Virus genome (UHGV): UHGV-0346646
DNA length: 11,385 nt
Reading direction: 5' to 3' (one strand)
From: a virus
Shown: piece after piece, positions 1 through 11,385 of the stretch
Layout of the letters: each line of letters begins with the position of its first letter
Position numbering within the stretch: position 1 is the first letter of the stretch
The notes under the pieces: model-generated
What the model was told of the DNA's origin: nothing
Seen by the model: only the letters and a program-made list of their open reading frames with translations
Databases searched by the model: none
Made by a program: the position numbers and the translations under genes

Positions 1-642
1 CGCTTCCACGGCGTTATTGATTACGCGCTTGCTGAAAGTGGCCCTGTGCTCTGAATAGATCGCCACCATTTCGCGGCTAAGTTCCATTGTGCTGACCGGA
101 CACCATACCCCGCCGCGCCATACGTGAACGATTTCACTTTCAGGATGTACGCAAACGCCATCAAAGCGATCGGCAAGCAGCTGCGCGCGCTCACTGTCCG
201 CCATCTGCGAAAGTTGCGCCTTTTGCTTTACCGGAAGCTCAATGACCAGACCATCAGAAAGATTCTGGCGCTCACGGGCCAGATATTCGCGCCAGTTCTC
301 CACCTTCTGACCGTGCATACCATCAGGGTAAAAATTTGCATCCTGTACGCCTGCCGCCGCCAGCTTCTGGCCAATCGCCTTTATCATTACTGGCGCAAGA
401 TATCCGGCCCTGAATATGCGCACGGATTTTCTGCCTTCCGGCACAATTTGCAGCTTATCCAGTTCTGATAACTGCTGCTCCCCAAGCCACACAGGAGGCT
501 CATTATCTCCGGCCATACGCGCATCATGTTCCTGCCATTGTTTCGCGTGTGCCCAGGCATCACTACCCGCAAAAATAATGACTTCTGTTCCTTTGTGTTT
601 TATGCCGCGTGACTGCTGTTTTACGTTCGGTGCCAGTTTCAT
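1..642 (-). CDS. hypothetical protein, 5-prime part only (gene continues past window start)
   Basis: ATG at 642-640 overlaps the stop of the upstream gene (ATGA). Frame stays open for all 214 codons down to position 1; checked by hand translation (MKLAPNVKQQSRGIKHKGTEVIIFAGSDAWAHAKQW...VWRGGVWCPVSTMELSREMVAIYSEHRATFSKRVINNAVEA). Absent from the ORF track because it has no stop inside the window. Function not recognised. Confidence 0.5.
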   Translation of the reverse strand, partial: MKLAPNVKQQSRGIKHKGTEVIIFAGSDAWAHAKQWQEHDARMAGDNEPPVWLGEQQLSELDKLQIVPEGRKSVRIFRAGYLAPVMIKAIGQKLAAAGVQDANFYPDGMHGQKVENWREYLARERQNLSDGLVIELPVKQKAQLSQMADSERAQLLADRFDGVCVHPESEIVHVWRGGVWCPVSTMELSREMVAIYSEHRATFSKRVINNAVEA

Positions 643-938
643 TTTTTACCCCTGAATCCTTTAATCATGGTTTTCATCTTCTGAATATTGGCGCGTGCTT
701 TCTCCCTGCTGGTGGGCACGTTACGCGGTACGGCCTGCACAAGAGAAAAATCACGGTCGAACTGATAAACAGGCATCACGCAATCATATTCGTAGCCTTC
801 ACGACGGTAGGTTACGCGCCGTTCCTCCACGCCCTTAATCATTACCGTGCCGCCGTACTTATCGCGGTAAATATCACCGCGCATGAATTTAGTGCGAGTT
901 TTGCCACTGGCAGTTAAGCCAGAATATTTAAGTTTCAT
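639..938 (-). CDS. hypothetical protein (99 aa)
   Basis: ATG at 938-936 with GGAGAA upstream; stop overlaps the start of the next minus-strand gene (ATGA at 639-642). Part of a translationally coupled minus-strand operon. No recognisable motif. Confidence 0.5.
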   Translation of the reverse strand: MKLKYSGLTASGKTRTKFMRGDIYRDKYGGTVMIKGVEERRVTYRREGYEYDCVMPVYQFDRDFSLVQAVPRNVPTSREKARANIQKMKTMIKGFRGKK

Positions 939-943
939 TATTT

Positions 944-1177
944 TTATTCTCCGGTGTGGGGCGCTTTATACTGGTCGTGTAATGTCTCTATTTCCTGCAA
1001 CTCATTTATTACAGGCTCAAGAAGCGTTATTAATGCCGTGACAATCCTTGATTTCTGTTTATCACGTTCATTATCTCCAAGCGTTTCAAGACATATGCGC
1101 AATATTTCCAACATATTTTCACTGTGAGAAAGTGCAAGAAATGCGCGGTCTATTGTTTCGTGGTAAATATCACGCAT
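944..1177 (-). CDS. hypothetical protein (77 aa)
   Basis: ATG at 1177-1175 preceded by GGGGA; stop at 944-946 lies 5 nt before the next gene start. Protein-like composition. Confidence 0.5.
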   Translation of the reverse strand: MRDIYHETIDRAFLALSHSENMLEILRICLETLGDNERDKQKSRIVTALITLLEPVINELQEIETLHDQYKAPHTGE

Positions 1178-1178
1178 A

Positions 1179-1613
1179 TTAATCCCCGTCCGTCGTTTTT
1201 CTTAAAATAACCTCTGTCACGAAATCAGCATAATCGGCGGCGATATTCAGTACATCAAGCCCCGTTGATTTATATTCTCTCGTGGAAAGTAAGAAAAAAT
1301 CCGCTCTAATAAGCTCTGGCATTGACGAAAGCGCATCAGCCGCATCATCAGGAACGCCGGAAAATTCCTGTTTCAGGGAATTAAAACGATCATCACGCAT
1401 AACCCCCCCATTTTCACAATCAGCAACAAGAATATTTTTAGCGTCATTCAGCGACCGCGTTGCGATGTATCGGATACATTCCAGGGCGAACTGTGTCCGG
1501 TCTTTCTGTTCTTCTCCCTGCGCAAGCTCTGCCGTGCATTCAATATCAATAAGCGCGTGCATCAGCGTAGTGAGTGCGGCGGCGGCTGCGTCCGGTGTGG
1601 TTTTATTGCACAT
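1179..1613 (-). CDS. hypothetical protein (144 aa from the ATG at 1613; track ORF starts further upstream at 1667)
   Basis: Internal ATG at 1613 is preceded by GGAGGGG at good spacing; the 1667 start has no Shine-Dalgarno. Overlaps the stop of the upstream gene by 11 nt. Function not recognised. Confidence 0.5.
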   Translation of the reverse strand: MCNKTTPDAAAAALTTLMHALIDIECTAELAQGEEQKDRTQFALECIRYIATRSLNDAKNILVADCENGGVMRDDRFNSLKQEFSGVPDDAADALSSMPELIRADFFLLSTREYKSTGLDVLNIAADYADFVTEVILRKTTDGD

Positions 1614-1833
1614 GTACCCCTCCGCATTTTTTTTCGTTAGAAATAAGCGTTCTTCTTTCCTGTTCATCGCTCAGGAATACGCAGACCTCACCGCTAAGGC
1701 GTTTAAGTAAGCCGATGATTGCCCCTGATTCGCTGTCGGTCATCATGCCAGGGTAATCCTCTGCCAGTGCGCAAATAACTTCGATTTGGTGGGCGCGTTC
1801 TGCTGCCTGTTGTAGTGTGATTTCCTGGCTCAT
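1603..1833 (-). CDS. hypothetical protein (76 aa)
   Basis: ATG at 1833-1831 overlaps the stop of the upstream gene (ATGA); GGGGG upstream. Confidence 0.45.
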   Translation of the reverse strand: MSQEITLQQAAERAHQIEVICALAEDYPGMMTDSESGAIIGLLKRLSGEVCVFLSDEQERRTLISNEKKCGGVHVQ

Positions 1834-2030
1834 AAGCCTACCCCCTGACGAATACGGGCAGCAAATACCATCACGCAGCCAGCCGGAGATTGCTGGCGTG
1901 CTTCCTGTTCGCTGGTGGCCTCAATGGTAATCACGCGCGGTTGTGCCGTGCTCAGGGCGATAAAACGCCAGATGTATTTATTCAGGTTGTGCGAGTCCCG
2001 CCCTTGCGGGTGTGTGGTATGATTTAACAT
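1830..2030 (-). CDS. small protein (66 aa), possibly Icd-like; family assignment is tentative
   Basis: ATG at 2030-2028 with GAGG 5-6 nt upstream; first gene of the minus-strand operon, downstream of a strong predicted promoter. It is also the C-terminal 66 codons of the long track ORF 1830..3116, which I consider a read-through artefact. Confidence 0.5.
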   Translation of the reverse strand: MLNHTTHPQGRDSHNLNKYIWRFIALSTAQPRVITIEATSEQEARQQSPAGCVMVFAARIRQGVGL

Positions 2031-2067
2031 AGCTACCTCGATACTTTCGCTATCGTTGGTGGTTAGA

Positions 2068-2100
2068 AGCCCTGCGAGTGGTAACGACACTTGCGGGGCT
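2068..2100. promoter_or_regulatory. 13-bp-arm inverted repeat (AGCCCTGCGAGTG / CACTTGCGGGGCT, 7-nt loop) in the leader of the minus-strand operon
   Basis: Read directly: the arms pair fully if two G-U wobbles are allowed. Sits between the predicted minus-strand promoter and the start at 2030. Confidence 0.4.
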
Positions 2101-2127
2101 TTGCATTTATGCACCTTGATAATCTCA

Positions 2128-2168
2128 AGGTGTAGCCCACTATATGCTTTAGGTGTGGCCCACGTCAA
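2128..2168 (-). promoter_or_regulatory. predicted sigma70 promoter for the minus-strand small-gene operon, overlapped by two direct repeats (AGGTGTAGCCCAC 2128-2140 and AGGTGTGGCCCAC 2151-2163)
   Basis: On the minus strand: -35 TTGACG (2168-2163), 18-bp spacer, -10 TATAGT (2144-2139). The direct repeats overlap the spacer and the start site, as operator sites would. Confidence 0.4.
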
Positions 2169-2170
2169 GG

Positions 2171-2199
2171 GTTTTATTTGTGCTTTTTCTGTGTATACT
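2171..2199 (+). promoter_or_regulatory. possible promoter for the ribbon-helix-helix gene
   Basis: -10 TATACT at 2194-2199; the -35 is weak (GTTTTA region). Divergent from the minus-strand promoter. Confidence 0.3.
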
Positions 2200-2229
2200 G
2201 TCCCCCACCAATCCAACAGAGGAATAGAA

Positions 2230-2409
2230 ATGGCAACGGGTACAACAAACGCAAAATCACAAGCTCTAAAGGCTCGTGTACCACACGAAATAGTAAACGC
2301 CATGGAATCAGTGAAAGAATCAGGCGAAAGCACATCACAATTCATCATTGCGTCAATGCAAGGCGAGATCAAACGCCGCCAGCGCCGCAAGGCCAAAGAG
2401 CAGGAGTAA
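2230..2409 (+). CDS. ribbon-helix-helix (Arc/MetJ/CopG-like) DNA-binding protein, 59 aa
   Basis: ATG at 2230 with AGAGGAA Shine-Dalgarno. Protein MATGTTNAKSQALKARVPHEIVNAMESVKESGESTSQFIIASMQGEIKRRQRRKAKEQE has the strand-helix-helix pattern typical of RHH repressors. Followed by tandem plus-strand terminators. Confidence 0.6.
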   Translation: MATGTTNAKSQALKARVPHEIVNAMESVKESGESTSQFIIASMQGEIKRRQRRKAKEQE

Positions 2410-2466
2410 CCATCACCAGCGCCGTGGTGTGAGTAACTACGGCGCATTGCTATGCAGGACAACACA

Positions 2467-2640
2467 ATGACCGATAAAGAATTGACCAAAACATTATCAC
2501 CGGCACGGAAAAGACGGCGCAGAAAGATAGAGCATGAATCAGAAAGATTCGCGCCATGTGCTTTTGCCCTTGAGCAATTCCTTAAAGAGTACAGGGAAAA
2601 GCGCTCATTGCAGGTATGGCAACGAACTGAACCTGACTGA
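2467..2640 (+). CDS. possible small basic protein (57 aa)
   Basis: ATG at 2467 with a weak AGGA upstream; Lys/Arg-rich (SPARKRRRRK). Lies between the RHH gene and the plus-strand terminators. Weakly supported. Confidence 0.3.
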   Translation: MTDKELTKTLSPARKRRRRKIEHESERFAPCAFALEQFLKEYREKRSLQVWQRTEPD

Positions 2641-2719
2641 TTGCATTGCCCACCAGCCGCAAATGTGGCATTGTTGGCAATGCTCATGCGTTGGGGATAA
2701 CGTGTAGCTTGTGTCGAGG

Positions 2720-2748
2720 GGCCACCGTAGCGGGTGGCCTTTGTTTTG
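2720..2748 (+). terminator. rho-independent terminator
   Basis: Stem GGCCACC / GGTGGCC with loop GTAGCG, followed by TTTGTTTTG. Confidence 0.6.
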
Positions 2749-2843
2749 CCCGTTATTCGGCAATTGTGGCGCTTCTCCACATGGTTGATATAATCCCACT
2801 GCTCAGATTCATTTTTTGCGCAGTAGGTTAATTGTTCACAAAG

Positions 2844-2877
2844 GCGCTCCGGCAACGGGGCGCTTTTTGTTTTTATT
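2844..2877 (+). terminator. rho-independent terminator (second of a tandem pair)
   Basis: Stem GCGCTCCG / CGGGGCGC (one G-U) with loop GCAA, followed by TTTTTGTTTTTATT. Confidence 0.6.
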
Positions 2878-2882
2878 AGTTT

Positions 2883-3116
2883 GTAGAAACCTGACTCAGA
2901 GATAATGCTCATATTCTGATTGCCGTCAGGGGTGTAAGTTAAATTTACTCCCTTTTTATCATCAAACATCTGCAACGCTCTGGCGTTAACAATATTGGTT
3001 TCACTCCCGCCAGTAAGGCCGGAAATAACCGGAATAATTTCGGCAAAATTTTGCAGATTCTGTTTTTCAGGACGAACGAAGCCCCGCCCTTGTTCGGGAG
3101 AATATCCAGTATTCAT
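2883..3116 (-). CDS. BRO-N / antirepressor-like N-terminal domain ORF, probably truncated or degenerate
   Basis: First ~78 codons of track ORF 1830..3116 (…DDKKGVNLTYTPDGNQNMSIISESGFYKLI) resemble the C-terminal half of a BRO-N domain from memory. The similarity ends where the plus-strand terminator at 2844-2877 is encoded; the remaining ~350 codons have Cys/Trp/Arg-rich antisense-like composition. True end unknown. Confidence 0.3.
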
Positions 3117-3168
3117 GGTTAGATCTCTGTATTAGTGGATGGGTGGCGGCTGTGTGCCGCCAGCCTGA

Positions 3169-3357
3169 TTAGTGAACTGCCTCGCAGCTGTCCTTCCATG
3201 CCAGAACTTCGGATAAAGACCAGCCAACGGAACGACCGCCCAGCTTACGCCGTGATGGGAATTGTCCGGCTTTTTCCAGGTGGTACCGACATGAGCGGCT
3301 CAGGCCTGTAAGTTGCTGACATTCTTTTTCACGTATAAAGCGATCTGTGCTTAACAC
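3169..3357 (-). CDS. alpA: AlpA-family (prophage CP4-57-type) transcriptional regulator / excisionase-like HTH protein
   Basis: GTG start at 3357-3355 preceded by GGGGGA. Protein (…QQLTGLSRSCRYHLEKAGQFPSRRKLGGRSVGWSLSEVLAWK) matches the AlpA pattern TG.SR.T.Y…G.FP…KLG.RSVGW..SE…W. Sits next to the integrase, as in P4-like islands. Confidence 0.85.
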   Translation of the reverse strand: MLSTDRFIREKECQQLTGLSRSCRYHLEKAGQFPSRRKLGGRSVGWSLSEVLAWKDSCEAVH

Positions 3358-3640
3358 AATTCCCCCTTTGTTGTTTCTTAAAGAGTCATTGGGTGGATTA
3401 TTGGGTTGGGTTGTGTCGGATTGTGTCAGGGTGTTTGTGGAATGGCAAACACTGGCGGCGGTCGTTTTACAGAAGCAGGGGAAATGAGAATAAAAACTCT
3501 TTTAATTCATTATGATGCAAAGGCATAAAATTTTACTTTTACGCCTTTTTTACATATTTTTAAGAGTGATTCGCCAGTGTATAAAAAAACAGTACACCTA
3601 TAAAAATCAAATGGTTATTACGATGGCTGATTTTTAACCC

Positions 3641-3700
3641 GTTGTTCCATTTTGTTCCTTGTTGTTCGTCGTTGTGTCTCGTTGTTTCACGTTGTCCGCA
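3641..3700. repeat. cluster of short direct repeats (CGTTGTT/CGTTGTC units) between the integrase and alpA
   Basis: Read directly: gttgttccattttgttccttgttgttcgtcgttgtgtctcgttgtttcacgttgtcc. Related TTGTGTC units occur at 3400-3440. Confidence 0.5.
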
Positions 3701-3722
3701 TCCTGAAAAATCGCAAAAAAAA

Positions 3723-4970
3723 TTATATTTCTCTGGCTATTGGCAATGTGGTTACGTTTTCATGTGTTCCCGCCAGTATCCCTAACCGCTCCGTCCACAT
3801 ATCCAGCGCGTCACGTTTCGCATCCAGATAACGGGAATGGTTATAGACTCGTTGCATCCCTGGCATCTGATGACCTGTAAGCTGCTCCACGACGTGAGGA
3901 TCCACGCCTAAATCGTTCAGCATCGTTGTAAAGGTGCGCCGGATGTCATGCAGTGACCAGTGAGGGTGTTTTAGCCTCCTGTGCGCTAATCTGCCGTACT
4001 GCGACACGCTTGTTTCCTGTTTCACTTCCCCCAGCAATAAGCCCGTGTGCCTGTTCTGCTCCACCAGCTGCGTGACGAACGGCAGTATTGCTTCCGGTAT
4101 GGGCCGGAATATTGCCACCTTCGTTTTGCTGTGTTCTTTCGGCACGGTCCAGAGCATTTCGGTAAAATCCCACTCGCTGATCTCCGATAACCTCAGTTCT
4201 ACCGTCCGGCATCCGAAAACAATCAGGAGGCGGATTAGTGCGACGTAGTAAGGGGAAAATATTTTTTTGTCCAGTGCCTGCAATAATTCGCCAAGTTCTT
4301 TGGTGCTTAAGACGCGCTCGCTTATATCCGGTTTTTTCCCAACGTCCGCCACACTCATATCATCAAGAACGTTGCTGATTGCATAGCGCCGCCTCCGGCA
4401 GAACTTAAGCGCCTGTTTGCACGTCTGTAGCAAGAATCCGGCAGTAACAGGCGTTCGCTTTGCCACCTGGTCAAAACAGGCCAGCCAGTGCCGTAGCTCG
4501 CATTTATCCAGCGGCATAGCACCAATGTGCTGTATTACGTGATTATTAAGGCGCTTTTTCAGGGCGGCATAATCCACGCGGTTTTCCTTTGCGTACGACT
4601 CAAGCCAGTAGGTGAGCGCATCGCCAACCGTTACCGGCTTTAACGCTTCCTGTACGGTGTAATTCATTTCATGACGTGGATTTTTCCCCTCTGCCAGCCA
4701 TGCGCGACACTGGGCGGCTTTTTCCCTGGCTGATTTCAGGCTCAGATCAGGATAATTTCCCAGCTTAATGCGTTCCGGTGGTGCCCCCCTTCCCGTTCCG
4801 GCCCTGTAAGTGAAATACCAGGTTAAAAGGCCACTGGTTGAATGCCTGACGCTCAGGTTTCCACCGTCATTAAGAAAGGCTGTTTTTTGGGCGGGTGTGC
4901 CGTTGATTTTCCTCAGCTGTGTATCGCTCAGTTTGTTAAGTGCTCTGCTCATAATTTTGATTCCGGTCAT
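3723..4970 (-). CDS. int: P4-type tyrosine integrase (site-specific recombinase, phage integrase family)
   Basis: Conserved C-terminal catalytic region HDIRRTF…GHQMPGMQRVYNHSRYLD (H-x-x-R and catalytic Tyr context) and an N-terminal arm-binding-type region like P4/CP4-57 integrases. Start is ambiguous: GTG 4973, ATG 4970 or ATG 4952 (MSRALNKLSDTQ…). Confidence 0.9.
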   Translation of the reverse strand: MTGIKIMSRALNKLSDTQLRKINGTPAQKTAFLNDGGNLSVRHSTSGLLTWYFTYRAGTGRGAPPERIKLGNYPDLSLKSAREKAAQCRAWLAEGKNPRHEMNYTVQEALKPVTVGDALTYWLESYAKENRVDYAALKKRLNNHVIQHIGAMPLDKCELRHWLACFDQVAKRTPVTAGFLLQTCKQALKFCRRRRYAISNVLDDMSVADVGKKPDISERVLSTKELGELLQALDKKIFSPYYVALIRLLIVFGCRTVELRLSEISEWDFTEMLWTVPKEHSKTKVAIFRPIPEAILPFVTQLVEQNRHTGLLLGEVKQETSVSQYGRLAHRRLKHPHWSLHDIRRTFTTMLNDLGVDPHVVEQLTGHQMPGMQRVYNHSRYLDAKRDALDMWTERLGILAGTHENVTTLPIAREI

Positions 4971-4972
4971 CA

Positions 4973-5009
4973 CAATTAACTACACCATTAACTACACCGA
5001 TCGTTGCAC
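4973..5009. repeat. direct repeat copy 1 (contains tandem AACTACACC units), immediately upstream of and overlapping the integrase start
   Basis: caattaactacaccattaactacaccgatcgttgcac. A near-identical copy lies 234 bp away at 5207-5242; the flanks share a degenerate ACAACGTG-GAACAA motif. Confidence 0.7.
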
Positions 5010-5206
5010 AAAGGGCTACAACGTGAAACAAGCTGGAACAAGGAAAATCACAAATCTGTTTATAATCAAAAACATAATGAACAACCTGAAACATTATGAA
5101 ACGGCAAAAAACACTAATTGATAAAATATGTCCTTTTATCACTACATCAAGGCAAGCCATTGATTTAATTAAATGATTTGCACTGCAAAAAGTGCTAAAA
5201 ATCGCA

Positions 5207-5242
5207 AATTGACTACACCATTAACTACACCGATCGTTGCAC
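5207..5242. repeat. direct repeat copy 2 of the integrase-upstream repeat
   Basis: aattgactacaccattaactacaccgatcgttgcac; one mismatch against copy 1. Confidence 0.7.
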
Positions 5243-5451
5243 TGTATGAAACAACGTGGAACAAATAGACACAAGAAATATACAGGCGGGTCATCTTTCC
5301 AGGGGGAAGCGCGCCAATTCATGAGGGGCGTTAATGTCGATATGGGGATCCCCATAACGGGGCTACCTGGCTTTTTTCCGGTTAAATGTCAATCAGGCTG
5401 GTGGGTTTTACATACCCTTGATCACCGTAATGATGATCCAGATGTGCGCCT

Positions 5452-5507
5452 TTCCACCAATGGTGGAAAAGCCCACAGCAGGCCGCCCAGCCTCCCCCAA
5501 TGGGGGA
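5452..5507. repeat. pair of related GC-rich palindromes (TTCCACCAATGGTGGAA at 5452-5468; TCCCCCAATGGGGGA at 5493-5507)
   Basis: Read directly; centres 41 bp apart. A third palindrome, ATGGGGATCCCCAT, is at 5342-5355. Candidate protein-binding or recombination core sites in the non-coding junction. Confidence 0.5.
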
Positions 5508-5515
5508 TTGTGGAA

Positions 5516-5684
5516 GAATCAACGGGTTAGGCCTTAATGGGCTGCGTGGTAATTATCAGCATCCAGAATATGACGGGTTATGTTTCCGACCTCTTCAATT
5601 TGAGGTTCCCGAAAATATCAACGGGTTAGGCTGGTTTCCCCGATGTTCGCCGCTGGCGAATTTCGAAAATATCAACCAGTTACC
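5516..5684. repeat. three direct repeats of an ATCAAC(G/C)(G/A)GTTA(G/C)(G/C) unit (5516-5533, 5608-5632, 5662-5684)
   Basis: gaatcaacgggttaggcc; cccgaaaatatcaacgggttaggct; ttcgaaaatatcaaccagttacc. The last copy overlaps the stop of the 93-aa gene. Confidence 0.5.
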
Positions 5685-5961
5685 GCCGCAACCGCTCCGG
5701 CTTCTTCCAGTGGTACGTAATTTTCTCCGTTTCCCGATACAGTGCCACGCGGCGATTGTAGGCCAGCATTTCAAGAACGCGGATCCGTATGTTGCGCATA
5801 TCCACATCATTAAGCTGGATACCATTACGGCGAATCACCTCAGCAACCACACGAACATAATTTTCGGCGGTCACGCTGTCCGGCTGCGTGGTCTGTTCGT
5901 CGGCCTGCTGGCTGATTCCGGCAACGCGGCGGATTAATCGCAGTATTTCGGCTTCTGTCAT
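5680..5961 (-). CDS. hypothetical protein (93 aa), last gene of the packaging-side module
   Basis: ATG at 5961-5959 with GGGGG 5 nt upstream; the track ORF 5680..6159 extends upstream through the cos copy and is not credible there. Protein MTEAEILRLIRRVAGISQQ… has no recognised motif. Confidence 0.5.
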   Translation of the reverse strand: MTEAEILRLIRRVAGISQQADEQTTQPDSVTAENYVRVVAEVIRRNGIQLNDVDMRNIRIRVLEMLAYNRRVALYRETEKITYHWKKPERLRR

Positions 5962-5994
5962 TGTGCCCCCATCGTTCTGATAGTCTGGTGTCGT

Positions 5995-6066
5995 CGGGTC
6001 CTTCCTGGAATTATGGCCCGTTACGGGGCGGCGACCTCGCGCGTTTTCACTATTTATGAAAATTTT
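5995..6066 (+). other. lambda-type cos site, copy 1 (cosN with cohesive-end sequence GGGCGGCGACCT at 6026-6037)
   Basis: gttacgGGGCGGCGACCTcgcgcgttttcactatttatgaaaattttt is near-identical to the lambda genome junction (…GTTACG / GGGCGGCGACCTCGCGGGTTTTCGCTATTTATGAAAATTTTCCGG) as I remember it. Confidence 0.75.
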
Positions 6067-6075
6067 TCGGGATCC

Positions 6076-6172
6076 ATGTCCGGTTTCTCTGCAAGTTAAC
6101 CATATGAAAAATATAAAAACATGCTTTCCATGAACCGGACATGCGCAAAAAACAGACACTAAAACCGGACAT
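6076..6172 (+). promoter_or_regulatory. cosB-like repeats: ATGTCCGGTT (6076-6085, inverted), AT-rich spacer, AACCGGACAT (6134-6143) and AACCGGACAT (6163-6172)
   Basis: One inverted plus two direct 10-bp sites with an A/T-rich stretch between the inverted pair, paralleling lambda cosB (R3 - IHF site I1 - R2 - R1). Lies directly after cosN copy 1. Confidence 0.5.
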
Positions 6173-6240
6173 CGAACCAGTTAACCGAAAGTGTGCACAA
6201 ATCACATGCATTGCTGCGAGTGATTAACAAGTTATCGGCT

Positions 6241-6675
6241 TTACTGTTCTGTATCGGCTGATTGCTCCATGCTGGCACGGCGAACGCTTACGGCATGACG
6301 CCACCCAGCCAGAAAGCCAGCCATTTTATTTCGTGCCTTGCTCACATCTTCCGGTGAATAGCCGTAAATCTGCAAACCTTCATCAAATCGATGTTCTGTT
6401 TCTTCACTGGAGTACTCGTCACGCTCAGATGAAAGCAGCCTGGCAAACATAATTTTTTCCAGCGCACTGGTTTCTACGTGATATCTGATGGCCTCAAGAC
6501 GGCTTTTACCTGAAGACCAAAGCAATGTATGCCCGATGTGATAACCGCCAGACTTTCCGCGATCCGCATTAAGATACGGCATCCCCTGTTTGGTCCATGC
6601 GCGAATAGTGGTTCTGTTAACCTTGAAATGTTCAGCTATTTCCTGCTGACTTACAAAACAAGCTTTATCAATCAT
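6241..6675 (-). CDS. lambda Nu1-like small terminase-type protein (N-terminal winged-HTH DNA-binding domain), 144 aa
   Basis: ATG at 6675. N-terminus VSQQEIAEHFKVNRTTIRAWTKQGMPYLNADRGKSGGYHIGHTLLW aligns by eye with lambda Nu1 KKQLADIFGASIRTIQNWQEQGMPVLRGGGKGNEVLYDSAAVIKW. Shorter than Nu1 (181 aa). Lies about 90 bp downstream (minus strand) of cosN copy 2. Confidence 0.7.
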   Translation of the reverse strand: MIDKACFVSQQEIAEHFKVNRTTIRAWTKQGMPYLNADRGKSGGYHIGHTLLWSSGKSRLEAIRYHVETSALEKIMFARLLSSERDEYSSEETEHRFDEGLQIYGYSPEDVSKARNKMAGFLAGWRHAVSVRRASMEQSADTEQ

Positions 6676-6744
6676 AATGTTACCTTAACTGCATGGTTAA
6701 ATATTAATCAAGTGGTGGTGGTGTCACCTTCACGGAAAAACGTC

Positions 6745-6807
6745 ATAAATAGCGAAAACCCGCGAGGTCGCCGCCCCGTAACGGGCCATAATTCCAGGAA
6801 GGACCCG
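6745..6807 (-). other. lambda-type cos site, copy 2, inverted relative to copy 1 (cohesive-end sequence at 6765-6776 read on the minus strand)
   Basis: Reverse complement reads cgggtccttcctggaattatggcccgttacgGGGCGGCGACCTcgcgggttttcgctatttatg; 47 bp are identical to copy 1 and about 70 bp match with two mismatches. Confidence 0.75.
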
Positions 6808-6808
6808 T

Positions 6809-6830
6809 AAAAAAGCCGGATTTCTCCGGC
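6809..6830 (-). terminator. rho-independent terminator ending the capsid operon
   Basis: Minus-strand hairpin GCCGGA-GAAA-TCCGGC followed by TTTTTT, just after the stop at 6837. Confidence 0.65.
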
Positions 6831-6836
6831 CTTGTC

Positions 6837-7250
6837 TCAGATGGTTTTCAGTATGCGATCGATGTCGCCGTCATCGCCCTGGTTTCTGCCATCGTATGCC
6901 ATGCCAGCTGATACGGCTTGCGGGCTGTGCATGTCCATAAAGTTTTCAAAGGCTGCGGTAAGCTCTGGTGCAACCTTTGGGCGCTCCTGCTCTATGGTCA
7001 TGTTCAGGATTTCACGAGCATTATCGACGCTAATACATGGCACGTTTGCCATTGCACGTAACAGCGGCTGATAGTCTTTATGCTCATGAAGCGCCATAAT
7101 CGCATCAGCGCGCGGCTTGTCCTGCTCTTCCAGTTTGTTTAGTTGATATACGGCCTCATAGGTTGATAAACCTCTGTCAGCCATTGCCCGCGCTTCGGCT
7201 TTAAATTTACTCGCCAGCGGTAGCGTCATGATGCTTTCATTCGTTGCCAT
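6837..7250 (-). CDS. hypothetical protein (137 aa), last gene of the capsid operon; possible scaffold-like or capsid accessory protein (speculative)
   Basis: ATG at 7250 with GGGGG 5 nt upstream; predicted helix-rich and acidic. Function not recognised. Confidence 0.55.
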   Translation of the reverse strand: MATNESIMTLPLASKFKAEARAMADRGLSTYEAVYQLNKLEEQDKPRADAIMALHEHKDYQPLLRAMANVPCISVDNAREILNMTIEQERPKVAPELTAAFENFMDMHSPQAVSAGMAYDGRNQGDDGDIDRILKTI

Positions 7251-7262
7251 CGTTCCCCCTGC

Positions 7263-7598
7263 TTATCGGGCCAGCGGCTGAACGGATACGCCGGAACCCG
7301 CAAAGGCGGCGCATTTTTTCGCATCGGTGTCGACGCTCTCAGGCCAGTTAACGGCGGCAATATTGAATATCCCCGTCTTGTAACACTGTGCTGATTTCTG
7401 CTTTGACGTGTCCACAGGGTACGAGGTCAGATAAACAGCCTTGCCAGATTCCTGACCATCCCACGGCTTAAACTCGCCATTGTCCGCCAGCATCAGCGGG
7501 GTAAATTCCTGAATAACGCCAGCATCAGCGGCAAAATGTACCAGCGTCGTGGCGACCTGCTGACTGCCTGCAAATAACTCAATGTATGGAGTGTCCAT
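7263..7598 (-). CDS. head decoration protein, lambda gpD family
   Basis: TPLMLADNGEFKPWDG…YKTGIFNIAAVNWPES…AKKCAAFAGSGVSV aligns by eye with lambda gpD TPLMLDTSSRKLVAWDG…YKSGTFRYEDVLWPEA…TKKRTAFAGTAISI. Similar length (111 vs 110 aa). GGGGG Shine-Dalgarno. Confidence 0.8.
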   Translation of the reverse strand: MDTPYIELFAGSQQVATTLVHFAADAGVIQEFTPLMLADNGEFKPWDGQESGKAVYLTSYPVDTSKQKSAQCYKTGIFNIAAVNWPESVDTDAKKCAAFAGSGVSVQPLAR

Positions 7599-7609
7599 AG
7601 AATCCCCCG

Positions 7610-8665
7610 TTAACCAATTTTGACGGTAACAAATTTGCGAATATCTGCCGGAACCGGCTGCGGTGCGCTGTGCGTCTGCACGTACTCAATCGCCGGATCG
7701 CCGTCCTCAATCCAGTTTTTCGGGTAAAACATGTTTTGCGTTGCGCCCGTTCTTACTGCGTCCTGATCCATAATCGCACCATAGGCCACCAGCCCTTTAT
7801 TGTTGGTGTTGCCCAGGACAAGCAAATCAGGCTCAAGGAAATATTTTTCTGTGCCGTCGCTGTCAGTGTATTTGCCGGAATAGACGATAAGGGCAATATC
7901 GCCCAGATAGCCTTTAAAGCTCACCACTTCGCCCAGGTTTTTACAGGCCAGCTCTGCGGCGGACTCTGAACCACGGGAAAGATCGTACAGCTCACGGAAT
8001 TTTTTAAAGCTGCGTAACGTTCGCCATACCTCAGCGCCCATAATCATGACGTTTGCGGGGCAACCAGCCTGATCGGCGTATAGTTCGATATCATAGATTG
8101 GATCGTGGGTTTCTTTGTCCTGCTCTGACCATTTTTTCCCGTCGGCCTGCTCTATGATGTTTTTTTCCGGTATCTTCCAGTCGATTTCATAGCGCTCTAT
8201 GCCTTCGCCTTCAATGATGTTTTTTCCGGTCGTTACCGCATTTACCGCCAGCCATTCCACGCGCGCTTTTATGGCGTTTATCTGGCGGCGCATATTGCCA
8301 GTAATCAGGCGCATACGGCGATAGGTAGGGTCGTTAAGCTGTGCCGGATCTTCTCCAGCCATGCGCATGATGGTTTTCGTTGGATCGATTTCGTGCTTTG
8401 GCTTCATGTAGCCAGGTTTAATCGTGCTGGTTTCGTACCCTTTATCGCGCTGAACCTGGCTACCCACCATAGGCGAACAAAACGCCGACATGGTGACTTC
8501 TTCAATGTCCAGGGTATCCAGCATGATGTTTTGCGTGCTGAATGTCGCCACGTTCGGGAAAAACAGCGTGGTAAACAGCGGACTGAATTTAAATTCCGCA
8601 ATATCCCCGCGATTCAGGTACGCAAAAAGCTGGTTAGTGTTAAGTGCCATTGCTTTTACTGTCAT
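7610..8665 (-). CDS. major capsid protein, lambda gpE family
   Basis: 351 aa with FKFSPLFTTLFF, PGYMKPKHE, DPTYRRMR, SFKGYLGDIALIVYSG, YPKNW and GDPAIE motifs matching lambda gpE (FKFDPLFLRLFF, PGYVKPKHE, DPAYRRRR, SYKGMYGDVAIVVYSG, YPKNW, GDPARE) at the same relative positions. Confidence 0.9.
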   Translation of the reverse strand: MTVKAMALNTNQLFAYLNRGDIAEFKFSPLFTTLFFPNVATFSTQNIMLDTLDIEEVTMSAFCSPMVGSQVQRDKGYETSTIKPGYMKPKHEIDPTKTIMRMAGEDPAQLNDPTYRRMRLITGNMRRQINAIKARVEWLAVNAVTTGKNIIEGEGIERYEIDWKIPEKNIIEQADGKKWSEQDKETHDPIYDIELYADQAGCPANVMIMGAEVWRTLRSFKKFRELYDLSRGSESAAELACKNLGEVVSFKGYLGDIALIVYSGKYTDSDGTEKYFLEPDLLVLGNTNNKGLVAYGAIMDQDAVRTGATQNMFYPKNWIEDGDPAIEYVQTHSAPQPVPADIRKFVTVKIG

Positions 8666-8871
8666 TATTCACCCCCGTGAACCTGATTCATACCCAGCGC
8701 CGCGCGTAAATAGGCGCGTACCTGCCAGCCTGTTGACGGCTCAACCATCGCCAGCGGATCAAGTCCTGCCGCAATGCCTGCTTTTACGTTCTGCTGGTGG
8801 CGTTCCTTGAGCGCCTTCACGATGTCGGGGCTTATGTACACCGAAACACCGCCTTTTTTCTCTTCAGCCAT
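8665..8871 (-). CDS. hypothetical protein (68 aa), first gene of the capsid operon
   Basis: ATG at 8871; stop overlaps the capsid gene start by 1 nt (TAATG). Shine-Dalgarno spacing is long (AGAGGA ~12 nt upstream), so the start is uncertain. Confidence 0.45.
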   Translation of the reverse strand: MAEEKKGGVSVYISPDIVKALKERHQQNVKAGIAAGLDPLAMVEPSTGWQVRAYLRAALGMNQVHGGE

Positions 8872-8904
8872 AGTAAGAAATTCCTCTTTGACTTAAAAAA
8901 TCAT

Positions 8905-8953
8905 AACTGGATGTTCATCCAGCTCTGATTATAATCATGATTGCATTTTGTGC
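8905..8953 (-). promoter_or_regulatory. predicted capsid-operon promoter with overlapping palindromes
   Basis: Minus strand: -35 TTGCAC (8953-8948), 16-bp spacer, -10 TATAAT (8931-8926) inside the palindrome GATTATAATC. The perfect inverted repeat CTGGATG-TT-CATCCAG (8905-8920) lies at about +1 to +16. Confidence 0.4.
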
Positions 8954-9036
8954 AATGATGTTGAGTTGCGTTGCAAATTATGAAATGATTATCCCGATCA
9001 TGTGTGTCAGTGCACCAAAAAGCCTCATATGCAAAA

Positions 9037-9073
9037 GCCCGATAAGCCACCTCTGACCTTATCGGGCTTTTTT
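9037..9073. terminator. orphan terminator-like hairpin in the 415-bp intergenic region
   Basis: GCCCGATAAG - 11-nt loop - CTTATCGGGC followed by TTTTTT on the plus strand (AAAA precedes it). No obvious plus-strand gene upstream. Confidence 0.35.
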
Positions 9074-9248
9074 ATCTGCCTGCAAAGATGTCGAACGAAA
9101 ATTAACCACAACCATCATCTTTTTTGCATCAAAACAATTAAAAACAATAAATTACGCTCATGATGATGATGACGATAAAATCACAAAAATGCGCTTTTTT
9201 CCGCGCCTCCCGCCCCGTGTTCAGGCCCACCCCGCCAGGAGGACCCGT

Positions 9249-9271
9249 AAAAAAGCCGGATTGCTCCGGCT
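9249..9271 (-). terminator. rho-independent terminator after the SSB gene
   Basis: Minus-strand hairpin AGCCGGA-GCAA-TCCGGCT followed by TTTTTT. Sequence is near-identical to the terminator module at 6791-6840. Confidence 0.6.
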
Positions 9272-9286
9272 TCTGTCTCTCGTCGC

Positions 9287-9709
9287 TTAAAACGGTATGT
9301 TATCCCCGTACGGATCATCATTCCCCGCCTGTTGTTTTGCCCTGTTCAGCGCGTCAGTAGCCTGGCCCTGTTGACCTTTTTTGCCGCCCAGTCGCGCCGT
9401 TCGCGCACTGATTACACTGTCTGCGATAACCTGCCAGCCCTGCCGCGTTTCTCCGTTCTGCCCAGTCCACTGGCTGATCTGCATGTTACCCGCCACGCTC
9501 AGGAGTTCACCCTTGCGGTGCCTTTCCAGTGCTTCGGCCTGTCTGCCAAATGCCAGGACGGATAACCACATCGTCGCCGTTCCGTCATCTGCCTGGCTGC
9601 ACGGAAGGGGGACCGCCATACGCGCCAGCGTCATCGGTGTGCCCTTGCTGGTCTGTTTTACCTGCGGGTCGTCCACCAGCCGCCCGTAAGCTGCTATCTG
9701 TGCTGTCAT
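9287..9709 (-). CDS. ssb: single-stranded DNA-binding protein (SSB, OB-fold)
   Basis: Aligns by eye with E. coli SSB: G.L..DP.V, W..V..FG..AE, RKG, W.G..G..R. C-terminal acidic tail ends NDDPYGDNIPF (compare SSB …DFDDDIPF). GAGGTGG Shine-Dalgarno. Confidence 0.75.
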   Translation of the reverse strand: MTAQIAAYGRLVDDPQVKQTSKGTPMTLARMAVPLPCSQADDGTATMWLSVLAFGRQAEALERHRKGELLSVAGNMQISQWTGQNGETRQGWQVIADSVISARTARLGGKKGQQGQATDALNRAKQQAGNDDPYGDNIPF

Positions 9710-9765
9710 GATTCCACCTCTCCGGTTTTAACGTTGATGGTTGTTACCTGTTCCGCTTCGGCAAT

Positions 9766-9984
9766 CTACCGCTCTGTCAGCGTGGCAAAATTTGCCGCCG
9801 TCGTGGTCATGAATGCGCTTATCAGTTCGGGATGTGCTTTCGCGTATCCTTCCCCCGCGTGGCGGTCTATCGTTCTGATTGCCACCTTTAAAGCGTGCTC
9901 TGTCATGTCTAACGCGCGATATTTCGGTTCTGTTCTGTCTCTGCGTTTTTTGAGTGATTTATTAAATTTCCCTGAAGTGTGCAT
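9766..9984 (-). CDS. hypothetical small protein (72 aa or shorter from an internal Met)
   Basis: ORF between the origin and ssb; the Shine-Dalgarno is poorly placed, so the start is uncertain. Confidence 0.4.
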   Translation of the reverse strand: MHTSGKFNKSLKKRRDRTEPKYRALDMTEHALKVAIRTIDRHAGEGYAKAHPELISAFMTTTAANFATLTER

Positions 9985-10033
9985 ATTTATTTTTACCCCC
10001 TCGTTTAAAAAGTTTTGAGTTGTGCCTCCCCTT

Positions 10034-10259
10034 GTCTACCTTATCTACCTTAGTGGCCCTCATGCCAGTAATGGCGCGGCTTTCAGCGGGGTAGAGTGCT
10101 TTTATCCACTATCTACCCCGTGTCTACCTCCCTGTCTGATTCAGGTAAAATCAGGTAGAGAGGGTAGATAGTGGGTAGACAGTAAAAAAAGGCTATCTAC
10201 CTAACTTAATGCACTGAATTAAATGTATTTTTCTTTACTCAGGTAGACAGGGTAGACAG
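10034..10259. repeat. iteron cluster, putative replication origin (about 11 copies of GGTAGA(C/G/T)AG in both orientations)
   Basis: TCTACC at 10035, 10044, 10112, 10123 and 10196; GGTAGA at 10089, 10154, 10163, 10174, 10242 and 10251. Immediately downstream of the primase/helicase stop at 10273. Confidence 0.7.
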
Positions 10260-10272
10260 CAATTACAAAAAA

Positions 10273-11385
10273 TTATAAAAACGCGTCGCACTCGTCTGTT
10301 GTTATTGCGTTAGTCTGCGTTACCCCCTTAACTTTCCGCGTAATATATTCATGTCCGTAAACTTTTGCGGCAGGCTTCATAGCCTTTCCAAAGTCATTTA
10401 CGTTTAGCGGTTTGCTCCTGCCTGCGTATGCCATAAACGCCAGATAGACGCGGTAAAGGCTGTTCCTGGTCGTGTACTTCACTGAATCGCCACCGCCCCC
10501 CATCATCAGGCCGCGCGCTTCCTCCAGAAAATTCAGGAACTGGCAAAACTCAATAACCGGATCCGTCTGTTGCTTTATTGCCAGTGCTTCATCACCGTCA
10601 CGCTGTTCCAGTAGTAAAGCCCGTGCCTTCTCAGGGTCGGTAAAGTTCGCCAGCAATCGGCGGATAATGACAGGGATTTCAGCCGCGATCTTTTCCGGTA
10701 GCTCCCTGTCTTTTTCGGCCTCACTGACGATATTGTCGAAACGGAAAATCACGCGACGACGTGCCACACCTCCGGCCCGTTCGGTGAATATCATCGGGTT
10801 ATTGTTGGTCGCCAGCACCACCGCCCTGATTACAGCCGTGAAACGCTTTTCGTATTTCGGGTTAATTTCCACGGGGTCACCGCCCGTGATTTTCTTGATG
10901 CCCGTTCCTTCGCCTGTATATTTCGGCTGGTCAGCCAGGACGATAAGACGACTCCCGACAACCTGCGCACGTCCACCAGCATCATCAAGCGATGTCATTT
11001 CAGCGCTTACCGTGTTCTGTTTCCCTGCCAGAAGGCTGGCTATGTGCGTGAATGTACTTTTACCGCTCCCGCCGTCTCCGGTGGCCTCAATAAACATCTG
11101 CCAGTCGTACCGGTTCGCCATAATCATGTACAGCGCGGCACATATACGCATCATCTTGCGCGGGTCTTTTCCGGCTGCGTGCTCAAGCCATTTATGAAAG
11201 TTTGGCGCGTTATCGCGGATGTTCTCCCCTGGTGCTGGTGGCGTGTACTCAATGCCGTTGTGCGTGGTGATCCAGTTCTCCGGCGTGTGCGGGGAAAATC
11301 CCCCCGTTTTCAGGTCAAGCGCACCATTGGCGAACGGCAGCAAATCGCCGGACGGCTCGCCCATTGGTTCGGCAATAACTTTTAA
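10273..11385 (-). CDS. P4-family phage/plasmid primase C-terminal region with D5_N-like and SF3 helicase (P-loop) domains; 3-prime part only (start lies beyond window end)
   Basis: Walker A GDGGSGKST; upstream D5_N-like LLPFANGALDLKTGGFSPHTPENWIT; Walker B-like LIVLADQ. The frame is open upstream of the first in-window Met to position 11385, so the gene starts outside the window. Confidence 0.85.
   Translation of the reverse strand, partial: LKVIAEPMGEPSGDLLPFANGALDLKTGGFSPHTPENWITTHNGIEYTPPAPGENIRDNAPNFHKWLEHAAGKDPRKMMRICAALYMIMANRYDWQMFIEATGDGGSGKSTFTHIASLLAGKQNTVSAEMTSLDDAGGRAQVVGSRLIVLADQPKYTGEGTGIKKITGGDPVEINPKYEKRFTAVIRAVVLATNNNPMIFTERAGGVARRRVIFRFDNIVSEAEKDRELPEKIAAEIPVIIRRLLANFTDPEKARALLLEQRDGDEALAIKQQTDPVIEFCQFLNFLEEARGLMMGGGGDSVKYTTRNSLYRVYLAFMAYAGRSKPLNVNDFGKAMKPAAKVYGHEYITRKVKGVTQTNAITTDECDAFL

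What the first reader, a model, noticed from the sequence alone, without database searches (positions are those of the whole stretch)
6791..6840. Duplicated terminator module, one copy fused to cos
The ~45-bp sequence CAGGAAGGACCCGTAAAAAAGCCGGATTTCTCCGGC at 6791-6840 recurs at 9231-9280 with one indel and a few substitutions. Both copies act as minus-strand terminators, after the capsid operon and after ssb. The GGGTCCTTCCTGG portion also abuts cosN copy 1 at 5996-6008.
Basis: seen in the sequence. Interest (0 to 1): 0.4.

Follow-up and report, generated by a model that had tools for sequence, protein, structure and literature searches.

The report
Terminator hairpin fused to cosQ, twice
The repeated 45-bp module is a transcription terminator joined directly to cosQ, the stop signal of a lambda-type DNA-packaging (cos) site. 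Its second copy marks a third cos site, borrowed from Shiga-toxin-type phages, which has not been described for this well-studied E. coli phage satellite family.

Summary
The repeat is real. Window 6794-6838 matches 9235-9279 (42 matches, 2 mismatches, 2 one-base indels); the 31-nt core differs at one base and no shuffle reproduces it.

The window is one complete, circularly permuted copy of an EcCICFT073-family PICI, a phage satellite of E. coli.

Read on the minus strand, each copy is a GC-rich hairpin (GCCGGAG-N-AATCCGGC), a T6 tract, two bases, then GGGTCCT. GGGTCCT is cosQ, the 7-bp packaging-termination subsite of lambda-type cos.

- Copy 1 follows the capsid-like operon and opens the published, functional cos1 upstream of rppA.
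- Copy 2 follows ssb and opens a third cos. This cos3 is absent from strain CFT073, which has perC there. It is about 90% identical to the Rz-terS intergenic (predicted cos) region of VT1-Sakai/Stx phages, whose small terminase belongs to another family (DUF1441).

So both copies, not one, are fused to a cos.

The arrangement recurs across the satellite family with three unrelated hairpin sequences. It was absent from all 76 phage-context cos sites in an unbiased sample.

Terminator activity and cos3 function are inferred, not shown.

Verdict: an ordinary terminator, a known kind of site, and a new variant, a three-cos satellite. Moderate interest.

The parts
6815..6833 (-). Terminator hairpin 1. 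Core stem GCCGGA/TCCGGC with loop GAAA at 6815-6830; A/G-U extension to 6833. It begins 3 nt after the stop codon (6837-6839) of the 137-aa last gene of the capsid-like operon.
   Evidence: Sequence. RNA fold of the 56-nt segment: -18.3 kcal/mol, z = -2.4. The hairpin ends exactly at a T6 run. Conserved after the p137 homologue in 86 relatives.
6809..6814 (-). T6 tract of terminator 1. It doubles as the 'TTT' of the published extended cosQ (TTTACGGGTCCTTCC).
   Evidence: Fig. S5 of PMC6092414.
6800..6806 (-). cosQ (GGGTCCT) of the published cos1.
   Evidence: The 7-bp cosQ is highly conserved and needed for packaging termination (PMC4669245).
6765..6776 (-). cosN cohesive-end 12-mer GGGCGGCGACCT of cos1, flanked by CG on both sides, 23 nt after cosQ as in lambda.
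   Evidence: identical to the lambda cosN given in Fig. S5.
6680..6764 (-). cosB of cos1. It is satellite-specific and is recognised by the RppA-TerS complex according to the literature. It contains a promoter-like match at 6727->6700.
   Evidence: Phage matches stop about 30 nt past cosN. Identity with 'CFT073 cos.1'. RppA dependence. Promoter-like site is a consensus match only.
6241..6675 (-). rppA (144 aa). Its start codon is at bp 102 counted from the first base of the cohesive end.
   Evidence: RppC structure 6hlk matched at E = 5e-31. Same protein accession in HM670 and CFT073. c1503 = RppA, 144 residues.
5996..6172 (+). Published cos2, inverted relative to cos1 and without a hairpin. 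cosQ at 5996-6002, cosN at 6026-6037. The cosB is 93% identical to the cos region of phage PhiR12.
   Evidence: Inverted repeat I1, 78 nt, 91% complementary. 'CFT073 cos.2'. Phage match 5994-6172 lying between Rz and Nu1.
9255..9274 (-). Terminator hairpin 2. Core stem GCCGGA/TCCGGC with loop GCAA at 9255-9270; extension to 9274. It begins 12 nt after the ssb stop (9287-9289).
   Evidence: RNA fold of the 56-nt segment: -20.1 kcal/mol, z = -2.5.. The same hairpin ends the ssb-perC unit in CFT073 with no cos attached.
9249..9254 (-). T6 tract of terminator 2. Similarity to the phage cos region begins here.
   Evidence: phage-type matches start at query positions 37-39, which fall in the T tract.
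9240..9246 (-). cosQ (GGGTCCT) of the third cos site (cos3).
9204..9215 (-). Predicted cosN cohesive-end 12-mer GGGCGGGAGGCG of cos3. CG flanks both sides, and it lies 24 nt after cosQ, as in the VT1-Sakai-type phages. The left half, GGGCGG, is identical to lambda.
   Evidence: Alignment with lambda, VT1-Sakai and Stx2d phage 112808. Phage 12-mers of this class listed. Natural variation at bp 7-12 is common.
9084..9203 (-). cosB of cos3, phage-like. It has an R3-like TCATCATCATCATGA at bp 44-58 (9172->9158), an AT-rich spacer, and an inverted GATGATGG at bp 97-104 (9119->9112).
   Evidence: 87-91% identity to VT1-Sakai and Stx1/Stx2 phages in the Rz-terS intergenic region. Motif positions.
9026..9078 (.). 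Second, bidirectional hairpin (GCCCGATAAG...CTTATCGGGC) that closes the cos3 cassette on its downstream side. It is the backbone sequence shared with CFT073.
   Evidence: Inverted repeat I13. Alignment with CFT073..

Best explanation
The window is one excised, circularly permuted EcCICFT073-family PICI, a phage satellite of E. coli that sits between phoQ and roxA.

The repeated module is a composite of two things. On the minus strand it is a Rho-independent terminator (hairpin GCCGGAG-N-AATCCGGC plus T6) joined, with only two bases between, to cosQ. cosQ (GGGTCCT) is the subsite that tells a translocating lambda-type terminase to stop and cut at the next cosN.

The module occurs twice because the satellite has two co-oriented slots, each with the layout 'operon end, terminator, cos':
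- Slot B: capsid-like operon, terminator, cos1, rppA. cos1 has the lambda-type cohesive end GGGCGGCGACCT and a satellite-specific cosB read by RppA-TerS.
- Slot A: pri...ssb, terminator, cos3. cos3 has a VT1-Sakai/Stx-phage-type cohesive end (predicted GGGCGGGAGGCG) and a phage-like cosB.

Similarity between the copies fades after cosQ because the two cos sites belong to different packaging-specificity classes.

Proposed working:
- The hairpins end the replication-module and capsid-module transcripts. This keeps RNA polymerase out of cos and out of rppA, which then depends on its own promoter.
- The cosQ-cosN-cosB units let helpers with different small terminases package the island. Nu1-type TerS acts through RppA at cos1. 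A PhiR12-type phage would act at the inverted cos2. DUF1441-type TerS phages would act directly at cos3.

What is shown: the anatomy, the homology to phage Rz-terS intergenic (predicted cos) regions, conservation across the family, and, from the literature, the function of cos1 and cos2.

What is inferred: terminator activity, cos3 function, and the reason for the tight abutment. That reason could be transcriptional insulation, compaction, or capture of phage cos by recombination at the T tract.
For: - Identity of the element. It is 99.9% identical to E. coli HM670 and 97% to CFT073, matching in two pieces that meet at a 10-bp att core. RppA is confirmed.
- Published cos sites. cos.1 and cos.2 map to 6812->6680 (minus) and 5992->6200 (plus). 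Both are experimentally functional.
- Phage counterparts of cos3. All phage matches to 9084-9253 lie between Rz and terS/terL. Order and spacing of cosQ, cosN and the CG flanks are kept. The cognate TerS is DUF1441, not Nu1.
- cos3 is absent from CFT073. There, perC precedes the same hairpin.
- Frequency. The ssb-hairpin-cos3 allele is in 197 of 5,426 complete E. coli genomes. The CFT073-type perC allele is in 30.
- Hairpins. They fold at -18 and -20 kcal/mol and end at the T run. Across three hairpin sequence families, 97.6% of cells pair, with two compensatory pairs and one G-U.
- Slots in relatives. The hairpin after p137 is always followed by cosQ (86 cases). After ssb it is followed by cosQ in 48 cases and not in 3. 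After perC it is never followed by cosQ (62 cases).
- Phage comparison. In the unbiased sample, 0 of 76 phage-context cos sites have a strong hairpin with T>=5 at cosQ; overall the split is 83 without and 4 with. No hairpin-cosQ module was found in 50,697 phage records.
- A relative, L082, shows the same two-slot layout with a different second hairpin.
Against: - No transcript 3'-end or reporter data exist for either hairpin. The tool's own terminator scan missed both, because its greedy stem extension consumes the T tract.
- cos3 has never been tested. Its 12-mer differs by one base from the closest phage 12-mers, and I found no exact copy in a phage. One base in it is polymorphic between near-identical islands (9207).
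- Phage similarity ends about 130 bp past cosN, so a distal R1-like element may be missing.
- Genomes carrying the cos3 island mostly lack a resident prophage with that cos (1 place per record).
- The survey of satellite sites is biased, because about half the loci were retrieved with the hairpin pattern itself.
Confidence: 0.75

Rival explanations
1. cos3 is a dead hitch-hiking fragment of a phage cos region. On this view the second copy is just the ssb terminator with a non-functional remnant next to it, so the repeat says nothing about packaging.
For: - The 12-mer differs from the phage versions, and I did not find it in any phage.
- It carries a SNP between islands that are 99.9% identical.
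- Only about 130 bp of cosB is retained.
- The model island lacks cos3 yet is transferred efficiently.
Against: - cosQ is exact, the left half of cosN and both CG flanks are intact, and the R3-like and inverted R2-like motifs sit at lambda-like distances.
- Changes at bp 7-12 of cosN are tolerated in lambda-like phages.
- The allele is kept in 197 complete genomes.
- Several different cos types occupy the same slot in relatives, which suggests turnover under selection rather than decay.
Confidence: 0.15
2. The hairpin acts at the DNA level as part of an extended packaging-termination signal. For example, it could be a cruciform or pause site that helps terminase recognise cosQ, rather than, or as well as, being an RNA terminator.
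For: - The hairpin abuts cosQ at a fixed distance (T6-8 plus 2 nt) in three unrelated hairpin families.
- Lambdoid phages carry a palindrome (TGATAAnnnTTATCA) plus TTTT at the same place.
Against: - The same hairpin occurs 62 times after perC with no cos (CFT073).
- cos2 has no hairpin yet supports transduction.
- The cos.1 fragment drawn in Fig. S5 starts at TTTATGGG, without the hairpin, and still works.
- One G-U variant fits RNA pairing but not DNA pairing.
- The T tract is on one side only.
Confidence: 0.07
3. The repeat is a recent duplication or gene conversion inside this one element and has no selected role.
For: - The 31-nt core matches at 30 of 31 positions.
- Gene conversion between cos copies does occur in this lineage: the cosQ-cosN stretch of cos1 and cos2 (about the first 47 nt of the repeat) is identical here but not in CFT073.
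Against: - The two slots keep different loop bases across more than 100 relatives: A after p137, mostly C or T after ssb.
- The flanks differ.
- Relatives keep the architecture with a different hairpin sequence.
Confidence: 0.03

Closest known systems
EcCICFT073 cos1/cos2 with RppA (Fillol-Salom et al. 2018, PMC6092414; 2019, PMC6739421)
   Same: Same island family, same integration site, identical RppA. cos1 lies upstream of rppA and cos2 is inverted downstream, with the same cosQ and cosN.
   Different: - This island has a third cos at the ssb slot, where CFT073 has perC.
- The hairpin next to cosQ is not mentioned in these papers; I searched both main texts for 'terminator'.
- Here the cosQ-cosN stretch of cos1 has been homogenised with that of cos2.
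Phage lambda cos (cosQ-cosN-cosB; Feiss laboratory, PMC4669245, PMC9026076)
   Same: 7-bp cosQ GGGTCCT, 23-24 nt to a 12-nt G-rich cohesive end flanked by CG, and an R3-like element about 45-60 bp in.
   Different: - Lambda and 83 of 87 phage-context sites have an AT-rich palindrome, not a strong GC terminator, before cosQ. From general knowledge, lambda late transcription must cross cos.
- cos3 pairs with phages whose TerS is DUF1441 rather than Nu1.
Satellites that carry a copy of the helper's cos (P4, SaPIbov5/SaPIbov4)
   Same: cos3, and cos2 with its PhiR12-like cosB, look like direct copies of helper cos sites that need no redirecting protein. SaPIbov4 also has two putative cos sites.
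   Different: Here direct mimicry and the Rpp-redirected cos1 coexist in one island, with three cosB types.
Rho-independent (intrinsic) transcription terminators
   Same: GC-rich stem, tetraloop and U tract, lying just after a stop codon and on the same strand.
   Different: The U tract runs straight into a DNA packaging signal, and the same hairpin is reused at two operon ends.

Membership tests
Rho-independent terminator | GC-rich stem-loop immediately followed by a U/T tract | tested here: met
   6-bp GC core (9-10 bp with extension), tetraloop and T6. The core alone folds at -10.4 and -10.6 kcal/mol, the 56-nt segments at -18.3 and -20.1, and the hairpin ends at the T run.
Rho-independent terminator | Lies downstream of, and on the same strand as, the end of a transcription unit | tested here: met
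   The extended stems begin 3 nt after the p137 stop and 12 nt after the ssb stop, on the minus strand.
Rho-independent terminator | Stem pairing kept when the sequence changes | tested here: met
   97.6% of cells pair, with 2 compensatory pairs and 1 G-U across 14 distinct variants. These represent few independent events.
Rho-independent terminator | Transcripts actually end there | not testable with these tools
   Needs Term-seq, 3'-RACE or a reporter assay.
Lambda-type cos site (applied to cos3, 9084-9253) | 7-bp cosQ GGGTCCT upstream of cosN in the right orientation | tested here: met
   9240-9246, 24 nt before the 12-mer, the same spacing as in VT1-Sakai-type phages.
Lambda-type cos site (applied to cos3, 9084-9253) | cosN: 12-nt cohesive-end sequence with conserved left half and CG flanks | tested here: met
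   ACG|GGGCGGGAGGCG|CG. The left half is identical to lambda, and the right half varies as it does in natural phages. The nick positions are predicted, not measured.
Lambda-type cos site (applied to cos3, 9084-9253) | cosB homologous to that of a phage with a cognate TerS/TerL | tested here: met
   87-91% identity over about 170 bp to the Rz-terS intergenic region of VT1-Sakai and Stx phages. terS (DUF1441) and a lambda-A-like terL lie downstream in those phages.
Lambda-type cos site (applied to cos3, 9084-9253) | Supports terminase cutting and packaging | not testable with these tools
   No experiment exists for cos3. cos1 and cos2 of CFT073 were tested in the literature.
EcCICFT073-family PICI | int, alpA, pri, rpp and cos in PICI order at the phoQ/roxA site, about 11 kb | tested here: met
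   Annotation of HM670 and CFT073, Pfam AlpA, SSB, capsid E-like and decoration D-like hits, an RppC structure match, and the att core.

The most novel reading that the evidence does not exclude
The EcCICFT073 family is built on a conserved two-slot 'terminator-cos' architecture into which cos cassettes of different packaging specificities are swapped. Islands like this one carry three cos sites matched to three helper classes:
- Nu1-type TerS, acting through RppA at cos1.
- PhiR12-type phages, acting at cos2.
- DUF1441-TerS Stx-type phages, acting at cos3.

[quoted passage not shown] It would also mean that a strong terminator welded to cosQ is a signature that separates satellite cos sites from phage cos sites. 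That signature would exist either because satellites must shield cos from transcription or because phage cos is captured at terminator T tracts.
Probability: 0.35. Interest if true: 0.6.

Novelty: new variant of a known kind. Interest (0 to 1): 0.45.

Why it matters
EcCICFT073 is the model Gram-negative phage satellite. Its packaging story (two cos sites and RppA) rests on one strain that lacks the third cos.

Among complete E. coli genomes, the ssb-hairpin-cos3 allele is more frequent than the CFT073-type perC allele: 197 genomes against 30. Carriers include Nissle 1917, ATCC 25922 and UM146.

If cos3 works, these islands could be mobilised by Stx-type lambdoid phages whose small terminase RppA was not shown to target. 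That would widen their helper range. It would also matter for PICI-based delivery tools and for gene flow between uropathogenic, commensal and Shiga-toxin-producing E. coli.

The terminator-cosQ junction also gives a simple sequence signature for telling satellite cos sites from phage cos sites.

Tried and rejected
- Built-in terminator scan. It missed both hairpins because it extends the stem into the T tract. I replaced it with my own T-run-anchored folding.
- Genome-contig scan with TTTTT..GGGTCCT..ACGGGGCGG. It gave 9 hits, nearly all chance matches in unrelated MAGs, and was not informative.
- Rfam at E<=1 and ARAGORN on the window. Neither found a relevant RNA family or tRNA.
- Sensitive blastn of the module against 50,697 phage records. 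It gave only insignificant partial hairpin matches.
- Literature searches for 'PhiR12' and for 'cos3' with PICI. Nothing relevant turned up.
- First attempt to call a site 'phage' by a downstream ORF of 550 aa or more. It mislabelled satellites that encode a protease-capsid fusion, so I redid it with TerL homology.
- An early T-run regular expression misclassified TTTTTTAT junctions. This was corrected.
- Calling the protease-capsid islands 'cf-PICIs'. I rejected this because the cf-PICI paper ties that family to HNH-type packaging.
- Reading the hairpin as a REP or mobile repeat. I rejected this because it is a 16-nt stem at operon ends only, about two per island.

Full report
**Observation.** The repeat is real. 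The 31-nt core at 6800-6830 recurs at 9240-9270 with one mismatch, and none of 200 shuffles gave any match at up to 3 mismatches. The best local alignment is 6794-6838 against 9235-9279: 42 matches, 2 mismatches and 2 one-base indels. GGGTCCTTCCTGG is at 5996-6008 on the plus strand.

**What the window is.** It matches E. coli chromosomes end to end in two pieces: 99.9% to strain HM670 and 97% to CFT073. The pieces meet at a 10-bp att core, AAATATGTCC, at 5124-5133. The window is therefore exactly one excised, circularly permuted copy of the island that sits between phoQ and roxA. This is the EcCICFT073 family of phage-inducible chromosomal islands (PICIs). Almost all genes are on the minus strand, in this order:
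- int and alpA
- pri and ssb (9709->9287)
- a 68-aa gene, a lambda-E-like capsid gene, a lambda-D-like decoration gene and a 137-aa gene (ending at 6837)
- rppA (6675->6241)
- a 93-aa gene

The Pfam hits are, and the RppC crystal structure 6hlk is matched at E = 5e-31.

**Anatomy of the repeat.** Read on the minus strand, each copy is GCCGGAG(A/C)AATCCGGC - TTTTTT - AC - GGGTCCT. The first part is a canonical intrinsic terminator: a 6-bp GC stem extendable to 9-10 bp, a tetraloop and T6. The 56-nt segments fold at -18.3 and -20.1 kcal/mol, and the hairpin ends exactly at the T run. The extended stems begin 3 nt after the p137 stop and 12 nt after the ssb stop. The tool's own terminator scan missed both because it extends the stem into the T tract. 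The last seven bases, GGGTCCT, are cosQ. This is the highly conserved 7-bp subsite required for terminase to recognise and nick the downstream cos at the end of packaging (PMC4669245). GGGTCCT occurs three times in the window, each time followed by a cosN-like sequence.

**Copy 1 is the left edge of the published cos1.** Fig. S5 of Fillol-Salom et al. 2018 prints 'CFT073 cos.1' and 'cos.2'.
- cos.1 is the minus-strand site at 6812->6680, upstream of rppA and in the same orientation. Its 12-mer GGGCGGCGACCT is at 6765-6776, and the rppA start falls at bp 102, the value Murialdo and Feiss give for PICI-C.
- cos.2 is the plus-strand site from 5992. Its cosQ is at 5996-6002 and its cosN at 6026-6037.

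The two sites form a 78-nt inverted repeat around rppA. Both were shown to be functional in CFT073, and cos1's cosB is the one recognised by the RppA-TerS complex. The authors' extended cosQ, TTTACGGGTCCTTCC, already includes three T's of what is, in the island, the terminator's T tract. The hairpin itself is not mentioned; I searched both main texts for 'terminator'.

**Copy 2 is the left edge of a third cos.** After the second hairpin the minus strand reads T6-AC-GGGTCCT, then 24 nt, then ACG|GGGCGGGAGGCG|CG, followed by about 120 bp.
- This stretch is 87-91% identical to VT1-Sakai and several Stx1/Stx2 phages.
- In every such phage the match lies between Rz and terS/terL, where a lambda-type cos belongs.
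- An R3-like TCATCATCATCATGA sits at bp 44-58, and an inverted GATGATGG at bp 97-104. These are lambda-like positions.
- The small terminase of these phages is DUF1441, not Nu1, so this is a different specificity class from lambda, phi80 and 21.
- CFT073 lacks this site. It has perC followed by the same hairpin and then the same second hairpin.
- No paper in the searchable library mentions a third cos in these islands.

The ssb-hairpin-cos3 allele is found in 197 of 5,426 complete E. coli genomes, including Nissle 1917, ATCC 25922 and UM146. The CFT073-type perC allele is found in 30.

- After p137, the hairpin has an A in the loop and is always followed by cosQ (86 cases).
- After ssb, the loop base is mostly C or T, and cosQ follows in 48 cases and not in 3.
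- After perC, cosQ never follows (62 cases).
- Several cohesive-end and cosB types occupy the slots.
- A relative, L082, has ssb-hairpin-cos, then a protease/capsid fusion, then a different hairpin (GGCGGC-GATA-GCCGCC), T7, a second cos, and a DUF1441 TerS homologue.
- Across the three hairpin families, 97.6% of cells pair, with two compensatory pairs and one G-U variant.

Phage cos sites look different. In 108 loci newly retrieved with a generic cosQ-cosN pattern, 0 of 76 sites followed by a TerL homologue have a strong hairpin with T>=5. Overall the split is 83 without and 4 with, and the 4 are L082-like elements. Phages instead carry an AT-rich palindrome plus TTTT (GATGATAAT-N-ATTATCATTTTGC). 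No phage among 50,697 records has the module. One caveat applies: the satellite counts are biased, because about half of those loci were retrieved with the hairpin pattern itself.

**Mechanism, with what is shown and what is inferred.**
- Shown: the composite anatomy, the homology of each cos to phage Rz-terS intergenic (predicted cos) regions, the conservation of the layout, and, from the literature, the function of cos1 and cos2.
- Inferred: the hairpins terminate the replication-module and capsid-module transcripts. cos, and rppA downstream of cos1, are thereby shielded from read-through. A promoter-like match inside cosB1 at 6727->6700 (consensus only) could drive rppA.
- Inferred: cos3 lets phages with DUF1441 TerS package the island directly, without RppA.
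- Inferred: cos2, whose cosB is 93% identical to phage PhiR12, does the same for that phage type.

The exact abutment could reflect selection for insulation or compactness. It could also be a recombination scar, because phage similarity begins inside the T tract and the hairpin plus T6 is the only sequence shared by the left junctions of the cos3 and perC alleles.

[quoted passage not shown] A terminase that starts at cos1 will meet the co-oriented cos3 about 8.9 kb later. Cutting there would give molecules with mismatched ends. This may be a cost with some helpers, as was seen when deleting cos2 raised lambda-mediated transfer.

**Rivals.**
- cos3 could be a dead remnant. Its 12-mer differs by one base from the phage versions and is polymorphic between near-identical islands.
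- The hairpin could be part of the packaging signal at the DNA level. Against this, the same hairpin occurs without cos, cos2 works without one, and the published cos.1 fragment is drawn without it.
- A recent duplication is unlikely, because each slot keeps its own loop base across the family.

**Verdict.** The terminator and the cos are known kinds of element. The third, Stx-phage-type cos and the recurrent terminator-cosQ fusion in satellites make this a new variant within a well-studied system.

Noticed in passing
window 5124-5133, and the whole window: The window is exactly one excised circular island: 11,385 bp, which is 11,395 bp minus one 10-bp att core (AAATATGTCC). It is permuted so that it starts inside the primase gene, so it probably comes from a circular or concatemeric assembly rather than from a chromosome.
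   Followed up: yes
window 5995-6072 and 6730-6807: The cosQ-cosN stretch of cos1 and cos2 (about the first 47 nt of the inverted repeat) is identical here. In CFT073 the two sites differ there, including an indel. This suggests gene conversion between the inverted cos copies flanking rppA in this lineage. The 78-nt inverted repeat could also invert the rppA segment.
   Followed up: partly
window 5994-6172: The cosB of the published cos2 is 93% identical to the cos region (between Rz and Nu1) of the PhiR12 phages deposited in 2025. The original papers reported finding no phage-like cosB in the island.
   Followed up: partly
window 9766-9768 (SNP at 9768): An A (C in HM670) creates a premature stop. 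It shortens the gene just upstream of ssb from 92 to 72 aa relative to HM670.
   Followed up: partly
window 9207: One of the 10 differences from HM670 falls inside the predicted cos3 cohesive end: GGGCGGGAGGCG here, GGGCGGGAAGCG in HM670. Five of the 10 differences cluster in 8847-9097.
   Followed up: partly
window 8955-8895, minus strand: TTGCAC-16 nt-TATAAT (8955->8928) is followed at once by a hairpin plus T6 (8924->8895), just before the ribosome-binding site of the 68-aa gene. A promoter followed immediately by a terminator hints that the capsid-like operon is controlled by antitermination.
   Followed up: no
window 4974-5048 and 5207-5281: A 75-nt direct repeat (79% identity) with internal AATTNACTACACC units flanks the att core on both sides. 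These may be integrase arm-type binding sites.
   Followed up: no
window 1830-3116, minus strand: A 428-aa open reading frame runs from just after alpA to the annotated 66-aa Icd-like gene, antisense to two small annotated plus-strand genes. It has no Pfam hit. It recalls the long eta/kil reading frame of P4-like immunity regions described in PMC10111431.
   Followed up: partly
L006 (lambda 48,440-48,460); L003, L004 and many IMG/VR phage loci: Lambdoid phages share a palindrome, GATGATAAT-N-ATTATCA, plus TTTT directly upstream of cosQ. From memory, it resembles the Fur-box consensus. I do not know of a described function for it.
   Followed up: no
L082 10695-11237; L129: Relatives of the island carry a DUF1441 TerS homologue (49% identical to VT1-Sakai TerS) after the slot-B cos, in the position of rpp. 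This may be an Rpp-like redirector for the other TerS family. These relatives also encode a ClpP-protease/capsid fusion in place of the E-like and D-like genes.
   Followed up: partly

What the first reader, a model, noticed from the sequence alone, without database searches (positions are those of the whole stretch)
6837..8871. Satellite-type element carries lambda E/D-like capsid shell genes but no portal, large terminase or protease
The operon is 68-aa unknown, gpE-like major capsid, gpD-like decoration, 137-aa unknown. E precedes D, the reverse of lambda. Nothing between the primase and cos resembles a portal, prohead protease or large terminase. An element with its own primase, origin, ssb and cos that encodes only shell components may assemble its own capsid lattice on helper portal, scaffold and tails. 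The two unknown proteins are candidates for size determination or scaffolding.
Basis: partly seen in the sequence, partly recalled or inferred. Interest (0 to 1): 0.85.

Follow-up and report, generated by a model that had tools for sequence, protein, structure and literature searches.

The report
Known phage satellite's own capsid genes
This is the capsid-shell gene cluster of a well-studied E. coli phage satellite (the EcCICFT073 family of phage-inducible chromosomal islands); it is real, intact and conserved, but it was described in 2018, and published deletions show the satellite spreads without it, so only its purpose remains open.

Summary
On the minus strand, 8871-6837 holds a four-gene operon: a 68-aa protein, a lambda gpE-type major capsid protein (MCP), a gpD-type decoration protein and a 137-aa protein. 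E precedes D. The element has no portal, protease or large terminase.

The window is the complete, circularly permuted element. It is 97% identical to EcCICFT073, the prototype Gram-negative PICI. The four genes correspond to c1498-c1501, at 93-99% protein identity. The downstream gene is RppA (100% identical), flanked by the known cos1 and cos2 sites. A crystal structure of this MCP exists (PDB 3BQW).

The capsid and decoration genes were reported in 2018. Deleting c1499 or c1500 did not change transfer or lambda interference. Replacing c1498-c1501 with a cargo gene still gave transducing particles.

New here:
- The 137-aa protein carries the C-terminal tail of the 21/Gifsy-type gpC protease-scaffold, so it looks like a short scaffold.
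- All four genes are under purifying selection and the operon is intact in about 11% of complete E. coli genomes.
- It has a conserved promoter with an operator-like palindrome.
- Every marked island used in the published assays, as far as the strain names show, already had c1499 or c1501 disrupted.

Verdict: already known; function unresolved.

The parts
8665..8871 (-). 68-aa protein, homologue of EcCICFT073 c1498 (98.5% identical). Predicted beta-alpha-alpha, ribbon-helix-helix-like topology. Function unknown; possibly a small DNA-binding regulator.
   Evidence: ORF. phrog_3255, unknown function, 8.4e-37. No Pfam hit. AAN79967.1 is the CFT073 copy. AF2 pLDDT 74 with strand 9-13 and helices 15-34 and 47-58. 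No significant Foldseek PDB hit. No homologue in 50,697 phage records. dN/dS 0.13-0.6.
7610..8665 (-). Major capsid protein of the lambda gpE family (HK97 fold), homologue of c1499.
   Evidence: PF03864 at 2e-52. 98.9% identical to CFT073 AAN79968.1. 347 of 350 residues identical to PDB 3BQW. 44% to lambda E, 46.5% to Gifsy-1, 45% to the native CFT073 helper MCP; no phage record reaches 60%. dN/dS 0.06-0.17. Full length in 80 of 80 IMG/VR loci.
7263..7598 (-). Head decoration protein of the lambda gpD family, homologue of c1500.
   Evidence: PF02924 at 1.3e-17. 99.1% identical to the CFT073 copy. 36% to lambda D, 44% to the native helper's D. PDB 1TD0 at 1.5e-13. dN/dS 0.03-0.17.
6837..7250 (-). 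137-aa all-helical protein, probable c1501. Residues ~48-131 are homologous to the extreme C-terminus of the 21/Gifsy-type gpC protease-scaffold (Nu3-equivalent part). It has no protease domain. Best read as a short scaffold or capsid-targeting protein.
   Evidence: phrog_53 'head maturation protease', profile positions 495-567 of 583, E=1.7e-10. Gifsy-1 gpC residues 411-480 of 498, 32% identity. CFT073 helper gpC residues 416-493 of 501, 39% identity, E=3e-11. hhalign probability 96.9%, E=1.9e-10. No similarity to lambda Nu3 or FI. AF2 model all-helical but low confidence, pLDDT 58.6. dN/dS 0.17-0.44.
8880..8990 (-). Operon promoter region: -10 TATAAT, weak -35 TTGCAC, perfect palindrome ATTGCA-N5-TGCAAT (8940-8956) plus a second imperfect copy (8970-8986), then a hairpin with a T-run (8924-8896) just before the ribosome-binding site.
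   Evidence: Sequence. Terminator-like hit. Palindrome search. Conserved in islands whose MCP is only 65-68% identical.
6800..6830 (-). Terminator-like hairpin with a T-run directly after the 137-aa gene. The same 31 nt also follows ssb at 9240-9270.
   Evidence: Direct repeat D3. Sequence.
6730..6807 (-). cos1: cosQ/cosN like lambda (cosN GGGCGGCGACCT at 6776-6765), followed by a non-lambda cosB and then rppA.
   Evidence: Exact cosN match. Inverted repeat I1. cos1 and cos2 are described for EcCICFT073 (PMC6739421; PMC6092414).
6241..6675 (-). RppA (c1503), the redirecting-phage-packaging protein.
   Evidence: 100% identical to the CFT073 copy. PDB 6HLK RppC at 5.3e-31. Role reported in PMC6739421.
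5995..6072 (+). cos2: a second cosQ/cosN copy in inverted orientation (cosN at 6026-6037).
   Evidence: Literature.
5680..5961 (-). 93-aa conserved protein at the end of the island (phrog_1561, unknown function).
   Evidence: 100% identical to the CFT073 copy.
9287..9709 (-). Single-strand DNA-binding protein; end of the replication module upstream of the operon.
   Evidence: PF00436 at 4.9e-15.
10273..11385 (-). C-terminal two-thirds of the primase/helicase. The gene continues at window 642-1, giving an uninterrupted 584 aa (585 codons including the stop) when the window is circularised.
   Evidence: reconstruction; annotation.
3723..4973 (-). Tyrosine integrase of the island. alpA lies at 3357-3169.
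5124..5133 (.). att core AAATATGTCC: the junction of the two island ends (attP form). In chromosomes it lies at the 3' end of phoQ.
   Evidence: blastn against HM670 and CFT073; the two alignment blocks overlap by these 10 bp.

Best explanation
The region is the 'capsid morphogenesis' module (c1498-c1501) of a classical, EcCICFT073-family phage-inducible chromosomal island. That identity is shown and near certain. The module is a matched set taken long ago from a phage 21/Gifsy-type lambdoid head-gene cluster and rearranged. It holds a full-length gpE-type MCP, its gpD-type decoration protein, and a short protein that keeps only the C-terminal tail of the protease-scaffold gpC/Nu3. A small, possibly DNA-binding protein precedes them, and the set has its own conserved promoter with an operator-like palindrome. 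The rest is inferred, at about 40% likelihood. After helper induction the three structural proteins assemble on the helper's portal into shells, either alone or mixed with helper E and D. The helper's protease matures them. The helper terminase, redirected by RppA to cos1, fills them. Because the helper also supplies E, D and scaffold, the module is redundant under laboratory conditions. That would explain why deleting it has no measured effect on transfer or on lambda interference. Its selective value would then lie in conditions not yet assayed, such as helper range, capsid supply or particle properties.
For: Identity: 97.3% nucleotide identity over 97% of the window to CFT073, and 99.9% to HM670, at the same phoQ-roxA site. 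Protein identities to the CFT073 copies are 93-100%. AAN79967.1 and AAN79968.1 are c1498 and c1499. RppA, cos1 and cos2 are present.

Matched set: the MCP, Dec and scaffold tail are about equally diverged from the native helper's proteins, at 45%, 44% and 39%. MCP and Dec stay adjacent in E-then-D order in islands from E. coli, Salmonella, Kluyvera, Cedecea, Kosakonia and Superficieibacter with MCP identity down to 52%.

Scaffold-tail homology.

Selection: dN/dS is 0.03-0.17 for MCP and Dec and 0.17-0.44 for the 137-aa gene. The MCP is intact in 80 of 80 IMG/VR loci. The operon is present at full length in 598 of 5,426 complete E. coli genomes, with different replication and packaging neighbours.

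The MCP folds as a stable protein; a crystal structure exists (3BQW).

Dependence on the helper: no portal, protease or TerL, and a published requirement for helper TerS.
Against: No experiment shows that these proteins enter any particle. Delta-c1499, Delta-c1500, c1499::cat and c1498-c1501::melA islands all transfer. Expressing each post-ori gene alone did not inhibit lambda, except c1503. Packaged DNA was phage-sized with lambda. A module with no measurable phenotype could act in a process unrelated to particle assembly. The 137-aa protein shows no detectable similarity to lambda Nu3, although lambda is a working helper. The AF2 model of the 137-aa protein is low confidence.
Confidence: 0.45

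Rival explanations
1. Capsid size or shape redirection. The island's MCP (like SaPIbov5 Ccm), its short scaffold tail (like SaPI1 CpmB, which shares the helper scaffold's C-terminus) and its decoration protein (like P4 Psu) together divert assembly to small, island-sized heads with 21/Gifsy-type helpers. This would have been missed because the assayed islands carried a disrupted operon.
For: All three kinds of capsid-remodelling protein known from other satellites have a counterpart here (review PMC6893505). The helper's scaffold region has three ~45-aa repeats, whereas the 137-aa protein has about one plus the tail. PmCI172, another Gram-negative PICI with an MCP homologue, makes small heads. 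The published islands were c1501::tetA or c1499::cat. The scaffold tail resembles the native helper's gpC, not lambda's.
Against: With lambda all packaged DNA was phage-sized, and no 'PICI monomer' band appeared on induction of CFT073. The MCP has only small indels relative to T=7 helper MCPs. The 11.4-kb unit fits a lambda-sized head as a tetramer (about 45.5 kb; my arithmetic).
Confidence: 0.2
2. Phage interference. The island's MCP, Dec and scaffold tail poison head assembly of some lambdoid phages, helper or not, as a second line behind RppA. The benefit goes to the host cell rather than to island transfer.
For: Satellites commonly stack redundant interference mechanisms (PMC6893505). The scaffold-tail homology would allow competition with gpC/Nu3 for MCP binding. 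RppA does not act on HK97, so other phages could be the target.
Against: Delta-c1499 and Delta-c1500 did not relieve lambda interference. Delta-c1503 alone fully restored lambda plaques, and none of the other post-ori genes inhibited lambda when expressed singly.
Confidence: 0.12
3. Evolutionary leftover. The operon is a remnant of a former cf-PICI-like or phage ancestor with no present function.
For: [quoted passage not shown]
Against: dN/dS is well below 1 in all four genes. The MCP is intact in 80 of 80 loci, and Dec and the 68-aa gene are intact in nearly all. The operon is kept as a unit while neighbouring modules are swapped. MCP and Dec are conserved across genera at 52-69% identity. 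The promoter is conserved.
Confidence: 0.05
4. Capsid-forming PICI (cf-PICI), or the decayed head region of a lambdoid prophage.
For: Presence of a capsid gene and a decoration gene.
Against: No portal, protease, TerL, head-tail connectors, tail genes or lysis genes anywhere in the complete 11.4-kb element. PICI backbone of int-alpA-primase-ssb-rpp-cos. In a published phylogeny, PICI capsid genes separate almost perfectly from cf-PICI ones (PMC10085698).
Confidence: 0.02

Closest known systems
EcCICFT073 (E. coli CFT073 O-island 51), prototype Gram-negative PICI; genes c1498-c1501, RppA = c1503, cos1/cos2
   Same: Same insertion site (3' end of phoQ), same gene order, 97% nucleotide identity. 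MCP 98.9%, Dec 99.1%, RppA 100% identical. Two inverted cos sites.
   Different: The window lacks the PerC-family regulator that CFT073 carries between ssb and c1498. The ssb-to-primase segment is more diverged (91%). The 137-aa protein is 93.4% identical. A small gene upstream of ssb carries a nonsense codon.
SaPIbov5 Ccm (a satellite-encoded MCP homologue that redirects phi12 capsids)
   Same: A satellite-encoded HK97-fold MCP paralogue of the helper's capsid protein, on a cos-packaged island that lacks portal and terminase.
   Different: Ccm has a clear phenotype (small isometric heads, strong interference). For c1499 none was found, and DNA packaged with lambda is phage-sized. There is no sequence relationship. 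Here the MCP comes with its own decoration protein and scaffold tail.
SaPI1 CpmB (an internal scaffold that shares the helper scaffold's C-terminal capsid-binding end)
   Same: A small helical satellite protein whose C-terminus resembles the C-terminus of the helper's scaffolding protein. The CpmB property is from my own knowledge and from review PMC6893505.
   Different: No binding or size effect has been shown. The similarity to CpmB is an analogy of design, not homology.
cf-PICI EcCIEDL933
   Same: Shares the int-alpA-rep backbone type and encodes capsid protein(s).
   Different: cf-PICIs also encode portal, protease, head-tail connectors, HNH, TerS and TerL, and make their own small capsids. 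None of these is present here.
Helper-embedded PICIs (11capE type)
   Same: Same MCP-then-Dec pair downstream of primase/ssb. Relatives were found here in Cedecea, Kosakonia and a metagenome contig (PMC10111431).
   Different: Those islands sit inside the helper's own E gene and carry an AlpA-like protein plus a full Nu1-like TerS after Dec, instead of the 137-aa protein and Rpp.
Phage 21 / Gifsy-1 head module (gpC protease-scaffold, D, E)
   Same: Source-like family for all three structural genes, at 39-47% identity.
   Different: The order is rearranged to E-D-scaffold tail. The protease and most of the scaffold are missing. No phage record has an MCP at 60% identity or more, and the 68-aa protein has no phage homologue.

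Membership tests
Classical Gram-negative PICI (SatelliteFinder 'Type A': all five core components) | Integrase at one end, site-specific att | tested here: met
   Arm-DNA-bind_3 plus Phage_integrase domains at 4973-3723. 10-bp att core at the 3' end of phoQ.
Classical Gram-negative PICI (SatelliteFinder 'Type A': all five core components) | AlpA-type regulator | tested here: met
   PF05930 at 9.1e-18, coordinates 3357-3169.
Classical Gram-negative PICI (SatelliteFinder 'Type A': all five core components) | Primase-replicase module | tested here: met
   D5_N, DUF5906 and Pox_D5 domains; phrog_864 at 1.2e-126. 584 aa, uninterrupted, across the window ends.
Classical Gram-negative PICI (SatelliteFinder 'Type A': all five core components) | Capsid morphogenesis gene | tested here: met
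   gpE-type MCP, PF03864 at 2e-52. Component defined in PMC10085698.
Classical Gram-negative PICI (SatelliteFinder 'Type A': all five core components) | TerS homologue or Rpp, with cos | tested here: met
   RppA 100% identical to the CFT073 copy; 6HLK at 5.3e-31. Two exact lambda cosN sequences.
Classical Gram-negative PICI (SatelliteFinder 'Type A': all five core components) | No other phage structural or lysis genes; size 10-20 kb | tested here: met
   Complete element of 11.4 kb. Pfam and six-frame searches are negative for portal, protease, TerL, connectors and tail genes.
Classical Gram-negative PICI (SatelliteFinder 'Type A': all five core components) | Helper-dependent induction, packaging and high-frequency transfer | not testable with these tools
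   Shown experimentally for the 97%-identical EcCICFT073 with CFT073 phage 4, lambda and phi80 (PMC6092414). Not shown for this copy.
Capsid-forming PICI (cf-PICI) | Portal, prohead protease, head-tail adaptor/connector and TerL encoded by the island | tested here: not met
   None found in the complete element. Definition.
Lambda gpE major capsid family (PF03864) | Full-length match above the gathering score | tested here: met
   178.7 bits against a cut-off of 22.9, residues 26-349. Lambda 7VI9 at 7.1e-84.
Lambda gpD decoration family (PF02924) | Full-length match above the gathering score | tested here: met
   64.5 bits against a cut-off of 29.1. 1TD0 at 1.5e-13.
gpC/Nu3-type protease-scaffold (S49 peptidase with C-terminal scaffold) | C-terminal scaffold/targeting region | tested here: met
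   hhalign probability 96.9%, E=1.9e-10. 39% identity to the native helper's gpC residues 416-493.
gpC/Nu3-type protease-scaffold (S49 peptidase with C-terminal scaffold) | S49 peptidase domain, or in-frame nesting inside a protease gene | tested here: not met
   No Pfam hit. The protein is 137 aa and stand-alone, placed downstream of D. It is therefore a derivative of the scaffold tail, not a member of the protease family.
gpC/Nu3-type protease-scaffold (S49 peptidase with C-terminal scaffold) | Binds MCP and is required for procapsid assembly | not testable with these tools
   No biochemical data were found in the library.
Ribbon-helix-helix regulators (for the 68-aa protein) | Beta-alpha-alpha fold forming an intertwined dimer; family-profile match | tested here: inconclusive
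   The predicted secondary structure fits. There is no Pfam hit and no significant Foldseek hit with the monomer model.

The most novel reading that the evidence does not exclude
With an intact c1498-c1501 operon and a 21/Gifsy-type helper, such as the native CFT073 prophage, the island builds shells from its own MCP, decoration protein and short scaffold on the helper's portal. These shells may be of altered size. That would be a halfway stage between classical PICIs, which steal whole heads, and cf-PICIs, which steal only tails. It would have gone unseen because, going by the strain names, the islands used in the published transfer assays, and probably in the packaging-size assay too, carried c1501::tetA or c1499::cat.
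Probability: 0.2. Interest if true: 0.65.

Novelty: already known. Interest (0 to 1): 0.22.

Why it matters
As a discovery it adds little. The element is the textbook E. coli PICI, and its capsid and decoration genes, cos sites and Rpp are published. The real open question is why about 11% of complete E. coli genomes, and related islands in other enterobacteria, keep a capsid, decoration and scaffold-tail set under purifying selection when laboratory deletions show no effect. Three points from this work make that question testable: the 137-aa protein is a scaffold-tail derivative closest to the native helper's gpC; the operon has a conserved regulated promoter; and the published assays used islands with the operon already broken. 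An answer would say whether classical PICIs contribute their own shell proteins, which bears on how cf-PICIs evolved.

Tried and rejected
- Rfam scan of the whole window: no RNA family at E<=0.01.
- LexA box upstream of the operon (SaPI operon I is LexA-controlled): only chance-level matches, none near the promoter.
- Lambda Nu3, FI and W as homologues of the 137-aa and 68-aa proteins: no similarity. The equal 68-aa length of the small protein and gpW is coincidence.
- tblastn of the 137-aa and 68-aa proteins against 50,697 phage records: one weak hit and none, respectively.
- phmmer of the 137-aa protein against 1.84 billion representatives: only 9 hits, two of them longer proteins matched at their C-termini. 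This gave little extra reach.
- AF2 model of the 137-aa protein: all-helical, but pLDDT 58.6 is too low for a fold search.
- Foldseek of the 68-aa model against the PDB: nothing significant.
- First genome-contig scan with the single MCP sequence found nothing. The profile scan mostly returned lambda contamination and lambdoid prophages, plus four island loci.
- Search for the circular junction in IMG/VR: no exact match, so there is no independent evidence of the excised form in viromes.
- I first read the integrase in the middle of the window as a sign of two tandem islands. I rejected this once the window proved to be a circular permutation of one island.
- Antitermination control by helper Q (a promoter followed directly by a hairpin and T-run): the hairpin is absent in L061 and L062. 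I kept this only as an idea.
Full report
**What is there.** On the minus strand the window carries a compact four-gene operon:
- 8871-8665, 68 aa
- 8665-7610, 351 aa
- 7598-7263, 111 aa
- 7250-6837, 137 aa

The 351-aa protein is a full-length member of the lambda gpE capsid family (PF03864, E=2e-52; phrog_29, 3.4e-109). The 111-aa protein is a gpD-type decoration protein (PF02924, 1.3e-17).

**The window is one complete island.** A megablast of the whole window against complete E. coli genomes gives 100% coverage at 99.9% identity in two blocks:
- window 1-5133 matches one end of an island lying between phoQ and roxA;
- window 5124-11385 matches the other end.

The two blocks overlap by 10 bp, AAATATGTCC, which is the att core at the 3' end of phoQ. 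Joining the window's ends restores an uninterrupted 584-aa primase. So the window is the circularised, attP form of a single 11.4-kb element. The integrase in the middle of the window is an effect of the permutation, not a second island.

This makes the gene inventory complete. Reading the minus strand around the circle, the order is:
- int, alpA, several small genes, DUF4222, primase, a small gene, ssb;
- the capsid operon;
- cos1, rpp, cos2, and a 93-aa gene.

No ORF matches a portal, prohead protease, large terminase, connector, tail or lysis family. A six-frame tblastn with the lambda and Gifsy-1 head proteins finds only E, D, the Nu1-like HTH of Rpp, and the last ~70 residues of gpC.

**It is EcCICFT073.**
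- The island is 97.3% identical over 97% of its length to the element at the same site in strain CFT073.
- Protein identities to the CFT073 copies are 98.5% (68 aa), 98.9% (MCP), 99.1% (Dec), 93.4% (137 aa), 100% (144-aa protein) and 100% (93 aa).
- The CFT073 MCP is AAN79968.1 and the 68-aa protein is AAN79967.1. These are c1499 and c1498 in the numbering of Fillol-Salom et al. 2018, who named c1499 a putative capsid protein and c1500 (AAN79969.1) a head decoration protein (PMC6092414).
- The 144-aa protein is RppA (c1503). It is related to the solved RppC (6HLK, E=5e-31).
- The two exact lambda cosN sequences in inverted orientation around rpp (6776-6765 and 6026-6037, inside a 78-nt inverted repeat) are the published cos1 and cos2.
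- A crystal structure of this MCP is in the PDB as 3BQW, with 347 of 350 residues identical.
- SatelliteFinder lists 'capsid morphogenesis' as one of five core PICI components. It finds the all-component 'Type A' form almost only in E. coli (PMC10085698).
- Another paper notes a capsid gene in 21 of 29 reference Gram-negative PICIs (PMC10111431).

The feature is therefore already known.

**What experiments already say.**
- Delta-c1499 and Delta-c1500 did not relieve lambda interference and did not change transfer by the resident helper.
- An island with c1499 replaced by cat transfers at 1e5 per ml (native helper), 1e3 (lambda) and 1e6 (phi80).
- The authors state they found no phenotype for c1499.
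- DNA packaged with lambda was phage-sized, and no monomer band appeared on induction of CFT073.
- Of the genes after ori, only c1503 inhibited lambda when expressed alone. Deleting it fully restored plaques.
- An engineered island with the whole c1498-c1501 block replaced by melA was still transduced by phi80 delta-cosN (PMC10460865).

**New point 1: the 137-aa 'unknown' is a scaffold-tail derivative.**
- It matches positions 495-567 of 583 of the PHROG 'head maturation protease' profile (E=1.7e-10).
- It matches residues 411-480 of 498 of Gifsy-1 gpC at 32% identity.
- It matches residues 416-493 of 501 of the gpC homologue of the CFT073 icd prophage at 39% identity, E=3e-11. That prophage sits at the icd site that PMC10111431 gives for EcCICFT073's helper.
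- A profile-profile comparison gives 96.9% probability.
- The shared part is one ~45-aa repeat unit plus the terminal motif F-E-x-F-M-x-x-H-S-P-x-A-V and an acidic D-G-D-x-D stretch. The helper's gpC has three such repeats.
- In phage 21 and lambda this C-terminal portion of gpC is the scaffold (gp6/Nu3), according to the record annotations.
- There is no similarity to lambda's own Nu3 or FI, and no protease domain.
- The AF2 model is all-helical but of low confidence.

By analogy with scaffold C-termini that bind capsid protein in other phages, and with SaPI1 CpmB, I infer that it binds an MCP. This is established knowledge applied by analogy and was not tested here.

**New point 2: the module is selected, not decaying.** Pairwise Nei-Gojobori dN/dS among six E. 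coli alleles (dS 0.04-0.3) is:
- 0.06-0.17 for most MCP pairs (0.27 for the closest pair);
- 0.03-0.17 for Dec;
- 0.17-0.44 for the 137-aa gene;
- 0.13-0.6 for the 68-aa gene.

In 80 IMG/VR loci the MCP is full-length and without stops in 80 of 80. The 68-aa gene is intact in 79, Dec in 78 (the other two are cut by contig ends), and the 137-aa gene in 69 of 75. The four-gene block is present at 80% coverage or more, at 92% identity or more in every such record listed, in 598 of 5,426 complete E. coli genomes, including Nissle 1917 and O157 strains. It keeps its integrity while its neighbours are swapped: primase or RepA helicase upstream, Rpp or a full Nu1-like TerS downstream, and a PerC-family gene present or absent.

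More distant islands in Salmonella, E. coli, Kluyvera, Cedecea, Kosakonia and Superficieibacter keep MCP then Dec in the same order, with MCP identity of 52-69%. They also lack portal, protease and TerL. No phage record has an MCP at 60% identity or more. This is therefore an old, island-specific lineage.

**New point 3: regulation.**
- The operon is bracketed by terminator-like hairpins, after ssb at 9270-9240 and after the 137-aa gene at 6830-6800. These share a 31-nt repeat.
- Upstream of the 68-aa gene lie a TATAAT -10 element, a weak -35, a perfect palindrome ATTGCA-N5-TGCAAT, and a second degenerate copy 30 bp away.
- This stretch is better conserved than the coding sequence in islands with 65-68% MCP identity.
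- No LexA box is present.
- The 68-aa protein is predicted beta-alpha-alpha (pLDDT 74), a ribbon-helix-helix-like topology, but has no family or fold-search support. A regulatory role is a guess.

**A caveat in the published negatives.** The marked islands were 'c1501::tetA' and 'c1499::cat'. By consecutive numbering, c1501 is very probably the 137-aa gene:
- c1498 = AAN79967.1 and c1499 = AAN79968.1;
- c1500 = AAN79969.1;
- c1503 = RppA;
- c1498-c1501 were replaced as one block.

If so, the islands used in the transfer and interference assays, and probably the packaging-size assay as well, already lacked either the MCP or the scaffold-tail gene. The Delta-c1499 and Delta-c1500 mutants were made in the c1501::tetA background. 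The data show the operon is dispensable. They do not show what the intact operon does. This is my inference from strain names; the figure showing the insertion points is not available to me.

**Most likely mechanism.** The identity is shown. The mechanism is inferred, and I rank the readings as follows:
- About 0.4-0.45: the three structural proteins form or join shells nucleated on the helper's portal, which the RppA-redirected helper terminase fills. They are redundant with the helper's own E, D and scaffold under laboratory conditions.
- About 0.2: the intact set redirects capsid size or form with 21-type helpers, combining the logic of Ccm, CpmB and Psu.
- About 0.12: it interferes with head assembly of phages other than lambda.
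- About 0.05: it is a leftover. Selection argues against this.
- About 0.02: it is a cf-PICI or a decayed prophage. The inventory excludes both.

**Verdict.** Novelty: already known. Interest is low, about 0.2. It is kept above zero only because the function of a widely conserved, selected module in the model PICI is still unexplained, and because the scaffold-tail homology and the assay caveat give a concrete way to test it.

Noticed in passing
window 1-11385 (junction 5124-5133; primase 10273-11385 plus 1-642): The window is a circular permutation of one complete 11.4-kb island (attP form). The att core is AAATATGTCC and the break point lies inside the primase gene. The exact junction was not found in IMG/VR.
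   Followed up: yes
window 5995-6072 and 6730-6807: A 78-nt inverted repeat (91% complementary) carries two exact lambda cosN sequences that flank rppA in opposite orientation. These are the published cos1 and cos2. Why the island keeps two is an open question raised in PMC6739421.
   Followed up: partly
window 8880-8990 (minus strand): The promoter region of the capsid operon has a perfect palindrome ATTGCA-N5-TGCAAT (8940-8956), a degenerate second copy (8970-8986), and a hairpin with a T-run just before the first gene. The region is conserved in islands with only 65-68% MCP identity. The regulator is unknown.
   Followed up: partly
window 6800-6830 and 9240-9270: The same 31-nt terminator-like sequence (97% identical) follows both ssb and the 137-aa gene, bracketing the operon. 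It may mark the edges of an exchangeable module.
   Followed up: no
window 4974-5048 and 5207-5281: A 75-nt direct repeat (79% identical) rich in TTAACTACACC motifs lies on both sides of the att core, just upstream of int. These are probably arm-type integrase binding sites.
   Followed up: no
window 9766-9768 (gene 9984-9706, minus strand): The small gene upstream of ssb has a nonsense codon (GAA to TAA at codon 73) relative to strain HM670. This cuts the product from 92 aa to 72 aa and removes the overlap with the ssb start.
   Followed up: yes
window 8872-9286 versus L070 5250-5762 (CFT073), L067 and L068 (O145, O157): The CFT073, O145 and O157 copies carry a PerC-family regulator gene between ssb and the 68-aa gene. 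The window has non-coding sequence with a strong bidirectional hairpin (9026-9078) instead.
   Followed up: partly
L005 (Cedecea), L045 (Kosakonia), L064 (metagenome contig): Helper-embedded islands: a related PICI (int, alpA, primase, MCP, Dec, AlpA-like protein, Nu1-like TerS) sits inside the E capsid gene of a lambdoid prophage, splitting it into 5' and 3' parts. This is the 11capE-type arrangement, seen here in two further genera (Cedecea, Kosakonia).
   Followed up: partly
L065-L069, L061, L062: Mosaicism around an unchanged capsid operon. The replication gene is either a D5-type primase or a RepA/AAA_25 helicase. The packaging gene is either Rpp (144-146 aa) or a full Nu1-like TerS (180-194 aa), once in the opposite orientation (L061).
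   Followed up: partly
proteins P0025, P0029, P0031 (93 aa) versus window 7250-6837: Some alleles of the 137-aa protein have an in-frame 44-residue deletion between two 'RAMA' repeats (residues 21-64). They keep the N-terminus and the scaffold-tail part.
   Followed up: no
protein P0068 (463 aa): One database protein carries PF03864 and PF02924 in a single chain, an MCP-Dec fusion in E-then-D order. It could be a real fusion or an assembly or frameshift artefact (single contig of 3.2 kb).
   Followed up: no
L011-L026 and others: Many lambda-identical capsid hits occur in genome assemblies of unrelated bacteria (Bradyrhizobium, Paenibacillus, Kitasatospora, Akkermansia and others) on short, low-coverage contigs. 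These look like lambda DNA contamination of the assemblies.
   Followed up: no
window 1830-3116 (minus strand): A 428-aa ORF with no family match overlaps two annotated plus-strand genes (YlcI/YnfO-like and a 57-aa gene) and the short Icd-like gene. RefSeq annotates only 66-157 aa of it. Most of it is probably not coding.
   Followed up: partly

What the first reader, a model, noticed from the sequence alone, without database searches (positions are those of the whole stretch)
8905..8953. Palindromes overlapping the predicted capsid-operon promoter
The -10 TATAAT lies inside GATTATAATC, and a perfect CTGGATG-TT-CATCCAG inverted repeat covers about +1 to +16. This layout suggests repressor or activator control at the start site, or a 5-prime stem-loop in the mRNA.
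Basis: seen in the sequence. Interest (0 to 1): 0.4.

Follow-up and report, generated by a model that had tools for sequence, protein, structure and literature searches.

The report
SOS (LexA) box on satellite capsid promoter
The palindrome at the start of this phage-satellite's capsid operon looks like a binding site for LexA, the host DNA-damage repressor, so the satellite probably switches on its capsid genes when the cell's SOS response fires; the second palindrome, around the -10 box, is a chance feature.

Summary
The window is an EcCICFT073-type phage-inducible chromosomal island (PICI) of E. coli, with its genes on the minus strand.

GATTATAATC (8927-8936) is at chance level. It is just a consensus -10 TATAAT, which is almost self-complementary.

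CTGGATG-NN-CATCCAG (8907-8922) is real and conserved. It sits just downstream of a conserved TTGCAC-16-TATAAT promoter, 33 nt before the ATG of a 68-aa ORF that heads the capsid/decoration/scaffold-like operon.

- It fits the LexA (SOS) box CTG-N10-CAG, and its arms are identical to those of the E. coli ruvA box.
- Its heterology index is 6-9, inside the range of accepted boxes; 1-2 of 2000 shuffles of the 150-nt upstream region score as well.
- The box sequence is kept in Salmonella. It is also kept in Pluralibacter, 13 nt further downstream.
- A distant Lelliottia satellite has a canonical, non-hairpin box (CTGTTTTTTCATACAG) at the same place.
- Three E. coli variants break the stem but move towards the LexA consensus.

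So a LexA operator is favoured over an mRNA stem-loop. LexA binding itself is untested. In E. coli the palindrome extends to 14-bp arms plus a U-tract (terminator-like); that part is unexplained. This parallels LexA control of SaPI operon I, so it is a new member of a known kind.

The parts
8905..8924 (-). 20-bp LexA (SOS) box-like operator AGCTGGATGAACATCCAGTT.
   Evidence: Heterology index 8.1 here and 6.0-9.2 in variants, against 0.6-12.8 (leave-one-out) for 18 published E. coli boxes. Arms identical to the ruvA box. 1/2000 shuffles of the 150-nt upstream region score as well. Conserved in E. coli, Salmonella and Pluralibacter; replaced by a canonical box in Lelliottia.
8928..8933 (-). -10 hexamer TATAAT, inside the chance palindrome GATTATAATC (8927-8936).
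   Evidence: TATAAT in 50 of 53 distinct variants; the other three read TGTAAT (one) and TAAAAT (two). 10-bp palindromes are at chance level.
8950..8955 (-). -35 hexamer TTGCAC (16-nt spacer), lying within the proximal repeat.
   Evidence: TTGC is invariant. The tool's promoter scan did not list it because only 3 of 6 positions match TTGACA.
8941..8959 (-). Proximal 19-bp repeat ATCATTGCACAAAATGCAA containing the inverted repeat TTGCA-N5-TGCAA. Centre at about -27; overlaps the -35.
   Evidence: Conserved in every lineage, including the clades that lack the LexA box.
8971..8989 (-). Distal 19-bp repeat ATCATTTCATAATTTGCAA (TTTCA-N5-TGCAA), 30 bp upstream of the proximal one. Centre at about -57.
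   Evidence: ATTTCATRATTTGCAAC is almost invariant. Both copies are perfect in Edwardsiella.
8895..8930 (-). Extended palindrome (14-bp arms 8930-8917 / 8912-8899, loop GAAC) followed by a U-tract; terminator-like. The left arm starts inside the -10.
   Evidence: RNA fold of -13 kcal/mol here and -17 to -22 in variants with perfect arms. Pair table. Not kept in Salmonella L217 or Lelliottia.
8665..8871 (-). 68-aa ORF, first gene of the operon (c1498 of CFT073), function unknown. Shine-Dalgarno AGAGGA at 8887-8882.
7610..8665 (-). Major capsid protein homologue (lambda E family; c1499).
   Evidence: Pfam PF03864, E = 2e-52.
7263..7598 (-). Head decoration protein homologue (lambda D family; c1500).
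   Evidence: Pfam PF02924.
6837..7250 (-). 137-aa protein (c1501) resembling the C-terminal part of head maturation proteases; possibly scaffold-like.
   Evidence: phrog_1999, and phrog_53 positions 495-567.
9026..9078 (-). Intrinsic terminator closing the upstream replication/SSB module, about 100 nt before the promoter.
   Evidence: Inverted repeat I1; conserved in relatives.

Best explanation
The 16-bp palindrome is an operator for the host SOS repressor LexA. It is placed over the transcription start of the satellite's own capsid-module promoter (TTGCAC-16-TATAAT).

Inferred mechanism: in an undamaged cell a LexA dimer sits on AGCTGGATGAACATCCAGTT and hinders RNA polymerase. It is a ruvA-grade, medium-strength box, so repression would be partial. 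DNA damage activates RecA, LexA cleaves itself, and the promoter is freed. The 68-aa protein and the capsid, decoration and scaffold-like proteins are then made at the time when SOS also induces the lambdoid helper prophage.

Shown here: the sequence, its conservation, its score against known LexA boxes, and its position relative to the conserved -10. Inferred: LexA binding, the start site, and SOS inducibility.

GATTATAATC is only the -10 box. Two conserved TTGCA-N5-TGCAA repeats upstream probably bind a second, unidentified regulator.
For: (1) Motif. The box is CTG-N10-CAG with GAT/ATC inner bases. Its arms are identical to the ruvA box CTGGATATCTATCCAG, which is listed with 17 other E. coli SOS boxes in PMC3009722 Table 4.

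(2) Score. The heterology index is 8.1 in the window and 6.0-9.2 in variants. The same boxes score 0.6-12.8 leave-one-out. The index stays at 7.4-9.1 when ruvA and cho are left out of the matrix. The next-best background site in the window scores 13.7. Only 3 of 200 shuffles of the whole window, and 1 of 2000 shuffles of the 150-nt upstream region, reach the score.

(3) Sequence-level conservation where the surroundings have diverged.
- Salmonella L217 has GACTGGATAAATATCCAGAT and L387 has GACTGGATGAAAATCCAGTA.
- Pluralibacter L218 has AACTGGATGTTTGTCCAGTT, displaced 13 nt downstream.

(4) Independent case. A Lelliottia satellite (capsid 59% identical) has a canonical box CACTGTTTTTTCATACAGTT (index 5.8, 0 of 2000 shuffles) 25 nt before the same small ORF. 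It cannot form the hairpin.

(5) Three distinct E. coli variants have ATCCAG changed to ATACAG. This breaks the stem but moves towards the consensus (index 5.95).

(6) Position. The box lies just after the -10 and 25-36 nt before the ATG. This is typical of LexA-controlled genes (PMC8072944: boxes overlapping the start site, 21.6 +/- 5.8 bp from the start codon).

(7) Precedent. SaPI operon I, the packaging module of staphylococcal PICIs, is controlled by LexA (Ubeda et al. 2007, cited).

(8) In CFT073 RNA-seq, c1498-c1501 change together while the SSB gene upstream does not. This is compatible with a separate promoter here.
Against: - There is no binding or expression test of LexA at this site.
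- Both half-sites read CTGG rather than the consensus CTGT. This is rare among known boxes (ruvA; cho on one side).
- One clade of E. coli islands, an Edwardsiella element and one other relative lack any box (best index above 16). The box is therefore not essential to the promoter.
- One variant (L174) has a 1-nt insertion in the centre. That would destroy LexA spacing but keep a hairpin.
- LexA does not explain the 14-bp arm extension, or its few compensatory changes (L159, L160, L161).
- In CFT073 the operon rose about 4-fold on a 23-to-37 C shift without SOS induction (sulA unchanged), so other controls act too. The PerC gene just upstream also rose (not significant), so the start of the unit is not pinned down.
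Confidence: 0.65

Rival explanations
1. The palindrome works as RNA. One form: the full 14-bp hairpin plus U-tract is an intrinsic terminator or attenuator for transcripts entering from upstream, insulating the capsid operon or awaiting antitermination. The other form: the short inner hairpin is a 5-prime stabilising stem-loop on the operon mRNA.
For: - Hairpin of -13 kcal/mol here and -17 to -22 in variants, followed by U6-7; z-scores -4 to -8. It was listed by the terminator scan.
- 14-bp arms are beyond chance.
- Left-arm changes are mostly A-to-G, giving G-U pairs. There are a few compensatory pairs (L159 two, L160 one, L161-type one).
- The L174 insertion keeps the hairpin.
- In Pluralibacter an 8-bp stem is followed directly by U6.
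Against: - The left arm begins inside the conserved -10, so RNA from this promoter would carry only a 4-5 bp stem (last fold).
- A strong terminator already lies 100 nt upstream.
- Pair 6 is mismatched in 21 of 51 variants.
- Stem sequence, not just pairing, is fixed across three genera.
- Salmonella L217 has lost the extension, and Lelliottia has a LexA box with no hairpin.
- ATACAG variants break the core stem.
- The U-tract persists in the clade that has no hairpin (-2.2 kcal/mol), so it is not tied to the stem.
- The compensatory changes and the loop inversion in L166 could come from template switching in a quasi-palindrome rather than from selection.
Confidence: 0.15
2. The palindrome is an operator for a satellite- or helper-phage-encoded regulator rather than for LexA. 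Candidates are the 68-aa first gene product acting on its own promoter, or a helper repressor or activator.
For: - The promoter carries other conserved dyads (two TTGCA-N5-TGCAA repeats), so some dedicated regulator is expected.
- The 68-aa protein always accompanies the promoter. Its N-terminal extended segment plus two helices is compatible with a ribbon-helix-helix type fold.
- The palindrome extends beyond the 20 bp that LexA needs.
Against: - The core is unique in the island, with no second copy that a dedicated regulator would be expected to use.
- The 68-aa protein and the TTGCA repeats are present in clades that lack the palindrome, so they do not co-vary with it.
- A chance fit of an unrelated operator to CTG-N10-CAG with LexA-like inner and flanking bases is improbable, and Lelliottia has a different sequence that still fits LexA.
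- The fold search gave no DNA-binding match.
Confidence: 0.12
3. The palindromes have no function of their own. They are by-products of an AT-rich promoter and of palindrome-generating replication errors.
For: GATTATAATC and AATCATGATT are at chance frequency, and AATCATGATT is not conserved. Perfect 7+7 repeats occur several times per window by chance.
Against: The CTGGAT-N4-ATCCAG core is invariant while the adjacent discriminator and flanks vary. It survives in other genera and is relocated intact in Pluralibacter.
Confidence: 0.06

Closest known systems
LexA control of SaPI operon I (packaging/interference module of Staphylococcus aureus pathogenicity islands; Ubeda et al. 2007, Mol Microbiol 65:41)
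   Same: In both, a phage satellite of the PICI class has its late (capsid/packaging) module behind its own promoter, carrying a host LexA site. The module is therefore tied to the SOS response that also induces the helper prophage.
   Different: The host is Gram-negative, so the LexA motif differs (CTG-N10-CAG rather than the Firmicute motif). The genes are unrelated (lambda E/D-type capsid and decoration homologues). Binding and regulation are shown for SaPIs and only predicted here. Published work on Gram-negative PICIs describes AlpA and a helper cue as the switch and does not mention LexA.
E. coli ruvAB SOS box (CGCTGGATATCTATCCAGCA) and cho box (CACTGGATAGATAACCAGCA)
   Same: The half-site CTGGAT/ATCCAG and the 16-bp spacing are the same; all 12 arm bases are identical to ruvA. 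The heterology index is similar.
   Different: The central four bases and the flanks differ. ruvA is a chromosomal repair gene with demonstrated LexA control; this site is on a mobile island and is untested.
LexA-controlled modules of other mobile elements (Gifsy prophage dinI genes and replication-protein genes, prophage endolysins of ExPEC, integron integrases)
   Same: A host LexA box on a mobile element's promoter couples element functions to DNA damage (PMC8072944; PMC9621596; PMC3108266, listed).
   Different: Those boxes control dinI, replication-protein, lysis or integrase genes, not a satellite's capsid module.
EcCICFT073, the model Gram-negative cos-type PICI
   Same: The promoter region is 98% identical to CFT073 (H47). 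Gene order is the same: SSB, 68-aa ORF (c1498), capsid (c1499), decoration (c1500), c1501, lambda-type cos, Rpp-like protein.
   Different: This island has a Stx-phage-like cos segment where CFT073 has a PerC-family gene. It lies in tandem with a second satellite.

Membership tests
LexA (SOS) box of Gammaproteobacteria | 16-bp core CTG-N10-CAG with an A/T-rich centre, scored by heterology index against accepted boxes | tested here: met
   CTGGATGAACATCCAG. The index is 8.1 (variants 6.0-9.2) against 0.6-12.8 leave-one-out for 18 published boxes, and 7.4-9.1 with ruvA and cho removed from the matrix. Position 4 is G, not T, in both halves, as in ruvA.
LexA (SOS) box of Gammaproteobacteria | Located at or near the promoter or start site of the regulated gene | tested here: inconclusive
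   The box starts 5 nt after the conserved TATAAT and ends 33 nt before the ATG. The start site is predicted, not mapped.
LexA (SOS) box of Gammaproteobacteria | Conserved as a LexA-type motif in orthologous promoters | tested here: met
   Kept in 47 of 51 distinct E. coli variants, in two Salmonella lineages and in Pluralibacter. There is an independent canonical box in Lelliottia. It is absent from three other lineages.
LexA (SOS) box of Gammaproteobacteria | Bound by LexA; gene derepressed on RecA-dependent LexA cleavage | not testable with these tools
   No binding or SOS expression data for this locus were found. The CFT073 temperature-shift data show induction without SOS, which neither supports nor excludes LexA control.
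Rho-independent (intrinsic) terminator | Stable stem-loop immediately followed by a U-tract, lying inside a transcript | tested here: inconclusive
   The stem (14 bp, -13 to -22 kcal/mol) and the U6 tract are present. The left arm overlaps the -10, so only transcripts from upstream would contain it. The structure is not conserved outside E. coli.
Sigma-70 promoter | -35 and -10 hexamers at 16-18 bp spacing, conserved, with transcription starting downstream | tested here: inconclusive
   A perfect TATAAT and TTGCAC at 16 nt are conserved in 50 of 53 variants. CFT073 RNA-seq shows c1498-c1501 behaving as a unit distinct from the SSB gene. There is no start-site mapping.
Gram-negative cos-type PICI (EcCICFT073 type) | Primase/replication module, cos site(s), Rpp-type small-terminase mimic, size near 11 kb, integrase and alpA | tested here: met
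   Primase, SSB, lambda-type cosN at 6733-6779 and 6023-6070, and an HTH Rpp-like ORF at 6241-6675. Near-identical islands in Nissle 1917 and CFT073 carry int and alpA. This island's own int and alpA lie outside the window.

The most novel reading that the evidence does not exclude
Gram-negative cos-type PICIs wire their capsid-module promoter directly into the host SOS response through a LexA box. This input is separate from the known AlpA/helper-phage switch. It is combined with a second, still unidentified regulator that binds the two universally conserved TTGCA-N5-TGCAA dyads. In E. coli the LexA box has also been built into a 14-bp terminator hairpin. The same DNA would then block read-through from the replication module as RNA and gate the local promoter as an operator.
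Probability: 0.2. Interest if true: 0.55.

Novelty: new member of a known kind. Interest (0 to 1): 0.4.

Why it matters
Published work on Gram-negative PICIs presents AlpA, switched on by a helper-phage cue, as the control of the island's cycle. [quoted passage not shown] The function of those genes (c1499/c1500) is itself unknown.

A LexA box on their promoter would mean the late module listens to DNA damage directly, as in staphylococcal SaPIs. That would be convergent regulatory logic in unrelated satellites. It would also mean that antibiotics which trigger SOS switch these genes on even without a helper.

It gives a cheap, direct experiment (LexA gel shift; reporter in lexA mutants). It also points to a second conserved operator pair whose binding protein is unknown.

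Tried and rejected
- **Species-representative genomes.** Searching with the capsid protein found nothing. A 17-nt pattern (ATTTCATRATTTGCAAC) returned only chance hits in unrelated phyla. Both scans were wasted.
- **IMG/VR with a Salmonella capsid** only re-fetched the E. coli loci.
- **Rfam.** No family matches in the window.
- **cosB / Rpp binding region.** Rejected. The lambda-type cos sites are at 6733-6779 and 6023-6070, and CFT073 has a PerC gene, not cos, upstream of the same promoter.
- **AlpA operator shared with the alpA promoter.** No second copy of the 19-bp repeat or of the palindrome was found in the Nissle or CFT073 islands.
- **Q-type antitermination (pR'-qut-tR' analogue).** Considered, because of the hairpin plus U-tract and the dyad in the spacer. 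Set aside, because the hairpin's left arm overlaps the -10 and no upstream promoter is conserved.
- **Fur box over the -10.** 13 of 19 matches by eye to the consensus as I remember it. Judged an AT-rich coincidence, since the AATCATGATT part is not conserved.
- **FadR and CytR.** FadR has a different spacing. CytR octamers resemble TTGCA, but no CRP sites are present. Both comparisons are from memory and were not pursued.
- **SOS expression data.** The D-serine EHEC and Nissle transcriptome papers list only curated genes. Nothing was usable for this locus.

Full report
**What the window is**

The genes around the finding lie on the minus strand. In transcription order they are:
- a D5/P4-type primase-helicase (10273-11364);
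- an SSB (9287-9709);
- a 68-aa ORF (8665-8871);
- a lambda E-type major capsid protein (7610-8665);
- a lambda D-type decoration protein (7263-7598);
- a 137-aa protein (6837-7250);
- a 144-aa HTH protein (6241-6675).

The intergenic region and the small ORF are 98-99% identical to islands in several hundred E. coli genomes, including Nissle 1917 and CFT073. In CFT073 this is EcCICFT073, the model Gram-negative phage-inducible chromosomal island. There c1499 is the capsid homologue, c1500 the decoration homologue and c1503 the packaging-redirection protein Rpp.

Lambda-type cosN sequences lie at 6733-6779 (minus) and 6023-6070 (plus). So the promoter region is not the island's lambda-type cos or cosB.

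**The observation**

Both palindromes exist as described. Read on the coding strand, the region is:

TTGCAC (8955-8950) - 16 nt - TATAAT (8933-8928) - CAGAG - CTGGATGAACATCCAG (8922-8907) - TTATGATTTTTT - AAGTCAAAGAGGAA - ... ATG (8871).

- GATTATAATC is TATAAT plus one flanking pair. Ten-bp palindromes occur 10 times in the window against 12.9 in shuffles, so it carries no information.
- The adjacent AATCATGATT is likewise at chance level, and relatives do not keep it.
- A perfect 7+7 repeat is not rare on its own (13 observed, 5.7 expected).
- This one extends to 14-bp arms (8930-8917 / 8912-8899), a class with 0.32 expected per window.

**Comparative evidence**

I collected the homologous upstream region from 14 annotated E. 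coli genomes chosen across the identity range, and from 80 IMG/VR contigs. This gave 53 distinct promoter variants.

- The -10 is TATAAT in 50 of them.
- The TTGC of the -35 is invariant.
- In the 51 variants of the main clade, CTGGAT and ATCCAG never vary, with four exceptions: three variants with ATACAG and one with a 1-nt central insertion.
- The four central bases vary (GAAC, AAAC, TTTC, and GTTC, an inverted loop).
- The five bases between the -10 and the core vary freely.

More distant relatives were reached through homologues of the 68-aa and capsid proteins.

- Two Salmonella lineages keep CTGGAT-N4-ATCCAG at the same place.
- Pluralibacter keeps AACTGGATGTTTGTCCAGTT, but 13 nt further from the -10.
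- A Lelliottia satellite has an otherwise unalignable promoter. It carries CACTGTTTTTTCATACAGTT 25 nt before the small ORF.
- A second E. coli clade, an Edwardsiella element and one further relative have nothing comparable.

**Identification as a LexA box**

CTG-N10-CAG is the core of the E. coli SOS box. The arms here are identical to those of the ruvA box CTGGATATCTATCCAG, printed with 17 other boxes in PMC3009722.

I built a heterology-index matrix from those 18 sites.

| Site | Index |
|---|---|
| Window site | 8.1 |
| CFT073 | 7.0 |
| O157-type variant | 6.3 |
| ATACAG variant | 5.95 |
| Salmonella | 6.7 and 8.3 |
| Pluralibacter | 7.6 |
| Lelliottia | 5.8 |

- The training boxes score 0.6-12.8 when each is left out in turn.
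- Removing ruvA and cho from the matrix changes little (7.4-9.1).
- In the window, the next-best background site scores 13.7. One other site, at 3575, scores 5.7 and is discussed below.
- Shuffles of each 150-nt upstream region reach the observed score 0-2 times in 2000. The three lineages without a box have best scores of 16-18, which is ordinary for shuffles.
- For scale, published indices of SOS genes in Salmonella run from 1.5 to about 13. Boxes of tightly LexA-dependent genes overlap the start site and lie about 22 bp from the start codon.

**Operator or RNA hairpin?**

In E. coli the palindrome folds as a 14-bp stem with a GAAC loop and a following U-tract. The energy is -13 kcal/mol here and down to -22 in variants. 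A few variants show compensatory changes in the outer arm. That is the anatomy of an intrinsic terminator and cannot be dismissed.

Six points argue that the conserved function is protein binding:
1. The left arm starts inside the -10. RNA from this promoter would retain only 4-5 pairs.
2. What is conserved across genera is the sequence of the inner 16-20 bp, not merely pairing.
3. Salmonella L217 has lost the outer arms, and Lelliottia has a LexA-consensus box that cannot pair.
4. The ATACAG variants break a central G-C pair yet improve the LexA match.
5. Outer pair 6 is mismatched in 21 of 51 variants.
6. The U-tract is also present in the clade with no hairpin.

The loop inversion in L166 shows that this quasi-palindrome undergoes template-switch events. 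Such events can also create apparent compensatory changes without selection.

The single insertion variant (L174) points the other way. So do the G-U-type substitutions. I therefore keep an RNA role, mainly as a back-up terminator for read-through from the replication module, as a secondary possibility at about 0.15.

**Expression data**

The only expression data I found come from a CFT073 temperature-shift study (PMC12890032 supplement).

| Gene | log2 change, 23 to 37 C |
|---|---|
| c1498 | +2.2 |
| c1499 | +2.1 |
| c1500 | +1.5 |
| c1501 | +1.2 |
| SSB (c1497) | +0.2 |
| rpp (c1503) | +0.3 |
| sulA | +0.25 (not significant) |
| PerC gene | +1.9 (not significant) |

- This fits a separate transcription unit beginning at or just before c1498.
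- It shows that something other than SOS also modulates the unit.
- It says nothing about LexA.

**Other elements of the promoter**

Two 19-bp direct repeats lie at 8989-8971 and 8959-8941, each containing TT(T/G)CA-N5-TGCAA. They are 30 bp apart, centred near -57 and -27. They are conserved in every lineage, including those without the LexA box, and both copies are perfect in Edwardsiella. They occur nowhere else in the Nissle or CFT073 islands.

They look like operators for a dimeric regulator that I could not identify. The always-linked 68-aa protein is a candidate. Its model (an extended N-terminus plus two helices, pLDDT 72) has no significant structural neighbour.

**Comparison with what is known**

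The closest system is LexA control of SaPI operon I in S. aureus. The closest sequence is the ruvAB SOS box. LexA boxes on prophage and integron promoters are common.

The searchable literature on Gram-negative PICIs describes AlpA and a helper cue as the switch. [quoted passage not shown] I found no mention of a LexA site or of this promoter.

**Verdict**

One palindrome is trivial. The other is most likely a LexA operator (about 0.65). The finding is a new member of a known kind, of moderate interest, and is directly testable.

Noticed in passing
window 8941-8959 and 8971-8989 (minus strand): Two 19-bp direct repeats, each with the dyad TT(T/G)CA-N5-TGCAA, lie 30 bp apart at about -27 and -57 of the promoter. 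They are conserved in all lineages, including those without the LexA box, and both are perfect in Edwardsiella (L385/L229). The binding protein is unknown. A further TTTCA-N5-TGCAA match lies at 5237-5251.
   Followed up: partly
window 9084-9253: A segment 87-91% identical to the non-coding stretch just upstream of the small-terminase gene in Stx-converting and VT1-Sakai phages (a lambdoid cos region). CFT073 has a PerC-family gene at this place instead. With the two lambda-type cosN sequences at 6733-6779 (minus) and 6023-6070 (plus), this island would carry three cos-like sites of two types.
   Followed up: partly
window 3575-3594: A second LexA-box-like site, TACTGTTTTTTTATACACTG (heterology index 5.7; right half CAC instead of CAG). 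It lies between an integrase gene (3723-4973, minus) and an AlpA-like gene (3169-3357, minus). The identical sequence lies upstream of alpA in EcCICFT073 (L004:29). The Nissle island has a different LexA-like site, AGCTGTACAGAAAACCAGTA, at L003:6301, at the end of its integrase gene.
   Followed up: partly
window 1830-5260: A second satellite lies in tandem: integrase (3723-4973), AlpA-like 62-aa ORF (3169-3357), and a 428-aa protein with an Icd-like C-terminus (1830-3116), all on the minus strand. A 31-nt exact direct repeat, GTGCAACGATCGGTGTAGTTAATGGTGTAGT, occurs at about 5212-5242 and 4979-5009 and looks like duplicated attachment-site sequence. No tRNA gene is in the window.
   Followed up: partly
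window 6837-7250 (minus): The 137-aa protein (c1501 homologue) matches the C-terminal part of head maturation proteases (phrog_53, positions 495-567). In lambda this region corresponds, from memory, to the nested scaffold protein Nu3. The operon may therefore encode capsid, decoration and scaffold homologues.
   Followed up: no
L166 (IMG/VR contig) compared with window 8913-8916: One relative has the 4-nt centre of the palindrome inverted (GAAC to GTTC) with the arms unchanged. This is the signature of a template-switch or hairpin-mediated inversion.
   Followed up: no
window 5444-5476, 5341-5356 and 3519-3548: Other long inverted repeats: TTTTCCACCAATGGTGGAAAA-type arms at 5444-5476, GGGGATCCCC-centred at 5341-5356, and one at 3519-3548. 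They lie in the junction between the two satellites and in the int-alpA spacer. They were not examined.
   Followed up: no
CFT073 genes c1498-c1501 (homologues of window 6837-8871): Published RNA-seq (PMC12890032 supplement) shows this operon rising 2- to 4.7-fold on a 23-to-37 C shift. The flanking SSB and rpp genes and sulA do not change. This suggests temperature-dependent control, possibly silencing of the AT-rich promoter.
   Followed up: partly

What the first reader, a model, noticed from the sequence alone, without database searches (positions are those of the whole stretch)
9287..9709. Element-encoded SSB with a conserved IPF C-terminal tail
The short SSB keeps the acidic C-terminal tip (…DNIPF) that host SSB uses to recruit partner proteins. 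It is placed between the origin and the capsid operon and has its own terminator. It may support element replication or compete with host SSB for partners during helper infection.
Basis: partly seen in the sequence, partly recalled or inferred. Interest (0 to 1): 0.5.

Follow-up and report, generated by a model that had tools for sequence, protein, structure and literature searches.

The report
Satellite island's own SSB gene
This is a real but ordinary single-stranded-DNA-binding protein gene in the replication module of a well-known type of E. coli phage satellite (an EcCICFT073-like PICI); databases already annotate it, and its role in the satellite has never been tested.

Summary
The ORF at 9287..9709 (- strand, 140 aa, ending ...YGDNIPF) is real and is a bacterial-type SSB. 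It passes the Pfam SSB and TIGR00621 cut-offs. Its AlphaFold model is an OB fold whose 50 best PDB matches are all SSBs. Three of the four aromatic ssDNA-stacking residues of E. coli SSB are kept. dN/dS is 0.13 over 48 alleles, and D-x-IPF is nearly universal among close relatives.

The window is the circularised form of an 11.4-kb EcCICFT073-family PICI that sits between roxA and phoQ. Gene order on the - strand is primase, iteron origin, small 92-aa gene, ssb, terminator, capsid/Rpp operon.

RefSeq already calls this protein an SSB. About 30% of complete E. coli genomes carry a relative. EcCICFT073 itself has one in the same place, and one paper lists SSB in the replication category of Gram-negative PICIs.

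Function is inferred. Most likely it is an accessory SSB for island replication that reaches host replisome proteins through its tip. It looks dispensable: 12 of 76 islands with the same primase lack an intact copy. Competition with host SSB could not be tested. Novelty: already known. Interest: low.

The parts
9287..9709 (-). ssb: 140-aa bacterial-type SSB. OB fold over residues 1-104, short linker about 105-130, tip DDPYGDNIPF.
   Evidence: ORF. Pfam, TIGRFAM, PHROG and PDB hits. AF2 model and Foldseek. dN/dS 0.135. RefSeq WP_000126681.1 'single-stranded DNA-binding protein'.
9717..9723 (-). Shine-Dalgarno GGAGAGG, 7 nt before the ssb ATG.
   Evidence: Read directly from the sequence. Invariant in four islands.
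9249..9272 (-). Intrinsic terminator T1: AAGCCGGA-gcaa-UCCGGCUU plus a U run. It ends the early/replication operon.
   Evidence: Fold dG -24 kcal/mol, z -3.15. Kept in relatives, with a compensatory version in L052. It follows perC in CFT073. The pattern scan missed it, probably because the stem takes up part of the U run.
9766..9984 (-). Small upstream gene, PHROG 1231, function unknown. It is 92 aa in relatives, where its stop overlaps the ssb ATG (ATGA). Here it is cut to 72 aa by a GAG-to-TAG change at 9766-9768.
   Evidence: Directly upstream of ssb in 77 of 84 loci. No Pfam or PDB match. AF2 gives a helical hairpin at pLDDT 63.5.
10028..10262 (.). Candidate origin: GGTAGAYAG / CTRTCTACC iterons in both orientations, directly 3' of the primase gene.
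   Evidence: Repeat families D1, D2, D4 and I1-I6. 10 of the 14 pattern hits lie here, against 2.15 expected in the whole window. The layout matches the published Gram-negative PICI origins (PMC6092414).
10273..11385 (-). C-terminal two thirds of the P4-type primase-helicase (D5_N, DUF5906, Pox_D5). The gene wraps round the circular junction and starts at window 642.
   Evidence: Full 584-aa gene in L002. Permutation shown.
9034..9075 (.). Second strong hairpin (T2), terminator-like on both strands.
   Evidence: Fold z -3.36 on the - strand and -4.86 on the + strand. Conserved in CFT073, clone D i14, L029 and L055.
8665..8871 (-). First gene (68 aa) of the capsid/packaging operon. It marks the downstream border of the ssb region.
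   Evidence: Followed by the gpE-like capsid gene 7610-8665, the gpD-like gene 7263-7598 and Rpp 6241-6675.

Best explanation
The gene encodes a functional bacterial-type SSB belonging to the replication module of an EcCICFT073-family phage-inducible chromosomal island. It lies at the end of the rightward early operon: alpA ... primase-helicase, iteron origin, small 92-aa gene, ssb, terminator.

Inferred mechanism: after helper-phage induction the island excises. Its primase-helicase opens the origin next to ssb. The island's SSB then coats the exposed single strands. Through its C-terminal D-x-IPF tip it contacts the host proteins that normally dock on host SSB, which by established knowledge of E. 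coli SSB include the chi subunit of Pol III, PriA and exonuclease I. This gives the island extra SSB capacity while helper and satellite replicate together.

What is shown and what is inferred:
- Shown: fold, family, conservation, purifying selection, position.
- Inferred: co-transcription with the early operon, ssDNA binding, partner binding, benefit to replication.

The role is accessory, not essential.
For: Identity as an SSB. The residues matching W54, F60 and W88 of E. coli SSB (W48, F54, W81 here) are invariant in 20 family members. dN/dS is 0.135. The tip D-x-IPF is kept while the linker varies by indels.

Synteny: in 84 loci with this SSB, a replication initiator ends 450-570 nt upstream in nearly all of the 70 where one was found. 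The initiator is of two unrelated kinds: primase-type in 50 and RepA helicase in 20. The small gene abuts ssb in 77 loci. The downstream genes vary: capsid in 32, PerC in 7, others elsewhere. More distant relatives at 50-65% identity in Klebsiella and Enterobacter circular elements also follow a large gene: an annotated primase-helicase in Klebsiella, an unannotated 951-aa ORF in Enterobacter.

The reverse survey gives the same picture: 64 of 76 islands with this primase carry the small gene plus ssb. EcCICFT073 has an SSB at the same place, 78% identical. PMC10111431 places Primase, SSB and DUF5906 of Gram-negative PICIs in the replication category, next to mapped origins.

The lineage is not borrowed from sequenced phages: the best hit among 50,697 phage records is 32% identical. 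It is not a copy of host ssb either, at 29% identity.
Against: No experiment exists on this protein. 12 of 76 islands with the same primase lack an intact ssb through clean loss, an internal deletion (L133) or an apparent ~2.7-kb insertion splitting the small gene-ssb pair (L137). The published EcCICFT073 clone, described as rep gene plus ori, maintains a plasmid in DH5alpha, so the host SSB suffices for basic replication.

The equivalent of W40 is Cys or Ser, and the tetramer-interface His55 is Leu, so binding mode and oligomeric state may differ from E. coli SSB. The tip carries fewer acidic residues than the host's. The main PICI papers do not mention the gene.
Confidence: 0.6

Rival explanations
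1. Interference or hijacking factor. The island SSB mainly competes with host SSB for ssDNA or for the SSB-tip partners (exonuclease I, RecQ, chi, PriA). That would slow helper-phage replication or recombination and favour the satellite.
For: The tip keeps the IPF end that host partners recognise. From established knowledge, the helpers lambda and phi80 encode no SSB of their own and depend on the host protein. A phage SSB-like protein with an FDDDIPF tip has been proposed to interface with host ExoI (bioRxiv 10.64898/2026.04.29.721553). PICIs are known to interfere with their helpers by other means, such as Rpp.
Against: The gene always travels with the initiator-origin block, not with the interference and packaging genes, which vary independently. 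Published interference by EcCICFT073 is explained by Rpp (PMC6739421). The tip is less acidic than the host's, which by established knowledge would be expected to weaken, not strengthen, partner binding.
Confidence: 0.15
2. Immunity-related role. The island SSB acts as a trigger, decoy or shield for SSB- or ssDNA-sensing anti-phage systems, or protects island ssDNA and ends from host nucleases during transfer.
For: Several defence systems are reported to sense phage SSBs: Retron-Eco8, DARNA and DRT10 (abstracts). Satellites often carry defence-related cargo.
Against: No PADLOC family matches the SSB or its neighbours. The gene sits in the replication module, not in the accessory regions. There is no specific evidence in the sequence.
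Confidence: 0.08
3. Passenger gene with little present function in the island's life cycle. It is inherited along with the conserved segment next to the origin.
For: 16% of islands with the same primase have lost or broken it. The clone described as rep gene plus ori replicates without any mention of ssb. In this very window the coupled upstream gene carries a nonsense mutation.
Against: dN/dS is 0.135 in the OB domain and in the tip alike. The aromatic residues and the terminal IPF are invariant across alleles that differ by up to about 25%. The gene is kept next to two unrelated initiator families and across genera.
Confidence: 0.12

Closest known systems
SSB of EcCICFT073, the prototype Gram-negative PICI (WP_000126698.1, 136 aa, E. 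coli CFT073)
   Same: Same integration site (roxA | phoQ). Same gene order: primase, origin, small gene, ssb, then capsid (c1499), decoration protein (c1500), Rpp. 78% identical. Same start overlap with the small gene. Tip GDDIPF.
   Different: CFT073 has the other linker variant (TQGNQPPAGG instead of QATDALNRAKQQ). It also has a perC gene between ssb and the terminator, which this island lacks.
E. coli chromosomal SSB (PDB 1eqq, 178 aa)
   Same: OB fold. W54, F60 and W88 equivalents are kept. Disordered linker. The C-terminus ends in IPF.
   Different: Only 29% identical. The linker is about 25-30 residues instead of about 60 and is not Gly/Gln/Pro-rich. W40 is replaced by Cys/Ser and His55 by Leu. 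The tip is DNIPF, not DDDIPF.
SSBs of temperate phages and other mobile elements (PHROG 44; e.g. Pseudomonas phage F116 SSB, Bacillus phage SPP1 G36P)
   Same: A short, element-encoded SSB. In general such proteins keep a host-type tail and work with an element-encoded initiator or helicase and the host elongation machinery (PHROG 44 E=3e-37; PMC3561973 abstract).
   Different: No sequenced phage holds a close relative: the best is 32% identical. This lineage is found in 6-15-kb satellite-sized elements of Enterobacteriaceae.
P4 satellite replication (alpha primase-helicase)
   Same: The island's initiator matches the P4-family primase-helicase models, just under the curated NCBIfam cut-off (TIGR01613: 108.4 bits against 108.7, scored on the C-terminal 363 aa only). 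Replication is autonomous from an adjacent iteron origin.
   Different: From established knowledge, P4 encodes no SSB and uses the host protein. Here an SSB gene sits right after the origin.

Membership tests
Bacterial-type SSB (Pfam PF00436 / TIGR00621) | Sequence match to the family model above the curated cut-off | tested here: met
   PF00436: 55.9 bits against 26. TIGR00621: 59.4 bits against 53.95.
Bacterial-type SSB (Pfam PF00436 / TIGR00621) | OB fold like solved SSB structures | tested here: met
   AF2 model: residues 1-104 at block-mean pLDDT 81-93. The top 50 Foldseek PDB hits are all SSBs, E down to 3e-9, TM (target-normalised) up to 0.80.
Bacterial-type SSB (Pfam PF00436 / TIGR00621) | Aromatic ssDNA-stacking residues (W40, W54, F60, W88 of E. 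coli SSB) | tested here: inconclusive
   W54, F60 and W88 equivalents (W48, F54, W81) are invariant in the family. The W40 position is Cys/Ser.
Bacterial-type SSB (Pfam PF00436 / TIGR00621) | Flexible linker followed by an acidic tip ending in (I/L)PF | tested here: met
   Residues 105-140 have pLDDT below 50. The tip is DDPYGDNIPF. D-x-IPF appears in most close relatives and D-D-x-[IL]-P-F in many wider ones.
Bacterial-type SSB (Pfam PF00436 / TIGR00621) | Homotetramer (His55-dependent interface in E. coli SSB) | not testable with these tools
   The His55 equivalent is Leu49. No multimer prediction was available.
Bacterial-type SSB (Pfam PF00436 / TIGR00621) | Binds ssDNA; the tip binds host partner proteins | not testable with these tools
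   Needs biochemistry.
EcCICFT073-type Gram-negative PICI (the element that carries the gene) | Integrase plus AlpA at one end, with the main gene set (int to the packaging genes) on one strand, and a specific att site | tested here: met
   int at 3723-4973 and alpA at 3169-3357; the main gene set lies on the - strand (two small divergent ORFs, YlcI/YnfO-like and hypothetical, are annotated on the + strand). The 10-bp att core AAATATGTCC is at the circular junction 5124-5133. The site is the same one, roxA | phoQ, as in EcCICFT073.
EcCICFT073-type Gram-negative PICI (the element that carries the gene) | pri-rep gene followed directly by an iteron origin | tested here: met
   Primase-helicase. 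Iterons at 10028-10262. Published layout in PMC6092414.
EcCICFT073-type Gram-negative PICI (the element that carries the gene) | Rpp (redirecting phage packaging) and lambda-like capsid and decoration homologues; no terminase large subunit, portal or tail genes | tested here: met
   The 144-aa ORF at 6241-6675 hits PDB 6hlk RppC at E=5e-31. Phage_cap_E and HDPD domains. No terminase large subunit, portal or tail gene appears in the annotation of the near-identical island.
EcCICFT073-type Gram-negative PICI (the element that carries the gene) | Induction, replication and high-frequency transfer dependent on a helper phage | not testable with these tools
   Shown for EcCICFT073 in the literature (PMC6092414), not for this allele.

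The most novel reading that the evidence does not exclude
The SSB, possibly together with the co-translated 92-aa protein of unknown fold, is a satellite-specific tool and not a spare replication part. Its IPF tip would let it take over or titrate the host SSB partner network, or engage SSB-sensing immune systems, during helper infection. That would bias replication, recombination or immunity towards the satellite. The lineage is confined to satellite-sized elements of Enterobacteriaceae and absent from sequenced phages, which this reading would explain.
Probability: 0.12. Interest if true: 0.6.

Novelty: already known. Interest (0 to 1): 0.2.

Why it matters
It matters little as a discovery. 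The protein is already named in RefSeq, is present in about 30% of complete E. coli genomes, and sits in the prototype island EcCICFT073.

The useful points are modest:
- The PICI papers read here mention this gene only once, as a replication-category family, although it is a common part of the replication module (64 of 76 islands with this primase).
- It travels as a cassette with a small gene of unknown function, next to the origin, whichever initiator is present.
- Natural islands that lack it exist, so a comparison of replication and transfer with and without it would be easy to set up.

Tried and rejected
- Rfam scan of the whole window at E<=1 found only a chance miRNA hit, so no known RNA lies around ssb.
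- The consensus promoter/terminator scan missed the ssb terminator and found no - strand promoter between the primase gene and ssb. The terminator was confirmed by folding instead.
- PADLOC search of the SSB and five neighbouring proteins returned nothing, so this is not a catalogued defence system.
- Pfam, PDB and AlphaFold on the small upstream protein gave no family and only a moderate-confidence helical hairpin at pLDDT 63.5. I ran no fold search on it because such a model gives meaningless matches.
- The genome-contig scan returned only 5 loci because the peptide patterns were narrow. The cross-species picture therefore rests on these, on the plasmid hits and on the source names.
- Origin from a helper phage or from the host gene is rejected. 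No phage record exceeds 32% identity, and host SSB is 29% identical.
- The reading 'ssb has a private terminator' is rejected, because the same hairpin follows perC in CFT073.
- I checked whether the 168-bp segment after the terminator is a dispersed repeat. It is single-copy per island.

Full report
**1. The observation**

It is 140 aa, starts with ATG and ends ...NDDPYGDNIPF. A GGAGAGG Shine-Dalgarno lies 7 nt upstream.

The SSB assignment is secure:
- Pfam PF00436 scores 55.9 bits against a cut-off of 26.
- TIGR00621 scores 59.4 bits against 53.95.
- PHROG 44 'single strand DNA binding protein' gives E=3e-37.
- All 26 PDB sequence hits are named single-stranded DNA-binding proteins. The best is 1z9f at E=3.9e-11, and E. 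coli SSB 1eqq gives 1.3e-6.
- An AlphaFold model built on 20 family members gives an OB fold over residues 1-104, with block-mean pLDDT 81-93, and a disordered tail.
- The 50 best Foldseek matches in the PDB are all SSBs, with target-normalised TM up to 0.80.

**2. The protein in detail**

Compared with E. coli SSB it is 29% identical over the OB domain. I recalled the E. coli sequence from memory and verified it as identical to 1eqq.

The equivalents of W54, F60 and W88 are W48, F54 and W81. They are invariant in 20 family members spanning 77-89% identity to the window protein. The W40 position is Cys/Ser, and the tetramer-interface His55 is Leu.

The linker is short, about 25-30 residues, and comes in two variants joined by indels. 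The tip is conserved: among the 120 closest clusters the endings are GDNIPF 53, GDGIPF 18, GDDIPF 14 and EDEIPF 8, with a few others. The Asp four residues from the end and the final IPF are fixed in the great majority, while the residue between them is free.

Over 48 distinct alleles dN/dS is 0.135. It is similar in the OB domain (0.146), the linker (0.095) and the tip (0.152). This is a gene under purifying selection.

**3. What the window is**

The window is a circular permutation of an 11.4-kb island. Window 5124-11385 equals L002 9001-15262, and window 1-5133 equals L002 15263-20395. The shared 10 bases AAATATGTCC form the att core.

In the chromosome the island lies between phoQ and roxA. 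That is the site of EcCICFT073, the prototype Gram-negative PICI.

The gene order on the - strand is:
- int (3723-4973) and alpA (3169-3357)
- small genes, including an Icd-like one
- DUF4222 (639-938)
- primase-helicase (642..1, continuing at 11385..10273)
- iterons
- small gene (9984..9766)
- ssb
- 68-aa gene (8871..8665)
- lambda gpE-like capsid (8665..7610) and gpD-like decoration protein (7598..7263)
- 137-aa gene
- Rpp (6675..6241; PDB 6hlk at E=5e-31)

Several proteins are identical to those of CFT073.

**4. The layout around ssb**

*Origin.* The 235 bp after the primase stop hold GGTAGAYAG / CTRTCTACC iterons in both orientations. Ten of the 14 one-mismatch hits in the window lie in 10032-10259, against 2.15 expected in the whole window. 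This is the place and design of the published PICI origins (PMC6092414).

*Terminators.* Fourteen nucleotides after the ssb stop there is a hairpin, AAGCCGGA-gcaa-UCCGGCUU, followed by a U run (dG -24 kcal/mol, z -3.15). The pattern scan missed it, probably because the stem takes up part of the U run. The hairpin is kept in relatives, once with compensatory changes.

In CFT073 the same hairpin follows perC, the gene after ssb. It is therefore the terminator of the early operon and not a private ssb terminator. No promoter-like site was found on the - strand between the primase gene and ssb. I infer that ssb is the last gene of the early/replication transcript. A second strong hairpin (9034-9075) and a third (8905-8924) lie before the capsid operon.

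**5. Synteny**

I collected 84 loci with this SSB, mostly IMG/VR contigs of 6-15 kb. In them:
- The small gene lies directly upstream in 77.
- A replication initiator was found in 70, ending 450-570 nt upstream in nearly all of them. It is a primase-type protein in 50 (44-100% identical, with E. albertii at 27%) and an unrelated RepA helicase in 20.
- The downstream genes vary: capsid in 32, PerC in 7, others elsewhere.

More distant relatives at 50-65% identity in circular elements of Klebsiella and Enterobacter also follow a large gene: an annotated primase-helicase in Klebsiella and an unannotated 951-aa ORF in Enterobacter.

In the reverse direction, 76 loci have this primase and enough sequence downstream. 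Of these, 64 carry the small gene plus ssb. Twelve lack an intact ssb through clean absence, an internal deletion (L133), or an apparent ~2.7-kb insertion that splits the small gene and ssb (L137). Ten of the twelve keep at least part of the small gene.

So ssb belongs to the origin-proximal part of the replication module and is common, but it is dispensable.

**6. Distribution and origin**

A DNA-level relative is present in 1649 of 5426 complete E. coli genomes. Of 2103 places, 2100 are chromosomal, with up to 6 per genome, and the rows listed are annotated 'single-stranded DNA-binding protein'.

No record among 50,697 phage genomes exceeds 32% identity. The few plasmid hits look like satellite-type elements, judging from the two I inspected.

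In a library of 1.84 billion representatives, 5109 proteins match at E<=1e-3 but only 296 at 1e-10 and 11 at 1e-30. Many of the wider relatives also end in D-D-x-[IL]-P-F. The lineage is a compact branch of the SSB family that lives in satellite-sized elements of Enterobacteriaceae. It is neither a recent copy of the host gene nor a gene of sequenced helper phages.

**7. What the literature says**

The two founding papers on EcCICFT073 (PMC6092414, PMC6739421), the SatelliteFinder paper (PMC10085698), the cf-PICI preprint and the EcCIMP1 paper do not mention an SSB. PMC10111431 lists 'Primase, SSB and DUF5906' as the replication category of Gram-negative PICIs, located together with mapped origins.

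PMC6092414 reports that a clone described as the rep gene plus the ori site maintains a plasmid in DH5alpha. I could not check whether that clone included ssb. As described, the host SSB is enough for basic replication.

Phage SSBs or SSB-like proteins with host-type tips have recently been reported as triggers of defence systems: Retron-Eco8, DARNA and DRT10.

**8. Mechanism**

*Best-supported reading (confidence 0.6).* This is an accessory SSB of the island's replication module. It coats the strands opened at the adjacent origin by the island's primase-helicase or RepA. Through the IPF tip it contacts the host proteins that dock on host SSB. It would add SSB capacity when helper and satellite replicate together.
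- Shown: family, fold, selection, position.
- Inferred: co-transcription, ssDNA binding, partner binding, benefit.

*Rivals.*
- Competition with host SSB to the helper's cost (0.15).
- An immunity-related role (0.08).
- A passenger gene of little present use (0.12).

The independent variation of the interference and packaging genes argues against the first rival. The empty PADLOC result and the gene's position argue against the second. The low dN/dS argues against the third.

**9. Verdict**

The feature is already known: it is named in RefSeq, present in the prototype island, and listed once in the literature. Interest is low (0.2).

The only open points are the unstudied role of this common cassette and of its small partner gene.

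Noticed in passing
window 9766-9768 (- strand); ancestral gene frame 9706-9984: The small gene upstream of ssb carries a GAG-to-TAG nonsense change in this window. It is 72 aa here and 92 aa in a near-identical island (83-92 aa in CFT073 and clone D i14). In those relatives its stop overlaps the ssb start as ATGA, so translational coupling is lost here.
   Followed up: yes
window 9706-9984 (- strand); L002 13583-13861: The small partner protein has a basic N-terminus and a predicted helical hairpin at pLDDT 63.5. It has no Pfam, NCBIfam, PDB or PADLOC match and forms 166 clusters, almost all E. coli or Shigella. It abuts ssb in 77 of 84 loci, but it persists, at least in part, in 10 islands that have lost or broken ssb. 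Function unknown.
   Followed up: partly
window 5124-5133: The window is the circularised form of the island. The 10-bp att core AAATATGTCC is the junction. In the chromosome it begins within the phoQ stop codon.
   Followed up: yes
window 5995-6059 and 6743-6807: A 65-bp inverted repeat, 96.9% identical, flanks the rpp gene (6241-6675). Its purpose is unknown. It could be cos- or packaging-related, or a small mobile cassette.
   Followed up: no
window 9076-9243: A 168-bp non-coding segment lies between the two terminators after ssb. It is absent from islands with the shorter spacer (L029, L055, L052). It is present, mostly once, in 564 E. coli genomes at 80-100% identity, with no Rfam match. 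It could be a small RNA or a regulatory insert.
   Followed up: partly
window 8899-8980 (- strand): A conserved block with TTGCA-type repeats and a perfect TATAAT (8928-8933) lies just before the capsid operon. The TATAAT overlaps the 5' arm of a long hairpin plus U run (8905-8924; a perfect 15-bp stem in CFT073). A promoter joined to a terminator-like hairpin recalls lambdoid late antitermination. Whether a helper or island factor reads through was not tested.
   Followed up: no
between window 9286 and 9250, compared with L004 11960-12208: EcCICFT073 carries a PerC-family regulator gene between ssb and the terminator (Pfam PerC E=6e-36). This island lacks it.
   Followed up: yes
L006-L008 (Klebsiella chromosomes): Klebsiella relatives of the SSB, 69-70% identical, end in ...YDDDF instead of IPF. 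That is a different acidic tip ending in Phe.
   Followed up: no
L001 15060-16475 (E. coli clone D i14), and 20 IMG/VR loci: The same small-gene plus ssb cassette (83-100% identical) sits behind a RepA-family helicase instead of the primase. Initiator and origin are therefore swapped while the cassette next to them is kept.
   Followed up: yes
window 1830-3116 (- strand): The mechanical ORF list shows a 428-aa ORF here. RefSeq annotates only its last 157 codons (window 1830-2303) as an Icd-like protein in L002, and a 66-aa version in CFT073. The long ORF is probably not a gene. The true start of the Icd-like gene is unclear.
   Followed up: no

What the first reader, a model, noticed from the sequence alone, without database searches (positions are those of the whole stretch)
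10034..10259. Iteron-rich origin directly downstream of the primase/helicase gene
About eleven GGTAGA(N)AG units in both orientations lie within 225 bp starting about 15 bp after the primase stop. This matches the origin arrangement of SaPI/PICI-type and P4-type replicons, where the initiator binds iterons beside its own gene.
Basis: partly seen in the sequence, partly recalled or inferred. Interest (0 to 1): 0.55.

Follow-up and report, generated by a model that had tools for sequence, protein, structure and literature searches.

The report
Replication origin of E. coli PICI
This is the replication origin of a small phage-parasitic island of E. coli (an EcCICFT073-type PICI): eleven short binding sites for the island's own initiator helicase. 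A 95%-identical copy has already been shown by experiment to work as an origin, so the finding is right but not new.

Summary
Eleven exact GGTAGA cores, six on + and five on -, lie in 10035-10256; 500 simulated sequences never gave more than 3 in such a span. The genes here are on the minus strand, and the array starts 13 nt after the stop of the "primase" gene.

The window is a complete 11.4-kb EcCICFT073-type PICI, circularly permuted. The 288-bp intergenic region is 95.1% identical to the CFT073 copy, with all 11 cores intact. The initiator's last 370 residues are 99% identical.

That copy is a published origin. Pri-ori plasmids replicate and deletions of ori or pri do not (Fillol-Salom 2018). 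The ori-only fragment replicates only when the CFT073 primase is supplied in trans (Brödel 2024). Verdict: already known.

My additions:
- Ten of the 11 cores mirror each other exactly around 10145.5.
- The gene-proximal half has the same layout as the phage P4 ori.
- Across 83 related loci, the iteron word follows the initiator's C-terminal P4-alpha-type origin-binding domain, not its N-terminal domain.
- The "primase" has no recognisable primase domain.
- A 22-bp motif in the GC-rich spacer also sits inside the iteron arrays of lambdoid phage O-gene origins. Its function is unexplained.

The parts
10273..11385 (-). 3' part of the initiator gene (pri-rep; last 370 codons plus stop): end of D5_N, SF3 helicase (DUF5906), C-terminal origin-binding domain
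   Evidence: Translation. Pfam D5_N, DUF5906, Pox_D5. 99% identical to CFT073 WP_000761835.
1..642 (-). 5' part of the same gene (first 214 codons). The window is circularly permuted, so base 11385 joins base 1.
   Evidence: Window 1-5133 is 100% identical to the continuation of the island in HM670. Coordinates mapped. The full protein is 584 aa.
10276..10587 (-). Codons 481-584: winged-helix origin-binding domain, the inferred reader of the iterons
   Evidence: Residues 488-579 match PDB 1KA8 (P4 alpha origin-binding domain), E=7e-7. The iteron word tracks this domain.
9992..10272 (-). Stretch equivalent to the ori-only fragment used as a primase-dependent conditional origin
   Evidence: Plasmid sequence in supplementary file 1 of PMC11338833, compared.
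10260..10272 (.). AT-rich linker (15% GC) between the stop codon and the first iteron
10251..10259 (+). Iteron GGTAGACAG (outer pair, gene-proximal)
10242..10250 (+). Iteron GGTAGACAG (outer pair, gene-proximal)
10202..10241 (.). 40-bp AT-rich spacer (22% GC), the likely site of first strand opening
   Evidence: The same spacer is 13-34% GC in all GGTAGA-type relatives. Very low single-strand stability. Fillol-Salom 2018, Fig. 2 legend, calls the AT-rich region the possible melting site.
10193..10201 (-). Iteron GGTAGATAG (single inverted copy)
10174..10182 (+). Iteron GGTAGACAG (inner triplet)
10163..10171 (+). Iteron GGTAGATAG (inner triplet)
10154..10162 (+). Iteron GGTAGAGAG (inner triplet)
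10129..10153 (.). Centre of the dyad (mirror point 10145.5), with a short inverted repeat CCTGATT/AATCAGG
   Evidence: Mirror test. Inverted repeats I1, I2 and I8 share this centre.
10132..10140 (-). Possible degenerate twelfth iteron ATCAGACAG (6 of 9), 3 bp off the mirror position
   Evidence: The Serratia relative L005 has a full third copy here.
10120..10128 (-). Iteron GGTAGACAC
10109..10117 (-). Iteron GGTAGATAG
10090..10098 (+). Iteron GGTAGAGTG (single inverted copy of the distal half)
10050..10089 (.). 40-bp GC-rich spacer (60% GC), the positional mirror of the AT-rich spacer
10065..10086 (-). Conserved 22-bp motif CTGAAAGCCGCGCCATTACTGG. It is independent of the iteron word and also lies inside lambdoid phage O-gene origins. 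Function unknown.
10041..10049 (-). Iteron GGTAGATAA (outer pair, distal)
10032..10040 (-). Iteron GGTAGACAA (outer pair, distal)
9985..10031 (-). Conserved leader with the ribosome-binding site (GAGGGGG) of the next gene; most of it (9992-10031) lies within the stretch equivalent to the tested ori fragment
9766..9984 (-). Small ORF (phrog_1231, unknown function), cut short here by a nonsense change at 9768
9287..9709 (-). Single-stranded-DNA-binding protein gene, probably part of the replication module
   Evidence: Pfam SSB, E=4.9e-15

Best explanation
This is the replication origin (ori) of an EcCICFT073-type phage-inducible chromosomal island. The 584-aa initiator encoded just upstream is a P4-alpha-like SF3 helicase with a C-terminal winged-helix origin-binding domain. 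That domain most likely reads the rGGTAGAyAG iterons. The sites form two mirror-image modules, each built as two direct copies, a 40-bp spacer, one inverted copy, then two or three direct copies about one helical turn apart. Initiator molecules bound to the array would assemble into helicase rings and open the 22%-GC spacer at 10202-10241. Replication then proceeds with the host replisome, helped by the island's own SSB. Shown by experiment, on a 95%-identical allele: the region is needed in cis, the initiator is needed and works in trans, and the roughly 280-bp fragment is sufficient. Inferred here: which domain reads the sites, where melting starts, ring assembly, and who makes the primers. 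Priming is probably by host DnaG, since no primase domain is detectable.
For: (1) Non-random array. (2) 95.1% identity to the CFT073 intergenic region; none of the 14 substitutions falls in a core; the last 105 residues of the initiator differ by one residue. (3) Published function of the CFT073 allele. The pri-ori plasmid is maintained at the restrictive temperature; the pri deletion gave no colonies and the ori deletion significantly fewer (PMC6092414). A cosmid carrying only the ori fragment is kept only when the CFT073 primase AAN79964 is induced in trans (PMC11338833). (4) The initiator matches P4 alpha residues 324-762 at 40% identity, E=7e-113. Its C-terminus matches PDB 1KA8, the P4 origin-binding domain, E=7e-7. 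Its helicase core matches SaPI5 PriRep5 (7OLA), E=1e-14. (5) Covariation across 83 loci. All 66 with an origin-binding domain at least 57% identical have 9-12 GGTAGA cores after the stop codon, apart from one truncated locus with 6. All 17 with 38% identity or less have none and carry TGTTCA- or GGTATAC-type arrays instead. N-domain identity does not predict the word. L079 and L080 are 99% identical in the N-terminal and helicase regions but 86% in the C-terminal domain, and their iterons differ: GTGTTCAT against GGTATACAT. (6) Footprint. In 42 distinct GGTAGA-type origins the cores are 92% conserved against 72% for the rest; none of 5000 random placements matched this. (7) The gene-proximal module has the same site order, and near-identical spacing, as the annotated P4 ori.
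Against: No experiment has been done on this exact allele. Binding of the protein to GGTAGA sites has not been measured in any paper I could find. Helicase identity also correlates with iteron type, so covariation alone does not isolate the C-terminal domain; the L079/L080 pair and the 1KA8 match do that. The melting site and direction of replication are unknown. In the 2018 assay the ori deletion reduced colony numbers but did not abolish them.
Confidence: 0.93

Rival explanations
1. The array is a crr-like cis enhancer of replication, as in phage P4, where the iteron array beside the alpha gene is crr and initiation happens at a separate ori kilobases away.
For: In P4 the array directly 3' of alpha is annotated as crr, and ori lies about 4.5 kb away. 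The initiator here is a P4-alpha homologue.
Against: The window is the complete 11.4-kb element, and outside this array it has only two isolated GGTAGA copies, at 4198 and 9765. The ori-only fragment is sufficient in cis on a foreign plasmid (PMC11338833). The site layout matches the P4 ori better than a crr repeat.
Confidence: 0.03
2. The repeats are mainly operator sites: a regulator, or the initiator acting as an autorepressor, binds here to control the downstream SSB and capsid genes, and replication is secondary.
For: The array sits between two co-oriented genes with no predicted terminator. Iteron origins of plasmids often double as autoregulatory sites (general knowledge).
Against: No promoter-like site on the minus strand. 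Gram-negative PICIs are reported to be transcribed unidirectionally, and AlpA activates EcCICFT073 gene expression (PMC6092414). Deleting ori gives a replication phenotype. The same layout serves as ori in P4. A secondary regulatory role is not excluded.
Confidence: 0.03
3. The array is a packaging signal (cos or pac, or terminase-binding repeats).
For: Terminase small subunits also bind short repeats. A PICI must carry a packaging site.
Against: Two exact lambda-type cosN 12-mers lie elsewhere, at 6026 and 6765, matching the two functional cos sites reported for EcCICFT073. No cosN-like sequence lies in 10030-10260.
Confidence: 0.01

Closest known systems
ori of EcCICFT073 (E. coli PICI; Fillol-Salom et al. 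2018 ISME J, PMC6092414; used as 'primase-ori' conditional replicon by Brödel et al. 2024 Nature, PMC11338833)
   Same: Same element type, same position 3' of pri-rep, 95.1% identical DNA, all 11 cores present, and an initiator whose C-terminal 370 residues are 99% identical. Iteron sets flank an AT-rich region, as in their Fig. 2.
   Different: An allele with 14 substitutions, all outside the cores. The downstream small ORF is truncated here. No experiment has been done on this allele.
Phage P4 ori and crr with the alpha protein (GenBank NC_001609 annotation; origin-binding domain structure PDB 1KA8)
   Same: The initiator is homologous from D5_N through the helicase to the winged-helix domain (40% identity). 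The iteron is related: TGTCTACC against P4 type 1 TGTTCACC, 6 of 8. The gene-proximal module has the same order as the P4 ori: two direct copies, an AT-rich spacer of 40 bp (P4: 35), one inverted copy, a gap of 12 bp (P4: 14), then three direct copies 9-11 bp apart. Serratia and Morganella relatives carry TGTTCAC/T iterons.
   Different: P4 has a bipartite system of ori plus crr 4.5 kb apart; here there is one array made of two inverted modules. P4 alpha has a zinc-ribbon and Toprim primase domain, which this protein lacks. P4 has no copy of the 22-bp GC-rich motif in its ori or crr.
SaPI origins with Rep/PriRep self-loading helicases (PMC9371898)
   Same: The ori lies immediately 3' of the initiator gene. 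It has 6-12 short iterons in both orientations with an AT-rich region among them. The initiator is an SF3 helicase with a C-terminal winged-helix domain; the helicase core here matches PriRep5 (7OLA) at E=1e-14.
   Different: No DNA similarity. The AT-rich region is off-centre here, with 2 sites on one side and 9 on the other. The hosts are Gram-positive.
Lambdoid phage origins inside O-type replication genes (Stx2a phages, CUS-3, JEP4)
   Same: They share the motif (G)CTGA(A/G)AG-CCGCGCCATTACTG-G in the middle of an iteron array.
   Different: The initiators are unrelated (Phage_rep_O plus a DnaB-type helicase), the iteron words differ, and the array is inside a coding sequence.
SV40 and papillomavirus core origins (SF3 helicases assembling as double hexamers on inverted site arrays)
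   Same: An analogy only: an SF3 helicase-initiator and a dyad-symmetric array of short sites with an AT-rich flank (established knowledge).
   Different: No homology of DNA or of the DNA-binding domain. Double-hexamer assembly has not been shown for this family.

Membership tests
EcCICFT073-type PICI replication origin | Lies immediately 3' of the pri-rep initiator gene | tested here: met
   13 nt separate the stop (10273) from the first 9-mer (10259).
EcCICFT073-type PICI replication origin | [quoted passage not shown] | tested here: met
   Two sites on one side and nine on the other of a 40-bp, 22%-GC spacer. Described this way in PMC6092414, Fig. 2.
EcCICFT073-type PICI replication origin | Sequence identity to the validated origin and its cognate initiator | tested here: met
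   95.1% identity over 288 bp with no core changed. Initiator C-terminal 370 residues 99% identical, with one difference in the last 105 residues.
EcCICFT073-type PICI replication origin | PICI gene context (int, alpA-type regulator, pri-rep, helper-type cos, chromosomal attachment site) | tested here: met
   The same island lies between roxA and phoQ in CFT073 and HM670. int at 3723-4973. The 62-aa ORF at 3169-3357 (-) corresponds to the RefSeq-annotated helix-turn-helix regulator in HM670 and CFT073. Two cosN sites.
EcCICFT073-type PICI replication origin | Supports replication in cis when the initiator is supplied | not testable with these tools
   Published for the CFT073 allele, not for this allele.
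Phage P4 ori/crr system | Initiator homologous to alpha's helicase and origin-binding domain | tested here: met
   40% identity over 440 aa, E=7e-113. 1KA8 match, E=7e-7.
Phage P4 ori/crr system | Type 1 iteron TGTTCACC | tested here: not met
   The word here is TGTCTACC / TATCTACC, 6 of 8. Relatives L005, L073 and L077 do carry TGTTCAC.
Phage P4 ori/crr system | Bipartite origin: ori plus a distant crr | tested here: not met
   A single array in the complete 11.4-kb element.
Phage P4 ori/crr system | Initiator carries a zinc-ribbon and Toprim primase domain | tested here: not met
   Pfam finds both domains in P4 alpha and the Morganella homologue but nothing in residues 1-150 here. hhalign probability 0.1%. 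Only a weak link to a primase PHROG, E=6e-5. The zinc-ribbon cysteines and the acidic DxD motif have no counterpart in the alignment. The structure model is low-confidence and its fold search gave no significant match.
Phage P4 ori/crr system | Module layout: two direct copies, AT-rich spacer, one inverted copy, three direct copies | tested here: met
   Start-to-start spacings of 9, 46, 22, 11, 9 here against 10, 43, 22, 11, 10 in the P4 ori.
SaPI-type origin | Iterons 3' of rep, an AT-rich region, at least two sites on each side in opposite orientation, SF3 helicase with a winged-helix C-terminal domain | tested here: met
   Definition taken from PMC9371898. This is a resemblance of design; no DNA homology was found.
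Iteron plasmid origin (RepA/pi/TrfA type) | Conserved DnaA box beside direct repeats | tested here: not met
   The only DnaA-box-like 9-mer (TTATCCACT, 10102-10110) is poorly conserved among relatives, 0.3-0.5. The iterons are in both orientations.
cos/pac packaging site | cosN or terminase recognition sequence | tested here: not met
   Exact cosN copies lie at 6026 and 6765, not here.

The most novel reading that the evidence does not exclude
The origin has a part that has not been described. The 22-bp motif CTGAAAGCCGCGCCATTACTGG in the GC-rich spacer (10065-10086) is better conserved than the iterons. It also sits in the middle of iteron arrays built from at least eight other, unrelated iteron words, including origins inside the O-type replication genes of lambdoid phages, the helper family of this PICI. 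It could be a common docking or start signal for a host component, either an unidentified DNA-binding factor or a DnaG priming site. That would fit an initiator with no detectable primase domain. If so, PICIs and their helpers share an iteron-independent origin core.
Probability: 0.3. Interest if true: 0.55.

Novelty: already known. Interest (0 to 1): 0.2.

Why it matters
As a finding it only confirms a known, experimentally validated origin, one already used as a biocontainment tool (a primase-dependent conditional replicon for phage-delivered base editors). The comparative results add detail of modest value. The PICI origin is an inverted duplication of the P4-ori module, which sits uneasily with the published view that this origin organisation is found in no other known bacterial replicon (PMC6092414). 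Natural pairs such as L079 and L080 pinpoint the C-terminal residues that set iteron specificity, which could help in designing orthogonal conditional replicons. The so-called primase seems to be a helicase-initiator only. The shared 22-bp motif is a cheap, testable lead on how satellite and helper origins engage the host.

Tried and rejected
- **Rfam:** gathering-threshold scan of the whole window found no RNA family.
- **Promoter and terminator scan, 9600-10500:** one weak plus-strand promoter-like site, no more than the shuffled sequences give, and no terminator.
- **Single-strand folding of both spacers and the dyad centre:** no structure beyond the shuffles, z from -1.8 to +0.4. A hairpin or cruciform signal is unlikely.
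- **DnaA box:** TTATCCACT at 10102-10110 is one mismatch from the consensus but poorly conserved, so probably chance.
- **LexA-like box:** TACTG-N10-CAGTA is complete only in the CFT073 allele. It is broken here, and its second half is not conserved.
- **IHF, Fis and CRP consensus sequences:** checked by eye against the 22-bp motif; none fits.
- **Packaging site:** rejected, because cosN lies elsewhere.
- **N-terminal domain as a decayed Toprim domain:** a four-sequence alignment suggested it and a primase PHROG gives E=6e-5. Profile-profile comparison gives 0.1% probability and Pfam finds nothing. The single-sequence AlphaFold model is weak (pLDDT 61), and Foldseek against the PDB gave no hit below E=0.01. 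Left as inconclusive.
- **The search for homologous proteins:** returned only hits at least 99% identical, useless for diversity.
- **Genome-contig scan:** gave only 3 loci.
- **Text search of the paper library for the 22-bp motif:** found nothing.

Full report
**Observation.** The sequence between 10035 and 10256 holds eleven exact GGTAGA cores, six reading on the plus strand and five on the minus strand. The whole 11,385-bp window has 13 copies against 2.5 expected from dinucleotide-preserving shuffles. In 500 Markov-1 simulations no 225-bp span held more than 3, and no other hexamer in the window clusters more than 6 times. With flanks, the unit is rGGTAGAyAG. The description is accurate.

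**Context.** Nearly all genes in the window are on the minus strand. The ORF ending at 10273 has D5_N, DUF5906 (SF3 helicase P-loop) and Pox_D5 domains. It runs off the right end of the window. Window 1-5133 is 100% identical to the continuation of the same island in E. coli HM670. The stretch around 5121-5140 joins the island's two chromosomal ends. So the window is one complete 11.4-kb element written as a permuted circle, and the initiator gene is join(10273..11385, 1..642), 584 aa.

On the minus strand, the array is followed by a small ORF, an SSB gene, a lambda E-type capsid gene and a D-type decoration gene. Further on lie two exact lambda cosN 12-mers at 6026 and 6765 and a P4-type integrase gene. 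In CFT073 and HM670 the element lies between roxA and phoQ. This is EcCICFT073, the prototype Gram-negative PICI.

**Identity with a known origin.** The 288-bp intergenic region differs from the CFT073 copy at 14 positions (95.1% identity). None of them is in a core, and CFT073 also has 11 cores. The C-terminal 370 residues of the initiator are 99% identical, and the last 105 differ at one residue.

Fillol-Salom et al. [quoted passage not shown] A pri-ori plasmid is maintained at the restrictive temperature; the pri-deletion plasmid gave no colonies and the ori deletion significantly fewer. Their ΔPri primer even contains GGTAGACAGGGTAGACAG.

Brödel et al. 2024 (PMC11338833) replaced a cosmid's p15A origin with this PICI origin. 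The cosmid is kept only when the CFT073 primase (AAN79964) is expressed in trans. Their plasmid sequence carries only the intergenic fragment, equivalent to window 9992-10272.

**Anatomy.** Start-to-start spacings of the cores are 9, 46, 22, 11, 31, 9, 11, 22, 46, 9. Ten of the 11 cores have an exact mirror partner about 10145.5. The odd one, at 10154, faces a degenerate copy at 10132-10140 (6 of 9 matches, 3 bp off the mirror position).

Read in the direction of the initiator gene, the order is:
- two direct copies;
- a 40-bp spacer of 22% GC;
- one inverted copy;
- three direct copies;
- the dyad centre;
- the mirror image of all this.

The mirror-image 40-bp spacer is 60% GC. This asymmetry, one AT-rich and one GC-rich spacer, recurs in every GGTAGA-type relative.

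**The initiator.** Residues 141-579 align with P4 alpha residues 324-762 at 40% identity with almost no gaps, E=7e-113. Residues 488-579 match PDB 1KA8, the winged-helix origin-binding domain of alpha, at E=7e-7. Residues 194-432 match the SaPI5 PriRep5 helicase (7OLA) at E=1e-14.

P4 alpha's first 320 residues hold a primase zinc ribbon and a Toprim domain, and so do those of a Morganella homologue. The first 150 residues here match no Pfam family, and a profile-profile comparison with the alpha primase domain gives 0.1% probability. A primase PHROG links residues 43-128 weakly to the Toprim region, E=6e-5. However, the zinc-ribbon cysteines and the acidic DxD motif have no counterpart, and the glutamate at the aligned Toprim position is not conserved among relatives. 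A single-sequence structure model is an alpha/beta fold of low confidence with no significant structural match.

I conclude that the protein is a helicase-initiator and that the 'primase' label is unsupported. This rests on sequence analysis, not on an activity assay.

**Comparative test of 'the initiator reads the iterons'.** I collected 83 loci encoding relatives at 53-100% identity from IMG/VR and genomes and scored the 330 bp after each stop codon.
- All 66 loci whose C-terminal domain is at least 57% identical to the window's have 9-12 GGTAGA cores, apart from one truncated locus with 6.
- All 17 loci with 38% identity or less have none. They carry 8-11 TGTTCA(C/T) or 6-7 GGTATAC units instead, usually in the same layout.
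- The N-terminal domain does not predict the word. L073-76 have a 95%-identical N-domain but TGTTCACC iterons. L050-71 have a 42%-identical N-domain and GGTAGA iterons.
- The sharpest case is L079 against L080. They are 99% identical in the N-terminal and helicase parts but 86% in the C-terminal domain, and their iterons are GTGTTCAT and GGTATACAT.

Among 42 distinct GGTAGA-type origins, the cores are 92% conserved against 72% for the other positions; none of 5000 random placements reached that. These results place specificity in the C-terminal domain. This is an inference, but a well-supported one.

**Relation to P4 and SaPIs.** The P4 record annotates six type 1 repeats (TGTTCACC) in ori, and two 120-bp crr repeats directly 3' of alpha. 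Read in one direction, the P4 ori is two direct copies, a 35-bp AT-rich spacer, one inverted copy, 14 bp, then three direct copies 10-11 bp apart. The gene-proximal half of the window's array is two direct copies, 40 bp, one inverted copy, 12 bp, then three direct copies 9-11 bp apart. The word itself differs at 2 of 8 positions.

The PICI origin therefore looks like two P4-ori modules placed head to head. [quoted passage not shown]

It is nevertheless not a member of the P4 system as defined. There is no separate crr, no type 1 word and no primase domain. The design also matches the SaPI description: 6-12 iterons 3' of rep, an AT-rich region, sites in opposite orientations, and a self-loading SF3 helicase with a winged-helix C-terminal domain (PMC9371898). 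There is no DNA homology with SaPI origins.

**Mechanism.**
- Shown by others, on the 95%-identical allele: the fragment is required and sufficient in cis, and the initiator is required and acts in trans.
- Inferred here: the C-terminal winged-helix domain binds the iterons; bound protomers assemble into rings, the dyad suggesting two facing assemblies as for other SF3 initiators; the 22%-GC spacer opens first; priming is by host DnaG; the island's SSB coats the opened strands.

**Rivals.**
- A crr-like enhancer is unlikely. The complete element has no second array, and the fragment alone works as an origin.
- An operator role may be additional but cannot be the main one, given the replication phenotype.
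- A packaging role is excluded by the position of the cos sites.

**An unexplained part.** The GC-rich spacer holds CTGAAAGCCGCGCCATTACTGG (10065-10086, minus strand). This motif is more conserved than the iterons. It is present in 61 of 66 GGTAGA-type origins and in two TGTTCA-type ones.

An exact scan of IMG/VR for its 14-bp core stopped at the 120-locus limit. In 53 of 119 usable loci the core sits within 150 bp of a 7-mer repeated at least four times. A reversed control 14-mer gave 6 of 118, none with five or more repeats.

The arrays around the motif use at least nine different words. In L122 and L096 the array lies inside a lambdoid replication gene (a Pfam Phage_rep_O match in L122, none in L096) that is followed by a DnaB-type helicase gene. 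The same DNA occurs in Stx2a phages, CUS-3 and JEP4. There the motif encodes SNGAA with invariant third codon positions, whereas in the PICI it is non-coding. The constraint is therefore on the DNA. Those loci encode no Pri-Rep homologue.

I found no mention of the sequence in the paper library, and it matches no host-factor consensus I checked. Its function is unknown. A host-factor site or a DnaG start site are guesses.

**Verdict.** The object is the already characterised origin of an EcCICFT073-type PICI, so novelty is nil for the finding itself. Interest is low. The modest additions are the dyad and P4-module anatomy, the domain-iteron covariation, the missing primase domain and the shared 22-bp motif.

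Noticed in passing
window 1-11385 (junctions at 11385/1 and about 5121-5140): The window is a complete 11.4-kb PICI written as a permuted circle. Its right end continues at base 1 inside the initiator gene. Around 5121-5140 the two chromosomal ends of the island (phoQ side and roxA side in HM670) are joined, as in an excised circular or concatemeric form.
   Followed up: yes
window 10065-10086 (-); also L122 about 4135-4170, L096 about 9140-9175: The 22-bp motif CTGAAAGCCGCGCCATTACTGG in the origin's GC-rich spacer also occurs in the middle of iteron arrays built from at least eight other, unrelated words. These include origins inside O-type replication genes of lambdoid phages (Stx2a phages, CUS-3). 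It is conserved at the DNA level and its function is unknown.
   Followed up: partly
window 193-642 (-), residues 1-150 of the initiator: The annotated 'DNA primase' has no zinc-ribbon or Toprim domain. Its N-terminal 140 residues form a separately shuffled module: identity to relatives ranges from 42% to 100% independently of the rest of the protein. In L127 the module is fused to a different C-terminal part.
   Followed up: partly
window 9768: A single substitution relative to HM670 (A for C on the plus strand) turns a Glu codon into a stop. It shortens the small ORF just after the origin from 92 to 72 aa and uncouples it from the overlapping SSB start codon.
   Followed up: yes
window 6026-6037 (+) and 6765-6776 (-): Two exact lambda cosN 12-mers (GGGCGGCGACCT) in inverted orientation flank a 144-aa ORF (6241-6675, -) whose N-terminus resembles a terminase small subunit helix-turn-helix (phrog_57). 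They correspond to the two functional cos sites reported for EcCICFT073.
   Followed up: partly
window 1830-3116 (-): A 428-aa open frame. Only its last 80 or so residues match known families (Icd-like / repressor, phrog_6196), and residues 49-84 weakly resemble anti-repressors. RefSeq annotates only the 66-aa C-terminal part plus two small plus-strand genes inside the frame. The region has a strong AT skew (up to 0.44).
   Followed up: no
L079 versus L080/L086 (IMG/VR loci), 330 bp after the initiator stop: A natural specificity switch. These initiators are 98-100% identical in the N-terminal and helicase parts but 86-90% in the C-terminal domain. Their origins have the same layout but different words (GTGTTCAT against GGTATACAT).
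   Followed up: partly
L067-L070, 330 bp after the initiator stop: In these GGTAGA-type relatives (C-terminal domain 57-60% identical) the two half-modules come in swapped order. In L067 and L068 the 22-bp motif is replaced by a 14-bp-stem hairpin (CGCTGAATCCCTTG...CAAGGGATTCAGCG).
   Followed up: no
L007 (phage P4) 11549-11570; L097-type loci: A 4-mismatch copy of the 22-bp motif lies about 60 bp from P4's right cohesive end. An exact core copy lies between the HNH endonuclease and terminase genes of HK97-like phages. This may be chance, or a hint that the motif is not restricted to origins.
   Followed up: no
window 6837-7250 (-): This 137-aa ORF matches the C-terminal part of head maturation protease families (phrog_53, profile positions 495-567 of 583), next to the capsid and decoration genes. 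It may be a scaffold-like remnant.
   Followed up: no
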